From Hormiphora californensis (taxonomy: Eukaryota > Animalia > Ctenophora), in the NCBI GenBank assembly GCA_020137815.1, contig CM035357.1, positions 7,750,001 through 7,814,000 of the forward strand: 64,000 nt of DNA, read 5' to 3'. The notes beneath the pieces are model-generated. The model did not search any database. It was not told the DNA's origin and saw only the letters and a program-made list of their open reading frames with translations. The translations under genes and the position numbers were made by a program. How positions within the stretch are numbered: position 1 is the first letter of the stretch; the number at the start of each line of letters is the position of its first letter. This document shows positions 1 through 64,000 of the stretch, one piece after another.

Positions 1-462
1 CGAGTTAGTGGTATGATTCAGGGATATTTTAAGAAGTGATAGCAAGTATTATTAATAAAAGGCGCACAACAGAAATTATAGCGGATTATAGCTTGGTACA
101 GCCTACCAGTGATAGAGACATATCTTCAGGGACCTGTAATTTACACTTATTTATAAACTACCTTGTACTTTACAAGCATTGTAAAGACTTGATGTGTATT
201 TATAGGTGTTTTGTAAAAGGTAGTAGTTGTATAAAGACCAGGAAGTGCTGGGTACATGGGCAGAACTCTCACACACGTGCCTCTACACTCTACATACTCT
301 ACTCTGCCTATTCTGTAATTCCCCTCATGTCTCTACATCATTATATATCTACACCGGACACCTCTCTATCACCCCTCTCTCCCTCCCCCTAGACTCCACT
401 ACACTCCACTAAATCTCCCCTCTACATCTCTCTACATCCCACTACAATACCCCCTGCAGTAC

Positions 463-3400
463 CTCGACAGCAGATGCCTGGTAGGTGACCAGTGTATGGT
501 AGAGTCCTTCCTTTGCCAGCAGCTCAGCATGTTTACCCTCCTCCTTCACTCTCCCTCCCTCTGTGGGTGGGGTGGGATTAAAATGGGTGTATACTATGTA
601 TTGTGATTGTCTGCAGGACTTTGGGTGGGGTGGGATTAAAATGGGTGTACATTATTCATGGTATTGTCTTGATCCAGACCCTAGACAATGTCATGTAGAG
701 AATATTCCTACCGATTCTTCTCAGTAACAGCTAAACACTGTCTCTCTCTCTCTCTCTCACGAGATACACAGTTCACTGTTTACATTGTACCAGTTTACAC
801 AATGAACTCACACACTAGATACATCATACCCCCACGTATAGCGTATACCAGATTAACTAGAGGGCCCGTAATCGGTATGTTGTGAGTAATAGGTTAACTG
901 AACCAGTTAACGTATTACACAGTTCTCACTCTAGATAAATCTATGATTTGCAATGTTTACTAAACACTAACCAATAGCAGAGATTTTGTCCGCATTGATA
1001 ATTGTAGACAATCTGTGAGCAATGACAAGAGTAGTCCTCCCCTCACTAGCTGCTTCAAGAGCTTTCTGTACAATCTTTTCACTCTCTGTATCAAGGGCAC
1101 TGGTCGCCTCATCAAGAAGGAGAATCTTAGGATTACGGACGAGAGCCCGGGCAATGGCTATCCTCTGTTTCTGGCCACCAGACAGTTTGGAACCACGTTC
1201 ACCACAGAGAGAGTTGTATTTCTAAGGGGAAAAAAGTTCAAGGTTCAAGACTCAACTAATGAAATGTAAATATCTGTAAAAATATCTGTAAGATATCTGT
1301 AAAGATTGAAATTTCAAACACTTACATCAGGCAGGCTCATAATAAAGTCATGAGCAAAGGCCTTCTGGCAAGCAGCAACAATCTCCTCGTGAGTAACATC
1401 CTCCCTTCCGTACCTGTTAGGAGAGAGGAGATGAAATGAGAGGAGGGGGGCTGGTAATATTCATGATGAACTAAAGTGGGTTCAATCTTTCTAGTTCCAA
1501 GTTTCCTGCTATTGTATACCTGATATTCTCCTCGATGGTGGTAGCAAAGAGGACAGGTTCCTGTCCAACAAGTCCTATCTGTTCCCTCAGCCACCTCAGA
1601 TTGATCTCTCTAATGTCAGTACCATCTAGTATTATCTCTCCCTTCTCCACATCATAGAACCTCTCAATTAGTCCCACGGCGGTACTCTTACCACATCCAC
1701 TGGGTCCCACCAGGGCGTGTGTCTTCCCTGGCATCAGCGTCACAGTGAATCCTGGGAGAGGGAAGTGGGGTAACTAATACATTCGAAGGGTCGCCCATTG
1801 AATGTCAGAGTGTCACTTGGTGCAGAGCTAAACACAAAACCACGATTAAGCCAGCAACATACCGTTCATAACTTGAACCTCCTTTCTTGAAGGGTAGAAG
1901 AAGTCAACATTTCTAAACTCGATACGGCCGTTACACTGATCTGGTTTCTTTCCCTCATCTGACTTCTCGTGGTCAATCTTGGATTTCTGAAATGTTGTGT
2001 GTCAAGATACAATAGATCAAATTCCGTACGTGCTGTGTACAGTAGTGTATTATAGGTATTCTCTCTCGACTCTCTCATGATATCTCTCCGTACACAGCTC
2101 ACACATGAGACACAGACAGACAGACACAGACAACTGTGTCAATTGCTTGTTAGCTATCAGAGTTTACCTACCGCGTGGGCCAATAAAAAGGGAGGGTCTT
2201 AAATCTTAGATTTCTCGGGCAGCTTAATTTCAATGGTTCTGAAATTTTGACACAATGTTGTTGAGCTTATGCCAGATATGTGTACAGAGTTTCAAGTCCA
2301 AAAATGCAGAAATTCATTAATGAACCGAAATTCCTTTTTTTATAGTTAATTGGAGGTTTTCCCTTGTTCCAAGTCGATTTGGATCGCAAAATTGTAGCCA
2401 CTCAATAGTATTAACATTTTTCAATGGCAATCTGAAATTTCATTGAAAATGAATAAAGTTTAGTGGGTGAAATTAATGAATTAAAAATGATCATTTTTTC
2501 AAAAAACATATTTTCGCTGAAAATGAGAAATTTGCACTGTAGAGATGAAATCAAAACCTAGCTGGGTTATGCTTTAATCATTTAAGTTCATTCTGGTTTG
2601 AAAAACTGTTAAATTAAAAAAATTAATTTTTTTTAAATTTTCAAATTTTCGTTAATAACTGCATAAATTAACATTTAACTGATAGTTCATTAACAAACCG
2701 TTAGTTGAGACATTAGCAAATCGAAACCTTGCTAATGGAAGCTTACCAATGCCTATACTGATTGGTAACAACAAGCGTAATGTGACCTCCATGTAAGCAA
2801 GAAAAACGTAATCAGGTTGTGACAAAATCATGTTAGCAAGATTGCAATATGTCTCGAATTTCCTTTGTTGTACCCAGTATCACATATCCGGCGTGGAGTG
2901 CAAAAGAGGTCCCTAAAAAACGGAAAAAAAACGAATAGAGAAAACCTACATTGGCTTAAAATCATGAATTTAGGGTCATTAATGAATTTTTGCATTTTTG
3001 GACTTGAAACTCTGTACACATATCTGGCATAAGCTCATGAACATTGTGTCAAAATTTCAGAACCATTGGAATTAAGGTGCCGGAGAAATCTAAGATTTAA
3101 GACCCTCCCTTTTTATTGGCCCACGCGGTATATTTTACCCATAATTTACATTTTATACAACTCAATCTCTTCATATCCATGTCATTAGTCACTACAATTA
3201 CTGTACCCCCTACATTGTATTTACCCGGGCGAATAGTATCGTATAACTGAGTAAGCAGCACCTCGTCCCTCTGCCATAGATTGGAAATGAGGGGCAGCGT
3301 GTCCGATAGCGAAGGAACCAATGAGAATATTGAAGAAGGCGAATCAAGATGTCACCGGGGCTGGTCCCTGCTTTCCACACTGCTGGGCACCAAACCTGGA

Positions 3401-5648
3401 GAGTGGGAGGGTGAGGGTTTTGCTTCTAGAATAAAGAGAACTATTTTAACAACTCTTGTCGTATCTTCTTCCTAAATTGTAGAAGGTAGCAAGTTCAGAA
3501 ACACAAACAAATCCATTCTGGAATTAGTCGACCAACTTATTTTTTTCATGGGACAAATAGTATCTAAATTCTAAACCCCGTACTCGTGTCATGACTATCA
3601 AACTTGAAATATGTATTTACCAGAAGGCAAGCCCATAAGTTCCGAACATGACCAACATAGTGAAACCAATAGAAACTCCGGAAAAGAGGCCTCCCTGTTT
3701 ACCGTTCTCCTTACATAATATCACTTCCTTATTGTACCTCTTGCACTCGTGCTTCTCTCCGCCTGGGAGGGGGTGATACATTTAGATGGAGATATTTCTC
3801 TCCGCCTGGTGGTGATACATTTAGATGGAGTGCAATGTGAAACGAGTTAGATCAAGCAACTTGATCTAAATCGTTTCACTTTGTAATTATTCCGCTATCG
3901 GGGATCCCGATAAAGCACTGTTGGTGGGAAGTGAACCAGTTGTTTGAGTAACATGTTGCCTGTAGCTAGAGCTGTCTGAACTTGTTGTGTATCATCTCAA
4001 CATCAAATTACACACACACACACCTACACACTGCCACACACACCTACACACTGCCACACACACCTACACACTGCCACACACACCTACACACTGCCACTCA
4101 CACCTACACACTGCCACTCACACCTACACACTGCCACTCACACCTACACACTGCCACTCACACCTACACACTGCCACACACACCTACACACTGCCACTCA
4201 CACCTACACACGGTCACACACACTTGAAAACATCAGTCACATACTATACTACAGTCACATACGACTCTCAAGCACGCTACATCAGATACTACTACAGCAG
4301 CTGTAGTGAGTGAATCCATTACACCTGTACTAATGCTAATGCATGGCGGGTGGACACAAGTAATAATATTTCAGGAATTAGAAGGAGGGAACACTCACCG
4401 AACGATACGACTGTTCTAATTGCACCAAGCACCTCTTCTGCAACACCTCCTGCAGCAGCGTAGGCTGTCTGTTCCTTCGCGGCATACGTCTCCATAATCT
4501 AGATGAGGATCAATTCGTGACAATATGTTGGGAAATCAGGTTTGAAACACTGAATATGTCATGGGAATTCAAACATTGTTATTTTCCTCCCGAAGACTCA
4601 CCTTACTGAATGCGAACCCACCAATGGCCATTAGAGGTGAGGTTGACATAATGACAAGAGATAGTTTCCACTCGTAACAAAATGCAATGATAAATCCTGC
4701 TACAAAGGCAGTCATCCACTGAATAGCCATGGATACTTTGTCAGACATCCCTGCCTTTATCTTCTCTATATCACTGAACGGAGGGTTAGGGAGGGGAGGG
4801 TTAGAGATTATAGATTCGCTAATTCAATGCTCCTGGACAGAACATTGGTTACAAAGTCACCCCTATTATTGCATGTGAGCTTGGGGCGGAGGGGTAATTT
4901 CATTACCAAGATATAACACGTGTGTCACATGTTAGTTGTTAGTATGGGTAAATACCTTGAGAGACGGGTTGTCAGTTCACCGCTGGATTTCTCATCAAAC
5001 CATCCAATTTCTTGCCTCATGATAGCTCGGAAGTACTCCATCCTGATCCTATTGCATTGACTCTCAGCAGCAAGCAACATAAACGCATGGGCAAAATAAC
5101 CAGCAATAATGTTCACTGAAAGAAGATGATCAAATTGAACGCACTTCTGTTAGAAGTATAATGTATCTGAACAAATATATGCTGCTACGATAAATTGAAT
5201 ATACTTTATCAACTGTGTATCATAAACTTACATGCTGATGCACCGATGTACATCAGTGCAAAATCTCCCATTTTATCTCCAACTTGGTTCAAATCTGATA
5301 AATCGTTAATCATCGATCCAAAGATGATCATGACAGCGGGCCACTGAGCTCCTTTGATAATGGCCCAGAAGGAGGCTATTACAATGAAGAATACATCTCT
5401 CTTAGTTGCAAACTTGTAATACTCCATGAAGCCAACTGCGGGCGGGGGTGGTTCGCACTCGCACTCATCTTTATCTTTACATTTCTTGCACTTCTTTTTG
5501 TCTTCTTTACCGCTCCTGAGAGTACAAATGTGTTAACCTCTAGCACTGGAAGAGCTCATTTAACTACTTACTTCACTTCAACATCAACATTGTCGTTAGA
5601 ATAGGTTTGCCCATTTTCTAAGTCGGCGTCAACCTTTGCCGACCCCAT
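463..5648 (-). CDS. ABCB1: ABCB1/MDR-type ABC transporter (P-glycoprotein), N-terminal TMD1+NBD1; the gene continues past the window start
   Basis: GT-AG exons encode [53 protein letters not shown], Walker [46 protein letters not shown] and IAHRLST. ATG at 5648. One exon (3225-3395) is frameshifted. Confidence 0.93.
2171..3128. mobile_element. Tc1/mariner-type MITE in an ABCB1 intron
   Basis: Long TIRs (CCGCGTGGGCCAATAAAAAGGGAGGGTCTTAAATCTTAGATTTCTC..., ~170 bp) flanked by TA at 2169-2170 and 3129-3130; no ORF. Confidence 0.85.
4008..4222. repeat. 20-bp minisatellite (CACCTACACACTGCCACACA)n, ~10 copies
   Basis: Directly visible tandem units. Confidence 0.95.
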
Positions 5649-5869
5649 CCCTAAAATAAGTAAGTTTGTTAGATTGAGACTATTCTAATTCAACGCAGTC
5701 ATGAAATTCAATAATATCAACCCATTCATATTCGGGTCCAGGAATTTCCGAACACCAAAACTCTGTCACGGGTCGGACCAACCGACGCCCTTCGATCAGG
5801 CCAGGAGCGGCGGAGTTGGCGAGAGGTTCTCTCCTATGGGGAGCGCCTTACTAAAGTAAAACCCAAACA

Positions 5870-8800
5870 AAAAGATCCGTACTTGGATTTTGTGAAATTT
5901 CCCACGGCCATAGCTAGGCTCCACTCCCTAATGAGACTTGAAATTTGTTTGCCTAGCTCGACCCCCTTTTTGTTTTGTACGAAGATCATGTCGAGTTCTA
6001 CCTAGTGCCTACAAAACAAATTTCAAGTCTCTATCTCATCACTCATCAGAGAATGGCAGTGGAAAATTTCACAAAACCCAAGTGAGGGTCTTTTTAGTTT
6101 GGATTTTTTAAATGATCATAATTCCGGTTCCTGATGAGTTAAAGACTTGAAATTTAGAAGTTATGAAGATAGTTTACAAGTTTACAAGTTTACAAAATTA
6201 GATTCGGCATACAATGCATAAAGACAAATATACCACGTTCTCAGCATGATGCTTCTACGTACAATGATGTGAATGATGCAGTGACCAACATACACTACCC
6301 AGGGGGGAGCAGTGTAACCAATGAGTTGTCGTTGGGACTCCTGTAGCCCCGAACTGGAGGGTGATCAGGTATACCATCCAGGAACTTGCCAAGAGAAACT
6401 TTGAGATCCTCTAGTGTTTCGCATCTACGAACTTCTTTCGGCATCCTATTGAAGAGCTTGACTGACCTCACTGAGAATGATCCTTCCCTGATGGTCTCAA
6501 TTGAATCTTGGGCCGTAGTGTAAAGGTCCGGGTATTCAGCTAGGAGACCCCGCCGTGGATGAACCTTGAATGACTCGTCCACGGGCCTGGTGGTATGGTT
6601 CGGGACGAGTCCATGATATACTTTCCAGAGATGGATTATCATGAATCGCTCCCGTCGCCGTTGAAGTGACTGGATCCCCAGGAACTTGAGCCTCTCCCAG
6701 TAGTCCATCCCGATGCACTCCTCGATCCGCCGCGTAAAGAATCTCTGGACTCCCTCGAGCTTAGCGATGTTACCAATCGTCGTGGGAGACCAGAGAGCCG
6801 AACAGTATTCTAGCTTTGGCCTGACCAATGCCTTGAAAAGTGTTATCATCGTTCGTTTCGACCGGTTTCTGAACACTCCGAGGGCCCATCCAGCGATCCT
6901 CTTGGCCTCTGTTGCGATGGTTGCGATGTGGAAATCGAACTTTCCATCCTCTGTCAGGTATATCCCAAGGTCTTTTACTCCGAATTCTGCTTCGATGATA
7001 TCTCCGTTCGGGTTGAAGTAGAAATAGCATTCAGCATTGAAAGGTAGATCTCTCAGTGGCTTCGTGGAGTTTAACCTGTAATTCAGGACCTGAAACTTTT
7101 TCTCGTGGAGAGCCATGTTGTTCTTCCGGCTCCACTCCTCTATCAAGTTCAAGTCTCTCTGGAGGCTGTCCCTATCGTTCAGATCCCTGATATCTTGACC
7201 AATCTTGGTATCATCAGCGAAAGTTCCAAGTTTTCCGGTCGTTCCTGATACCAGATCGGTAATGTAGATAATGAACAATAGTGGGCCCAAGACTGATCCT
7301 TGAATGACACTGCTGATCACCGCCTCCATCCTCGATCTGCATCCTTCCAATACGACAGTCTGCGATCTTCCTGTGAGAAAAGCTTGTATCCACATGAACA
7401 GCTTCCCAGTTACTCCATACCTTTGAAGCTTTTGAAGAAGGACTTGAATATCAACTTTGTCAAAAGCCTTCTCAAAATCTATGTAGGCTACGTCTACTTC
7501 TAGTCCACTGTTCAGACTCTCCAGAATCGTGTCGTAGTGTAACAGTAGCTGTGTGAGACAGCTCCGACCCGCCCGAAAACCATGCTGCTCCTCATTCAGG
7601 ATTCCACTGTTCTCCACGTAGTCCGAAAGTTGTGTCCTCACTACTCTCTCAAATGTCTTGACCAGATGCGAAGTTAGTGCAACTGGGCGGTAGTTCTCTG
7701 GTTGACATTTGTTGCCCTTCTTGAAAATTGGGGCAATCTGCTGCTCCTTGAGTTGTTGAGGTATAAAGCCGGCCTCAAATGAGCGACTCCAGAGTTTCCA
7801 TAACGGGTATGCCAGTACTCCTCTGCAGTCGTGGAGAATCTTTGCGGGAATATCTCCATCCGGCGCAGCAGAATAAGGGTTCAGTTCCGCAAGGGCCTCC
7901 TCGATAGTAGATGGGTTAAAGATGATTTCTGAGATGCTCTCCTGTCGTTGAGCTATCCCCTCTAGGGCCTCGTCCACATCAACTGTTGTTGGGTCACTGA
8001 AAACCTTGACATACTGGTCCTGAAGGAGTTCAGCTTTCAGGACAGGGTCATCAGTCAGCGTGCCGTCTTCCTTTAGAAGGGGACCCACGTTTGTCTTGAC
8101 TTTTCGCTTATTCTTGGCATAAGAGAAAAAGTACTTAGGGTTCTCCTTGATCTTCGAAACAGCTTCATCCTCTTCAGAGTTGATCTGCTGCAGAAGATGT
8201 TGTCGAATTTCTTCCACACATCTCTGTACACGAGCAAGTAGTTTCTCGATCCTTGACGGGCTTGCTTTCTCGATCCTTGACGATCATGCCAAGTTCTTAC
8301 GAACCTTCCAATTTCAAGCCTCTTTCTTTTTAGGAACCGGAGATATGACCAATTTTGTTATTTTGAGAAACGTTTAAAGTCGGATTTTTTGAAACTGTCA
8401 CCCCCCTGAGTTTTCAAATTTCTTTAAATGACCATAAGTCCGGTTCCTGATGAGATAGAAACTTGAAATTTGGAGGTTATAAAGATCTTGCTAAGTTCTT
8501 CCGAACCTCCAAATTTCAAATCTCTATCTTATCAGGAACCGGAGATATGACAAATTTGTTATTTCAGGGGGGTGACAGTTTCAAAAAATCCGACTTTAAA
8601 ATACGACTTTAAAACAAAAAAAAGTTCAAAAACAAAAAACTGTTTAGTTATGAATCTCGCATAATTGCAGCTCAGCACGGCGCATGATACGGAATGCGCG
8701 AATTTAATTACAAAAACACTGCAATTTTGAGCCGCGCGCTGTGTCGCGCGTTTCAATTTTCCAGGTTTTAAAATCTTTTTTTATTCATCTTATCTATCTA

Positions 8801-8890
8801 GACCAAGGAACCCTATGCTGAAGTTATCAGCCACTTCAGAACAAGGCTGAGATTCGGACTTTTGAGGGCCTGTCTGATCGCCCTCAGAGG
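5870..8890. repeat. Internally repetitive, hairpin-rich interspersed element, split by the LINE at 6171-8281
   Basis: Recurring GACTTGAAATTT...AAATTTCAAGTC modules on both sides of the LINE. The 6141-6170 + 8282-8320 junction rebuilds a unit similar to 8461-8520. Boundaries approximate. Confidence 0.45.
6171..8281 (-). mobile_element. 5'-truncated CR1/L2-group LINE (RT only)
   Basis: ORF 6295-8217 has NYRPVALTS, QHGFR, YIDFEKAFDKV, QGSVLGPLLF and FADD. 3' tail is (TTGTAAAC)3. Short duplication TTCTCGATCCTTGACG at the 5' junction. Confidence 0.93.
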
Positions 8891-9159
8891 GAACAGGAGG
8901 AAGATCGTGCCCATCAATATGCACGAAGTTGAACTTTTAACGTAAAATGATGAGATTTTAGTTACTATTTATTTATTTATTTATTTATGTTTATAAGTCG
9001 CATGGGACGTGCGTGGTGTACCAGGAGTGGTGGATTGTGAAGCCACTCTTGTTGTGTCCCTCTCCCACCTTCTCCGTGTGCCAACACAACACTATACTGG
9101 TACACCCGCACAGTCGTGTTCCATTTTTTTTTCTTCCACTTTGAATCTTATCTATCTAT

Positions 9160-11880
9160 TGAACAAACTGATCCATCCTATATAGAAGCTTTCGTCGCCA
9201 GTAGATTAATTCCCTTGTCTAAGAAACCGAGTGGGATACGGCCGATAGGGATTGGTGAGGTACTCCGGAGATTGGTTGGGAAGGTGATTACGACAGCCCT
9301 AAAAGACGATATAATAGACGCGACCTAGGATAGGAGAGAGTGGACGTATAAGGGAAAGGAAACGATAAATGTACATCCCTAAAACAATGATGCAATGTTT
9401 ATTGATCCCGGGATAATGACAAACTGTGTGAAATTTGTTAATTTGTTTGTAATTATAATGGTTGTACGTGGTTATAATTGAGAATAGAGTGTGAAGTGTG
9501 TGTGTGTGTGTGTGTTTTTAATTAACTTATTATTTAACTTATTATTTAACTAACTAAATGAAGATCATGACTAATAGTTGCAGGAAATGTATCTGTACAG
9601 GACATTATTGTCAACAGACATTTCAAATTTATAGTAGTTTCTTGAGTTGTAGGTATTGGAGCCTCCTTCGAATGGCTTGGACCCATACACAATTTGTGTG
9701 TGATCTCGGGCGATTCGAAGTAGGCTCCACCGCTTTTGAAAGCCGTCAGTTTAGTCTGTGTGTTTTCTAGCATATGTAAGAACTTTTCTGACAAGTAAAA
9801 GCTATAAAGCGGAATATTAAGTATTTTGTGATGATGATGATGATGATGACCGCTCCCCTTCAGTTATGCGGGGGCCTCAAGGGTGGAGTAGAGGCTGCAG
9901 TGCACGCTGCAAGAGAGATGTTTGACTCTGAAGAATGTGAATGTTTATTATTAATTGATGCATCTAACGCTTTTAATTCATTAAACAGATCTGCTGCATT
10001 AAACAATATTCGATTTATTTGTCCTGATTTCAGCATGTACTTATCAAATACTTATGGCATGTCATCTAATTTATTCATATCCGATGGAGACGTGCATGAA
10101 ACGCTTTTATCGAAAACGGGAACCACCCAGGGTGATTCCAGCGCCATGCCCATGTATGCATGCGGTCTTATGCCTCTTGTTCTTACCCTTAGGGATGTGA
10201 AGAAGATCAGGCAGATACTTTATGCGGATGATGCCGGCGGTGGAGGAACTCTGGAGGTGGTTCGGGAGTGGTGGGATAGGGTGAAGGAGGATGGACCTGG
10301 ATATGGATACTACCCGGAACCTTCCAAGAGTTGGCTCATTGTAAAAGAAGAACACGAGCAGAGAGCCAAGAAGCTGTTTCCAGATGTTAACATCACCACG
10401 GCTGGGCAAAAATATCTAGGCTCGTTCATCGGGATGGAAAAAGGGAAGAAAGAATGGCTGAAGGAGAAAGTGGAGAAATGGGTAGTGGAGATAAAGGAGT
10501 TGTGCGAAATCGCCAAGACAGAACCTCAGCTAGCATACTCGGCCTACACGATCGGGTTAAGCAAGCGGTGGAGCTACCTCATGCGAACGACGCCCAACAT
10601 CAGCTCGGAGTTACATCCCATCGAGAAGACGATCAGAGAAGAGCTTATACCAGCTATCACGGGACAACCCTTTGTAACTGATAAGCTGCGAGCCATCATG
10701 GCTCTTCCAGCAAGACTCGGTGGCATGGGAATCGAAAACCCCTGCGAAATAGCTGACCTCGAGTACAAGAATTCCAGATATGCCACCGACGACCTTGTCA
10801 AGTCCATCCTCAACCAAGACCTGAGATACAAGCGAGACGAGGCTAGTGAGAAGCTGGCGATGAGAAACATCAAGGCAGCGAAAAACAAATTTCACGAAAA
10901 ACGAAGAGATGAGATCAAGGAGAAGCTAACTAAACGGGAAGGGCGGAACTTGGATCTTCTGGAAGAGAAAGGAGCGTCGACCTGGCTTACATGTATACCT
11001 CTACAATCACACAGGTATACGCTGAACCGGCAAGAATTTCATGATGCCCTCTCAGCCAGATACGACATGCCGGTCGTCGGAGAAGCTCGGGCCGTGGAAT
11101 GTGCTTGTGGGGAGAAGAACTCCATCGCTCACTCAATGTCATGCAAAATGGGAAAGTTCGTACAAAACCGTCACAACTGTGTGCGGGACTTTCTAGCCGC
11201 CGAACTCCAAGATGTTTGCTATGACACGAAGATCGAACCTCACCTGCTCAATGTAGGAGGAGCGGAACTACCACCGGGGACAGTGACAGGGGATGGAGCA
11301 AGGTTGGATATATCGACCAGGGGATTCTGGGGATCACAGGACTGTACCTATTTTGATGTAAGAGTTTTTGACTCAAGGGCCCAGTCCAATGAAACCGAGA
11401 ACATCGCTGATTCGTATATCAACCACGAGAAAGAGAAGAAGAAGAAATATGTTCACCGAGTAACAGAAATCGAGAAAGCGTCGTTCACGCCGCTAGTGAT
11501 GTCCATAACAGGAGGTTTCGGCACTGAATTCAAAATGTTCCTGAAGCAACTCGCCACAAAGAAGGCCCAGAAGACCGGCCACTCTTATGAGGAATGTATC
11601 AGGCACCTGCGGACTCGGCTGTCATTCTCTATGGTGAGGTCAATTACCTGTTCTATCCGAGGATACCGAGGAAGGAGCAGGCGTGATCTGCCTACAACAG
11701 ACCTCTATCATATATATTAGCTTTTTACTGTCACATTTATCATGATCTTATCTGTGTAGCCAGATGACTAGTTCGCTGTTTTTATAGAATTGAATTTGTT
11801 AGGCCGGATGCATGTGGCCTCTTTTATTATTATTATTTCTCCCCTATCTTATCCCCTTTTTTTCAGATTTTCTCCTTGGC
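9160..11880 (+). mobile_element. 5'-truncated CRE-like non-LTR retrotransposon (RT + CCHC zinc finger + restriction-like endonuclease), interrupted at 9326-9847
   Basis: RLIPLSKKPSGIRPIGIGEVLRR (9200-9325) continues into APLQL..GGVEAAVH, DASNAFN, GTTQGD, YADD, CACG..H..C, RHN, RLD...FDVRV..EKKKKY (ORF ends 11720). Confidence 0.88.
9326..9847 (+). mobile_element. Non-coding retroposed insert with (TGA)n tail inside the CRE-like RT
   Basis: Splits the RT frame between DAT and APLQ. GACC is duplicated at 9322-9325 and 9848-9851. Ends in (TGA)7. Confidence 0.7.
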
Positions 11881-11890
11881 ATGCGCTGCA

Positions 11891-12068
11891 GGGCGCCGTT
11901 ACGATCTGGGTGTTTGGAGGCCTGTTTACAGGTGCGCGCTGCCAAAAAAGTTGATTCACTAATATGGCTCTAACCGCCAAACCAATCAACCGTTTTGGCT
12001 GATTCAAAGTTTATCTGGTAGGGAATGTCAAGGCCTAACCCCAACCCAAACCCCAAACCCTAACCCCT
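11891..12068 (+). mobile_element. Left-end fragment of the MULE-like MITE also present at 30158-31023
   Basis: Near identity to 30158-30338, starting exactly at the GGGCGCCGTTAC terminus. Confidence 0.75.
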
Positions 12069-12228
12069 CAAAACATAGACTTAAAACATAGACGATACCC
12101 TAAAAGACACGAACATAAGAAAAAAAAGGTGTTGCTACAAGGGTTCTGGAGGTTGAGCAGGCCTTGTTTTGACCTTTGGTGTTCTCAGTCACGGGTGCTA
12201 TGGGGAATAGTGAACCATAATAAAGAGC

Positions 12229-13055
12229 CTCTCCAGTATGAAACTTGCCCGAGCAACAATGAACAATTTCGAAACGGTTATCAGTGTGGAAAACCTCGAG
12301 AAACAGCTGCGTGAATGTAAAGAAGAACTTGACCGCCATCGGGTTAGCGTGATCGAGCTTCAGCAAACGATTATCAACCACCAGAACCAACAACTCAGTA
12401 CAGTGACAGCATCGGTGCAGAAGGTGAAAGCCTACTCTACTGTGCTAGCACAGAATTGTGCTGCAACCTCCCCCAAAGTGGGGAAACCACTACCAGTGAA
12501 TCATCCTACTCCCGTCCAACAGCCCGGAAGAGAGAAGAACATGGTTGTGTTTGGTCTCCCAGAAACAACCGATAGAGTAGCTAAAACTACTTTAGACGAA
12601 CTTTTTGAGGAATTAAAAGAGAAACCGAAAGTGACAACGATGAAACGCATCGGCGAAAGAAATGAGAAGCGCCCTAGACCGCTCTTAGTATCCCTGGAGA
12701 AGAGAGCGACTCTCCTCGCACTCCTCAGAAAGGCACGAAACCTCAAAGACTCCAAACAGTTTTCGGCTGTTTATCTCTCTCCGGAACTTACGCCCTCTGA
12801 ACTGAAAGAGCAAAAAGCTCTAAGGTCCACTTTGAAGCGGATACGATCAGAAGATCCTGACGGCTGCTACTTCATCCGTAATAATGTTATCCAAGTGGGA
12901 TAGTTCCCCACTAACTCACCGTTATCAGAGAACCGTGCTAGGAGCAGACAGTCTACTGCAGTCCCTTTCAAATTAAGGAAAACGAGTTGTCTGTATACAA
13001 ACTGTGTCAGTGCGGGATATAAACTGTTACTATTATTATTATTATTATTATTATT
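12229..13055 (+). mobile_element. 5'-truncated copy of the ORF1-only retroelement
   Basis: ORF 12238-12903 is highly similar to the 3' two thirds of ORF 28570-29535, with the same 3'UTR and a (TAT)n tail. Absent from the paralogous site at ~30086. Confidence 0.88.
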
Positions 13056-13444
13056 AAGAGCGGACCAGATCCAAGAGCGCACCAGGACCAGGAGAGCTCC
13101 CCATTCAGAAGAGACCGTGCGCAAGGGATTCCACACGCAGAAGAGGTCGCACGCACAAATACAACGCCTCGGACATCTTCTGCGCATGGTATCCCCTGCG
13201 TGTGGTATCTTCTGGACGGGGAGCTCTCATGGATTTGGTGCACTCTTGATGGTGGTCTCTTCTGGGCGTGGTTCGCTCTTGGAGGCTCTTGATCAACTTT
13301 ATTATAGTTCACTATGAGGCTGAAAAGTTTTATCGACACCTCGTTCACCGCCTATCCAAGAAAACCTACAAGACCTATCCTGAGATCTCACACCATGAGA
13401 TATATCCGGCAACAAATAACTGCCCTTTTGAAAAGATCAAACGT

Positions 13445-13958
13445 GTGGTGGTGGTGGTGGTGGTGGTGGTGCAGATAGGTTATAGCGTGCCAAACTCTGC
13501 CCCGTAGGGCAGAACGACATTGCAACCTCGTCATAGCGTCTGTCATCGTGTTGTGGTCAGTTAATATCATGGCATTCTTAATGTCAGTCAGTCATTGTAC
13601 TTGCAAGACACTTACGCAGCCCCCACGGTTAAAGGTCGGTTGCACTCTTCGCATCTCCGCCCCGTGAGGACATTGCAGTTATCTTTCGAATAAACAACAT
13701 GGCAAGTTAGGGGGCATGTTTTCAAGCTTGGGTGGCTGTGCAGGTAGGCCTGTTCGTTTGTTTGTTACGACGACGGTCCGTCGAGTGGACACTTCTCAAG
13801 CTTGGGTCTGGGGTAGTCTGTCTATAGTAACTCTAATTAAATTATTGATTGGTAAGGTTTACTCCGGAATCATTATCAATGGTACACAATAGATGAACAG
13901 ACAATACGGACAGATGAACTTACAGCATTTGATGTATGTACAAACGTGTATTAAGCTT
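13445..13958 (-). mobile_element. Retroposed 3' fragment with (CAC)n tail
   Basis: Absent from the duplicate locus (31355-31360). (GGT)n on the + strand at 13445-13470. Confidence 0.5.
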
Positions 13959-15035
13959 AATAACTTGACGAATAAACTTATTACGGGAAAATTAATGATA
14001 ACATTTACCAGTCTCTCCATCTTCCCCTTTGCTCGAGCCTCTGAAACCCAGTCCATGATACAATGATTGTTTAAGGTTGGATTGTTCATTCACTGATTGA
14101 TTGCCACGAATATGGTCAACAACTAAGAGCTCTAAGATGCAGGCCACAGTAAAACTATAGTTTGTAACTTTGTGGTACATTGTGCTGTTATCGTGAGACA
14201 GTAGTTTGCTAAACAGGCACTAAGCTGTGTTTTTGTTTGCACTGCTTGGCATACACCATTGTACACACACACACACACACAGTGTGTTACACTCGACATA
14301 GTGTGTGATAACAGCCCTAACAGTGTGTACACTGTACACACAGCCGTTAGAGGATATATCAACCCTTGCATGTCCCCTAGGGTGTGCTAAGTGAAAATTT
14401 TGTCGACTTGGCCAATAGTTTAAGGGTAGATATGAAACTATGGACAATTGTCTACTAAATCCTGAAAACGGAATTGGGGTAGTGTATGTCAATTACGTGG
14501 GCCAGGCGATTAAAAAATTTTACTTTTTTACCGAAAAAAGGAAAATATCTGTATTTTAAACCAGTGTTTGGCATGTTCTTGATATCAAATTTTTATAGAA
14601 AGGGTCGTGTTCAGTGGTTTGATACCGATCAGAATGGATGTGTATCATGAAAGTTAGCCAAAGTTCATTTTTGACCTGAAAATGTTCATTTTGGACCAAA
14701 AATGTTCATTTTTGACTAAAAATGTTCATTTTGGTCATTTTCTTCAATTTTGAGAGCTTTTTCATGAACGGGATCCTGTTCAGCAGGTCAAAATTAGTCG
14801 GTTTCAACCGGAATTTGCATTCCGACAAATAAAATCTCAAAAAGTTAAAATTCGTCTCCACTAATACTGCAAAGTAGGAAAATGTGCAAGAAAAAAAGAC
14901 GAAAAAAAAAAAATTTTTCATTATAAAATGGAGTTCTGAAGGTGCAGACTGGAAATAATGGTTGTACTGAGTCTCATGAGGCAATTCATATGTGTGGTTT
15001 TTTCGAAATAACGCCCCAAAAAACATTTTTTGATA

Positions 15036-15067
15036 TTTCAACACTACTTTAAACAAATTAATTTGAG
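15036..15067 (+). other. Spliced-leader exon relic (32 nt) heading a ~440 bp insert with an 82-aa ORF (15208-15456)
   Basis: TTTCAACACTACTTTAAACAAATTAATTTGAG is identical to the 3' part of 28474-28516 and is not followed by a GT donor. Confidence 0.8.
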
Positions 15068-15489
15068 TTTGCCGTCAATCGATCCGATAACTGTGTTAGC
15101 ATCTATTCTCTAATCTTTTAGATCTCTGTTAGGCCTACTTTAACTTAACTTACGAGTGATATCAGTGAAGAGTTTGTTGTTGGCCGGCGTGCAACGGGTG
15201 TTTTAGGATGACCGTTACGAGTAATTATGACATATGTATCACTAAGAGTGATTTTGAAGACGTGTTAGCAGGAGAAGTATTTAGTAATGATTATAAGGGT
15301 AGTGATTTGTTAGTGTGTCTAGAGAGAGGTGACGCTGTTTGTCCGTCGTCTGTCCATAAACCTCAGTTGTGGCACCTTCTCAAAGCCTGCTACAAAATGC
15401 TTCCGGCGACGGCACCGTTCGTCCTGAGCCAGCTATCGAGACGGCAGTATTGGTAACTTGGAACTGATTACAAAATTAATATACATATT

Positions 15490-18400
15490 TGTTGGTCTCT
15501 CTCTTAAACAGTAAAAATATATTTGAATGGATACTATATTAAAATAAGGGGAGGCTTTTGATGTGATCTGTGTCAATTGCCTTAATCTTAATATGGGTGA
15601 CTGTTACGGGTGTCACATTGTTCAAAAGATTAGAGAAGATATAGGGGTAAGATGGCCATGATGGGCAGTGAAACCTTATCTATTTATAGCAAATTGGGGA
15701 TATCATTACGACAGATATACGGGAAGTTTATTATCTCCCATTCATTTATTTCTTTGTCTAGTACTGGAAGAGATTGGATATTAAGAGTAGTTTAGTTATT
15801 TCTTTTTTGAAAGGATCATAGAATTTATCACACAGGTTTTTGTGTGCTATACTTTTGTTTAAATATTGTTTCTTAGAGGCGAGTTGTGATATATATTGTA
15901 TAGTTTAGGACCTATGTGCGATATCTGATAGTTGGAGCGAGAGAGCCTAAAAAAGCGATTTTCAAATATCTTAGTGGTGTCATTCGTGTGACATGTGCTG
16001 CGGAGCCAGGTACTCGCTGTTGGAAAGATTACTTATGTTCGGAGGCGACACCTAGTCTGACTTTTGAAGAATACCTAGTATAGTTAGCGATTAGATTTGG
16101 GAGCTAATAGGTTTGACCCTCAAACAGTGGTTTTGTATGTGAAGGGGCTTTGCCATTAATTGGATTGTAGAAAAAATTTACATGGGCAGAGCTGATAGCT
16201 CGTATTGCCTTTTTTTGAGCGGAAAACAAAGTCGATAATCGACTTTTAGGAACCGTTCCCCACACAGAAGAGCAGTACAAGAGATGGGATTCAATAAAAC
16301 AAGTAATATTTCTGAGAGCTTTTGTAGGAATTATTTCGCGTAGTTTGAAAAGAATCCCTGCGTTACGGGATACTTTGGATGCTAGGGCTGTTATATGGTA
16401 ATTCCAGTTTAGCTTTTCATCCATGATGACCCCTAAGAACTTAGCATTTGTTGACTTATTTATAGGTGTACCGTTTAAAGATATAGATAGAGGTGTGTTC
16501 TTTTGACTGTTATTATTTGTAAAGTAAAGGAGATTAGTCTTACCTACGTTAAGTTTCAGGCCATTTCTAGATACCCATTCGTAGATTTCCCTAAGTACAA
16601 GGTTGCACCTATATTCTAGCTCAGATGGGTTTTTGGCTTCTATCATCAAGTTTGAGTCATCGGCGAAAATAAAGAACTTGGCTAGATTAGTGGCTAATGG
16701 GAGATCATTTATGTATAAGATAAACAGAGTTGGTCCAAGAATCGAACCTTGCGGTACACCGTGGTCGAGTTTCTGGGTTTGAGAGTTATGGTTGTCTACG
16801 TGTACAAACTGTTGCCTGTTACTTAGATAAGAGTTGAACCAGTCTAAATTGGAGCCACGCACTCCGTAATGTTCTAGCTTATTAAGAAGTATTTTATGGT
16901 CTACCATGTCAAAAGCTTTGCTAAAATCTAATAGTAATAGAGCAGCCACTTGCTTTCGCTCCAGCGCATTAATCAAATTATGTTGAGCATCTAAAAGGGC
17001 GTGTTCACAAGAGTGACCACTACGAAACCCGTATTGTGAGGAAAATAATATATTATTGGCTTTCAAATGTTCGACAAGTCGCGATTGCATGGCTTTTTCG
17101 TAAAGCTTGCTGAAGATTGGCAGTAAAGATATGGGCCTGTAGTTCTTAACATCTATTTTGGAACCTCCTTTGTGCAGAGGTATGACTTTTGCAATCTTTA
17201 GTTTTCCCGGGACGATCCCTTGGGCTAATGAACCAGAGATTGCAAAAGCCAACAAACTAGATAATACTGGCCCCGCAGCTTTAAGTGGTTTCACACTTGT
17301 ATCCGAGGTGGCCTTATCCTTTAGTGATTTTATGAGGCAATCAATTTCACCAGCTGTAACCAAGTTGGGAGCCATGTCTGAGTGACATCTAGTAGAGCTA
17401 GGTAGTCTGGTACGATCTAAGTTGGTAGGAATGTCTTTCTTTAGATTACTGGCAATACTAGTAAAGTAGCTGTTGAACGCTTCAGCGACATCTTGCTTTT
17501 TATTGACAGTATTTCCGTTGTATTCTAGTTTTCCTATAGTTGTCTTGTTTTTGGGTTTCCTGTTCAGGAGACTATTGATCATGGACCATTGTTTTTTACT
17601 ATCTGTTATATGACGCTCAAAGAAGGAAGTATAGTATTTCCTTTTTGCAATCTTAGTATGTTTTTCTACAAATTTCTTAAGTTTATGGTATTTAACCTTA
17701 TTTTCTACAGTGGGGTTTTTGATAAACTTCCGGTACAGCCGGTTTTTACGGGCACAAGCACACTGAAGCCATTCAAGAAGCCAAGGACTTGGGTTTCCCC
17801 GCCTCTTTTTCTTGGTGTGCTTTACTAGCGGGAAGTTTTTGTCAAAAATTTCCCTATATTTGTTTGATATGGCATTGAAAACGTCATTAGCATCAGATAT
17901 TTCATATACAAAATCCCAGCTGGTGTTCTCAATTTCGTCACGAAAGTTTTCTAATGTGATTTTGTTAACTATTCTAGTGGGTGGATACTGACTATTACTA
18001 CTACAGTAGCCACTACTATACATGAATCTAACATTATATGTCGCGAGATGGTCGGACAAGTCAAAGTCTGATATAATTCCGGTCTTAGTGATGGATGCGC
18101 AGTTATTTGTAAAAATATGGTCAATCAGAGTGGCAGAGTGGTCTGTGAATGCGAGTAGGGCGTGAGATAAGTGGAGCAAAGCCTGCTGCTGTCAATTTGT
18201 CTATGAATCTTGTACAGTTATCAGATTTTCCGTAATTTAGCAGATCAATATTACTATCCCCCATCAGAAAAATCATTTTGTTCCTGTCTCTATTTAGTTT
18301 ATCTAAAATCAAATCGAGCTTATCCGAGAACTTGTGATATTCCGAATTAGGCGATCGATAATAGTTGCAAATTACTATATTCCTAACTTTTTGCTGCGCT

Positions 18401-19700
18401 ATCTCAACGGAGAGGAACTCACCGTCTAGCGGACTAGTGTTATCGCTTAAATCATGTCTAACTACCATGCTCTGACTACTGGCAAAACTCTGGTTAATAT
18501 AAATAGCAAGCCCACCACCTCTATTAGAATTTCGGGCAGGTTCTTGTAAAATAGGTTCATTGAAGCCTTCAAGAGTTAGTTCTTTACCCGCAAAAGGGAG
18601 GTTGGCTGGGTTGCAGTTAGTTTCATTAAAGCACAAAATATCAAATCTAGTGTAGAATTCAAGGTTATCCCTAATACGCTCTATGTTTTTTGGTAATGAT
18701 CTTATATTTGCAGACAGAATTTGTGTCTGCTTGTCTAATTTCACTTTTAGACGGCTAGATGGGGTATATTTACAGGTCTCGAGTAGATGTGCTGGACCCT
18801 TCCAAGCATCTTTATCAGACAAATCTTTTGAGTATTCAGCAACATAGGTAGCCGAGTGATGGTTAGAGTACGGGTTAAAAGTATTTTCTAAGTTAGTGGT
18901 AATCGTACTGTTACCAGGATCATCTATATTTCCAGGAAAGATACTATTACAACATTTTTTGCATCCTAGAGAGTTGAGAGAGCAATTAATGTGTGCCAAT
19001 TTATCACACAGCCAACACAACTGCATTTTGTTTCTATTTCCTAGTTTCGAGCAAACAGTACATGGTGAAAGTTTAATATTCTGCTGGGTGAGATTATCTA
19101 GCTGAGTTGTTAGTTTTGGTGTGTTGACGAAAGGGAGGACACCAGCTGTACACTCTATACACGTCCAGTGCCTAGCTAGATCTAAACTATTTAAAGTTAG
19201 AACATCGTTTGGTGACAGCTGGGCAAATCTCGCATGCATAGTTTCTTCATACATTCAGAGCAAGTAATAGAAGCTTTCTGGGGTTTAATTTTTTTGTGCA
19301 ACCATGACAACGATCATGGTCACTTTTGTTTTTAAATAGTTTAGGTTAATTGTAGATTTGAAAGATAGCTAGAAAGTTCTATTGCTTCAGCCTGCCTGTG
19401 AGTCTGGTAAGGAATTTTGTACAGTTATAAACAGACCAAGCGGCAACAGATCAGTCAAGTTTGTTAGTTATCGAGCAGAGCGTATAATTCCGGTAAAAAC
19501 AGAAAAATGTGTGGTTTTACCGGAGAGAGAGAGAAGAAGAGAAGGCGGTAGAAATAAGCGGAGATAAGAGCACGCAAGGGCAGCAGGCGACCAAGACGGG
19601 GGGAGGGTAGAGGACAAGACAAAGGGAAGGTAAGAGGAAGGAAGATGTTTATAGAATTTTTACAGCTAGGTGGAAAATTGATATGAGGTAGTTGCGATTT
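15490..19700 (-). mobile_element. Decayed CR1/L2-group LINE (PHD fingers + APE endonuclease + RT) with frameshifts
   Basis: ORF 18121-19254: Cys/His PHD-like motifs, NIRSL, NET, GGGLAIY, YRSP, GDSNID. ORF 16104-18179: LIDHIF, SDH, NYRPISLL, DFSKAFD, PQGSILGP, FADD. Frameshifts near 19250, 18150 and 16110. Ends approximate. Confidence 0.9.
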
Positions 19701-20681
19701 TTGTGTAAGTGGTGTATTATATATATATTATCCCAGACAAGCTCTGAACTCTTGCCTCAGGGGCCACACTCTCTTTCTAACACGTGTAAGCTGACCCAAC
19801 ATGTGATCCTTAAACAAATTACCTAGTAGTCTCTTAGCATAGCTAGTGATGTGAACCCCATTGCCTCTGGGATCCAGTACATGAAGCCCCGGGTGGTTAC
19901 TAATTTGTGAGAGAGAGAGAAACTAGAGATCCTCTCTTGTTATCAATTTGACACCTCAAAGAGAGAGAGATAGAGGGAGAGAGAGAGAGAAACTAGAGTG
20001 TGAGTGAAAGAAACCATTGAGTAGGCACTCTTGTACTATGACCTCCCACGCCCCGGACGTGCCCCCCCCCCCCCATACATAACACAGTTACCACCCCGTC
20101 CGCCTTTATACAACAATATGAAATTAAAACAACTCAATTTATTACCAAAAAAGTTACCAAACAAATGTTAACCAATTACCAGGAAGATGGATAAAGTTTT
20201 CAACAACACACACACCCCACTCTCGTCTCTCACTCTCTCCTTTCCCTCCCTTGAGCTACGGGAAATTAATCGAAACATTTATCGAAACTAGTTTAGAATA
20301 TTTCAAGATGTAACACTGTCAAACACATTCGCACACATCTCTCCACAGATCAAGATATAGGAAACTAACAATATGGGAATATGTCATCTCGATCCGATAT
20401 ACCGGGCAAAACCCTTTCCCCAAAACAGTGTTTGCGTTGTTCATTTTGAATGGTTTTTGCTCGAGCTTTCTTCGATCGAATTTGCTGATCGAATTTGCTG
20501 ATAAATGCTGCAGTGAAGATTTAGTACAGCAATATTTTCGTCCGGCAGCATCACAATGGGGCGTGGGCTGTTTGTTTCATCTTTCCGTATTGTACTTCTC
20601 AGCTCAGAAAATGCCTGTAACCAAGATACTGTTAGGGGAGTTAAGGGCAATTGGATTGGGGAAGATAATATAACAACAGGG

Positions 20682-20892
20682 GCTAGAAACAGGAAGGGTG
20701 ATAGGGTGTCAGGGGTTAGAAACAGGGAGGGTGGTGGGGTGGCAGGGGTTAGAAACAGGGAGGGTGGTGGGGTGTCAGGGGTTAGAAACAGGGAGGGTGG
20801 TGGGGTGGCAGGGGTTAGAAACAGGGAGGGTGGTGGGGTGTCAGGGGTTAGAGACAGGGAGGGTGGTGGGGTGTCAGGGGTTAGAAATAGGG
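20682..20892. repeat. 33-bp minisatellite (GGGGTTAGAAACAGGGAGGGTGGTGGGGTGTCA)n, ~6 copies
   Basis: Directly visible tandem units. Confidence 0.9.
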
Positions 20893-21300
20893 TAGGGTGG
20901 GCGGAATAACCTGTTAAATCAGTTGATATACAAATTAGTATGGACAATTGAAACTCGGATCCGCGGAATTATTGCAGTCTCAGTAGTCGGTTGTCAATAC
21001 TCAATAGTTGTGTGATCAGATAACTGTTGTCTGTTGAATATTTATTAGTCTCAATTCTCATATTACAATGTCGATTGTCGATTCAGCACGAGAGAGCTCA
21101 ACACTTTTGTAGCACACATTATGTAATATATTGTTAGTAACAAACACAGGCCGGGAGGTAAATTCAGAAAAACTAAATAACTGAAAACTTACATCATGCT
21201 TCATTGAGATGGACGCAGGCCATTCTTTGGGATAGAGTTTTCTTTGGGTCAGCCCATACCAACTTTATCAGTCTTGAATCTATCAAAAGAGAGATATGGT

Positions 21301-21482
<182 letters not shown>

Positions 21483-21822
21483 CATTAAATTACGCCCATG
21501 GAACAAGGCGTCACACTAACCTGAATAAGTATACAATCGAGAATCAAGAGGTTCTCCAGATCCAGATCTAGGCCATCTTCTCTCAGAAAGGAAAGTTACA
21601 CTTCAAGTACACCACAGAGTGGGCCATAGTAGTAAATTTGGTGCCAAGGCGGGTAGAGTACTGAGTATTTGATAAGAGTCAACATCGATAACTCCATAAT
21701 AACTGTGCCTGAGAGAGTTTACAAGTTTACAAGTTTACAATAAAAGTTTTAGTGTACACAACAGGCCTTCCCTTAGTGGGTCCACCTAAATAAATTAAAC
21801 ACGTATCACCTCTCAGCCACTC

Positions 21823-24798
21823 TCAGACATTTACAGCACATTGAGGGGAAATATCATTGGGAAGTGATGGATAGCCTCTGACAGGGGGACGGTCATAAAA
21901 ACCTGTCAAGTAATTGCCCAGGGATGATTTGAATTGACCTAAGCTTCCGCAAGAGTTAACGGCCGCTGGCAACCTGTTCCACAGGTGAGCAGCTCTCGGT
22001 CCGAAGGAAGAATGGTACTGATTCGCTCTCCAGGTCTCAGCCCGATAAGGAAACACTGGTGGGACTAACCTCATACCCAGCCTTGCACTGTGTTGGAACA
22101 CAAGATTTGCAGAATTCGGAACAAACCCATGGATCGTCTTCCACACATGTATCAACATGTAACGTTGTCTCCTACGTTGAAGAGACATCAGGTTGAGAAC
22201 TTTTAATCTCTCCCAATAGTCGAGATTCTGCATTCCATCAAGTCTTCTAGTAAAACACCGTTGGACGTTCTCAATTGACTTGATGTCCCCAGACTTTGAC
22301 GGATCCCAGACCAGACAACAATACTCCAAAATTGGTCTGACCAGTGATTTGAAGAGTTGCAACATTACCTCTGGTGAACGATCTCGAAAAACACTGAAAA
22401 TCCACCCAGATAGGAGAGAGGCTCTCCTCACAATGGTGGCAATGTGCTTAGACCAAGAACCATCCGAGGACATCTGGACACCCAAGTCACGGACATCAGC
22501 TTCAGGAAACAGTTGTACTCCAGATTTTGTGGTATACGAACATATGTCAACTGAAAAAGGGAATTCCTTGTAGATTGCCGACTTGTTCAGCCTGTAACTC
22601 AGGAGTTGAAATTTCTGATCATGTAGCACCATATTGTTTATCTCGGCCCATTCTGTAACCTTCAAAAGATCAGATTGTAAACCCTCCTGATCAACAATAT
22701 CTGTTATGGCTTTTATTAACTTGGTATCATCCGCAAAGGTGAGACACATACTACCATCCAGTACAGATTCCAGGTCCAGTATATAAATAAGGAAGAGGAG
22801 AGGGCCCAGGACACTACCCTGCGCCACCCCGCTGAGCACCTCCACCCATGGTGACCTAACCCCATCCACCATCACACACTGCTGCCTGCCCAGGATCCAC
22901 GCACTGATCCACTGATGAAGTTTTCCTCCAATCCCGTACCTTTTCAACTTAGCGAGCAACACATTGATATCCACCGAATCAAAAGCTTTAGAAAAGTCTA
23001 AATAGAGAACATCAACTTCTCTATCTCCACAGAGTTCAGTTAGGATGTAGTCAACATGAGATAACAGTTGGGACATAGTACTACGTCCCTTTCGAAAACC
23101 GTGTTGCGTTTCACTCTGTAACTGCATCTCATCCAAATAATCAGCTATTCTCTTTCTGACTAGCCGCTCAAACACCTTCGATAGGTGACTTGTGATCGAC
23201 ACAGGGCGATAATTTGCCGTCGTAGACTTCGACCCTTTCTTAAAGATCGGTGTTATGAACTGCTGCTTTAAACAATTTGGAACAGCCCCATCTTCAAATG
23301 ACTTGTTCCATAACATCCATATAGGATAAGACAAGCTGCTGTTACATCGTTTCAGAATGCACGAAGGAATGCAGCCCGGAGGTGAGGCCGAAAAGGGGTT
23401 AAGCTCCTCTAGTGCACTCTGGATACAATTCTGTGAAAAATCCATGGTCGTCAGGATCTCACCAAGGTCCTCAATGTTACCTGCTGCCACAGAGGGATCA
23501 ATAGCCGCCGGATTGCTGAAGACGCTAGCAAACTGGTGTTGTAGTAGGTTAGCCTTCTCCAGGGGGTCCACAGTTAAGGAACCATCCGCACGCTCAAGGG
23601 GGGCAACTGATGATTTAACCTTGGAGTTCTTTTTAACGTGAGTATAAAAGTACTTGGGGTTTACCTTGATAGCACCCACAGCCTTCCTCTCCACTTTCTT
23701 GTCCCTTGATATCAGATGGGATTTGATTTTCCCAATTAAACAATCCATCACCGATTTCCACTTTACTGAATCGTTCTTACGTTTATCAAGTTTACGCCTC
23801 CTGCTAGTCAAATGCCTGAGCTCCTTGTCTACAAAGTCCTTTCGCATTTTCTTCACTCGGCAATGTGACTTAACCACCTTGAACACTCTATCTCGAACAG
23901 CTTCCACAAACAATGAGCCATCCTCATCACCCAGATCCTCACACTCAACAAGCAGTTTGTCCCAATCAGTAGCTGCAAGGTCAGCATCAATACTCACAAA
24001 GTCCGCTGAATGGAGATCCAGTTGCCGATAACCTTCCAGTTTGCCAGGCAGAAATAGACTTACTGGACCGAGAGGGTTGAAGGTGAGGTGACATGATACC
24101 CACAGATGATCTGATACACCCTCATCTGTAATGGAAATATCGCTGAAGTAGTCCGGTCTGTTGGTGAACACGAGATCTAACGTATTGTTGCCCCTGGTAG
24201 GGCCCTCTACAACCTGGGATAGAAAATTAGTGTCCATAAAGTCCGATACAACATTGTAGTTAGGCTGATCAACTGGGACTGATGACCCGTCAACCCAATT
24301 AAAGAGTGGGAGATTAAAATCACCCGATAATACCACTTCTGGTAACCCGCTCTCACTGTACTTATCGATGAATGTCTGTAAGGTGTTCATTAGTCTCTGA
24401 AAGTCCAAAACACTCGACTCTGAACGATAAACAGCAGCAAATATGGTGTTAATCTGGCCAACATAGACAGCTTTCATATTGTTAAACGCACTAGCAAAAC
24501 ATGTACTATCAGAAACAGCCAGCGACGAGTGAACATACAGAGCACAGCCTCCACCGACTCTACTCACTCTGTCACTCCTAAAAACATTATATCCCGGTAT
24601 CTCAACCTGGGCATCTGAGTGATACCCTTTAAACCAGGTTTCAGTAACTGCAATGGCTACTGTAGGAGTTTTCTCATTTCTTATATAATCTCTAATAAGA
24701 CCGAGTTTCCAGCACGTATCACCTGCCGGACTTAGACTCCTTGCATTAAGCAGTAATATGTTACTCGTAGTAGAAACAGTCCCTAACGATCTCTCCAT
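21823..24798 (-). CDS. LINE ORF2p (APE endonuclease + reverse transcriptase), 991 aa, uninterrupted
   Basis: LNARSL, TETW, GDFN, PTR..NTLDL, SDH; NYRPVS, YLDFSKAFD, QGSVLGPLLF, FADD. Confidence 0.95.
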   Translation of the reverse strand: MERSLGTVSTTSNILLLNARSLSPAGDTCWKLGLIRDYIRNEKTPTVAIAVTETWFKGYHSDAQVEIPGYNVFRSDRVSRVGGGCALYVHSSLAVSDSTCFASAFNNMKAVYVGQINTIFAAVYRSESSVLDFQRLMNTLQTFIDKYSESGLPEVVLSGDFNLPLFNWVDGSSVPVDQPNYNVVSDFMDTNFLSQVVEGPTRGNNTLDLVFTNRPDYFSDISITDEGVSDHLWVSCHLTFNPLGPVSLFLPGKLEGYRQLDLHSADFVSIDADLAATDWDKLLVECEDLGDEDGSLFVEAVRDRVFKVVKSHCRVKKMRKDFVDKELRHLTSRRRKLDKRKNDSVKWKSVMDCLIGKIKSHLISRDKKVERKAVGAIKVNPKYFYTHVKKNSKVKSSVAPLERADGSLTVDPLEKANLLQHQFASVFSNPAAIDPSVAAGNIEDLGEILTTMDFSQNCIQSALEELNPFSASPPGCIPSCILKRCNSSLSYPIWMLWNKSFEDGAVPNCLKQQFITPIFKKGSKSTTANYRPVSITSHLSKVFERLVRKRIADYLDEMQLQSETQHGFRKGRSTMSQLLSHVDYILTELCGDREVDVLYLDFSKAFDSVDINVLLAKLKRYGIGGKLHQWISAWILGRQQCVMVDGVRSPWVEVLSGVAQGSVLGPLLFLIYILDLESVLDGSMCLTFADDTKLIKAITDIVDQEGLQSDLLKVTEWAEINNMVLHDQKFQLLSYRLNKSAIYKEFPFSVDICSYTTKSGVQLFPEADVRDLGVQMSSDGSWSKHIATIVRRASLLSGWIFSVFRDRSPEVMLQLFKSLVRPILEYCCLVWDPSKSGDIKSIENVQRCFTRRLDGMQNLDYWERLKVLNLMSLQRRRQRYMLIHVWKTIHGFVPNSANLVFQHSARLGMRLVPPVFPYRAETWRANQYHSSFGPRAAHLWNRLPAAVNSCGSLGQFKSSLGNYLTGFYDRPPVRGYPSLPNDISPQCAVNV

Positions 24799-26000
24799 TG
24801 ACTTAGAGTCGGGCGTATCGTCTCTATACTCTCGAACCTCTTGTCTAGCATCTGTTTCATTCTCACTTCCATTCTCCCGAACAGTCTCTCTAAAAAAGAA
24901 TCCTCATCAAATCGGGGTGGTTCACGGGTGTCATTGGAGCTACCACTCGGATTTTGGGATCGTGGTATCTCCGTATCCCTAGCATAGTTCGTCTCAGCCC
25001 TTCCGACACCAAAAGACAGGGTTCCGTTCCGATTGAGATTGAGAGTCTCGTCCACTGCAACTCGTCGGGTGTTCTTGAGATGCTGAAAACGACAGTCCTT
25101 CTTGAGGCATTCGTGCCTGAACTGGGAAGAGCGGCAGATAGGTGGATGGTAGTATCGACACTCTTTCCCCAGCTGACAGCCGTATTTCTTCATGGACCCA
25201 TGGGCGCAGTATCTCCGGCACATTGGGGGATGTGACTTCTGGCATGAAACTCCGTCGATCTTCTTCGTTCCGTAGCGGCCGTACTTGCACCGATTTTGTA
25301 GGTAGTGTTGGCACACCGGGATCGGCTTATCATCGTCTTTCTTCTTGCCCTCGTCAGCCTCCTCCACACTGTTGAATTTCTGACCGGGTGGCTTCTGCTG
25401 GTGTTCTGGTTTGGTGTCTCCAACCTCTGACATGAAGCTAAACCTCCTCCTTAGGGCGTCATCCGAAGCCTCACTTGCTGCACTCTTGGGAGGGCTTGCA
25501 AACTCCCCACTGGAACCCACAAACTTTTCCAGTGTGTGTTTCTTGCAACACATGTGACAAATCCACTTGAAACCTGGAATAGAGCACAGCGGTTGCTCCT
25601 GGATTAGGGTGCAATTATGGCTCCCTGCCCCACAACTTCCACAATTGAACCTGGATTTCTCACACCTTTTGATCACATAGTCTTTCTCGCATGCCTCACA
25701 AAATTGCGGAAATAGACTTTCAATAGCCATTATCAACCAGTCGATGAGACTGGCTTTGTCCCGGTACCGTTTTTCCTTTCCGTCATCAGTACGGGGTTTC
25801 CCCCCAAAGAAAAGCGCAGCCTCCTCCAAAACAATGTCCGTAAAACGATCAAGTGCCTTGAGATTGGTCTGGTACCTTTTAGCTGTAGGACTGTAGGCCT
25901 TCACGATCCGTTTCACCTCGTCACTACAGTCGGGGTCATCACATAGCTCCGACAGCACTGCTTTCTGTTTCGCTAGTATCTCGTTTGACATATCCGGCAT
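24783..26000 (-). CDS. LINE ORF1p with a PHD-like finger and three CCCH zinc fingers
   Basis: CEAC..CGSC...H.C...WICHMC, then CQHYLQNRCKYG..CQKSH, CRRY..CQLGKECRYYH and CRSS..C..KDCRFQH. Overlaps the ORF2 start by 16 nt. Confidence 0.8.
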   Translation of the reverse strand: MPDMSNEILAKQKAVLSELCDDPDCSDEVKRIVKAYSPTAKRYQTNLKALDRFTDIVLEEAALFFGGKPRTDDGKEKRYRDKASLIDWLIMAIESLFPQFCEACEKDYVIKRCEKSRFNCGSCGAGSHNCTLIQEQPLCSIPGFKWICHMCCKKHTLEKFVGSSGEFASPPKSAASEASDDALRRRFSFMSEVGDTKPEHQQKPPGQKFNSVEEADEGKKKDDDKPIPVCQHYLQNRCKYGRYGTKKIDGVSCQKSHPPMCRRYCAHGSMKKYGCQLGKECRYYHPPICRSSQFRHECLKKDCRFQHLKNTRRVAVDETLNLNRNGTLSFGVGRAETNYARDTEIPRSQNPSGSSNDTREPPRFDEDSFLERLFGRMEVRMKQMLDKRFESIETIRPTLSQWRDR

Positions 26001-26037
26001 CGTCTTCCGGGGTGGTCAGGCAGACATTTGGCTGAAA

Positions 26038-26067
26038 CTCAAATTAATTTGTTTAAAGTAGTGTTGA
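26038..26067 (-). other. Spliced-leader exon relic (30 nt) at the LINE 5' end
   Basis: Reverse complement is TCAACACTACTTTAAACAAATTAATTTGAG, followed by TTTCAGCCAAATG, ~40 nt before the ORF1 ATG. Confidence 0.85.
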
Positions 26068-26494
26068 GGGAGGGCTAATATATAGAGGGGGAATATATAG
26101 AGGGGGAACTCAGTGGGAGGGGTGATTTAAATACATTATCATGTTATAGATATTATAGTGGCCTGGTTTGAACACTTCAATTGGTGTCATGACATGGAAA
26201 GGGTCGAGGGAATGTCAGCACTTTACTTACCGTCCTTGGTGATAAATGGGCAACCCATCCTGGCAGTGATAATCCATTTTTTTCATTTTTCACGCACCAT
26301 TGTTCTCTATAGATGCTATAATATTGAAGTCTTCGTTAAAGATTATTGATTTAGGACAAAAATAAATTGAATAGGCACACAGTAAAGCAGATATCTCATC
26401 TACAATGACTAGGGGAGAGGGGGTGTACAGAAGTATACCAAAAGTATACCATGGGATATACCAAAGTATACCATGGGATCCCCCCCCCCCCCCC

Positions 26495-27900
26495 GGGCAG
26501 TTAACAGAGTGCAACTCTGTAGAAAGAGCGGAGAGAGAGAGAAGGGGAGAGAGAGGTGTACAGAAAGAATGTACATTACACACGTTACTATGTAACAAAG
26601 AGGGGAGTTTGGAGAGATCAAAACAGGGCAGTTGACTGAGTGCAACTCTGTAGAAAGAGCGGAGAGAGAGAGAAGGGGAGAGAGAGGTGTACAGAAAGAA
26701 TGTACATTACACACGTTACTATGTAACAAAGAGGGGAGCTTCGAGAGATCAAAACAGGGCAGTTGACTGAGGCTATAAGCATACTGATCGTGATGATCAT
26801 AATCAGGTCAGTGTGCGGACGTTTTGATGGTCACCATCAAAGGAGCGCACATACTGATGGTTATCATCATGATGGAGGCTTGATGCATCATGATGTTCTC
26901 AAACCATAGTGTGTTCACGTTTGATCATCATGAACCATAGTGTGCTCACGTTTGATCATCATAAACCATGCTCAACTTGCTGGAACTTGCCTTTTGATCA
27001 TGATCATCATGACCAGTGTGCTCAGCATGATGATGCTATCTCCCGGGAGCTCCCCCTTGCCTAGTCGCGCGCTCTGAGAGGCTGTTGCATATCACGTGAC
27101 CTGTACAACAGCCTCTCGCGCGCGCGAAGTCGTACCACGTGGTACATATCACATGACTACAGTGCAGCCCTCCACAAGAATAAGATCAAAACCTGCGCAC
27201 ACTAGGTGTTGATGATCATCATCCAACTTAAGAGACGGCTCCAGGGCCAGCTCTTACGTGATGATCATAATGTTCCGCACACTGTAGTTTTTTGCAGATG
27301 ATGATGATCAAAACCATGAGCACACTTCATCTTTTTAACTGATTATGATCATCACGATCAGTATGCTTATAGCCTGAGTGCAACTCTGTAGAAAGAGCGG
27401 AGAGAGAGAGAGAAGGGGAGAGAGAGGTGTACAGAAAGAATGTACATTACACACGTTACTATGTAACAAAGAGGGGAGCTTGGAGAGATCAAAACAGGGC
27501 AGTTGACTGAGTGCAACTCTGTAGAAAGGGGAGAGAGAGGTGTACAGAAAGAATGTACATTACACACGTTACTATGTAACAAAGAGGGGAGTTTGGAGAG
27601 ATCAAAATAGGGCAGTTAACAGAGTGCAACTCTGTAGAAAGAGCGGGGAGAGAGAAGGTGAGAGGGAGGTGTACAGAAAGAATGCACATTACACACGTTA
27701 CTATGTAACAAAGAGGGGGGCTTGGAGAGATCAAAACAGGGCAGTTGACTGAGTGCAACTCTGTAGAAAGGGGAGAGAGAGAGGTGTACAGAAAGAATGC
27801 ACATTACACACGTTACTATGTAACAAAGAGGGGAGTTTGGAGAGATCAAAACAGGGCAGTTGACAGATTGCAACTCTGTAGAAAGAGCGGAGAGAGGAAC
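26495..27900. repeat. ~120-131 bp tandem repeat (~6 units) split by a MITE
   Basis: Repeated GAGTGCAACTCTGTAGAAAG...GAGATCAAAACAGGGCAGTT units. Confidence 0.9.
26771..27374. mobile_element. PIF/Harbinger-like MITE
   Basis: Perfect 36-bp TIR GGCTATAAGCATACTGATCGTGATGATCATAATCAG; 3-bp TSD TGA (26768-26770, 27375-27377), confirmed by neighbouring uninterrupted repeat units. Confidence 0.85.
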
Positions 27901-28473
27901 AGAAAAGCGGACAAAAAACACGTCGCAGCAAGTGAAGAGTTGCACAAAGAGAAATAGAAGGAGGATGTAATGAGAGGGAGGGAGAGAGAGATACACTTTG
28001 GTTGCGGTCTTGCTGACCGGGTTAGCTAACAAATCAGAAGTAAAAACAAGGAACAAACTGAACAAATGCAACAGAGCTGAAAGTGAGAAAAGGCGGGAGA
28101 ACGGGACTGCAACTGTAGCTACTGGGGGTGCCAGACAAAACTTTGTTAAACTATGTATGGCGGCGCCACACCCCCATTCGATTCTCAAGTTGATTCTCGA
28201 CACTTCAGTGTTGTACCACTTTGCAGGTTCACTCTGTGACCGATCGTGGTGTGCGTTTATTATCTGAGACCCCGGTGTCGGATTGCTGTTTCTCGTGAAC
28301 AAAGTTTTATATCAGACAAAGACAGTGGTTTCTGAAGAAGAATCAAACACATAACAAGCAATCGCACATCTCCATTTTGAATTATTAAACACTGGCTTCG
28401 CGAGTCTCTGTGACAAGAAACCCATATCAAAAACCCTCACTTGAGGTTTGTGTTTCTAAAGTGGCCGTTACAA

Positions 28474-28516
28474 AGTTTCAAACTTTTCAACACTACTTTA
28501 AACAAATTAATTTGAG
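28474..28516 (+). other. Near-complete spliced-leader exon (43 nt)
   Basis: AGTTTCAAACTTTTCAACACTACTTTAAACAAATTAATTTGAG matches the ctenophore SL as recalled from memory. Followed by GAAG, not GT. Confidence 0.85.
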
Positions 28517-28569
28517 GAAGATGAATCCGATGTAACAGCCCCAAAGGGCAGAAAAACGAAACGTTGATA

Positions 28570-29535
28570 ATGTCAGAAACGAAGTACGAGGGCGATAACC
28601 CTGCGATAAAACGATTGGAAGAGACAGTAAACGACTTTGTTTCTGAAGTTTACTGGTTGAACTCTGCTGATGATCCCAACACGACAAGTATCACATCGGA
28701 TCAGTTTATTCAATGTTATAAATCGATCCAAGCTGCACCCGACTCAATGTTAACCAACGACAGTGTAGCTTCCCCTTGCAATCACTGGGGTTCGTACTTC
28801 AGTCACTGTCTCAAGGACTTAACTGTGAATGAAATTATTGAGGCTACTTCGCGTATTTTTCTCTCCAGTATGAAACTTGCCAGAGCAACAATGAACAATT
28901 TTGAAAATGTTATCAGCGCAGAAAAACTCGAGAAGCAACTACGTGAATGCAAAGAAGAACTTGATCGCCACCGTCTTAGCGTGATTGAGCTTCAGCAAAC
29001 GGTTATTGAAGCCCAAAAGCAACAACTAAGTGCAGTGTCAACTTCGGTGAAGAAGGTGAAAGCCTACTCTTCTGTGCTTGCACAGAATTGTGCTGCAACC
29101 TCCCCTAAAGTGGTAAAACCACTAACGTCGAACCACCCTACTCCCGTCCAACAGCCCGGAAGAGAGAAGAACCTGATTGTGTTTGGTCTCCAAGAAACAA
29201 CCGATAGAGTAGCTAAAACTACTTTAGACGAACTTTTTGAGGAACTGCAAGAGAAACCGAAAGTGACAACGATAAAACGCATCGGGGAAAGAAATGAGAA
29301 ACGTCCTAGACCGCTCTTAGTATCCCTGGAGAGGAGAGCGACTCTCCTGGCGCTTCTCAAAAAAGCACGAAACCTCAAAGACTCTAAACAGTTTTCGGCT
29401 GTTTATCTATCTCCGGATCTAACGCCCTCTGAACTGAAGGAGCAAAAAGCTCTCAGGTCCACTTTGAAACGGATACGACTAGAAGATCCAGACGGCTGCT
29501 ATTTTATCCGTAACAATGTTATCCAAGTGGGATAG
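28570..29535 (+). CDS. LINE ORF1p-like protein (coiled coil + RRM/CTD-like)
   Basis: Heptad region, then REKNLIVFGLQE, RIG..PRPLLVSL, LK..VYLSPDLT..E, typical of CR1/L2-group ORF1p. Confidence 0.8.
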   Translation: MSETKYEGDNPAIKRLEETVNDFVSEVYWLNSADDPNTTSITSDQFIQCYKSIQAAPDSMLTNDSVASPCNHWGSYFSHCLKDLTVNEIIEATSRIFLSSMKLARATMNNFENVISAEKLEKQLRECKEELDRHRLSVIELQQTVIEAQKQQLSAVSTSVKKVKAYSSVLAQNCAATSPKVVKPLTSNHPTPVQQPGREKNLIVFGLQETTDRVAKTTLDELFEELQEKPKVTTIKRIGERNEKRPRPLLVSLERRATLLALLKKARNLKDSKQFSAVYLSPDLTPSELKEQKALRSTLKRIRLEDPDGCYFIRNNVIQVG

Positions 29536-30062
29536 TTCCCGACTAATTCACCGTTATCAGAGAACCGTGCTAGGAGCAGGCAGTCTGCTGCAGTCCCTTT
29601 CAAATGAAGGAAAACGAGTTGTCTGTAATTAAAACTGTGTCAGTGCGGGATATAAACTGCCATTTTTATTATTTATTATTATTATTAATTCAAAAAAGTT
29701 TGTCGCGAAAACTTTTTTCAAAAAAACTTGCGAAAAGTTGCCCGGCGAAATTTTTGAAATTTTGAAAACGCGATATTTTGAGGAAAACGCGCCGCGGCGT
29801 TGCAAAATACGCCTGATTTTTAGCGCGGCTCACTATTTGCGCGTGAAACCACGATCCCACCAGATCACTCACGCAGCGTGATAAATTGTGACACCAGACC
29901 CTAATCTGAGCGCGCGACAGTGCGCTCAGATGGGTCGCGGCGCCAGACAGATACCCTAAAAGACACGAATATAAGAAAAAAAAGCGTTGCTACAAGGGTT
30001 CTGGAGGTTGAGCAGGCCTTGTTTTGACCTTTGGTGTTCTCAGTCACGGGTGCTATGGGGAA

Positions 30063-31219
30063 TAGTGAACCATAATAAAGAGCCTCCAAGAGCGGACCAG
30101 ATCCAAGAGCGCACCAGAACCAGGAGAGCTTCCCATTCAGTAGAGACCGTGCGCAAGGGGCGCCGTTACGATCTGGGTGTTTGGAGGCCTGTTTACAGGT
30201 GCGCGCTGCCAAAAAAGTTGATTCATTAAAATGGCTCTAACCGCCAAACCACTCAACCGTTTTGGCTGATTCAAAGTTTATCTGGTAGGGAATGTCAAGG
30301 CCTAACCCCAACCCAAACCCCAGCCCTAACCCTAACCCCCAGGGACGGCGCTCGTGGGTGTCCGGGTGTCCGCGGACACCCAGACCAAAAAGACGGAGAA
30401 AGAAAAGAAGAAAAAATGGAAAAAAACAAAAAGAATTTGAAAAAAATCGGTGAAAACTGCGAAATTTTGGATTTGCGCGCAGCCAGGTGTCCGGAGCTCT
30501 GCCGGACACCCAGGTGCACTGCGCGCACCTGTAACGCACGGCAGAGCATAAAGAGGGTTCTTCCGCGCGCCACAGTTCATTTTGACGTGACCAGGGTGTC
30601 CGGTTCACCCAGAAAATTGTGCGCGCGCAGATGAGTTTTTTTCTTGTGATCAGAAAACTTTCATCTTTTTTTCCATTTTTCACAAAAGGAGTTCAGAAAT
30701 GCTTAAAATCGTTTAAAAACGCCTCAAAATGTCCGAAATTTTCGGGGGGCTTCGCCCCCTCAACCCCCGCCGGGGCTGCGCCCCTGGACCCTGCTTGTGG
30801 GGGCTCTGCCCCCTACACCCCCGCCGGGGCTGCGCCCCTGGACCCTGCTTGTGGGGGGTTTCACCCCCCACACCCCCTGACCGAGGCTACCGCCCCTGGC
30901 CCCGGACACCCAGGGACTTGCTGGGCCGAAGGCCCAGCGCCGTCCCTGCTAACCCCACTTTAGCCCTAACCCTAAAAAACCGTTTGTCAGCACTCCCAAA
31001 ACACCCAGATTTTAACGCTGGCCGTGCGCAAGGAATTCCACACGCAGAAGAGGTCGCACGCACAAATACAACGCCGCGGACATCTTCTGCGCATGGTATC
31101 CCCTGCGTGTGGTATCTTCTGGATGGGGAGCTCTCATGGATTTGGTGCGCTCTTGATGGTGGTCTCTTCTGGGCGTGGTTCGCTCTTGGAGGCTCTTGAA
31201 CTTTATTATGGTTCGCTAT
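30063..31219. mobile_element. TA-flanked MITE inside a CRE relic (second copy at 12208-13314)
   Basis: Termini TAGTGAACCATAATAAAG..GAGCCTCCAAGAGC and the inverted GCTCTTGGAGGCTC..CTTTATTATGGTTCGCTA. Confidence 0.65.
30158..31023. mobile_element. MULE-like MITE with TAACCC repeats
   Basis: 9-bp TSD GTGCGCAAG (30149-30157, 31024-31032); imperfect GG..CC TIRs; empty site at ~13117. Confidence 0.8.
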
Positions 31220-31811
31220 GAGGCTGAAATGTTTTATCGACACCTCGTTCACCGCCTATCCAAGAAAACCTACAAGACCTACGTCCTACCCCCAGACCTC
31301 ACACCATGAGATATATCCGGCAACAAATAACTGCCCTTTTGAAAAGATCAAGCGTGTAGTAACTTGACGAATAAACTTATTACGGGAAAATTAATGATAC
31401 CATTTACCAGTCTCTCCATCTTCCCCTTCGCTCGAGCCTCTGAAACCCAGTCCATGATACAATGATTGTTTAAGGTTGGATTGTTCATCCACTGATTGAT
31501 TGCCACGAATATGGTCAACAACTAAGAGCTCTAAGATGCAGGCCACAGTAAAACTATAGTTTGTAACTTTGTGGTACATAGTTCTGTTATCGTGAGACAG
31601 TAGTTTGCTAAACAGGCACTAAGCTGTGTTTTTGTTTGCACTGCTTGGCATACACCATTGTACACACACACACACACACAGTGTGTTACACTCGACATAG
31701 TGTGTGATAACAGCCCTAACAGTGTGTACACACAGCCGTTAGAGGATATATCAACCCTTGCATGTCCCCCCACAGCAGTTGCTAATATAACAATGCTGTT
31801 CAATAGGCAGT

Positions 31812-32441
31812 ATGACAATCCTGCCCAAGATCCTACTAGATAAGGAGCAGGAGGAGAAGCCTGGACCGAGTTCTAGTGATGGTAACACCGGCCGATATGC
31901 ACCTCCCTCCCCTCCCTCCCCTGGATCCTGGAGTGGTTCCTCCAGTTCCTCTCAAGCGAGACAAGCCTTATTTATCAGGTAGCGAGGGGCTTACACAATG
32001 TACTGGCATTACGTCATTTCTGAATGAGTTGTTTAACATGTGACATGTTTCCTAATCACCTAATCACCTGCTAATTAACCACCCCCTCTCTCACAGAGTC
32101 TTGGGAAGTAGAGAGAAGGGACGGGGGAAGGAGAAGGAGGCGGGTTCAGGTTGCTAGAGCTGCTCCAAGGAGTCCAGTTGATAACAACAGAGAGAGGAAA
32201 AATAGTGATGATGAATACGATGCTGCTTCTGCTTATGATTATCATGTTAGTAATTAGTAGCACAATTAGTGGTAATTAGTTGTGATTGTTCATTTGTTTA
32301 AGATTCATTATTAGATAGCCCGCCACTGTTTGTGAGCGCTTGTATTACGTCGTACAATTGCTGTGTGTGTAATGTGTTTGTACAAAAGAGCGTGTGTATA
32401 ATTGTCTTCATTGTTGATGCTAAATTTGTATCCATATTGGC

Positions 32442-32498
<57 letters not shown>

Positions 32499-32528
32499 GT
32501 ACACACACACACACACACTCTCTCTCTC

Positions 32529-32582
<54 letters not shown>

Positions 32583-35500
32583 TTTTTCCTTCTCTTCCTC
32601 TCTTCCTCTTTATGTTTCATGAGGTATGAATAGACAATGTATGTAGACTGTACATTATAGAGACGTCAGGAAGGGAAGGTGACTGGGACAGGGACCAATT
32701 CTAACCCATCAACTCTCCCAGAAAGAGAAGAATTACGAGAAGAGGATGAAGGAGAAGAAGGGGTTTGTGATAAGGAGAATGGTAGAGGATGGTGCCTGTC
32801 TTTTTAGAGCAGTAGGTAATGTGCAACTCTACACTTCACGTGTACTTCAAGTAGTATTTACCCTGTCATCTTTTTACGGAGTTATTTACTTGCAAATTTG
32901 TCAACTGTAGGCTAGACCCCCTCCCCGCCCTCCCTGTACTGATATTAATATATTTTTTACCAAATACCAATCCATATTAGGTATTTTTATTCTTTATAGT
33001 TAGGCCGTTAAATTATTGTCATGTCAAAAACGTCTAGAATTTCTAGAATCGTTAGTTATTGAATAGCTAAACACTTTAGTGGCTACTCAGTACTCAGTAG
33101 CCAGTAGTCCCCAGTTAATAACTGTGTGTATTTTCAGCCGACCAGATATATGGGGACCAAGAGATGCATGGAACAGTTAGAACTAAATGCATGGATTACA
33201 TGGTATGTACAATTGAATCTGTGAAATAACCTTGATTTGTTAATTGTTAACCCTTACCTACCCTCCCTCCCCTAACTCCCCTCCCTCCCTCCGGCCTCCA
33301 CCCAACCTCTCCCTCACCCTCCCTCCCTCCCTCTCAGTTGAAGAACAGAGACTACTTCAGCCAGTTTGTAACAGAAGACTATATCACCTACATCAACAGA
33401 AAGAGGCAGGACGCGTGTTATGGTAACCAGCTGGAGATGCAGGCTATGAGTGAAATGTTTGGGAGACCTTTAGAGGTCTACATCTACTCGCTAGGTAGGT
33501 CTTCAACTGCTTGTATTATGTTTTTAAAGAGAAAGACAACTGCTTCTATCTCTGTCTCAAGCAGTCAAGAATTATAGTGGCTGTATAAGTGTAGGATAGA
33601 CTATAAACTCCCTTTTCTAGGGTGTGCCTGTATCTATTTTCTACGTCAAATGTTTTCTCACTGTTCAGTTTAGCTTCCATTTCTCCCATTCTCTCTCCCA
33701 TTTGCTCTCTCTCTCCCTTTTCTCTCCCTTTTCTCTTCTCCCGCTACGCACATACTATGATCTCATTTTGTACTGTGTGCGTGTACAGTTAATTACAGTG
33801 TGTGGTTGTGTGTGTGGTAGTTTGTAGTGTAATGCCCATACACTATTCCTCGTTTCCTCCTATTTCTACTTTACTAACCCCTCCCTCTCTACAGATCCAA
33901 TGAAGACACTAAAATGTGATGTCAAGACGGACTCTCCCCCCATCCGATTATCATACCATAGAAGCTGTCACTATAACAGTGTTAGAGACCCCTACGAAGC
34001 AAGTGTGGGAGTTGGACTTGGCCTACCTGGATTTAAACCCGGGGTTAGTACAACACACTTTTTAATTTACTACCACTACTGCAAATAATAGGTTGCTGTT
34101 ATACCCCTAATCAATAGTGTCCCATAGTACCCTCCCATCCAGGCCCAATTCCTCTCCCCCTGATTACCACATCTCCCTGTTTCAGTTAGCAGATCAACAA
34201 CAGATGCAGCAGGGCCTCTCACAATCTGAAACTGACTACATAGAGAGAATTATGATGCAAGACAAATTAGCATGTTCAGATCTAGAGGCTACAGGGGATG
34301 CTCTCACTGCTGCTATAACTAGAGAGAGTTACATGGAGTGGGTTAAAGCTAACCAACATCCTTCTAGTTCTTCAGCAGGCACTAGCGATGAGGTACGAGA
34401 AAGTTCTAATGAGAAATATACGAGAAATATTCACAGTAAAATAGTATTAGGTTTCCTCTAATATTGTTACTATTTCTGTCAGGTGCCTGGATCGAGCCGT
34501 TCTAGTTGTCCAACTCCACCTCACAGCTCCAGATCGATGCCTCCTGAACCAGCAGCCTCATCCAGTACTGCCTCATCTTCCCAGCAACTACCATCCTACG
34601 AGACAGGTGGGTTGACGGCCATGTTTGGCCCTCCGCCAGTCACACAGTTTCAAGATGGGGGATTTGAGCTTGCGCGCGCCGTCTTTAGCAGTTAGCAAAG
34701 TAGACTGTCGCTAGCACTTCATTTAGCGCCGCGCGACCCGTGTGTAAACATATCCACCTGAAAATACAAGGTGGGCCACGGATTGTTGGTCATGGTTAGC
34801 GAGGTGGTCCGTCAAAACGGTGATAGTTATGAGAATAAAAATTATGGGAGCACTCTGGATCAATTCCTTGGTAACTTTTTCTGTAATTTTTTGTCAAAAA
34901 TTCAAAAATTCATTTTTCATTCCTTCATTCATTTCTCGTTCATTCATGATGTGAGCATCTTAATTTTCCATCATTATGCTCTTTGTCTTTGGCTTGAATT
35001 TATCTTTCCAATGAGCACCATAAAAATGAAATTGAAGCACCGGGTCACGCAGCAGTTGAGAAAATGTTCATGCATGATTTTGGCTCTTTTTGCGACATTC
35101 AATGAGCTGTATCACGGGGACCTTTCGTTCAATCTTCTTAGAAATTTGGGAAAACATTGGATAAGCAAAGATCTTTGCTCACAAGAAAAATCAAGGTCAA
35201 AGGTCAAAGTTCATTTTTCATTTCTGTTAGTTCATTCCGTTCATTCAGGAACCAACATCCCTAAAGTGATGAAAAGGTTTGGGTTTTGTTTGGCCCATGT
35301 CCTGCAATGCCAGGGAGGTGTAATAGCGTGTTTCCGGGCTAGATTGTGGGTGTCCATGTGATCATGATGATATCTGACACCTTTTCTGAGCCAAAATTAA
35401 GGGATTTTCTCAAATTCAAGCATGTAACTTGGTTTTTCTGTGATTAGTACCGTGCAACAATGTTATGAGATCTCATAACACCCCAAAAATGATGATTAGC

Positions 35501-35829
35501 TCGATGAAATGAGGTGATTTACGATTGAAGTTGTTCGTTTCGCTCAATTTGACATCGCTTTTAATCTTTTTAATCATAAATCAACTTATTTCATTGAGAT
35601 AATCTTCTTTTTTGAGGTGTTATAAGATCTCATAACATAGCTGCACGATGTACAAACAAATGTACAACTATTATGTATAAAAACACACACACACACACAC
35701 ACATTTTAATTCATTGAACTTGTTTCAGGTAAAGATGAAGAGTATGATGAAGAAAAGATGTTGGAGGCTGCCATAGCACTCAGCAGAGCGGAGTATATCA
35801 ACAAGCTTAATAAGGAGCCCCCTTCTTGA
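31812..35829 (+). CDS. OTUD5: OTU domain deubiquitinase 5 (DUBA)
   Basis: Exons encode [76 protein letters not shown] and a C-terminal UIM ([12 protein letters not shown]). Stop at 35827-35829. Confidence 0.93.
32444..32580. repeat. (CT)n/(CA)n microsatellite
   Basis: Directly visible. Confidence 0.95.
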
Positions 35830-36059
35830 TTGAAAAGACAATTAAAATCTAAATATGAAACTGTTTAATGAAGTGGGAGAGAGGCGTGTGGAAAGAAGAG
35901 AGGATTGAAAGTTGAGAGAGAGTAGAGAGAGTGAGGGTGGGATAGTGATTGTATAATAGAGAGGATGTGTCTTAAATATGTCCCGTTATTACCATTCTAC
36001 TGTTCTGATTTTACATGAAATTGTTTGTTCTAGTTTGTGCTTCTAGACTACAGGAACTG

Positions 36060-36177
<118 letters not shown>

Positions 36178-36263
36178 ACTCAGTTCCTGCAGTCTAAATA
36201 AATGTCCACGACAATTGGCTACAACAAGGGAAAATAATTCAAATCAACAACACAAATCTCCCA

Positions 36264-39200
36264 CTATCTCATGCTACCACTACCGCTCATGGCCATTCCT
36301 CCCCCGGATGCAGACATTCCCCCTGACATAGCCATTCCACCTCCGCTCATACCTCCTCCTGACATAGCCATTCCACCTCCGCTCATACCTCCCCCTGACT
36401 TAGACATACCTCCCCCTGACATAGCCATACCTCCTCCACTCATACCTCCTCCCGACATTGCCATGCCAGATCCCCCGCTCACACCCAGCATACTCACACC
36501 TCCACTCACACTGCTTACAATTCCAAGAGTTTTAGCTTTGGCAGTCACTACACTAGCTATGCTAATCCCCAAAACACTGTCTATACGATTCGCTAGGCCG
36601 ACCAGGAAGTCCGCGTCTTCGTCAATTACAAGCTTCTTTGTTAGTTTGAACTTGAATAGTACCTTCTTGGTCCATTGTTCCAGTTTTACTAATGTCGTAT
36701 CTGTGTGAGAGAGGGGAAGTTGGGTGAGAGCTTTTGTTGGCAACAGAGACAATCAATTTATTTTAGAGACCAACTTGAAGAAAGTATACCCGGGTATGTT
36801 TACCAAAAGTAATAATCTCACCTGAAAACGAGGCCCGAGCTCTGATAGCGGCCCCTAATTCTGCAGTCAGCTCAGTAGATAGATCAATGGCGAGTTTTGT
36901 AGTTAGTTTGGTTATAAGAGAGGACACTTCCTGATCTTTCAATACTAAACCACCTGAAGGGGGGGATGAATGACTGTCTCTACCAGCTATTAGTTGACAA
37001 AGGAAGGGAACGATAATTTCTAACCAGCCGATTTCAAGTCTTACCTTTACCCTCGATATCAGCTTGTAATTTCAGGAACATTCCTCTGATATGTTTAGCT
37101 CTGAAAGCTGCTGTTGTTCCAATAAATTCACCACTTGATAACGTGCTCTTTAGTGAAATAACCAACTCCTCCTGAAGTACATTGTCAGCTGTTATATCTC
37201 GTGTCCGCTATCAGACTGTCAGAGCATTAGCCTGACCCACTCTCGTTTCTCTCAAATTAGGTGGTTCAAAATGGACAGTTTCTTAGAGATAAGGAGGTTC
37301 AAAGTGGGTAAGTTTCATAGAGATAAGGAGGGTCAAAATGGGAAAGTTTCTTAGAGATAAGGAGGGTCAAAGTGAGAAAGTTTCTTAGAGATAAGGAGGG
37401 TCAAAATGGGAAAGTTTCTTAGAGATAAGGAGGGTCAAAGTGAGAAAGTTTCTTAGAGATAAAGAGGTTCAAAGTGGGAAAGTTTCATAGAGATAAGGAG
37501 GGTCAAAGTGGGAAAGTTTCTTAGAGTTAAGGAGGGTCAAAGTGGGAAAGTTTCTTAGAGATAAGGAGGGTCAAAGTGGGAAAGTTTCTTAGAGATAAGG
37601 AGGGTCAAAGTGGGAAAGTTTCTAAGAGATAAGGAGGATCAAAATGGGAAAGTTTCTTAGAGATAAGGAGGGTCAAAGTGGGAAAGTTTCTTAGAGATAA
37701 GGAAGGTCAAAGTGGGAAATTTTCTTAGAGATAAGGAAGGTCAAAGTGGGAAAGTTCAAAGTTTCTTAGAGATCAAGAGGGTCAAAGTGGGAAAGTTTCT
37801 TAGAGATAAGGAGGGTCAAAGTGGGAAAGTTTCTTAGAGATAAGGAGGTTCAAAGTGGGAAAGTTTCTTAGAGATAAGGAGGGTCAAAGTGGGAAAGTTT
37901 CTTAGAGATAAGGAGGTTCAAAGTGGAAAAGTTTCTTAGAGATAAGGAGGGTCAAAGTGGGAAAGTTTCTTAGAGATAAGGAGGGTCAAAGTAAGAAAAT
38001 TTCCCACTTTGATATGATGTGGTGGGAAAGTTTCTTAGAGATAAGGAGGGGCAAAGTGGGAAAGTTTCTTAGAGATATGGAGGGTCAAAGTGGGAAAGTT
38101 TCTTAGAGATAATGAGGGTCAAAGTGGGAAAGTTTCTTAGAGATAATGAGGGTCAAAGTGGGAAAGTTTCTTAGAGATAAGGAGGGTGAAAGTGGGAAAG
38201 TTTCTTAGAGATAAGGAGGGTCAAACCGGGAAAGTTTCTTAGAGATAAGGAGGGTCAAAGTGGGAAAGTTTCTTAGAGATAAGGAGGGTCAAAGTGGGAA
38301 AGTTTCTAATAGATAAGGAGGTTCAAAGTGGGAAAGTTTCTTATAGAGATAAGGAGGGTCAAAGTGGGAAAGTTTCTTAGAGATAAGGAGGGTCAAAGTG
38401 GGAAAGTTTCTTAGAGATAAGGAGGGTCAAAGTGGGAAAGTTTCTTAGTTATAAGGAGGGTCAAAGTGGGAAATTTTCTTAGAGATAAGGAGGGTCAAAG
38501 TGGTAAAGTTTCTTAGAGATAAGGAGGTTCAAAGTGGGAAAGTTTCTTAGAGATAAGGAGGGTCAAAGTGCGAAAGTTTCTTAGAGATAAGGAGGTTCAA
38601 AGTGGGAAAGTTTCTTAGAGATAAGGAGGGTCAAAGTGGGAAAGTTTCTTAGAGATAAGGAGGGTCTAAGTAGGAAAATTTCCCACTTTGATATGATGTG
38701 GTGGGAAAGTTTCCTAGAGATATAGAGGGTCAAAGTGGGAAAGTTTCTTAGAGATAAGGAGGGTCAAAGTGGGAAAGTTTCTTAGAGATAATGAGGGTCA
38801 AAGTGGGAAAGTTTCTTAGAGATAATGAGGGTCAAAGTGGGAAAGTTTCTTAGAGATAAGGAGGGTGAAAGTGGGAAAGTTTTTTAGAGATAAGGAGGGT
38901 CAAACCGAGAAAGTTTCTTAGAGATAAGGAGGGTCAAAGTGGGAAAGTTTCTTAGAGATAAGGAGGGTCAAAGTGGGAAAGTTTCTTAGAGATAAGGAGG
39001 GTCAAACCGAGAAAGTTTCTTAGAGATAAGGAGGGTCAAAGTGGGAAAGTTTCTTAGAGATAAGGAGGGTTAAAGTGGGAAAGTTCAAAGTTCCTTAGAA
39101 ATAAATAGGGTCAAAGTGGGAAAATTTCTTAGAGATAAGGAGGGTCAAAGTGGGAAAGTTTCTTAGAGATAAGGAGGTTCAAAGTGGGAAAGTTTCTTAG

Positions 39201-42200
39201 AAATAAGGAGGGTCAAAGTGGGAAAGTTTCTTAGAGATAAGGATGTTCAAAGTGGGAAAGTTTCTTAGAGATAAGGAGGGTCAAAGTGGGAAAGTTTTTT
39301 AGAAATAAGGAAAGTCAAACCGGGAAAGTTTCTTAGAGTAAAGGAGGGTCAAAGTGGGAAAGTTTCTTAGAGATAAGGAGGGTCAAAGTGGGAAAGTTTC
39401 TTAGAGATAAGGAGGGTCAAAGTGGGAAAGTTTCTTAGAGTAAATGAGGGTCAAAGTGGGAAAGTTTCTTAGAGATAAGGAGGGTCAAAGTGGGAAAGTT
39501 TCTTAGAGATAAGGAGGGTCAAAGTGGGAAAGTTTCTTAGAGATAAGGAGGGTCAAAGTGGGAAAGTTTCTTAGAGATAAGGAAGGTCAAAGTGGGAAAG
39601 TTCAAAGTTTCTTAGAGATAAAGAGGGTCAAAGTGGGAAAGTTTCTTAGAGATAAGGAGGGTCAAAGTGGGAAAGTTTCTTAGAGATAAGGAGGTTCAAA
39701 GTGGGAAAGTTTCTTAGAGATAAGGAGGGTCAAAGTGGAAAAGTTTCTTAGAGATAAGGAGGGTCAAAGTAAGAAAATTTCCCACTTTGATATGATGTGG
39801 TGGGAAAGTTTCTTAGAGATAAGGAGGGGCAAAGTGGGAAAGTTTCTTAGAGATATGGAGGGTCAAAGTAAGAAAATTTCCCACTTTGATATGATGTGGT
39901 GGGAAAGTTTCTTAGAGATAAGGAGGGGAAAAGTGGGAAAGTTTCTTAGAGATATGGAGGGTCAAAGTGGGAAAGTTTCTTAGAGATAAGGAGGTTCAAA
40001 GTGGGAAAGTTTCTTAGAGATAAGGAGGGTGAAAGTGGGAAAGTTTTTTAGAGATAAGGAGGGTCAAACCGAGAAAGTTTCTTAGAGATAAGGAGGGTCA
40101 AAGTGGGAAAGTTTCTTAGAGATAAGGAGGGTTAAAGTGGGAAAGTTTCTTAGAGATAAGGAGGGTCAAAGTGGGAAAGTTTCCCACATTGATATGATGT
40201 GGTGGGAAAGTTTCTTAGAGATAAGGAGGGGCAAAGTGGGAAAGTTTCTTAGAGATAAGGAGGGTCAAAGTGGGAAATTTTCTTAGAGATAAGGAGGGTC
40301 AAAGTGGGAAAGTTTCTTAGAGATAAGGAGGGTCAAAGTGGGAAAGTTTCTTAGAGATAAGGAGGGTCAAAGTGGGAAAGTTTCTTAGAGATAAGGAGGG
40401 TGAAAGTGGGAAAGTTTTTTAGAGATAAGGAGGGTCAAACCGAGAAAGTTTCTTAGAGATAAGGAGGGTCAAAGTGGGAAAGTTTCTTAGAGATAAGGAG
40501 GGTCAAAGTGGGAAAGTTTCTTAGAGATAAGGAGGGTCAAAGTGGGAAAGTTTCCCACTTTGATATGATGTGGTGGGAAAGTTTCTTAGAGATAAGGAGG
40601 GGCAAAGTGGGAAAGTTTCTTAGAGATAAGGAGGGTCAAAGTGGGAAATTTTCTTAGAGATAAGGAGGGTCAAAGTGGGAAAGTTTCTTAGAGATAAGGA
40701 GGGTCAAAGTGGGAAAGTTTTTTAGAGATAAGGAGGGTCAAACCGAGAAAGTTTCTTAGAGATAAGGAGGGTCAAAGTGGGAAAGTTTCTTAGAGATAAG
40801 GAGGGTGAAAGTGGGAAAGTTTTTTAGAGATAAGGAGGGTCAAACCGAGAAAGTTTCTTAGAGATAAGGAGGGTCAAAGTGGGAAAGTTTCTTAGAGATA
40901 AGGAGGGTTAAAGTGGGAAAGTTTCTTAGAGATAAGGAGGGTCAAAGTGGGAAAGTTTCCCACTTTGATATGATGTGGTGGGAAAGTTTCTTAGAGATAA
41001 GGAGGGGCAAAGTGGGAAAGTTTCTTAGAGATAAGGAGGGTCAAAGTGGGAAATTTTCTTAGAGATAAGGAGGGTCAAAGTGGGAAAGTTTCTTAGAGAT
41101 TAGGAGGGTCAAAGTGGGAAAGTTTCTTAGAGATAAGGAGGGTCAAAGTGGGAAAGTTTCTTAGAGATAAGGAGGGTCAAAGTGGGAAAGTTTCTTAGAG
41201 ATAAGGAGGGTCAAAGTGGGAAAGTTTCTTAGAGATAAGGAGGGTCAAAGTGGGAAAGTTTCTTAGAGATAAGGAGGGTCAAACCGAGAAAGTTTCTTAG
41301 AGATAAGGAGGGTCAAAGTGGGAAAGTTTCTTAGAGATAAGGAGGGTTAAAGTGGGAAAGTTCAAAGTTCCTTAGAAATAAATAGGGTCAAAGTGGGAAA
41401 ATTTCTTAGAGATAAGGAGGGTCAAAGTGGGAAAGTTTCTTAGAGATAAGGAGGGTCAAAGTGGGAAAGTTTCTTAGAGATAAGGAGGGTCAAAGTGGGA
41501 AAGTTTCTTAGAGATAAGGAGGGTCAAAGTGGGAAAGTTTCTTAGAGATAAGGAGGTTCAAAGTGGGAAAGTTTCTTAGAGATAAGGAGGGTCAAAGTGG
41601 GAAAGTTTTTTAGAGATAAGGAGGGTCAAACCGGGAAAGTTTCTTAGAGTAAAGGAGGGTCAAAGTGGGAAAGTTTCTTAGAGATAAGGAGGGTCAAAGT
41701 GGGAAAGTTTCTTAGAGATAAGGAGGGTCAAAGTGGGAAAGTTTCTTAGAGTAAAGGAGGGTCAAAGTGGGAAAGTTTCTTAGAGATAAGGAGGGTCAAA
41801 GTGGGAAAGTTTCTTAGAGATAAGGAGGGTCAAAGTGGGAAAGTTTCTTAGAGATAAGGAGGGTCAAAGTGGGAAAGTTTCTTAGAGATAAGGAAGGTCA
41901 AAGTGGGAAAGTTCAAAGTTTCTTAGAGATAAAGAGGGTCAAAGTGGGAAAGTTTCTTAGAGATAAGGAGGGTCAAAGTGGGAAAGTTTCTTAGAGATAA
42001 GGAGGTTCAAAGTGGGAAAGTTTCTTAGAGATAAGGAGGGTCAAAGTGGAAAAGTTTCTTAGAGATAAGGAGGGTCAAAGTAAGAAAATTTCCCACTTTG
42101 ATATGATGTGGTGGGAAAGTTTCTTAGAGATAAGGAGGGGCAAAGTGGGAAAGTTTCTTAGAGATATGGAGGGTCAAAGTGGGAAAGTTTCTTAGAGATA

Positions 42201-45200
42201 AGGAGGTTCAAAGTGGGAAAGTTTCTTAGAGATAAGGAGGGTGAAAGTGGGAAAGTTTTTTAGAGATAAGGAGGGTCAAACCGAGAAAGTTTCTTAGACA
42301 TAAGGAGGGTCAAAGTGGGAAAGTTTCTTAGAGATAAGGAGGGTTAAAGTGGGAAAGTTTCTTAGAGATAAGGAGGGTCAAAGTGGGTACCCGCCCTCCC
42401 TGCCGACGGACCTCCCTGCCGACGGGTCGGCAGGGAGGTCATTCGGCAGGGAGGGCGGGATATAGGGGTATAATGTCCTACGTGCCGACGAGATTGGGAT
42501 GAGATCGCTGTCGGCACGTAGGACATTTGACCCCTATATTCCGCCCTCCCTGCCGAAAACTGACTCCGAGAGAGTATTCGGCAGGGAGGACATTTACCCC
42601 TCCTATTCACCCTCTGTACCGACGATCGGCAGGGAGGATATTTCAACCCTCCTTTTACCCTCTGTACCGACGATCGGTAGGGAGGGCGTTTCACTCCTTC
42701 TGTGAGCTCGAGAATTTGGCCGGCAGGCCAAATACGAAGAGTTCACTGTGTATTGTTCCTCTGAGTATCGTTAGGGTTAGGGTTAGGGTTAGGGTTAGGG
42801 CGGTGGTTAGGGTTAGGGTGGTGGTTAGGGCGGTGGTTAGGGTGATGGTTAGGGCGATGGTTTGGGTTATGGTTTCGTCGGCACAGAGGGTGAAAAGGAG
42901 GGGTAAATGTCCTCCCTGCCGATCGTCGGTAGTGAGGCTGAAAAGGAGGGGTAAATGTCCTCCCTGCCGACGGCCCTACTTGCCGATCGTCGGTACAGAG
43001 GGTAAAAGGAGGGGTAAAATGTCCTCCCTGCCGATCGTCGGTACAGAGGGTAAAAGGAGGGGTAAAATGTCCTCCCTGCCGACCGTCGGCACAGAGGGTA
43101 AAAGGAGGGGTAAAATGTCCTCCCTGCCGACGGCCCTCCCTGCCGATCGGTAGGGAGGTCCGTCGGCAGGGAGGGCAGAAAATAGGGGTATAATGTCCTA
43201 CGTGCCGACGGCGATCTCATCCCAATTTCGTCGGCACGTAGGACATTATACCCCCATATCCCGCCCTCCCTGCCGAATGACCTCCCTGCCGACCCGTCGG
43301 CAGGGAGGTCCGTCGGCAGGGAGGGGGTGACTCATCAAAGTGGGAAAGTTTCCCACATTGATATGATGTGGTGGGAAAGTTTCTTAGAGATAAGGAGGGG
43401 CAAAGTGGGAAAGTTTCTTAGAGATAAGGAGGGTCAAAGTGGGAAAGTTTCTTAGAGATAAGGAGGGTCAAAGTGGGAAAGTTTCTTAGAGATAAGGAGG
43501 GTCAAAGTGGGAAAGTTTCTTAGAGATAAGGAAGGTCAAAGTGGGAAAGTTCAAAGTTTCTTAGAGATAAAGAGGGTCAAAGTGGGAAAGTTTCTTAGAG
43601 ATAAGGAGGGTCAAAGTGGGAAATTTTCTTAGAGATAAGGAGGTTCAAAGTGGGAAAGTTTCTTAGAGATAAGGAGGGTCAAAGTGGAAAAGTTTCTTAG
43701 AGATAAGGAGGGTCAAAGTAAGAAAATTTCCCACTTTGATATGATGTGGTGGGAAAGTTTCTTAGAGATAAGGAGGGGCAAAGTGGGAAAGTTTCTTAGA
43801 GATATGGAGGGTCAAAGTGGGAAAGTTTCTTAGAGATAAGGAGGTTCAAAGTGGGAAAGTTTCTTAGAGATAAGGAGGGTGAAAGTGGGAAAGTTTTTTA
43901 GAGATAAGGAGGGTCAAACCGAGAAAGTTTCTTAGAGATAAGGAGGGTCAAAGTGGGAAAGTTTCTTAGAGATAAGGAGGGTCAAAGTGGGAAAGTTTCT
44001 TAGAGATAAGGAGGGTCAAAGTGGGAAAGTTTCCCACTTTGATATGATGTGGTGGGAAAGTTTCTTAGAGATAAGGAGGGGCAAAGTGGGAAAGTTTCTT
44101 AGAGATAAGGAGGGTCAAAGTGGGAAAGTTTCTTAGAGATAAGGAGGGTCAAAGTGGGAAAGTTTCTTAGAGATAAGGAGGGTCAAAGTGGGAAAGTTTC
44201 TTAGAGATAAGGAGGGTCAAAGTGGGAAAGTTTCTTAGAGATAAGGAGGGTTAAAGTGGGAAAGTTTCTTAGAGATAAAGAGGGTCAAAGTGGGAAAGTT
44301 TCTTAGAGATAAGGAGGGTCAAAGTGGGAAAGTTTCTTATAGAGATAAGGAGGGTCAAAGTGGGAAAGTTTCTTAGAGATAAGGAGGGTCAAAGTGAGAA
44401 AGTTTCTTAGAGATAAGGAGGGTCAAAGTGGGAAAGTTCAAAGTTTCTTAGAGATAAAGAGGGTCAAAGTGGGAAAGTTTCTTAGAGATTAGGAGGGTGA
44501 AAGTGGGAAGGTTTCTTAGACATTAGTTGGGTCAAAGTGGAAAGTTTCTTAGAGATTAGGAGGGTCAAAGTGGGAAAGTTTCTTAGAGATAAGGAGGGTC
44601 AAAGTGGGAAAGTTTCTTAGAGATAAGGAGGTTCAAAGTGGGAAAGTTTCCTAATTCCTAGAGATAAGGAGGGTAAAAGTGGGAAAGTTTCTTAGAGATA
44701 AGGAGGGTCAAAGTGGGAAAGTTTCTTAGAGATAAGGAGGGTCAAAGTGGGAAAGTTTCTTAGAGATGAGGAGGGTCAAAGTGGGAAAGTTTCTTAGAGA
44801 TAAGGAGGGTCAAAGTGGGAAAGTTTCTTAGAGATTAGGGGGTCGAACTAGGAAAGTTTCTTAGAGATTAGGAGGGTCAAAGTGGGAAGGTTTCTTAGAG
44901 ATTAGGTGGGTCAAAGTGGGAAAGTTTCTTAGAGATTAGGAGGGTCAAAGTGGGAAGGTTTCTTAGACATTAGGTGGGTCAAAGTGGAAAGTTTCTTAGA
45001 GATTAGGAGGGTCAAAGTGGGAAGGTTTTTTAGAGATTAGGAGGGTAAAAGTGGGAAGGTTTCTTAGAGATTAGGTGGGTCAACTGTCAGAGCATTGGCC
45101 TGACCCATTCTCGGAGCGCACGAGAACTGTGTTCAGAGCATTGGCCTGACAGCGTGTCCGTAGTACATGACATTTAGCTGGTTGTGTGATCTGAGATCTA

Positions 45201-47189
45201 TTGTTGGCGTGTGTGTGGGTGAGTTGTGATAAAGGCTGATTTGGCGTTTTATCTGTTGAACAACTAAAGTGGTACCTCAACTATTTTTGGTAGAGCTATC
45301 CCGAATAGGTGGACCTTGTCCTGAACCAAACTCAATATCGCATCATCATTATCATCCTTCACACTCAACATTAACTCAGCTTTTGCTACAACAGCCGCCT
45401 GAACATGCACATGTTAATATGGTCGGCTGGTACTAATAAATTCCCAATAAGTTGCATGGCAAAGTGTCAACTATCATCATGGTATCTGCACTTGTTACTC
45501 AACAAATCTACACAGCCTCAGTTCGGTCCGGAGAAGTCTTTTGTGAGACAAATATTTGCAAATGCCGATTTGATTTATTGAGTAACAATATTTGATCTGA
45601 GTACTACTACGAACCTGGAAATCTCCTTCCACATCGCTAATCTTCATAGCGAGTAGTTCCATCATATCTTCATCTCCCAGCGTGATACCTTTCTCATCTA
45701 GTGGGAGGGGGGGTCATGTTGTGAAGGGTATCGAGATGTTAGGTGTGAAGGAGGAAGTGCGGCGTCAGGGTGGTAGCCTGTAGAGTTCAGGACTTCAGGG
45801 TTCCCCTATAATATACTTACCAAGAATGTCCATCAGCGCACCGGCAGACATCCTGCTCCTGTCTTGGGAGCCATCTTCATCTGCAGAATCCCGTTTAATA
45901 TCAGAAATATCGCTATTATCAGTTGTGTCAGATGTAAACCCGAACAGAGCTCTAATCCGTGCGTTGAGGCGTGATTGGTAAGTTGCTATTTCCGATCCCA
46001 ACTCAAGTGTTCCCATTACTTTGAACTTCAAGAGCACCTTGGATAACCATGCTTCAATTTGGAAGGATTGTTCGAAGGATGCCCGAGTTTTGATTGCCGC
46101 TGTTAGTTGTGCCATCAATGCAGCAGACAGGTTTATTGATAGTGCAGCAGTTAGTTTGGAGATTAGAGCTCCTACAGCTTCTTCTGTCATCACAACCCCA
46201 CCTGAAACAAGGATTTTATACTAAATGTGACTGTATTACAGTTCAGTTAGGAGAGTGCAGTTGCCAGTTGTCACGTGAGACAAAACTGATCACTGATTGC
46301 AGGGAACTACCAACTCTTATATTATCTTGTATTGCAACTACCTAACATATGAATTATGAAGTGTACAAGGTCAACACACTTACCATTACTTTCAATATCA
46401 AGTCTGAGCTTGCCGAACATTTCCAGTAGATAGTTAGCCCTGAAGGAGGCAGAGGTACCTAGGAAACTTCCCATTGAGATGGTCTGTTGCAGTAGTGAGG
46501 TGAACTGGGCCTGTGCGAAGGTAGGCCACGTGTAATGGGGGATAGAGGCACGGGTTGGGGACTGGGATAGAGGGACGGGGGTTTGGATAGAGCCAAGGGG
46601 GCTGGGATAGAACCTCTATTAAGTACTAACCCACTCCTTATTGATCCATAATTGGTCTGACAACCCCTTTAGACTGTAAAGTCTAACCCCGCCCCACTAA
46701 TAGTAGCACTACTTACTTCAACCTCGGGGGCCAGAGCCACATTGCACTTGGTGAATTTCATCATCACCAGAGACTCAATAGCTTTCTCATCATCACCAAG
46801 GATCTTATTAAATACCTCCACCTTCGCCATAACCATCTCCTGAAATAGGGCCATTCAAAACATTCACTACTCTATAGAGGGGGGGGGGGTGACACTACTA
46901 TAGCTGTTCAGAGGATACTTCGTGGTCTTATGTTTGAACTTATTGAGTAAGTCCTAACCCTCTACATTTGTCGTGTGGAGAGAGAGAGAGGGTGGAGAGA
47001 GAGAGAGGGTGGAGAGAGAGGGTCGAAAAAGGCAAGGTGGTCACGTTATTAGTTAAAGAAACTTCAGTTAAATTGTTAATTTGCCTATTTGTACCTCAAG
47101 TAGAGCCTGGTTGTCCCCAATCCCAGCAATGTTCAGGGAAGCAATTAACTCAGCTTTGTCCTCATCTGACAGCTCCACCTTCCAACGAC
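36264..47189 (-). CDS. Uncharacterised protein with two tandem ~200-aa helical domains and a Gly/Met/Ser-rich tail (5' end not resolved)
   Basis: Phase-compatible GT-AG exons near 47095-47189, 46716-46839, 46384-46510, 45821-46201, 45615-45697, 45276-45398, 37045-37171, 36822-36953 and 36264-36700. Each domain aligns with the 47776-49403 gene. Confidence 0.75.
37252..45082. repeat. 34-bp satellite (AAAGTGGGAAAGTTTCTTAGAGATAAGGAGGGTC)n, ~200 copies, intronic
   Basis: Directly visible, with recurring variant units. Confidence 0.98.
42385..43334. mobile_element. Foldback MITE with long TIRs, CCTCCCTGCCGAC subrepeats and central (TTAGGG)n, inserted in the satellite
   Basis: >100 bp TIRs; TCAAAG(TG) duplicated on both sides; exact TSD length ambiguous. 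Confidence 0.85.
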
Positions 47190-47775
47190 CTGAGAGTAGA
47201 TGAGGTGAGGAACAACTAAGGGATATATCTAACTGGTTAGATAACATGGGCTAATTACAGGGGTTCGGTGGAATGGGGGTTGTTAACTAAGTAGCAGGGC
47301 TGCAGTAGAAGATGTAACAAGGTGGTACTGGTAGAGCTGAAAGGGGGCGTGCAGGGGGAAGTAAAGTGTGCTACACAGCAGTTACATGGCCTACTAAAGA
47401 AACTTCCATGAAACTCGATATATATATAGTACCCGCTATACTGCTGCAGCATGACCACTATATTGTCATCACTAGTACCTTGATATACAGTTGCATGGCT
47501 CACCCTCACGTCCAACCTAGATCTCTATAAACTCGGATCAAGAAGTTCTAAAGGAAATAAAAAAGCAAGAAAGTTAGTGCTTAGAAAAGAGAGAGCTCTG
47601 GAGCTTTTTATTCACCCAAAATATCACTTAGAACAACATCGGAAATTCTTTCTTCTGCATCTTTTTTATCGGTCACATTCTTTTCGCTGAAGCATCAAAA
47701 TTAACAATTTGAAATAAAATATCTTACAATGTCTACAACAATGTGCAATCCTGTGCTTTATCTGAGTTCAATAGT

Positions 47776-49403
47776 TTACTGTTTTGAAAACTTCCTTGAT
47801 CCACCACCCATATTACCACCCATTCCAACACTACTCCCCCCGGACATGGCCGCGCCTCCAGACATATTAGCCCCCATATTGGCACCCATATTGGCCCCCA
47901 TATTGGACCCCATATTGGACCCCATATTGGACCCCATATTAGCACCCACACTGGCCCCCATATTGGCCCCCATGCCACCACCTCCAGAAATACTGGCACC
48001 ACTAGCACCTCCTCCAATACCCATGCCAGACCCACTAGCTAATGCTACACTGGATCCCATGGGTGATCCATTGGCCATGCCCATTCCGGCCCCAACTGAC
48101 CCAGCCAACGCTGCCGATATGGACACCCCAAGGGCGGCGTCAATTCGAGATGCCAGGTCCAATTGGAGGTCCGCCGCTTCTTCTATCACTAGTTTTCCCG
48201 TGATTTTAAACTTCAGTAGAACCTTCATCGCCCACTGCTCCAAAATCGCCCTAGTTGTACCTGGCAGGGAGATGAGAATAATTTCAGGATCCATGGAGAG
48301 ACGAGATAGGAGAATACCTTGAAGTGTAATTGAGTATTAGAGTGATTGAGTATTAATATTATTAATAATCAAACAATACTTTACCCGATACAGATGCCCT
48401 GGCCTTTATAGCGGCTGCTAGTTCCGCAGTGAGTGCTGCTGATAGTTTAATTGACAATTTAGCAGTCAGTTTACCAGACAGAGCAGAGACCTCATCTTCA
48501 TTCAAAATCAAACCACCTGCAGGGACAAAGAGATATCAATATCTAAATGACAAAGAGATATTTACAATCGATCTGAACCGATCTTGTGAAACTTCCTGAG
48601 GAATCCAAACGGTGGCCACTGACAACTACAGTCAGAAATTGTCTAACAAAATCATACCGCTCCCTTCGATGTCCCCCTTTAGTTTTTCTATCATCTCCGA
48701 AACAAACTGTCCTCTGACTGCAGCTGCCGTCCCCATATAGCTCCCTGATGATACCTTCTCTTTCAAGGCAAGTACAATTTGAGCCTGGGATAGTTATAAT
48801 GAGTAGAGTGAACTTTAACTATTACCCTAACACTAACCCCCACCCTAAATATTAAACTATTAAACCGAGCTCTCATTATACCTCTATATTCTCAGGTAAA
48901 GAGATGCCTGACATAGTAACTTTCTCCTGAACCAGTGCCATAATGGCTTCTTCGTCGTTTTTCGTTACTTTATCCATCATTTCTGCTTTAGCTGCCACCA
49001 GTTCCTGTTAAAATGTGGCGGTTAGCTGCATGTTATTATTGGAACTACACTCTACTACAGTTAGAAGTTGTATACAAGGTGGCCCATAAATTATGAGCGT
49101 AGGGGACGAGATCGTACCTCAATAAGATCAATATCTCCCTTCATTCCTTTGACAGTGACATTATCCAGCAACTCTAACTTGTCCTCATCGTTCAAGTTAA
49201 TATTCCTCTTTGCTGTAGAAATGAAATACATTACACGTATTATACAGCAGGTGCACTTGCAGTCTAGGCCGTAACAATGTATGTTAGTCTGATGTACCGA
49301 GTATTCCAATGAGTGCATCAGCTCCAATGAGCTCTGACGCGTCATCGTCATCGTCATCACCACCAACAAAGTCATTCGTCGTAACAGAGAGTTTAGCGGC
49401 CAT
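47776..49403 (-). CDS. Uncharacterised protein, single-domain paralogue with a (MGAN/MGSN)n Gly/Met tail
   Basis: Six phase-consistent exons: MAAKLSVTT..GADALIGIL / KRNINLNDEDKLELL / ELVAAKAEM / AQIVLALKE..SYMGTAAAVR / GLIL..KLTAKLSI / EQWAMKVLLKFK..tail. Confidence 0.8.
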
Positions 49404-49504
49404 CTGTGTATAGAGTGTTTGTCATGTCAGTTTGTCAGGTCTCAATGCTAATTTACATACGTAAAAAACCAGTAGTGCGTTTAAGAAAATCGTTTTCAGG
49501 TTAA

Positions 49505-51619
49505 GACGACGACCCTCAACTAAAAATCCTCAGAAGTGATTTCAAATCAACAAAAACTCCACCCACCCATGAACTTCTAAAACCCTTCGAAAGAGACATC
49601 TACCACCTCATCGGAAATGTCGAGTTCAGGAAGATACAAGATCCAAAACTTCTTGAGATGGGAAAAGAAGCCAAGAGGATAAAAGAGAGGAAAGACATCA
49701 TCATCAACGCGGACAAGACCAACAACAGGTATGGTGTGAGCTTGACAGACTACAAACAATTATTACAAAATAACATTACAAAAGACTACACGACAGACAG
49801 AACTAACAACCTGGCCACAATAAACGCCAACATCCGAAAACACGCAAATTCACTAAAACTAGAGGACCGAATGGAAAAACACAGTGAAGCGGAGGCATTT
49901 CTGACAATAAAGGATCACAAGGAAAATTTTCAAAACAACCCAAAATGTCGCCTCATCAACCCAGCATCCAACCAAGTAGGAAGAGTGAGCAAGAGGATCA
50001 CAGAAGGAATAATAAAGGAGTGCAAACAAAAAACCGGCCTAGCACAATGGATAAGTACCCAGGAAATGATCAACTGGTTCTCCTCCAAACATCGCAACAA
50101 CCCAACACCCAAAAAAGCATCACTGATCCAGTTTGACATCTGCGAATTCTATCCATCAATATCAGAGCAACTAATGGACAGATCACTCGATTTCGCTAAA
50201 AGGTACACCGATATCAGTGCGGAACAGACTGAGACCATCAAATCATGCAGGAAAAGCGTGCTATTCAGCAATGGAAAAGTTTGGAGGAAAAAGAACAGCG
50301 ATTTCGACATCACCATGGGAGCGTTGGACGGGGCAGAAGCAGCGGATCTAACAGGACTCTTCCTACTAGGGCAGGTGCAACAGTACCTGGAAGTGAATCA
50401 CAAGGGAAGCAACTGTGGACTGTACCGCGACGACGGCCTAATCTACGTAGAAAACAGCAACGGTCCTGAGATAACCAAAATAACAAAAGCGCTCCACAAG
50501 ATCTTCAAAAACAATCAATTAAAGATAACAGTGGAACAAACAGGAAAGATAGTCAACATACTGGATGTAACACTATCAGCGATAAACGGAAGCTACAAAC
50601 CGTACAAAAAACCCAACAGCAACATCGCCTACGTGAAACGTGCTTCCAACCACCCATCATCGATACTAAAAAACATTCCAGCATCGATACAAAAACGCCT
50701 TAGCTGCATATCCAGTACCGAGGAGGAATTCGAAGGAGCCAAAGAGGAATACCAGGCAGCCTTGAAAACAGCAGGATACAGCAAGGAGTTAATGTACGAA
50801 CAAAGAGGAAGAACTGGAAAACCCAAAAACAGGAAAAGGCAAAGAAAAATCATCTGGTACAATCCACCCTTCAGCAAGAACGTCGCCACTAACATCGGAG
50901 AACGATTCTTTGAATTGGTCAGACTGCACTTCCCACCACAACATCCATTCCACGCATTGTTTAACAAGAAAACAATAAAACTTTCGTACTCATGTATGAT
51001 AAACATGGACGGGATAGTGAAGTCTCACAACAAAGCGATACTCAAGAAAGCGGAGGATGAGGAAAAACAGAGTGAACGCCAGTGTAACTGCAGAATTCCA
51101 GAAAACTGTCCTGTGGGAAACACATGCCTGAAATCCGGTGTAGTCTACGAAGCACTAATCAAACACAGCAACGGGGTAGAACAGAAATATGTGGGAATGA
51201 CGGGTGGGTCATTCAAAACCAGGTTCAATGGCCACAGGGCGACAATAAGACACGACAAACACAGGACAGCGACAGAACTCTCCAAACTAGTTTGGAGCCT
51301 CCATGACAGACAGATAACGTATGACATAACATGGCAGATCATCGCCAAAGCTCCACCATACCGCCCAGGCAACATCACCTGCTCTCTATGCCTGGCCGAA
51401 AAGTTCGCAATATTAACGAGGAAAGGACTAATTAACAAGAAATGGGAGCTTCTTAACAAATGTCCCCACCGGAGAGGACACCTGGCATCACTTCAACAAA
51501 CGGTTTGATGAAGGAGTCGAAGAGGAAGTTGAACGTTTTAAAATTTGCAAGTTTTCTTTTTTCTGACGATTGCGAAAGCATGAAACTATTAGTAAAAAAT
51601 TAAAAACTTGTATTACTTT
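49505..51619 (+). mobile_element. 5'-truncated Penelope-like element (RT + GIY-YIG)
   Basis: ORF to 51508 has ADKT, RLINP, FDICEFYPSI, MGA, YRDDG, WYNPPF, LSYSC, VVY..YVG..FKTRF..H and CSLC..EK. 13-bp direct repeat GTTTTCAGGTTAA at 49492-49504 and 51620-51632. Confidence 0.93.
51557..51599 (+). ncRNA. Minimal type I hammerhead ribozyme in the Penelope pseudo-LTR
   Basis: TTTTT-CTGACGA-T-TGC GAAA GCA-T-GAAA-CTA T TAG-TA-AAAAA: CUGANGA and GAAA core, GNRA-capped stem II, palindromic stem III, GUA cleavage triplet, U5/A5 stem I. Confidence 0.75.
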
Positions 51620-51916
51620 GTTTTCAGGTTAATGATTTTATGAAGGAGCAGTATAATCTATGTGACATTCATCCTCAAATCAGCATCCTCAAATCAGTAC
51701 TCATTCAAATTCGAGGCTACCGAGGGTCTCTACCATTCTATCCTGATCTAATAGATATGAATCTAGTACCTTTATTCCTTTTATAAATCACGTTATTAGT
51801 ATAACCTATTTCTATCTATTTTGCGAGATGTTGTATAACATGACATTATAAATTTGTTCTATCTTTTCTATTCGATATGTGACATTCATTCCCAAAATTA
51901 AATTTCATTCGATAAA

Positions 51917-52198
51917 ATGTTGCTCAGAGTTTGTTTAGTTTTGCTGCTGGGCTATGCCCAAGCTAAGCTCAGCCTTGTTGAGGAATTCGAGCAATTGGAA
52001 GCTCTTTACAGTCCCGAACGCAACGAGCAAATTCTAAGAGCTGATCCAGTTAGAAGAAAACTCCGATTTTCTAACTTCGTTAATTCAAAAAAGGAGATCG
52101 AGAAAATAAACAAAGATCCAACAAAGTCTTTTATCGCAGGACCTACTAAATTTGCATTGCTGACCGCGGGTGTGTCTAATTTTCTATACTTATATTAA
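51917..52198 (+). CDS. Signal peptide + I29 (papain-family propeptide)-like domain; no catalytic domain found
   Basis: Hydrophobic N-terminus, then RFSNF..KEIEKIN..SFIAGPTKFALLT, resembling the ERFNIN and GxNxFADLT motifs. Confidence 0.55.
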   Translation: MLLRVCLVLLLGYAQAKLSLVEEFEQLEALYSPERNEQILRADPVRRKLRFSNFVNSKKEIEKINKDPTKSFIAGPTKFALLTAGVSNFLYLY

Positions 52199-52347
52199 TC
52201 TTTGGTTTACTTCCAGGCCATACTACGAGTGGGCTCTAGTAAATTGTGGAGGTTTGTGCTTCCGATGTTCTCACTGGCAAGGATGGACAGGACCGAGTGG
52301 TTAGTACGAATTACTGAACCTCAAGTCTCCACTACTGCAGCCGCGTG

Positions 52348-52923
52348 AAGATAGGGTGGCATTGCACCAGAGGACGGTACTAAGATAGGGTGACATTGCA
52401 CCAGAGGACGGTACTAAGATAGGGTGGCATTGCACCAGAGGACGGTACTAAGATAGGGTGAGATTGCACCAGAGGACGGTACTAAGATAGGGTGACATTG
52501 CACCAGAGGACGGTACTAAGATAGGGTGGCATTGCACCAGAGGACGGTACTAAGATAGGGTGACATTGCACCAGAGGACGGTACTAAGATAGGGTGACAT
52601 TGCACCAGAGGACGGTACTAAGATAGGGTGACATTGCACCAGAGGACGGTACTAAGATAGGGTGACATTGCACCAGAGGACGGTACTAAGATAGGGTGAC
52701 ATTGCACCAGAGGACGGTACTAAGATAGGGTGGCATTGCACCAGAGGACGGTACTAAGATAGGGTGGCATTGCACCAGAGGACGGTACTAAGATAGGGTG
52801 GCATTGCACCAGAGGACGGTACTAAGATAGGGTGGCATTGCACCAGAGGACGGTACTAAGATAGGGTGGCATTGCACCAGAGGACGGTACTAAGATAAGG
52901 TGACATTGCACCAGAGGACGGTA
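52348..52923. repeat. 34-bp minisatellite (AAGATAGGGTGACATTGCACCAGAGGACGGTACT)n, ~17 copies
   Basis: Directly visible; nearly identical units. Confidence 0.97.
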
Positions 52924-53044
52924 GCTAAAGAAATGAAGTTATTATGAAATGCAATTGTATGATTTCATACCCATACTATTCGAATTGTTTGTAACTTTGT
53001 CGCGCCCCCTGTTTGTGCGCCCGTAGGGGCAAGTAACTTTGTAC

Positions 53045-56000
53045 CTTTTGGTCGAGGAGATTATTGATGTCGGTATTACTACCAGTACCGCTAGTAGCAA
53101 CTACTGAGATCTTCCTCACATTACCACCCTTGGTAGCTTCTGCAATCAGTGCTTGTAGTTGATCGTTCTAGGGGGGAGGGGGTGAGGGTAGTCGACAACT
53201 ACTAGTCAACCACTAGGGGGGGGGGGGTGAGGTTAGTCGACAACTACTAGTCGACCACTAGGGGGAGGGGGGTGAGGGTAGTCGACAACTACTAGTCGAC
53301 CACTAGGGGGAGGGGGGTGAGGGTAGTCGACAACTACTAGTCAACCACTAGGGGGGGGGGGGGTGAGGTTAGTCGACAACTACTAGTCGACCACTAGGGG
53401 GGGGGGAGGGGGTGAGGGTAGTCGACAACTACTAGTCGACCACTAGGGGGAGGGGGTGAGGGTAGTCGACAACTACTAGTCGACCACTAGGGGGAGGGGG
53501 TGAGGGTAGTCGACAACTACTAGTCGACCACTAGGGGGAGGGGGGCATATGAGGGTAGTCGACAACTACTAGTCGACCACTAGGGGGAGGGGGGAGGGGG
53601 TGAGGGTAGTCGACAACTACTAGTCGACCACTAGGGGGAGGGGGTGAGGGTAGTCGACAACTACTAGTCGACCACTAGGGGGAGGGGGGTGAGGGTAGTC
53701 GACAACTACTAGTCGACCACTAGGGGGAGGGGGGTGAGGGTAGTCGACAACTACTAGTCGACCACTAGGGGGAGGGGGGCATATGAGGGTAGTCGACCTC
53801 CAATATTGCGAGAGATGTAAATGCTAAATACATTTTGGGTGGCTACTGGTAACTAATATAAGTGAGGGAGGGAATTAAAATTGGTACACAGACATGCTGA
53901 CTGATGCCTGTTATACTGGCAAGACATATCGTGAGATCACTACAACGGATTCAAAATGACTCACCTGCTCGGTTTCCCTCTGTTTTCTTCGTTTCGCCTT
54001 TTCCTTTTCCTTCTTTAACCTGTCCACCTTCTTCTTTTCTTCTTTCAGCTGTTTTTCAATGTTCACATTGGTAGTGTTGTTAATAACGTGGACCTCTGTG
54101 ACCTGTAAGAAGGAACACATCACTTATAGCAGTGAGCAATAAGCATTAAGCAGTGAGCAGTGAGCAGTGAGCACTAAGAAGTGAGCAATGAGCAGTGAGC
54201 ACTAAGCAGTGAGCACTAAGCAGTGAGCACTAAGCAGAGAGCACTAAGCAGAGAGCAATAAGCAGTGAGCAGTCTGAGCAGTGAGCAATAAGCAGTGAGC
54301 ACTAAGCAGTGAGCACTAAGCAGTGAGCACTCAGCAGTGATCACTAAGCAGTGAGCACTAAGCAGTGAGCACTAAGCAGTGAGCACTAAGCAGTGAGCAG
54401 TGAGCAGTGAGCACTAAGCAGTGAGCACTAAGCAGTGAGCAGTGAGCACTAAGCAGTGATCACTAAGCAGTGAGCACTAAACAGTGATCAGTGATCACTA
54501 AGCAGTGAGCACTAAGCAGTGAGCACTAAGCAGTGAGCAGTGAGCACTAAGCAGTGAGCACTAAGCAGTGAGCACTAAACAGTGAGCACTAAGCACAGTC
54601 TACTCTCCTAACACCGACCATATATATGGTGTGCGGACTCTAGTGCTACACTCTAAGTCTACAGTGGACTCTATATCTAAATTTAGATTTAGATAAAGAG
54701 TCCAAATAAGTCTAAACTCTAGGAGGACTCTATATCTAAAAAGTCTACACAGGGCGGACTCTTTATCTAAAAAGTCTAAACAAAGTGGACTCTATATCTA
54801 CATAAATCTAAATTAGATATAGAGTCCGCCTTTCGCCGCGAACTCGAGATTTCGGCCGTTAGGCCGGAAACGAGAGTTTGCTCTACCCCTATACTAATTT
54901 AGAAGTGTTAGGGCCGTTATTTGGGTTCGAGGTTAGGGTTAGGGTTAGTGTTAGGGTTAGGTTTTGGGTTGGGTTAGGATTTTAGACATAGAGTCCGGGT
55001 TGGAGGATTTGGCGCCAAAATGTACTAGAGGACTCTATATCTAAAAATTCTACACAGGGCGGACTCTTTATCTAAAAAGTCTACACAGGGAGGACTCTTT
55101 ATCTAAACTTTTTTCAAAATCTAACTGTAGATAAAGAGTCCGTTTTTAGATATAGAGTCCGCCTTGGATTTAGATAAAGAGTCCGTTAGCACTAGAGTCC
55201 GCCCACCCATATATATAACACCGAGGGAACGGATATAGTGGCAAATTCATGAGAGCCGGTAAAGTTAACAATCATACTATTATTAAAGCAAATAGGGAAA
55301 TGATGGGTGATGGTATTTTTACCAAATATGGCATTTTGCACGTGCAGGTTTAGAGGTGGAGTACTTCAGCTGGAGTGGGGCCAGGGGTGGGAGCCGTTAC
55401 CAAGGATTGTTGCTACTATACTGCAGTTGCACGTGCATCTGATCTTGCTTTGCTTTGCGTCACTGTTCCGGCTACTATGCTCTCTTCAACAATAGTTAAT
55501 ATACGACAGCGACAACTGGAGTTACTCATGCAAGATCCGACCACCGTTCTCTACTTTTCCATACACTGAGGGGTGCAGTAACACCAATAGAACGAACAAG
55601 ACGTTGGAGGTTAAACCGAACCGATGATCAGTCTCAGAGATCAAGGCAGATGGATGCTGCACACAGACGTAACACGAGGAGTCTGCAAAATAGAAAGTTC
55701 TTTTTCCACTTTGAGCATTATCATCTGACGTTCTAAAACTCGCAGCGATCCCGCCTGAGCTCCTTTTACGGTACCGTAACTTAAGATGGTGTCAAAAGTT
55801 CGAGATTGGTGACATTCGCGAGACTGTCATTGTCCAAAAGATGTCAGTTTTCCTAATTCAGCTACCATTTCCCTGAAATTCGCCCGTAGGGCGAACGGGT
55901 TTACTAGTTTAGTATAATACATGGTACATTGAGAAGATTAAAGAAAAGCATGTTAATTGATGATAAAGATTTAATAAAGAACCTTTCTATGTTCAATGAT

Positions 56001-59000
56001 GCGAGTGCTGTTTGAAGGATCTGCAGGATTCATGCCCGTGAGATTCATATCAAGATCTTCCGCGTTCACACCACTCATATCATACACATTTTTAACCTGT
56101 TGTTCATTTTTAAACTGTTAAGCAGTGAGCACTAAGCAGTGAGCAGTGAGCACTAAGCAGTGAGCACTAAGCAGTGAGCACTAAACAGTGAGCACTAAGC
56201 ACAGTCTACTCTCCTAACACCGACCATATATATAACACCGAGGGAACGGATATAGTGGCAAATTCATGAGAGCCGGTAAAGTTAACAATCATACTATTAT
56301 TAAAGCAAATAGGGAAATGATGGGTGATGGTATTTTTACCAAATATGGCATTTTGCACGTGCAGGTTTAGAGGTGGAGTACTTCAGCTGGAGTGGGGCCA
56401 GGGGTGGGAGCCGTTACCAAGGATTGTTGCTACTATACTGCAGTTGCACGTGCATCTGATCTTGCTTTGCTTTGCGTCACTGTTCCGGCTACTATGCTCT
56501 CTTCAACAATAGTTAATATACGACAGCGACAACTGGAGTTACTCATGCAAGATCCGACCACCGTTCTCTACTTTTCCATACACTGAGGGGTGCAGTAACA
56601 CCAATAGAACGAACAAGACGTTGGAGGTTAAACCGAACCGATGATCAGTCTCAGAGATCAAGGCAGATGGATGCTGCACACAGACGTAACACGAGGAGTC
56701 TGCAAAATAGAAAGTTCTTTTTCCACTTTGAGCATTATCATCTGACGTTCTAAAACTCGCAGCGATCCCGCCTGAGCTCCTTTTACGGTACCGTAACTTA
56801 AGATGGTGTCAACAGTTCGAGATTGGTGACATTCGCGAGACTGTCATTGTCCAAAAGATGTCAGTTTTCCTAATTCAGCTACCATTTCCCTGAAATTCGC
56901 CCGTAGGGCGAACGGGTTTACTAGTTTAGTATAATACATGGTACATTGAGAAGATTAAAGAAAAGCATGTTAATTGATGATAAAGATTTAATAAAGAACC
57001 TTTCTATGTTCAATGATGCGAGTGCTGTTTGAAGGATCTGCAGGATTCATGCCCGTGAGATTCATATCAAGATCTTCCGCGTTCACACCACTCATATCAT
57101 ACACATTTTTAACCTGTTGATATTAGTACTATTTAGTTACCTGGGATATAACGTCTTTGTTTATGTTAATATCAGGGTAGGGATTGTGGACTGACTGCAG
57201 TTAAAAAGAGTGTTAGTTTAAGCAATTAGTAAAGTATGATTGGATATTTGGACTGTCTCCATCATGATACCGAGACTAACTATATAGTTAGACTGTAATT
57301 TAGTATAATACCTCAGTGAGGATTGAAAGTCTACGTTTTTTCATTGCATCTTCTCCGATTTCAATTGCTGCCTTCTCATCAGGGATCTTGTTGAGGTCTG
57401 AGGGAGGGGGTTTTTCAGCAGCAGAAAGATACAAAGTCAGATCTGATCTTCCCAACTATAACAATTGGTGTCTGCTAATTAACGCTAATTGAGAGTTAAT
57501 TACCTGCTAATAGGGTAGGTGGAATGTTGAGCATCCGGGATGTTCGCCGCTGCTTCACTTTCTTGTCATAGTCACTGTCCGTTTCAGTTAGGCTGAGGGA
57601 CTCAAAGGATTTAACCTGAGAAGTGGGGTGTGTGTGTAACCCTGTCAGAACTTATCATATTATTTGTATTGTTGTTGAGTAACACTACAACTCTGTCAAT
57701 ATCAGCCAACTAACTGTACCTTGTGGTTGTGGTGGTCAGGATCATCCCCGCTGATGGAGCCAATTGGAGTCAATGTAGTCATCCAACTAAACAACTTCTC
57801 TGGATCAGTAGGGGTCATCTCAGACTGCACAAAGGGAGGGTTTCACAGGATGAACAACGATACAATATGGTATGAAATAAATTGACAGACACACAATTAA
57901 TGATTTGATCTATCGAACCCTCACAGAGTGGAGAGAGCCGCACAGTTAATGATGGGGTTGAATTGATGCCATAGAGAAATAGGAAAACTGCTACTTATTA
58001 TAACACTGTATTATGTACCTGATCAAAATCCACATCAAAATCGTTATCTTCAGGATCAAAGCTGAGTTGGGATTTATCTTGTTCGTTACCAGCCCAGTCA
58101 CGGGGTGCTAGTGTGTTGCCTCCCCCCTTTGTTGGGGGCACAGGCTCATCTACCACTGAACCACCTAGGAAAATAACATAATAGGAACCTGATTATGGTA
58201 CGGAACAAGTTTTTAATATCTTCTCTGGCTGCTAATCTCACTTTCTCTCTGACATGGTACCGTGGAAAAGATTTCACAGGATCAGATGACAGGAATCACA
58301 CCTTCTCATGCTGTGAGCGGATAGTGGGCAGGTATAGATCGTGGTAGATCTAAACACTTACTTCCAACTTTGAATCCTTGGATACTCTCTGTGGGTATTG
58401 GTGGAGAGATGACACCGCCCTGCAAATCAGAGGACATGTCACCTGACATGTCACCTGACCCCATATCCCCTGAATGCGGGGTATCGTTCTGAAATGGGGG
58501 GAGACATGATAGTTACCAATACCCTCCCTGTATTGAGTATTACATCTCCGGCTCCCTCAGTGTCTGAGGTCTGGGTTTGGTATACACCCCCACCGCGTCT
58601 ATCTAGTAGACACACGACGGATAGACACTGCCTATAACACTGTCTATAACTCACCACTATGCTCTCAATATCGGCCATGCTATGTGGGTTGGTGTCTTAT
58701 ATACCTGTGTCTATAACTCACCACTATACTCTCAATATCGGCCATGCTATGTGGGTTGGTGTCCTATATACCTGTGTCTATAACTCACCACTATACTCTC
58801 AATATCGGCCATGCTATGTGGGTTGGTGTCCTCTCCAGGTCCCATGGGGGCCAGAGCACCTGATCCAGGCTCAGAACCATCCGGAACATCCCCACCATCC
58901 TGTACCTGGAGGAGGGAGGTGGGTGAACATCAGTGAGAATAGGGTAGTATGGAACGGGTGATAAATGAGGTAGTGATCAGTTCAGTGGGATGGTGCAGTA

Positions 59001-62000
59001 GTCTAAGTAAAAAGAGAACTAGAGAATCCCCTCTCTCCCACCTGACTGAGAGGTTTCTCATTCTCCAACTCTGGCACATCCTCCTTCTTTGCCAGGGGCT
59101 GTTGCTGATCAGCAGGTCCCACTATCTCACCAGGACCAGTGGGTATCACTGCGGGCTGCTCTTGCTTATCCTTTGGTTCGTATATTGGGTTATCAACTAC
59201 TTTGCTGTTCTATATAGGGGGAGGCCAAGGAAGGAATTGATATAGGGGGCCACTAGGGAGCTAGATTAAAAGAGGAACAGGCCTTAATGTTCACATTGAG
59301 TAGAGGGATCGATACGAAGACTTAATCCCTAGTAGTTCTAGTTCATGTTAGTTGTTAACTGTTAATTAACAACATTACCTTGCCAAGAGTCTCCTCCTTT
59401 TCAGATTTATCAGCTGCTCCTTTGCAGCAATCACACATGCAATGTGCTGAGAATGCCTTGGCCAGGGTAGCAAGACAAGGACATGCCTTCATTAGAGCAG
59501 AGTTGGGCTTGCACTGAAAATATAGACCTTGTAGTTTGCAAATCAAATTAACAACATGATGTTGATTGTTCTGACTTCTCAACTATACTTACACAGCAGC
59601 ACTTGCAGCATATGAGAAGGAGGACTCCCAGCAGTAGAATACCAAATATAATTCCCAGGGCGAGTATGATTCCCATACCTTCCTCATCATCCTCACTACC
59701 AGTTGCAGCCCCTGCCCCTCCTGTAGCTGCCCCGGTATCTCCACCAACAGCAGCCCCTGTAGCCGCCCCTGTAGCGGCCCCTTCATCTACACCTCCACCT
59801 GTCGCAGCACCAATAGCAGCCCCGGTTAGACAATCTGCAGTGGGATATAGTAGTTATTATAACTGATAATAGACTGATAGGTTGTCATACTATAATATAC
59901 ATCATTGTTTCTTCGCGCACGCTTCAGCTCGGTTCGGAGAGGGCAGTCTAATACAACAGCTCAAAAGTGTTGGACAACATACCGTCTTTTGCAGTAGAGA
60001 GGTAGTAGAAGGCAGTGGTGTGATAAAAGTAGTACAGACAGTCATTCACAACAATAGTGCACTCTCGAACACCTAATAAAGATGGGGTTAGCGATGGAAT
60101 GTACTACTGTACTACTGTAATGGGTACCGACTATCCTCCACCCTCGGGGAATACTGCTGTCGATTATCCTCCACCCCACATCGTATGATATGCCTCCTGA
60201 CAAATGACAAATGCCCGATATTAAACGAAAAACTAGTTATGACACATGACTTCAAGCATGGATCCACTCCAAATACCTATCTGAAGACCCTAGTAAAGTC
60301 AGCTTAGGGGACATTTTTCATGTGAGGTTAAATTTTCTTCAGGCACCCGGGTGCTCGAAGTTATAGATTACGTAGTGAGGGCAATAACAGAACTACAGCG
60401 AATATTGTATTGAAACAATGTGCATTGAAACAATGTTCGTGATGTGAGAAATGAAACTTGCAGGTCCAAAATAAATGTCTCGTCTCCACATTGTCCATAC
60501 TTTTTTTTAATAAAAAAACAGCTTCAGGCGACTCAATATCCTATTCCCTTTTCAATAGTTCATTGTTCACACTAGGTTGGGAAAATAACGTGTCCCTCTG
60601 CGAAGATTACATAAAGAAAAGGGTTGAGTAGAGAGGTAAGGATGGGTAGAATCTGATAAATAACGAAATTTATCACAAACTTCCCAACAGGTACCTCTCT
60701 TCCCTCTACATGAAGTGATGTGTAGATCTTACTAGCAAGAGATATAGCGAGAAGGAAACTGACAAAAGAAAACATGCTGTAAAAGTTCATTATAAGTAGT
60801 TTTATAGTTCCTCTAATAGTCGATCTGGCCTGTGCTCTTCCTCCCTCTGTCTTGTTATGTATTACAACGAGGCGGTGTACCGTCAGACAACTAGCAATTA
60901 ACCCCACGAACTGAACCATCAACATGGGGACAGCTGCCACGAAAAAGGGCCAATATTTCATGAACGCCTCTAATGCACCCCACTGATTAGTCATGATGTT
61001 GCGAGCTGGGAAGATTGTATTCCCGTTTGCTAGGTATAACAGGTAGAAATGTTTCGTATCCACTACACAGAGAAAATAAACGCAGGAAGGGTATGATATA
61101 CACGCCATTAGGAGCCAAAGTATAGCTTTTTCATTGAAAATACAAAGCGGGTAGGATATCTTGACATATCGGACTGATGTGAAAATCCCAGTAGTCGAGA
61201 TCGGAGCGAAGAATAGAAAACTGGAAAATATTGGGTAAATAAGGAAGTGAATCGGGGCAGTTTTTTGGTAGACCACGTCAATCATTGTGTAGTAGTGATC
61301 TTCGCACAGCTGAGTAAGGTTTTCAGTAAAACCCCGTGACGCCATATTAGGATTTGTCTGACTCATACAACTGTCCATGTCTTTGCTGCCCCACATTGCC
61401 ATCGCACCCTTGGGGGAGAGAAAAGCACATACCAGAAGGTCCACAATAGACAAAACCAGATAGAGGGATCGAGAGAGTGATGGTGGTTTTTGGTAGTTGT
61501 GACGGGAGACTGCGAGGTTTAGCGGGATGCCAATACAGGGAATTAGTAGGAAACCAATGAACAATCCAAAATCTGGAAACGAAGTTCCTCCCTCGCTAAA
61601 GTGGGCCATACTGCAGCAACAAACTGTTTATTAACTATTTTTAAAAGGGGGTAAGATACCATGAACACTTACAACATACATAGAAAAGATTGTTAAACTA
61701 CGGAAATGAATATTTATGGAATATTATGTTGAGTTTCCATGACAACTTGATCCATAATTGATGTCATGTCTAACACCTGTACTATAGCAGAACACTGTCC
61801 TATATCAGCTGTATAACTATACAGAGCACATCTTTCAGAAATATTAGTACTACTATTATAATAGGTAGCTCTATCCACTGATAATTGGGGTGGTCAAACA
61901 GGAGTAACACGGTGATTTTGTAGAAATGATATGGGCTGACTATTATTATTCGGGAAATCATTGAAGAACATGAGTATCAGGGCCGGTAACCTAAGAGCCG

Positions 62001-63232
62001 CCACATATACCTCCTCGTGTGGCATGTCAACCACATGAAAAAAGTTTTAAAAAGTTGAATCTATCTAAAACTAGTATGGTAACAAATCAATATTACTTGA
62101 TGGTAGAGCGGAGATAGAGGTCACTTGGTTGGTAGTCACTGAACTACACTCAGCCAAACACTTGCTTTCTCCCTTATCAAAGATACAACTAGCACAGCGC
62201 TCGTAGTCTTCACATGTAGTGCAGATCTGGATAGGGATATGAAAGGTCACACGAGGGGTTTCATTAGAAAAACGATAGAAAGAAGATACGTACGGTGCAT
62301 TTGGTGCAGAGTTTCCCTTTCCATCCATCATTGCAGGTACATGTACCACGTACACAGGTACCATGACCACCACACGTCTTCCTTTCACCCTACATAACAG
62401 TACGTGTTAGTTTTAAAGAACTAGAGAACCCGTCAACATGTTAGATTGAAAGATGTTTTACAAAATGGAGCTATCAAGATAGCCACTTTAATACTTTATT
62501 TACTCACATCGACAACAGAGAGACAGGCATCATTAGAGTATTGGCACGCCTCCCCTGTATATGTCCCATAACATACACACTTCTCTTTCACACACGTTCC
62601 TGAGAGGAAACAATATAGCAACATATAGTTATTGACTAGCCGATCTCGTTTCATAATTCGAACTTTCATCACTATGAACCATGGACCTCACCTCGATCAG
62701 AACAAGCTTCAACCTTGAAACTATCACCATATCTAACTATCCCCTTGGGACAGTTTAGATGGTCGTACTGACAGTACTTTCCATACGACTGAAACAAAGG
62801 ATTGTTAGATCTACTACTTCATAAAACTTTATGGTAACCATGGTAACCATGCTACTTACAAACGGTTGACATTTGCACTTTCCACACTGGCATTCTCCAC
62901 GGTTAGAGCACTCCGGCTTGGCATTAGGACTCCGACTCTTTGGGTTGATACATTGGGTAAGAAGGCCATGGCTGCCCATTGCGCATCCACACTTATCACC
63001 TACCCAACCTGTATGAGGAGAGACCTGTATCAGCTATCTGGGACCTGTCAGGCCATTGCTCTGACCGCGGTTCAGGCCAATGCTCTGGTCATATAGTCTA
63101 GGGACCCGGGGGGTCAGGGATGGATCACATACCTTCATTACAGAAGCATGCCCCACCCTGATATGATCCATTACCATTACACTTTGTACTGTCAGGCTCC
63201 ACTGGGAGATCTATAGTGCACATCGTCTCCAG
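53045..63232 (-). CDS. Integrin beta subunit, 3' part (I-EGF1-4, beta-tail, TM, long cytoplasmic tail); 5' exons lie beyond 63232, last exon uncertain
   Basis: Phase-consistent exons: CNGNGSYQGGACFC, CSNRGECQCGKCKC, YGKYC, CGGHGTC, CEDYERCASC, CTIVVNDCLYYF, TM GIILALGIIFGILLLGVLLLI, then CCKCCC and NPIY. Confidence 0.85.
53168..53797. repeat. ~45-bp minisatellite with GTCGAC/ACTAGT palindromes and G-runs
   Basis: Directly visible, ~13 units. Confidence 0.95.
54128..54596. repeat. 14-bp (AAGCAGTGAGCACT)n repeat
   Basis: Directly visible; a shorter copy lies at 56119-56201. Confidence 0.95.
54599..55907 (+). mobile_element. Probable non-autonomous Helitron (second copy 56205-56924)
   Basis: 5' TC; 3' hairpin TTCGCCC-GTA-GGGCGAA 8 nt before CTAG|T. 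The 5' boundary is uncertain because it is preceded by G, not A. Confidence 0.55.
54628..55207. mobile_element. MULE-like foldback MITE with central TTAGGG repeats
   Basis: TIR GGTG(T/G)GCGGACTCTAGTGCTA; 9-bp TSD CATATATAT; empty site at 56225-56233. Confidence 0.9.
56119..57118 (+). repeat. ~1 kb near-identical tandem duplication of ~54512-56101 (minus the MITE)
   Basis: Identical ORF pairs 55307/56324 and 55375/56392; the sequences are colinear. Confidence 0.95.
58630..58830. repeat. 67-bp tandem repeat (3 copies) spanning an integrin exon/donor junction
   Basis: CCACTATACTCTCAATATCGGCCATGCTATG-like units at 58654, 58721 and 58788. Confidence 0.85.
60572..61609 (-). CDS. Intronless rhodopsin-like (class A) orphan GPCR, nested in an integrin intron
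   Basis: Seven hydrophobic segments; TM1 N, TM2 LSIVD, TM3 VRY..I.YP, TM7 NPFLY. Confidence 0.8.
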   Translation of the reverse strand: MAHFSEGGTSFPDFGLFIGFLLIPCIGIPLNLAVSRHNYQKPPSLSRSLYLVLSIVDLLVCAFLSPKGAMAMWGSKDMDSCMSQTNPNMASRGFTENLTQLCEDHYYTMIDVVYQKTAPIHFLIYPIFSSFLFFAPISTTGIFTSVRYVKISYPLCIFNEKAILWLLMACISYPSCVYFLCVVDTKHFYLLYLANGNTIFPARNIMTNQWGALEAFMKYWPFFVAAVPMLMVQFVGLIASCLTVHRLVVIHNKTEGGRAQARSTIRGTIKLLIMNFYSMFSFVSFLLAISLASKIYTSLHVEGREVPVGKFVINFVIYQILPILTSLLNPFLYVIFAEGHVIFPT

Positions 63233-64000
63233 CTGAGGAGGGGAGAAAGAAAGGGTAGAGTGAGGGGGAAGGGGAAGAGGGTTCGTGAAGGGGGGGGAAG
63301 AGGGTGGAGTGAGGGGGGTCTCTTTATAGTTGGCCCTATTGAAGTTTGATGCAGAAGTGCGTTTTAGGAAGTCGTGAGTTACGGCTGGCCTGATAATAGA
63401 AACACCTTGAGGTTTAGGTCACGCTTGTGTATTAAAAACAGAGTACAAGTCGTGCCCTAGGAGACAGAGGGAGAATTAGAGATGGATAGGAGAAAGAGAG
63501 AACGTGGGAGAGAGAATGATAGAATAGTAGAACTATGATCCCACGTATCGTGACTACTATTGGCCGTGATGCGTGACTGTACAACGCTCACGCAGCGTAC
63601 TGCAGTTTGGATCATCAGCGCGTGGAGTTGCTTTCTCTCAGGACTGTGTGAGAGAGAGCTAATGGGTATATGACAAAGAGAGAGGGAGAGAGGAGGGGAG
63701 GGCACAGTCACAGCTTGTACGGCAGATTCTATCTGTGCAGCTGTGATCTGTTAGCTAGCTATAGGTTTTACATATCATGCAGCTTAAGTGGTATCATTTA
63801 GATCACGGCATCACGCCTATTATAAGATGGGAGAGAAGAGGAGAGCTATAGAAAGACGGCATTCATTTTATTCATCGGGTGACATATTACCAATCTGTAA
63901 CTGGAGACATTATTATGCAAAATGCCAAAATATCCAAAGTGACGTTATTGAATTCAATGTATCTAACTTGTACTTGTCAACTACAAACCTCAACGCCAAG

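Follow-up and report, generated by a model that had tools for sequence, protein, structure and literature searches.

Spliced-leader exon copies at the 5' ends of LINE-type retroelements in the ctenophore Hormiphora californensis

Results

The window, by which we mean the whole 64,000-nucleotide stretch of DNA analysed here, contains three copies of a short motif, each standing at the front of a retroelement or a remnant of one (Table 1). A 17-nt core occurs without mismatch at 15051-15067 (+), 26038-26054 (-) and 28500-28516 (+). The 3' end of the motif is fixed, and the match runs upstream for 32, 30 and 43 nt at sites 1, 2 and 3, respectively, leaving ragged 5' ends; all of this agrees with a first, sequence-only reading of the same DNA. 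Chance can be rejected as the origin of the three copies: shuffled controls contained a mean of 0.04 core matches, and none of 100 shuffles reached three. Of the degenerate copies sought elsewhere in the window, the best scored 27 and did not beat the shuffled-leader null, whose maxima ranged over 22-28.

What is the motif? The 43-nt copy at site 3 equals the published H. californensis leader minus its first G. It equals as well the exon of a gene for spliced-leader (SL) RNA at metagenome locus L022, and the motif opens 23 mRNA-type contigs. Judged by these matches, the motif is the ctenophore SL exon, as had been proposed. The window copies are not themselves SL-RNA genes. L022 has a GTAAG donor and lies within a 778-bp repeat together with 5S rRNA, whereas in the window the exon is followed by TT, TT and GA. 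The earlier remark that a GT donor is missing is thus correct, and the copies have neither SL intron nor SL-gene repeat behind them.

Table 1. Features of the three SL-headed loci and of a related insertion in the window
Feature	Position	Strand	Remarks
5'-truncated sibling of ORF1-only element	12229..13057	+	89.8%; inserted without target-site duplication
Site 1 SL relic	15036..15067	+	final 32 of the 43 nt; donor-less; heads clade-A LINE stub
Site 1 clade-A LINE stub	15068..15420	+	5' UTR of 140 nt and first 71 codons of ORF1
Site 2 3' UTR and (TGTAAACT)3 tail	21716..21822	-	no target-site duplication
Site 2 ORF2, 991 aa	21823..24798	-	APE endonuclease and reverse transcriptase; 16-nt overlap with ORF1
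Site 2 ORF1, 405 aa	24783..26000	-	Cys/His-rich; PHD- and CCCH-like by eye
Site 2 5' UTR, 37 nt	26001..26037	-	TTTCAG at +1 to +6, 3-codon uORF, then CCACCCC motif
Site 2 SL relic	26038..26067	-	last 30 of 43 nt; heads intact clade-B LINE
Site 3 SL exon copy	28474..28516	+	full 43 nt, no donor; heads ORF1-only element
Site 3 5' UTR, 53 nt	28517..28569	+	4-codon uORF, then GCCC-loop-GGGC inverted repeat
Site 3 single ORF, 321 aa	28570..29535	+	L1-ORF1p-like: coiled coil, RRM, CTD; non-autonomous element
Site 3 3' UTR and (TTA)n tail	29536..29688	+	end of ORF1-only element

The sequence-only reading had placed two of the copies at the heads of complete retroelements, and for sites 2 and 3 this holds. 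Site 2 is an APE-type LINE, with an ORF1, an ORF2 encoding APE endonuclease and reverse transcriptase, and a 3' repeat tail. ORF1 found no match in a Pfam search and compares at 40% with the ORF1 of metagenome element L020, which also has the UTR arrangement of site 2. In ORF2 the catalytic motifs are present, Pfam reports RVT_1 (E 6e-25) and Exo_endo_phos_2 (E 1.5e-8), and the top PDB matches are L1 ORF2p; no relatives were found in viral contigs. A tree, which includes no reference clades, separates only clades A and B. The 8-bp tail and the missing target-site duplication presumably recall CR1.

For the single ORF of site 3, sequence searches of Pfam and PDB gave no name and a fold search did. 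The best 11 Foldseek matches of its protein model (pLDDT 71.8) are all human L1 ORF1p (E 3e-5 to 1e-3); according to the model, the protein folds like human L1 ORF1p. We found 28 homologues of this ORF. An L1-ORF1p-like product, no reverse transcriptase, a tail and dispersed copies make site 3 an ORF1-only, non-autonomous retroelement. It resembles non-autonomous elements of the HAL1 type: the single L1-ORF1p-like ORF, the tail and the mobile copies are shared, and the SL head is different. The family is mobile, as a truncated sibling in the same window shows (Table 1); the comparison for its insertion is a host site, at roughly 30050-30120, that is unoccupied. No target-site duplication longer than 2 nt was seen in four complete or truncated copies, so the ends of the family cannot be fixed by such duplications.

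At site 1, which had been left unassigned, the SL heads a 5' stub left by a LINE of another lineage. The stub matches the full LINE L007 at 91.5% over 389 nt, its ORF1 piece gives 84.5% over 71 aa, and both copies join the SL at the same element base, giving the constant junction within a family that the sequence-only reading had looked to. The window holds no further remains of this clade-A LINE. No SL lies upstream of the window's third LINE, at 16104-19254, although the 5' end of that element is not fixed.

Scanning metagenome contigs for an exact SL pattern returned 34 loci, a form of sampling to which full-length copies lacking the SL are invisible. At 23 of them the SL stands at the start of ordinary-looking ORFs (mRNA-type). 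High-copy repeats are over-represented in low-coverage assemblies, and the number of host-gene retrocopies may accordingly come out too low. Another, L022, is the only true SL-RNA gene. Sorted by their downstream sequence, as had been suggested for donor-less loci, the remaining ten head retroelement-type ORF1s: seven have endonuclease or reverse transcriptase domains, two are relatives of the site 3 ORF, and one is likely. The first nine are firm. The likely head, L031, does not align to the site-3 family profile; its Atlas neighbours are PHD-type at 0.90, and it shares the UTR motif described below.

With the three window copies these ten heads make 13 elements, and the SL is found at 5' ends in several families, as the sequence-only reading had supposed, from three unrelated groups: clade-A LINEs, clade-B LINEs and ORF1-only elements. 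The join falls at the final base of the SL exon in 13/13. Nine of the 13 match the SL exactly over 40-43 of its 43 nt, with 5' ends clustered at the exon start. Neither SL intron nor SL-gene spacer appears in the flanks of any of the 13, and the flanks tested are mutually unrelated. The search pattern left 14 SL bases free, and 11 or more of these match in 8/10 loci (with divergence per site set at 10%, p is about 2e-3; at 22%, 1e-8). Between subfamilies the adjoining UTRs are only 24-78% alike and the ORF1s 27-61%; for ORF2 the figure between the two LINE clades is 23-27%. No stacked or decayed relics were seen in the 13 elements up to 300 nt away in both directions, as far as flank existed (L008, L015 and L031 have almost none upstream). 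The SL was not found in viral contigs.

The ORF1-only family carries a second head. The peptide FQTFINYNVKLFIE (head B) precedes ORF1 in six predicted proteins that belong to two subfamilies and have differing flanks and UTRs; one copy has two changes and one lacks the first residue. A seventh predicted protein has only the last three residues. Head B is known from the peptide alone, and nt 3-14 of the SL could encode its first four residues (1 in 100,000 shuffles). It was not found on ordinary proteins, the protein searches giving family members only or nothing; it is absent from the window and from the metagenome SL loci, and it had no match in viral contigs or prokaryote genomes. The literature searched gave no published sequence of a second ctenophore SL. 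We regard head B as a putative host SL. On the family tree, heads A and B need two changes each, and 0% of bootstrap trees permit one; with seven labelled rows only, a shuffle of the tree labels is non-significant (204 and 233 of 500). Provided that head B is an SL, heads therefore differ between related copies, alternating on the tree, a point that the sequence-only reading had raised. One predicted protein, P0031, has one added codon (Gln), as read from the protein, between the head and the UTR that it has in common with site 3. This is as expected if the site-3 lineage had spliced at a CAG 3 nt downstream.

Do the elements have a promoter of their own? It had been argued that UTRs of about 40-55 nt leave little room for one. 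The UTRs are short at sites 2 and 3 (37 and 53 nt); in the clade-A lineage of site 1 they measure 140-215 nt. Moreover, all six UTRs of clade-B and ORF1-only elements retain a C-rich motif, in the form CCACCCC, CCGCCCC or CAGCCC, which could be a promoter element. The argument that short UTRs exclude an internal promoter is thus rejected on both counts, and it is doubtful, on present sequences, that the elements are truly promoterless.

The positions of AG dinucleotides behind the relic differ from those in mRNAs. In 7/7 clade-A elements the first AG past the relic falls between +21 and +35 (+31 at site 1), versus 3/23 mRNAs, with p 0.001, or 0.01 counted as four lineages; these elements are mutually related and their counts are not independent. 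In clade-B and ORF1-only elements TTTYAG stands at +1 to +6 in 4/6, versus 0/23 mRNAs. The relic itself ends in GAG, in general a rare and disfavoured acceptor. In a 6-nt layout like that of TTTYAG behind the relic, the germline of C. elegans makes use of an upstream AG outside the consensus (PMC4484395). The strong TTTYAG right behind the relic is retained in four elements, even though re-splicing should consume it.

Discussion

Copies identical to the host SL, lacking a donor and SL-gene flanks, stand at the 5' ends of retroelements of several lineages. All 13 share with the relics of dinoflagellates an SL that has no donor and lies where a reverse-transcribed RNA had its 5' end. Exact SL sequence, exon-end joins throughout and the spread over several lineages argue very strongly that the SL was gained by trans-splicing before reverse transcription, which was the central proposal of the sequence-only reading. 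We consider it highly likely, too, that the SL has been re-acquired repeatedly. Taken as a whole, the probable account of the three motifs is that they are SL exon copies heading LINE-type retroelements, derived from host trans-spliced RNA reverse-transcribed to the cap, with the leader re-acquired many times and not inherited from one capture.

How might such a cycle run? Transcription of a pre-mRNA would begin upstream of the body of the element, under the control of either the flank or an internal element. An AG in the foremost part of the UTR would accept the host SL; it would probably be the terminal AG of the relic or one 3-6 nt further on. The capped RNA would then be translated and copied by target-primed reverse transcription, usually reaching SL nt 1-4, and 5' losses would be repaired at a later splicing event. 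We lean slightly towards SL-headed copies being themselves sources, the relic acting as outron and acceptor. A bolder version, which we offer tentatively and think rather less likely, is that several ctenophore LINE lineages and their ORF1-only parasites have lost their own 5' promoter, that the SL exon is a portable outron and acceptor at which read-through RNA would be cut and capped exactly where the element starts, that this leader is renewed from the SL pool of the host in each cycle, and that many genomic 'SL loci' are retrotransposon heads.

The most serious competitor, which we consider unlikely, holds that master copies keep an upstream promoter and outron of their own, that SL-headed copies are dead-end processed output, and that new masters arise from unspliced RNA only. 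An exact, always current SL and the weak GAG would then follow with no need for the relic to be used again. The 3-nt junction shift would likewise follow from tandem native acceptors, and sampling by SL pattern is blind to the SL-less copies postulated. Yet proteins that read through the UTR into the head show head B in six cases and its last three residues in the seventh, a view limited to open frames. In one assembly, element contigs break 1-38 nt upstream of the SL in 5/7 cases, as would happen if the SL were common to most copies and the sequence beyond it were not. The ORFs of SL-headed copies are intact, and an acceptor that killed most daughters would presumably face counter-selection.

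Somewhat less likely still is that the SL copy, or a motif just behind it, is an internal promoter, so that transcription starts at relic position 1, the head is inherited and re-splicing is rare or absent. An internal promoter has been proposed for dinoflagellate retrogenes (PMC5585692, in the passages concerned). It explains the unconsumed TTTYAG and the lack of stacked relics, and the C-rich motif kept in 6/6 short UTRs speaks for it. However, in 11/13 copies the SL lacks one or more of its first nucleotides, and inherited heads would erode without restoration. That the same SL-RNA gene exon heads lineages with reverse transcriptases 23-27% alike would demand several captures followed by strict stasis, and the alternation of heads A and B also stands against inheritance.

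Under template switching, the reverse transcriptase would leave the element RNA at each insertion and continue on SL RNA or an SL-bearing mRNA. This would likewise renew the SL, and U6-L1-type chimeras are known products of such switching; we regard it as highly improbable and reject it on the constant exon-end join, in which neither intron nor mRNA sequence ever takes part and for which two copies of one family share the element base. Finally, elements that target SL genes exist, among them NeSL-1, CRE, SLACS and CZAR of the R2 group, and they too place a non-LTR retrotransposon beside an SL exon (described in part of PMC3636483), but site-specific insertion of this kind is even less credible here and largely refuted: no flank matches the SL-gene repeat beyond the exon and flanks differ at every locus tested, the elements are dispersed and bear the exon alone, they are APE-type LINEs with a separate ORF1 or ORF1-only elements with the same head, and none has the single ORF with restriction-like endonuclease of the known SL-targeting clades.

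We found no report in the literature searched of SL-headed genomic retroelement copies in animals. SL-relic retrogenes of dinoflagellates were reportedly described by Slamovits and Keeling in 2008. For such retrogenes, the relevant passages of Song et al. (2017, PMC5585692) propose both re-use of the relic AG and the relic as promoter. They are likewise genomic copies of trans-spliced RNA with the SL kept at the 5' end; as far as those passages go, it is host genes that carry them there (over 20% of genes), with relics often stacked and decayed, whereas all 13 donor-less copies examined here head retroelements (one likely), with a single, exact relic, in an animal host. In Hydra, too, the host SL is added to the TE RNAs of an animal: it stands on about 30% of TE Iso-Seq reads, full-length CR1 among them, and the reported passages deal with RNA only, without genomic SL copies or a role in transposition (PMC12220107).

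The same ctenophore SL has hundreds of dispersed genomic copies, 718 in H. californensis and 491 in Mnemiopsis leidyi, which the pertinent part of PMC8527503 reads as spliced-leader loci or mapping artefacts, with no link to retroelements. Our sequences suggest that many of them may be element heads, a possible explanation for these leader copies, which affect gene annotation in both animals.

Retaining the 5' end and promoter through RNA copying is a basic constraint on LINEs. Known ways of meeting it are internal promoters and self-cleaving ribozymes on read-through RNA. Borrowed host trans-splicing would add a further answer, in an animal, and if the account is true, elements could spread without a start signal of their own at the front. 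SL-headed elements also bear on the link between trans-splicing and TE-targeted methylation that has been noted, unexplained, in ctenophores, chaetognaths and nematodes (PMC12460157). Their heads would in addition record the SL variants used in the germline.

The motif is the host spliced leader

A motif in three copies, with a fixed 3' end and no GT donor, had been assigned to the ctenophore spliced leader (SL). Both the description and the assignment are borne out. The 17-nt core occurs three times exactly in the window, against 0.04 copies expected, and the SL matches at site 1 (15036-15067, + strand), site 2 (26038-26067, -) and site 3 (28474-28516, +) run for 32, 30 and 43 nt with a constant 3' end; GT follows none of them. 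A local-alignment scan of the window revealed no decayed fourth copy above the shuffled null. The Hormiphora californensis genome paper reports a 44-nt leader on 56% of Iso-Seq reads, with 718 genomic occurrences, and 491 copies of the Mnemiopsis leader (PMC8527503). Site 3 is this published leader minus its first G, and the same sequence is the exon of an SL-RNA gene in locus L022 of a metagenome scan. The source of the window is therefore a ctenophore that employs this SL.

That scan, with the last 29 nt of the SL as the query, returned 34 loci (L001-L034). The L022 gene has a stable fold (z -3.9) and shares a 778-bp tandem unit with 5S rRNA; its exon begins with A, the initial G of the published leader not being templated in this copy. 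In 23 of the 34 loci, called mRNA-type by eye, no more than about 21 nt separate the SL from the start of the contig, and an ordinary-looking ORF follows; we take these ORFs to resemble cathepsin, G-alpha, CCT, innexin or ribosomal proteins. Their first ATG (within L001-L033) comes 2-42 nt after the SL, at 10 nt or less in 14 of the 23, and their gene-specific 5' UTRs are very short.

The SL heads several lineages of retroelements

When SL hits without a GT donor were classified by downstream sequence, the SL preceded a retroelement-type ORF1 in all ten remaining metagenome loci; the association seen in the window extends to each of them, only as a likely case for L031. Clade A comprises site 1 and six of these loci, clade B site 2 and one locus, and these seven loci carry endonuclease or reverse transcriptase (RT) domains; the match is weak in L003, which is 81% identical to L034. 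Two more are relatives of the site-3 ORF. Because these loci were retrieved through the SL, copies lacking it are invisible to the scan, and metagenome assemblies are biased towards high-copy repeats.

In the window, site 2 heads an intact LINE. Its 37-nt UTR is followed by a 405-aa ORF1 and a 991-aa ORF2, the latter encoding endonuclease and RT, and its 3' tail is (TGTAAACT)n. Site 1 belongs to the 5' stub of another LINE, of which the initial 385 nt are present and for which L007 is a full-length relative; the SL joins both at the same base, a constant junction within this family. Site 3 heads a 1.2-kb element with a single ORF and a (TTA)n end. Its protein, predicted to fold like human L1 ORF1p, has relatives annotated in Pleurobrachia bachei and no fitting Pfam family; a 5'-truncated sibling lies at 12229-13057. 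This ORF1 family (window 28570-29535 / predicted proteins P0106-P0251) is very large: a threshold of E<=0.001 yields 11,882 cluster representatives. In ctenophores, many of its members are on contigs of 1.0-2.0 kb, as would fit ORF1-only elements. In four copies tested from the families in the window, no target-site duplication exceeded 2 nt. The link between SL and retroelements in ctenophores is real, family-level, multi-lineage and broader than first seen.

Origin of the SL heads

In 13 of 13 elements (three window sites and ten metagenome loci) the SL is joined at the last exon base, and the intron is never included. Most element heads reach, or nearly reach, the first base of the exon: nine of the 13 hold 40-43 nt of SL, and in two the SL is complete. 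Such joins and 5' ends are expected if an SL-bearing RNA is reverse-transcribed to the cap, and it is very likely that the SL was acquired by trans-splicing before reverse transcription. Joining of the SL by template switching fits these data poorly. So does insertion of elements into SL genes: neither a match to the SL-gene repeat nor similarity between flanks was found among the element loci. Non-SL flank reaches at least 17 nt in seven of the ten loci and 1-6 nt in three (two of which extend beyond the 3' tail into flanking DNA). Elements that target SL genes are a different system (PMC3636483).

How often has trans-splicing supplied the SL? It is exact while the adjacent UTRs of different subfamilies are only 24-78% alike; identity between subfamilies is 27-61% in ORF1, and 23-27% in ORF2 between clades A and B. 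At least 11 of the 14 SL nucleotides outside the search pattern are kept in eight of the ten loci. The SL has likely been re-acquired repeatedly.

A second head appears among predicted proteins whose reading frame extends across the UTR. The peptide FQTFINYNVKLFIE ('head B', the SL being head A) occurs in P0025, P0031, P0103 and P0104; P0052 lacks the first residue, P0088 has two changes and P0003 keeps the last three residues only. Head B begins at the same point as the SL. Its four opening codons agree with SL nt 3-14, a fit reached by 1 in 100,000 shuffles, and its closing codons could match the SL end. Known here solely from a peptide that precedes ORF1 in frame, head B is probably a second ctenophore SL variant; Derelle and colleagues are said to have found in 2010 that ctenophores possess more than one SL. 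The tree of the family places site 3 (head A) with P0031 (head B, 82% identical); P0025 (head B) is separate from this pair, and L032 and L016 (head A) lie outside. Every bootstrap tree requires two changes for either head. A label-shuffle test on the seven labelled rows was not significant. As support for renewal head B is weakened by being seen as a peptide only, on no ordinary protein in the protein searches and in none of the DNA searched.

Is the relic the acceptor?

The donor-less SL copy at each element head, or 'relic', ends in GAG, which spliceosomes rarely use as an acceptor. Three indirect signs favour splicing at or beside it. Between its head and the UTR that it has in common with site 3, P0031 carries an additional Gln codon; if CAG, this would be a 3-nt acceptor shift. 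Clade-A UTRs are AG-free for 20-34 nt in 7/7 cases, against 3/23 mRNAs, the clade-A elements being mutually related. TTTYAG occupies +1 to +6 in four of six clade-B and ORF1-only elements, against 0 of 23 mRNAs. One study describes how the C. elegans germline, in cis-splicing and in another phylum, uses a non-consensus AG located 6 nt before such a site (PMC4484395). A retained TTTYAG can also count against re-splicing, since its use would remove it. The elements showed no stacked relics. L020 has 351 nt of flank and the same assembly prefix as four mRNA-type contigs; if its assembly derives from RNA, it would represent read-through transcription across a LINE with a relic at its head.

The sequence-only reading held that short UTRs leave little room for an internal promoter. 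This applies only to the 35-53-nt UTRs of clade B and of the ORF1-only family, and fails for clade A (140-215 nt). All six short UTRs contain a uORF of 1-4 codons and then a C-rich motif; a short first uORF occurs in 1 of 23 mRNAs. The motif directly follows the uORF stop and forms a GCCC-loop-GGGC inverted repeat in 4/6. This arrangement could serve translation or transcription. The LINE clade and the ORF1-only elements have it in common despite unrelated ORF1s. A fully promoterless element, re-spliced in every cycle, is possible, if somewhat doubtful.

In dinoflagellates, retrogenes carry SL relics, and both re-use of the relic AG and a promoter role have been proposed (PMC5585692). In Hydra, the SL occurs on TE transcripts, full-length CR1 included (PMC12220107). 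The literature searched, outside which lie most subscription papers and repeat-database entries, describes no animal LINE whose genomic copies begin with an SL; this covers passages of PMC12460157, PMC9911081, PMC11067881 and PMC4664967, and likewise of PMC3795323, PMC4824033, PMC7986045 and PMC10282587.

Other repeats in the window

Features of the window and of metagenome loci
Feature	Position	Strand	Details
uORF + C-rich motif	window 26016-26027; 28521-28551	-; +	also L016, L020, L031, L032
SL-RNA gene	L022:263-381, 693-830, 1041-1159		same 43-nt exon, GTAAG donor, 5S rRNA linkage
Third LINE lineage, frameshifted	window 16104-19640	-	Cys-rich N-terminus before endonuclease, pyrimidine-rich upstream region
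5'-truncated LINE	window 6171-8283	-	related to site 2, 46% in ORF2, same 8-bp tail
RT fragment, restriction-like C-terminus	window 9831-11720	+	weak Pfam RT match
ORF	window 49658-51508	+	no Pfam match
34-bp satellite	window 37259-45083		~228 copies
896-bp direct duplication	window 55207-57119		99.9% identical

No SL was seen at the third LINE, whose 5' end is not fixed, nor was one found at the RT fragment, presumably R2-group-like by its motifs, or at the ORF without a Pfam match, which from its motifs we take to be Penelope-like. The 5'-truncated LINE was inserted into a palindromic repeat and may be flanked by a 3-bp duplication. An element at 42394-43325, which has inverted arms of 163 nt and contains GGTTAG-type repeats, breaks up the satellite. 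A recent event or an error of assembly could account for the direct duplication.
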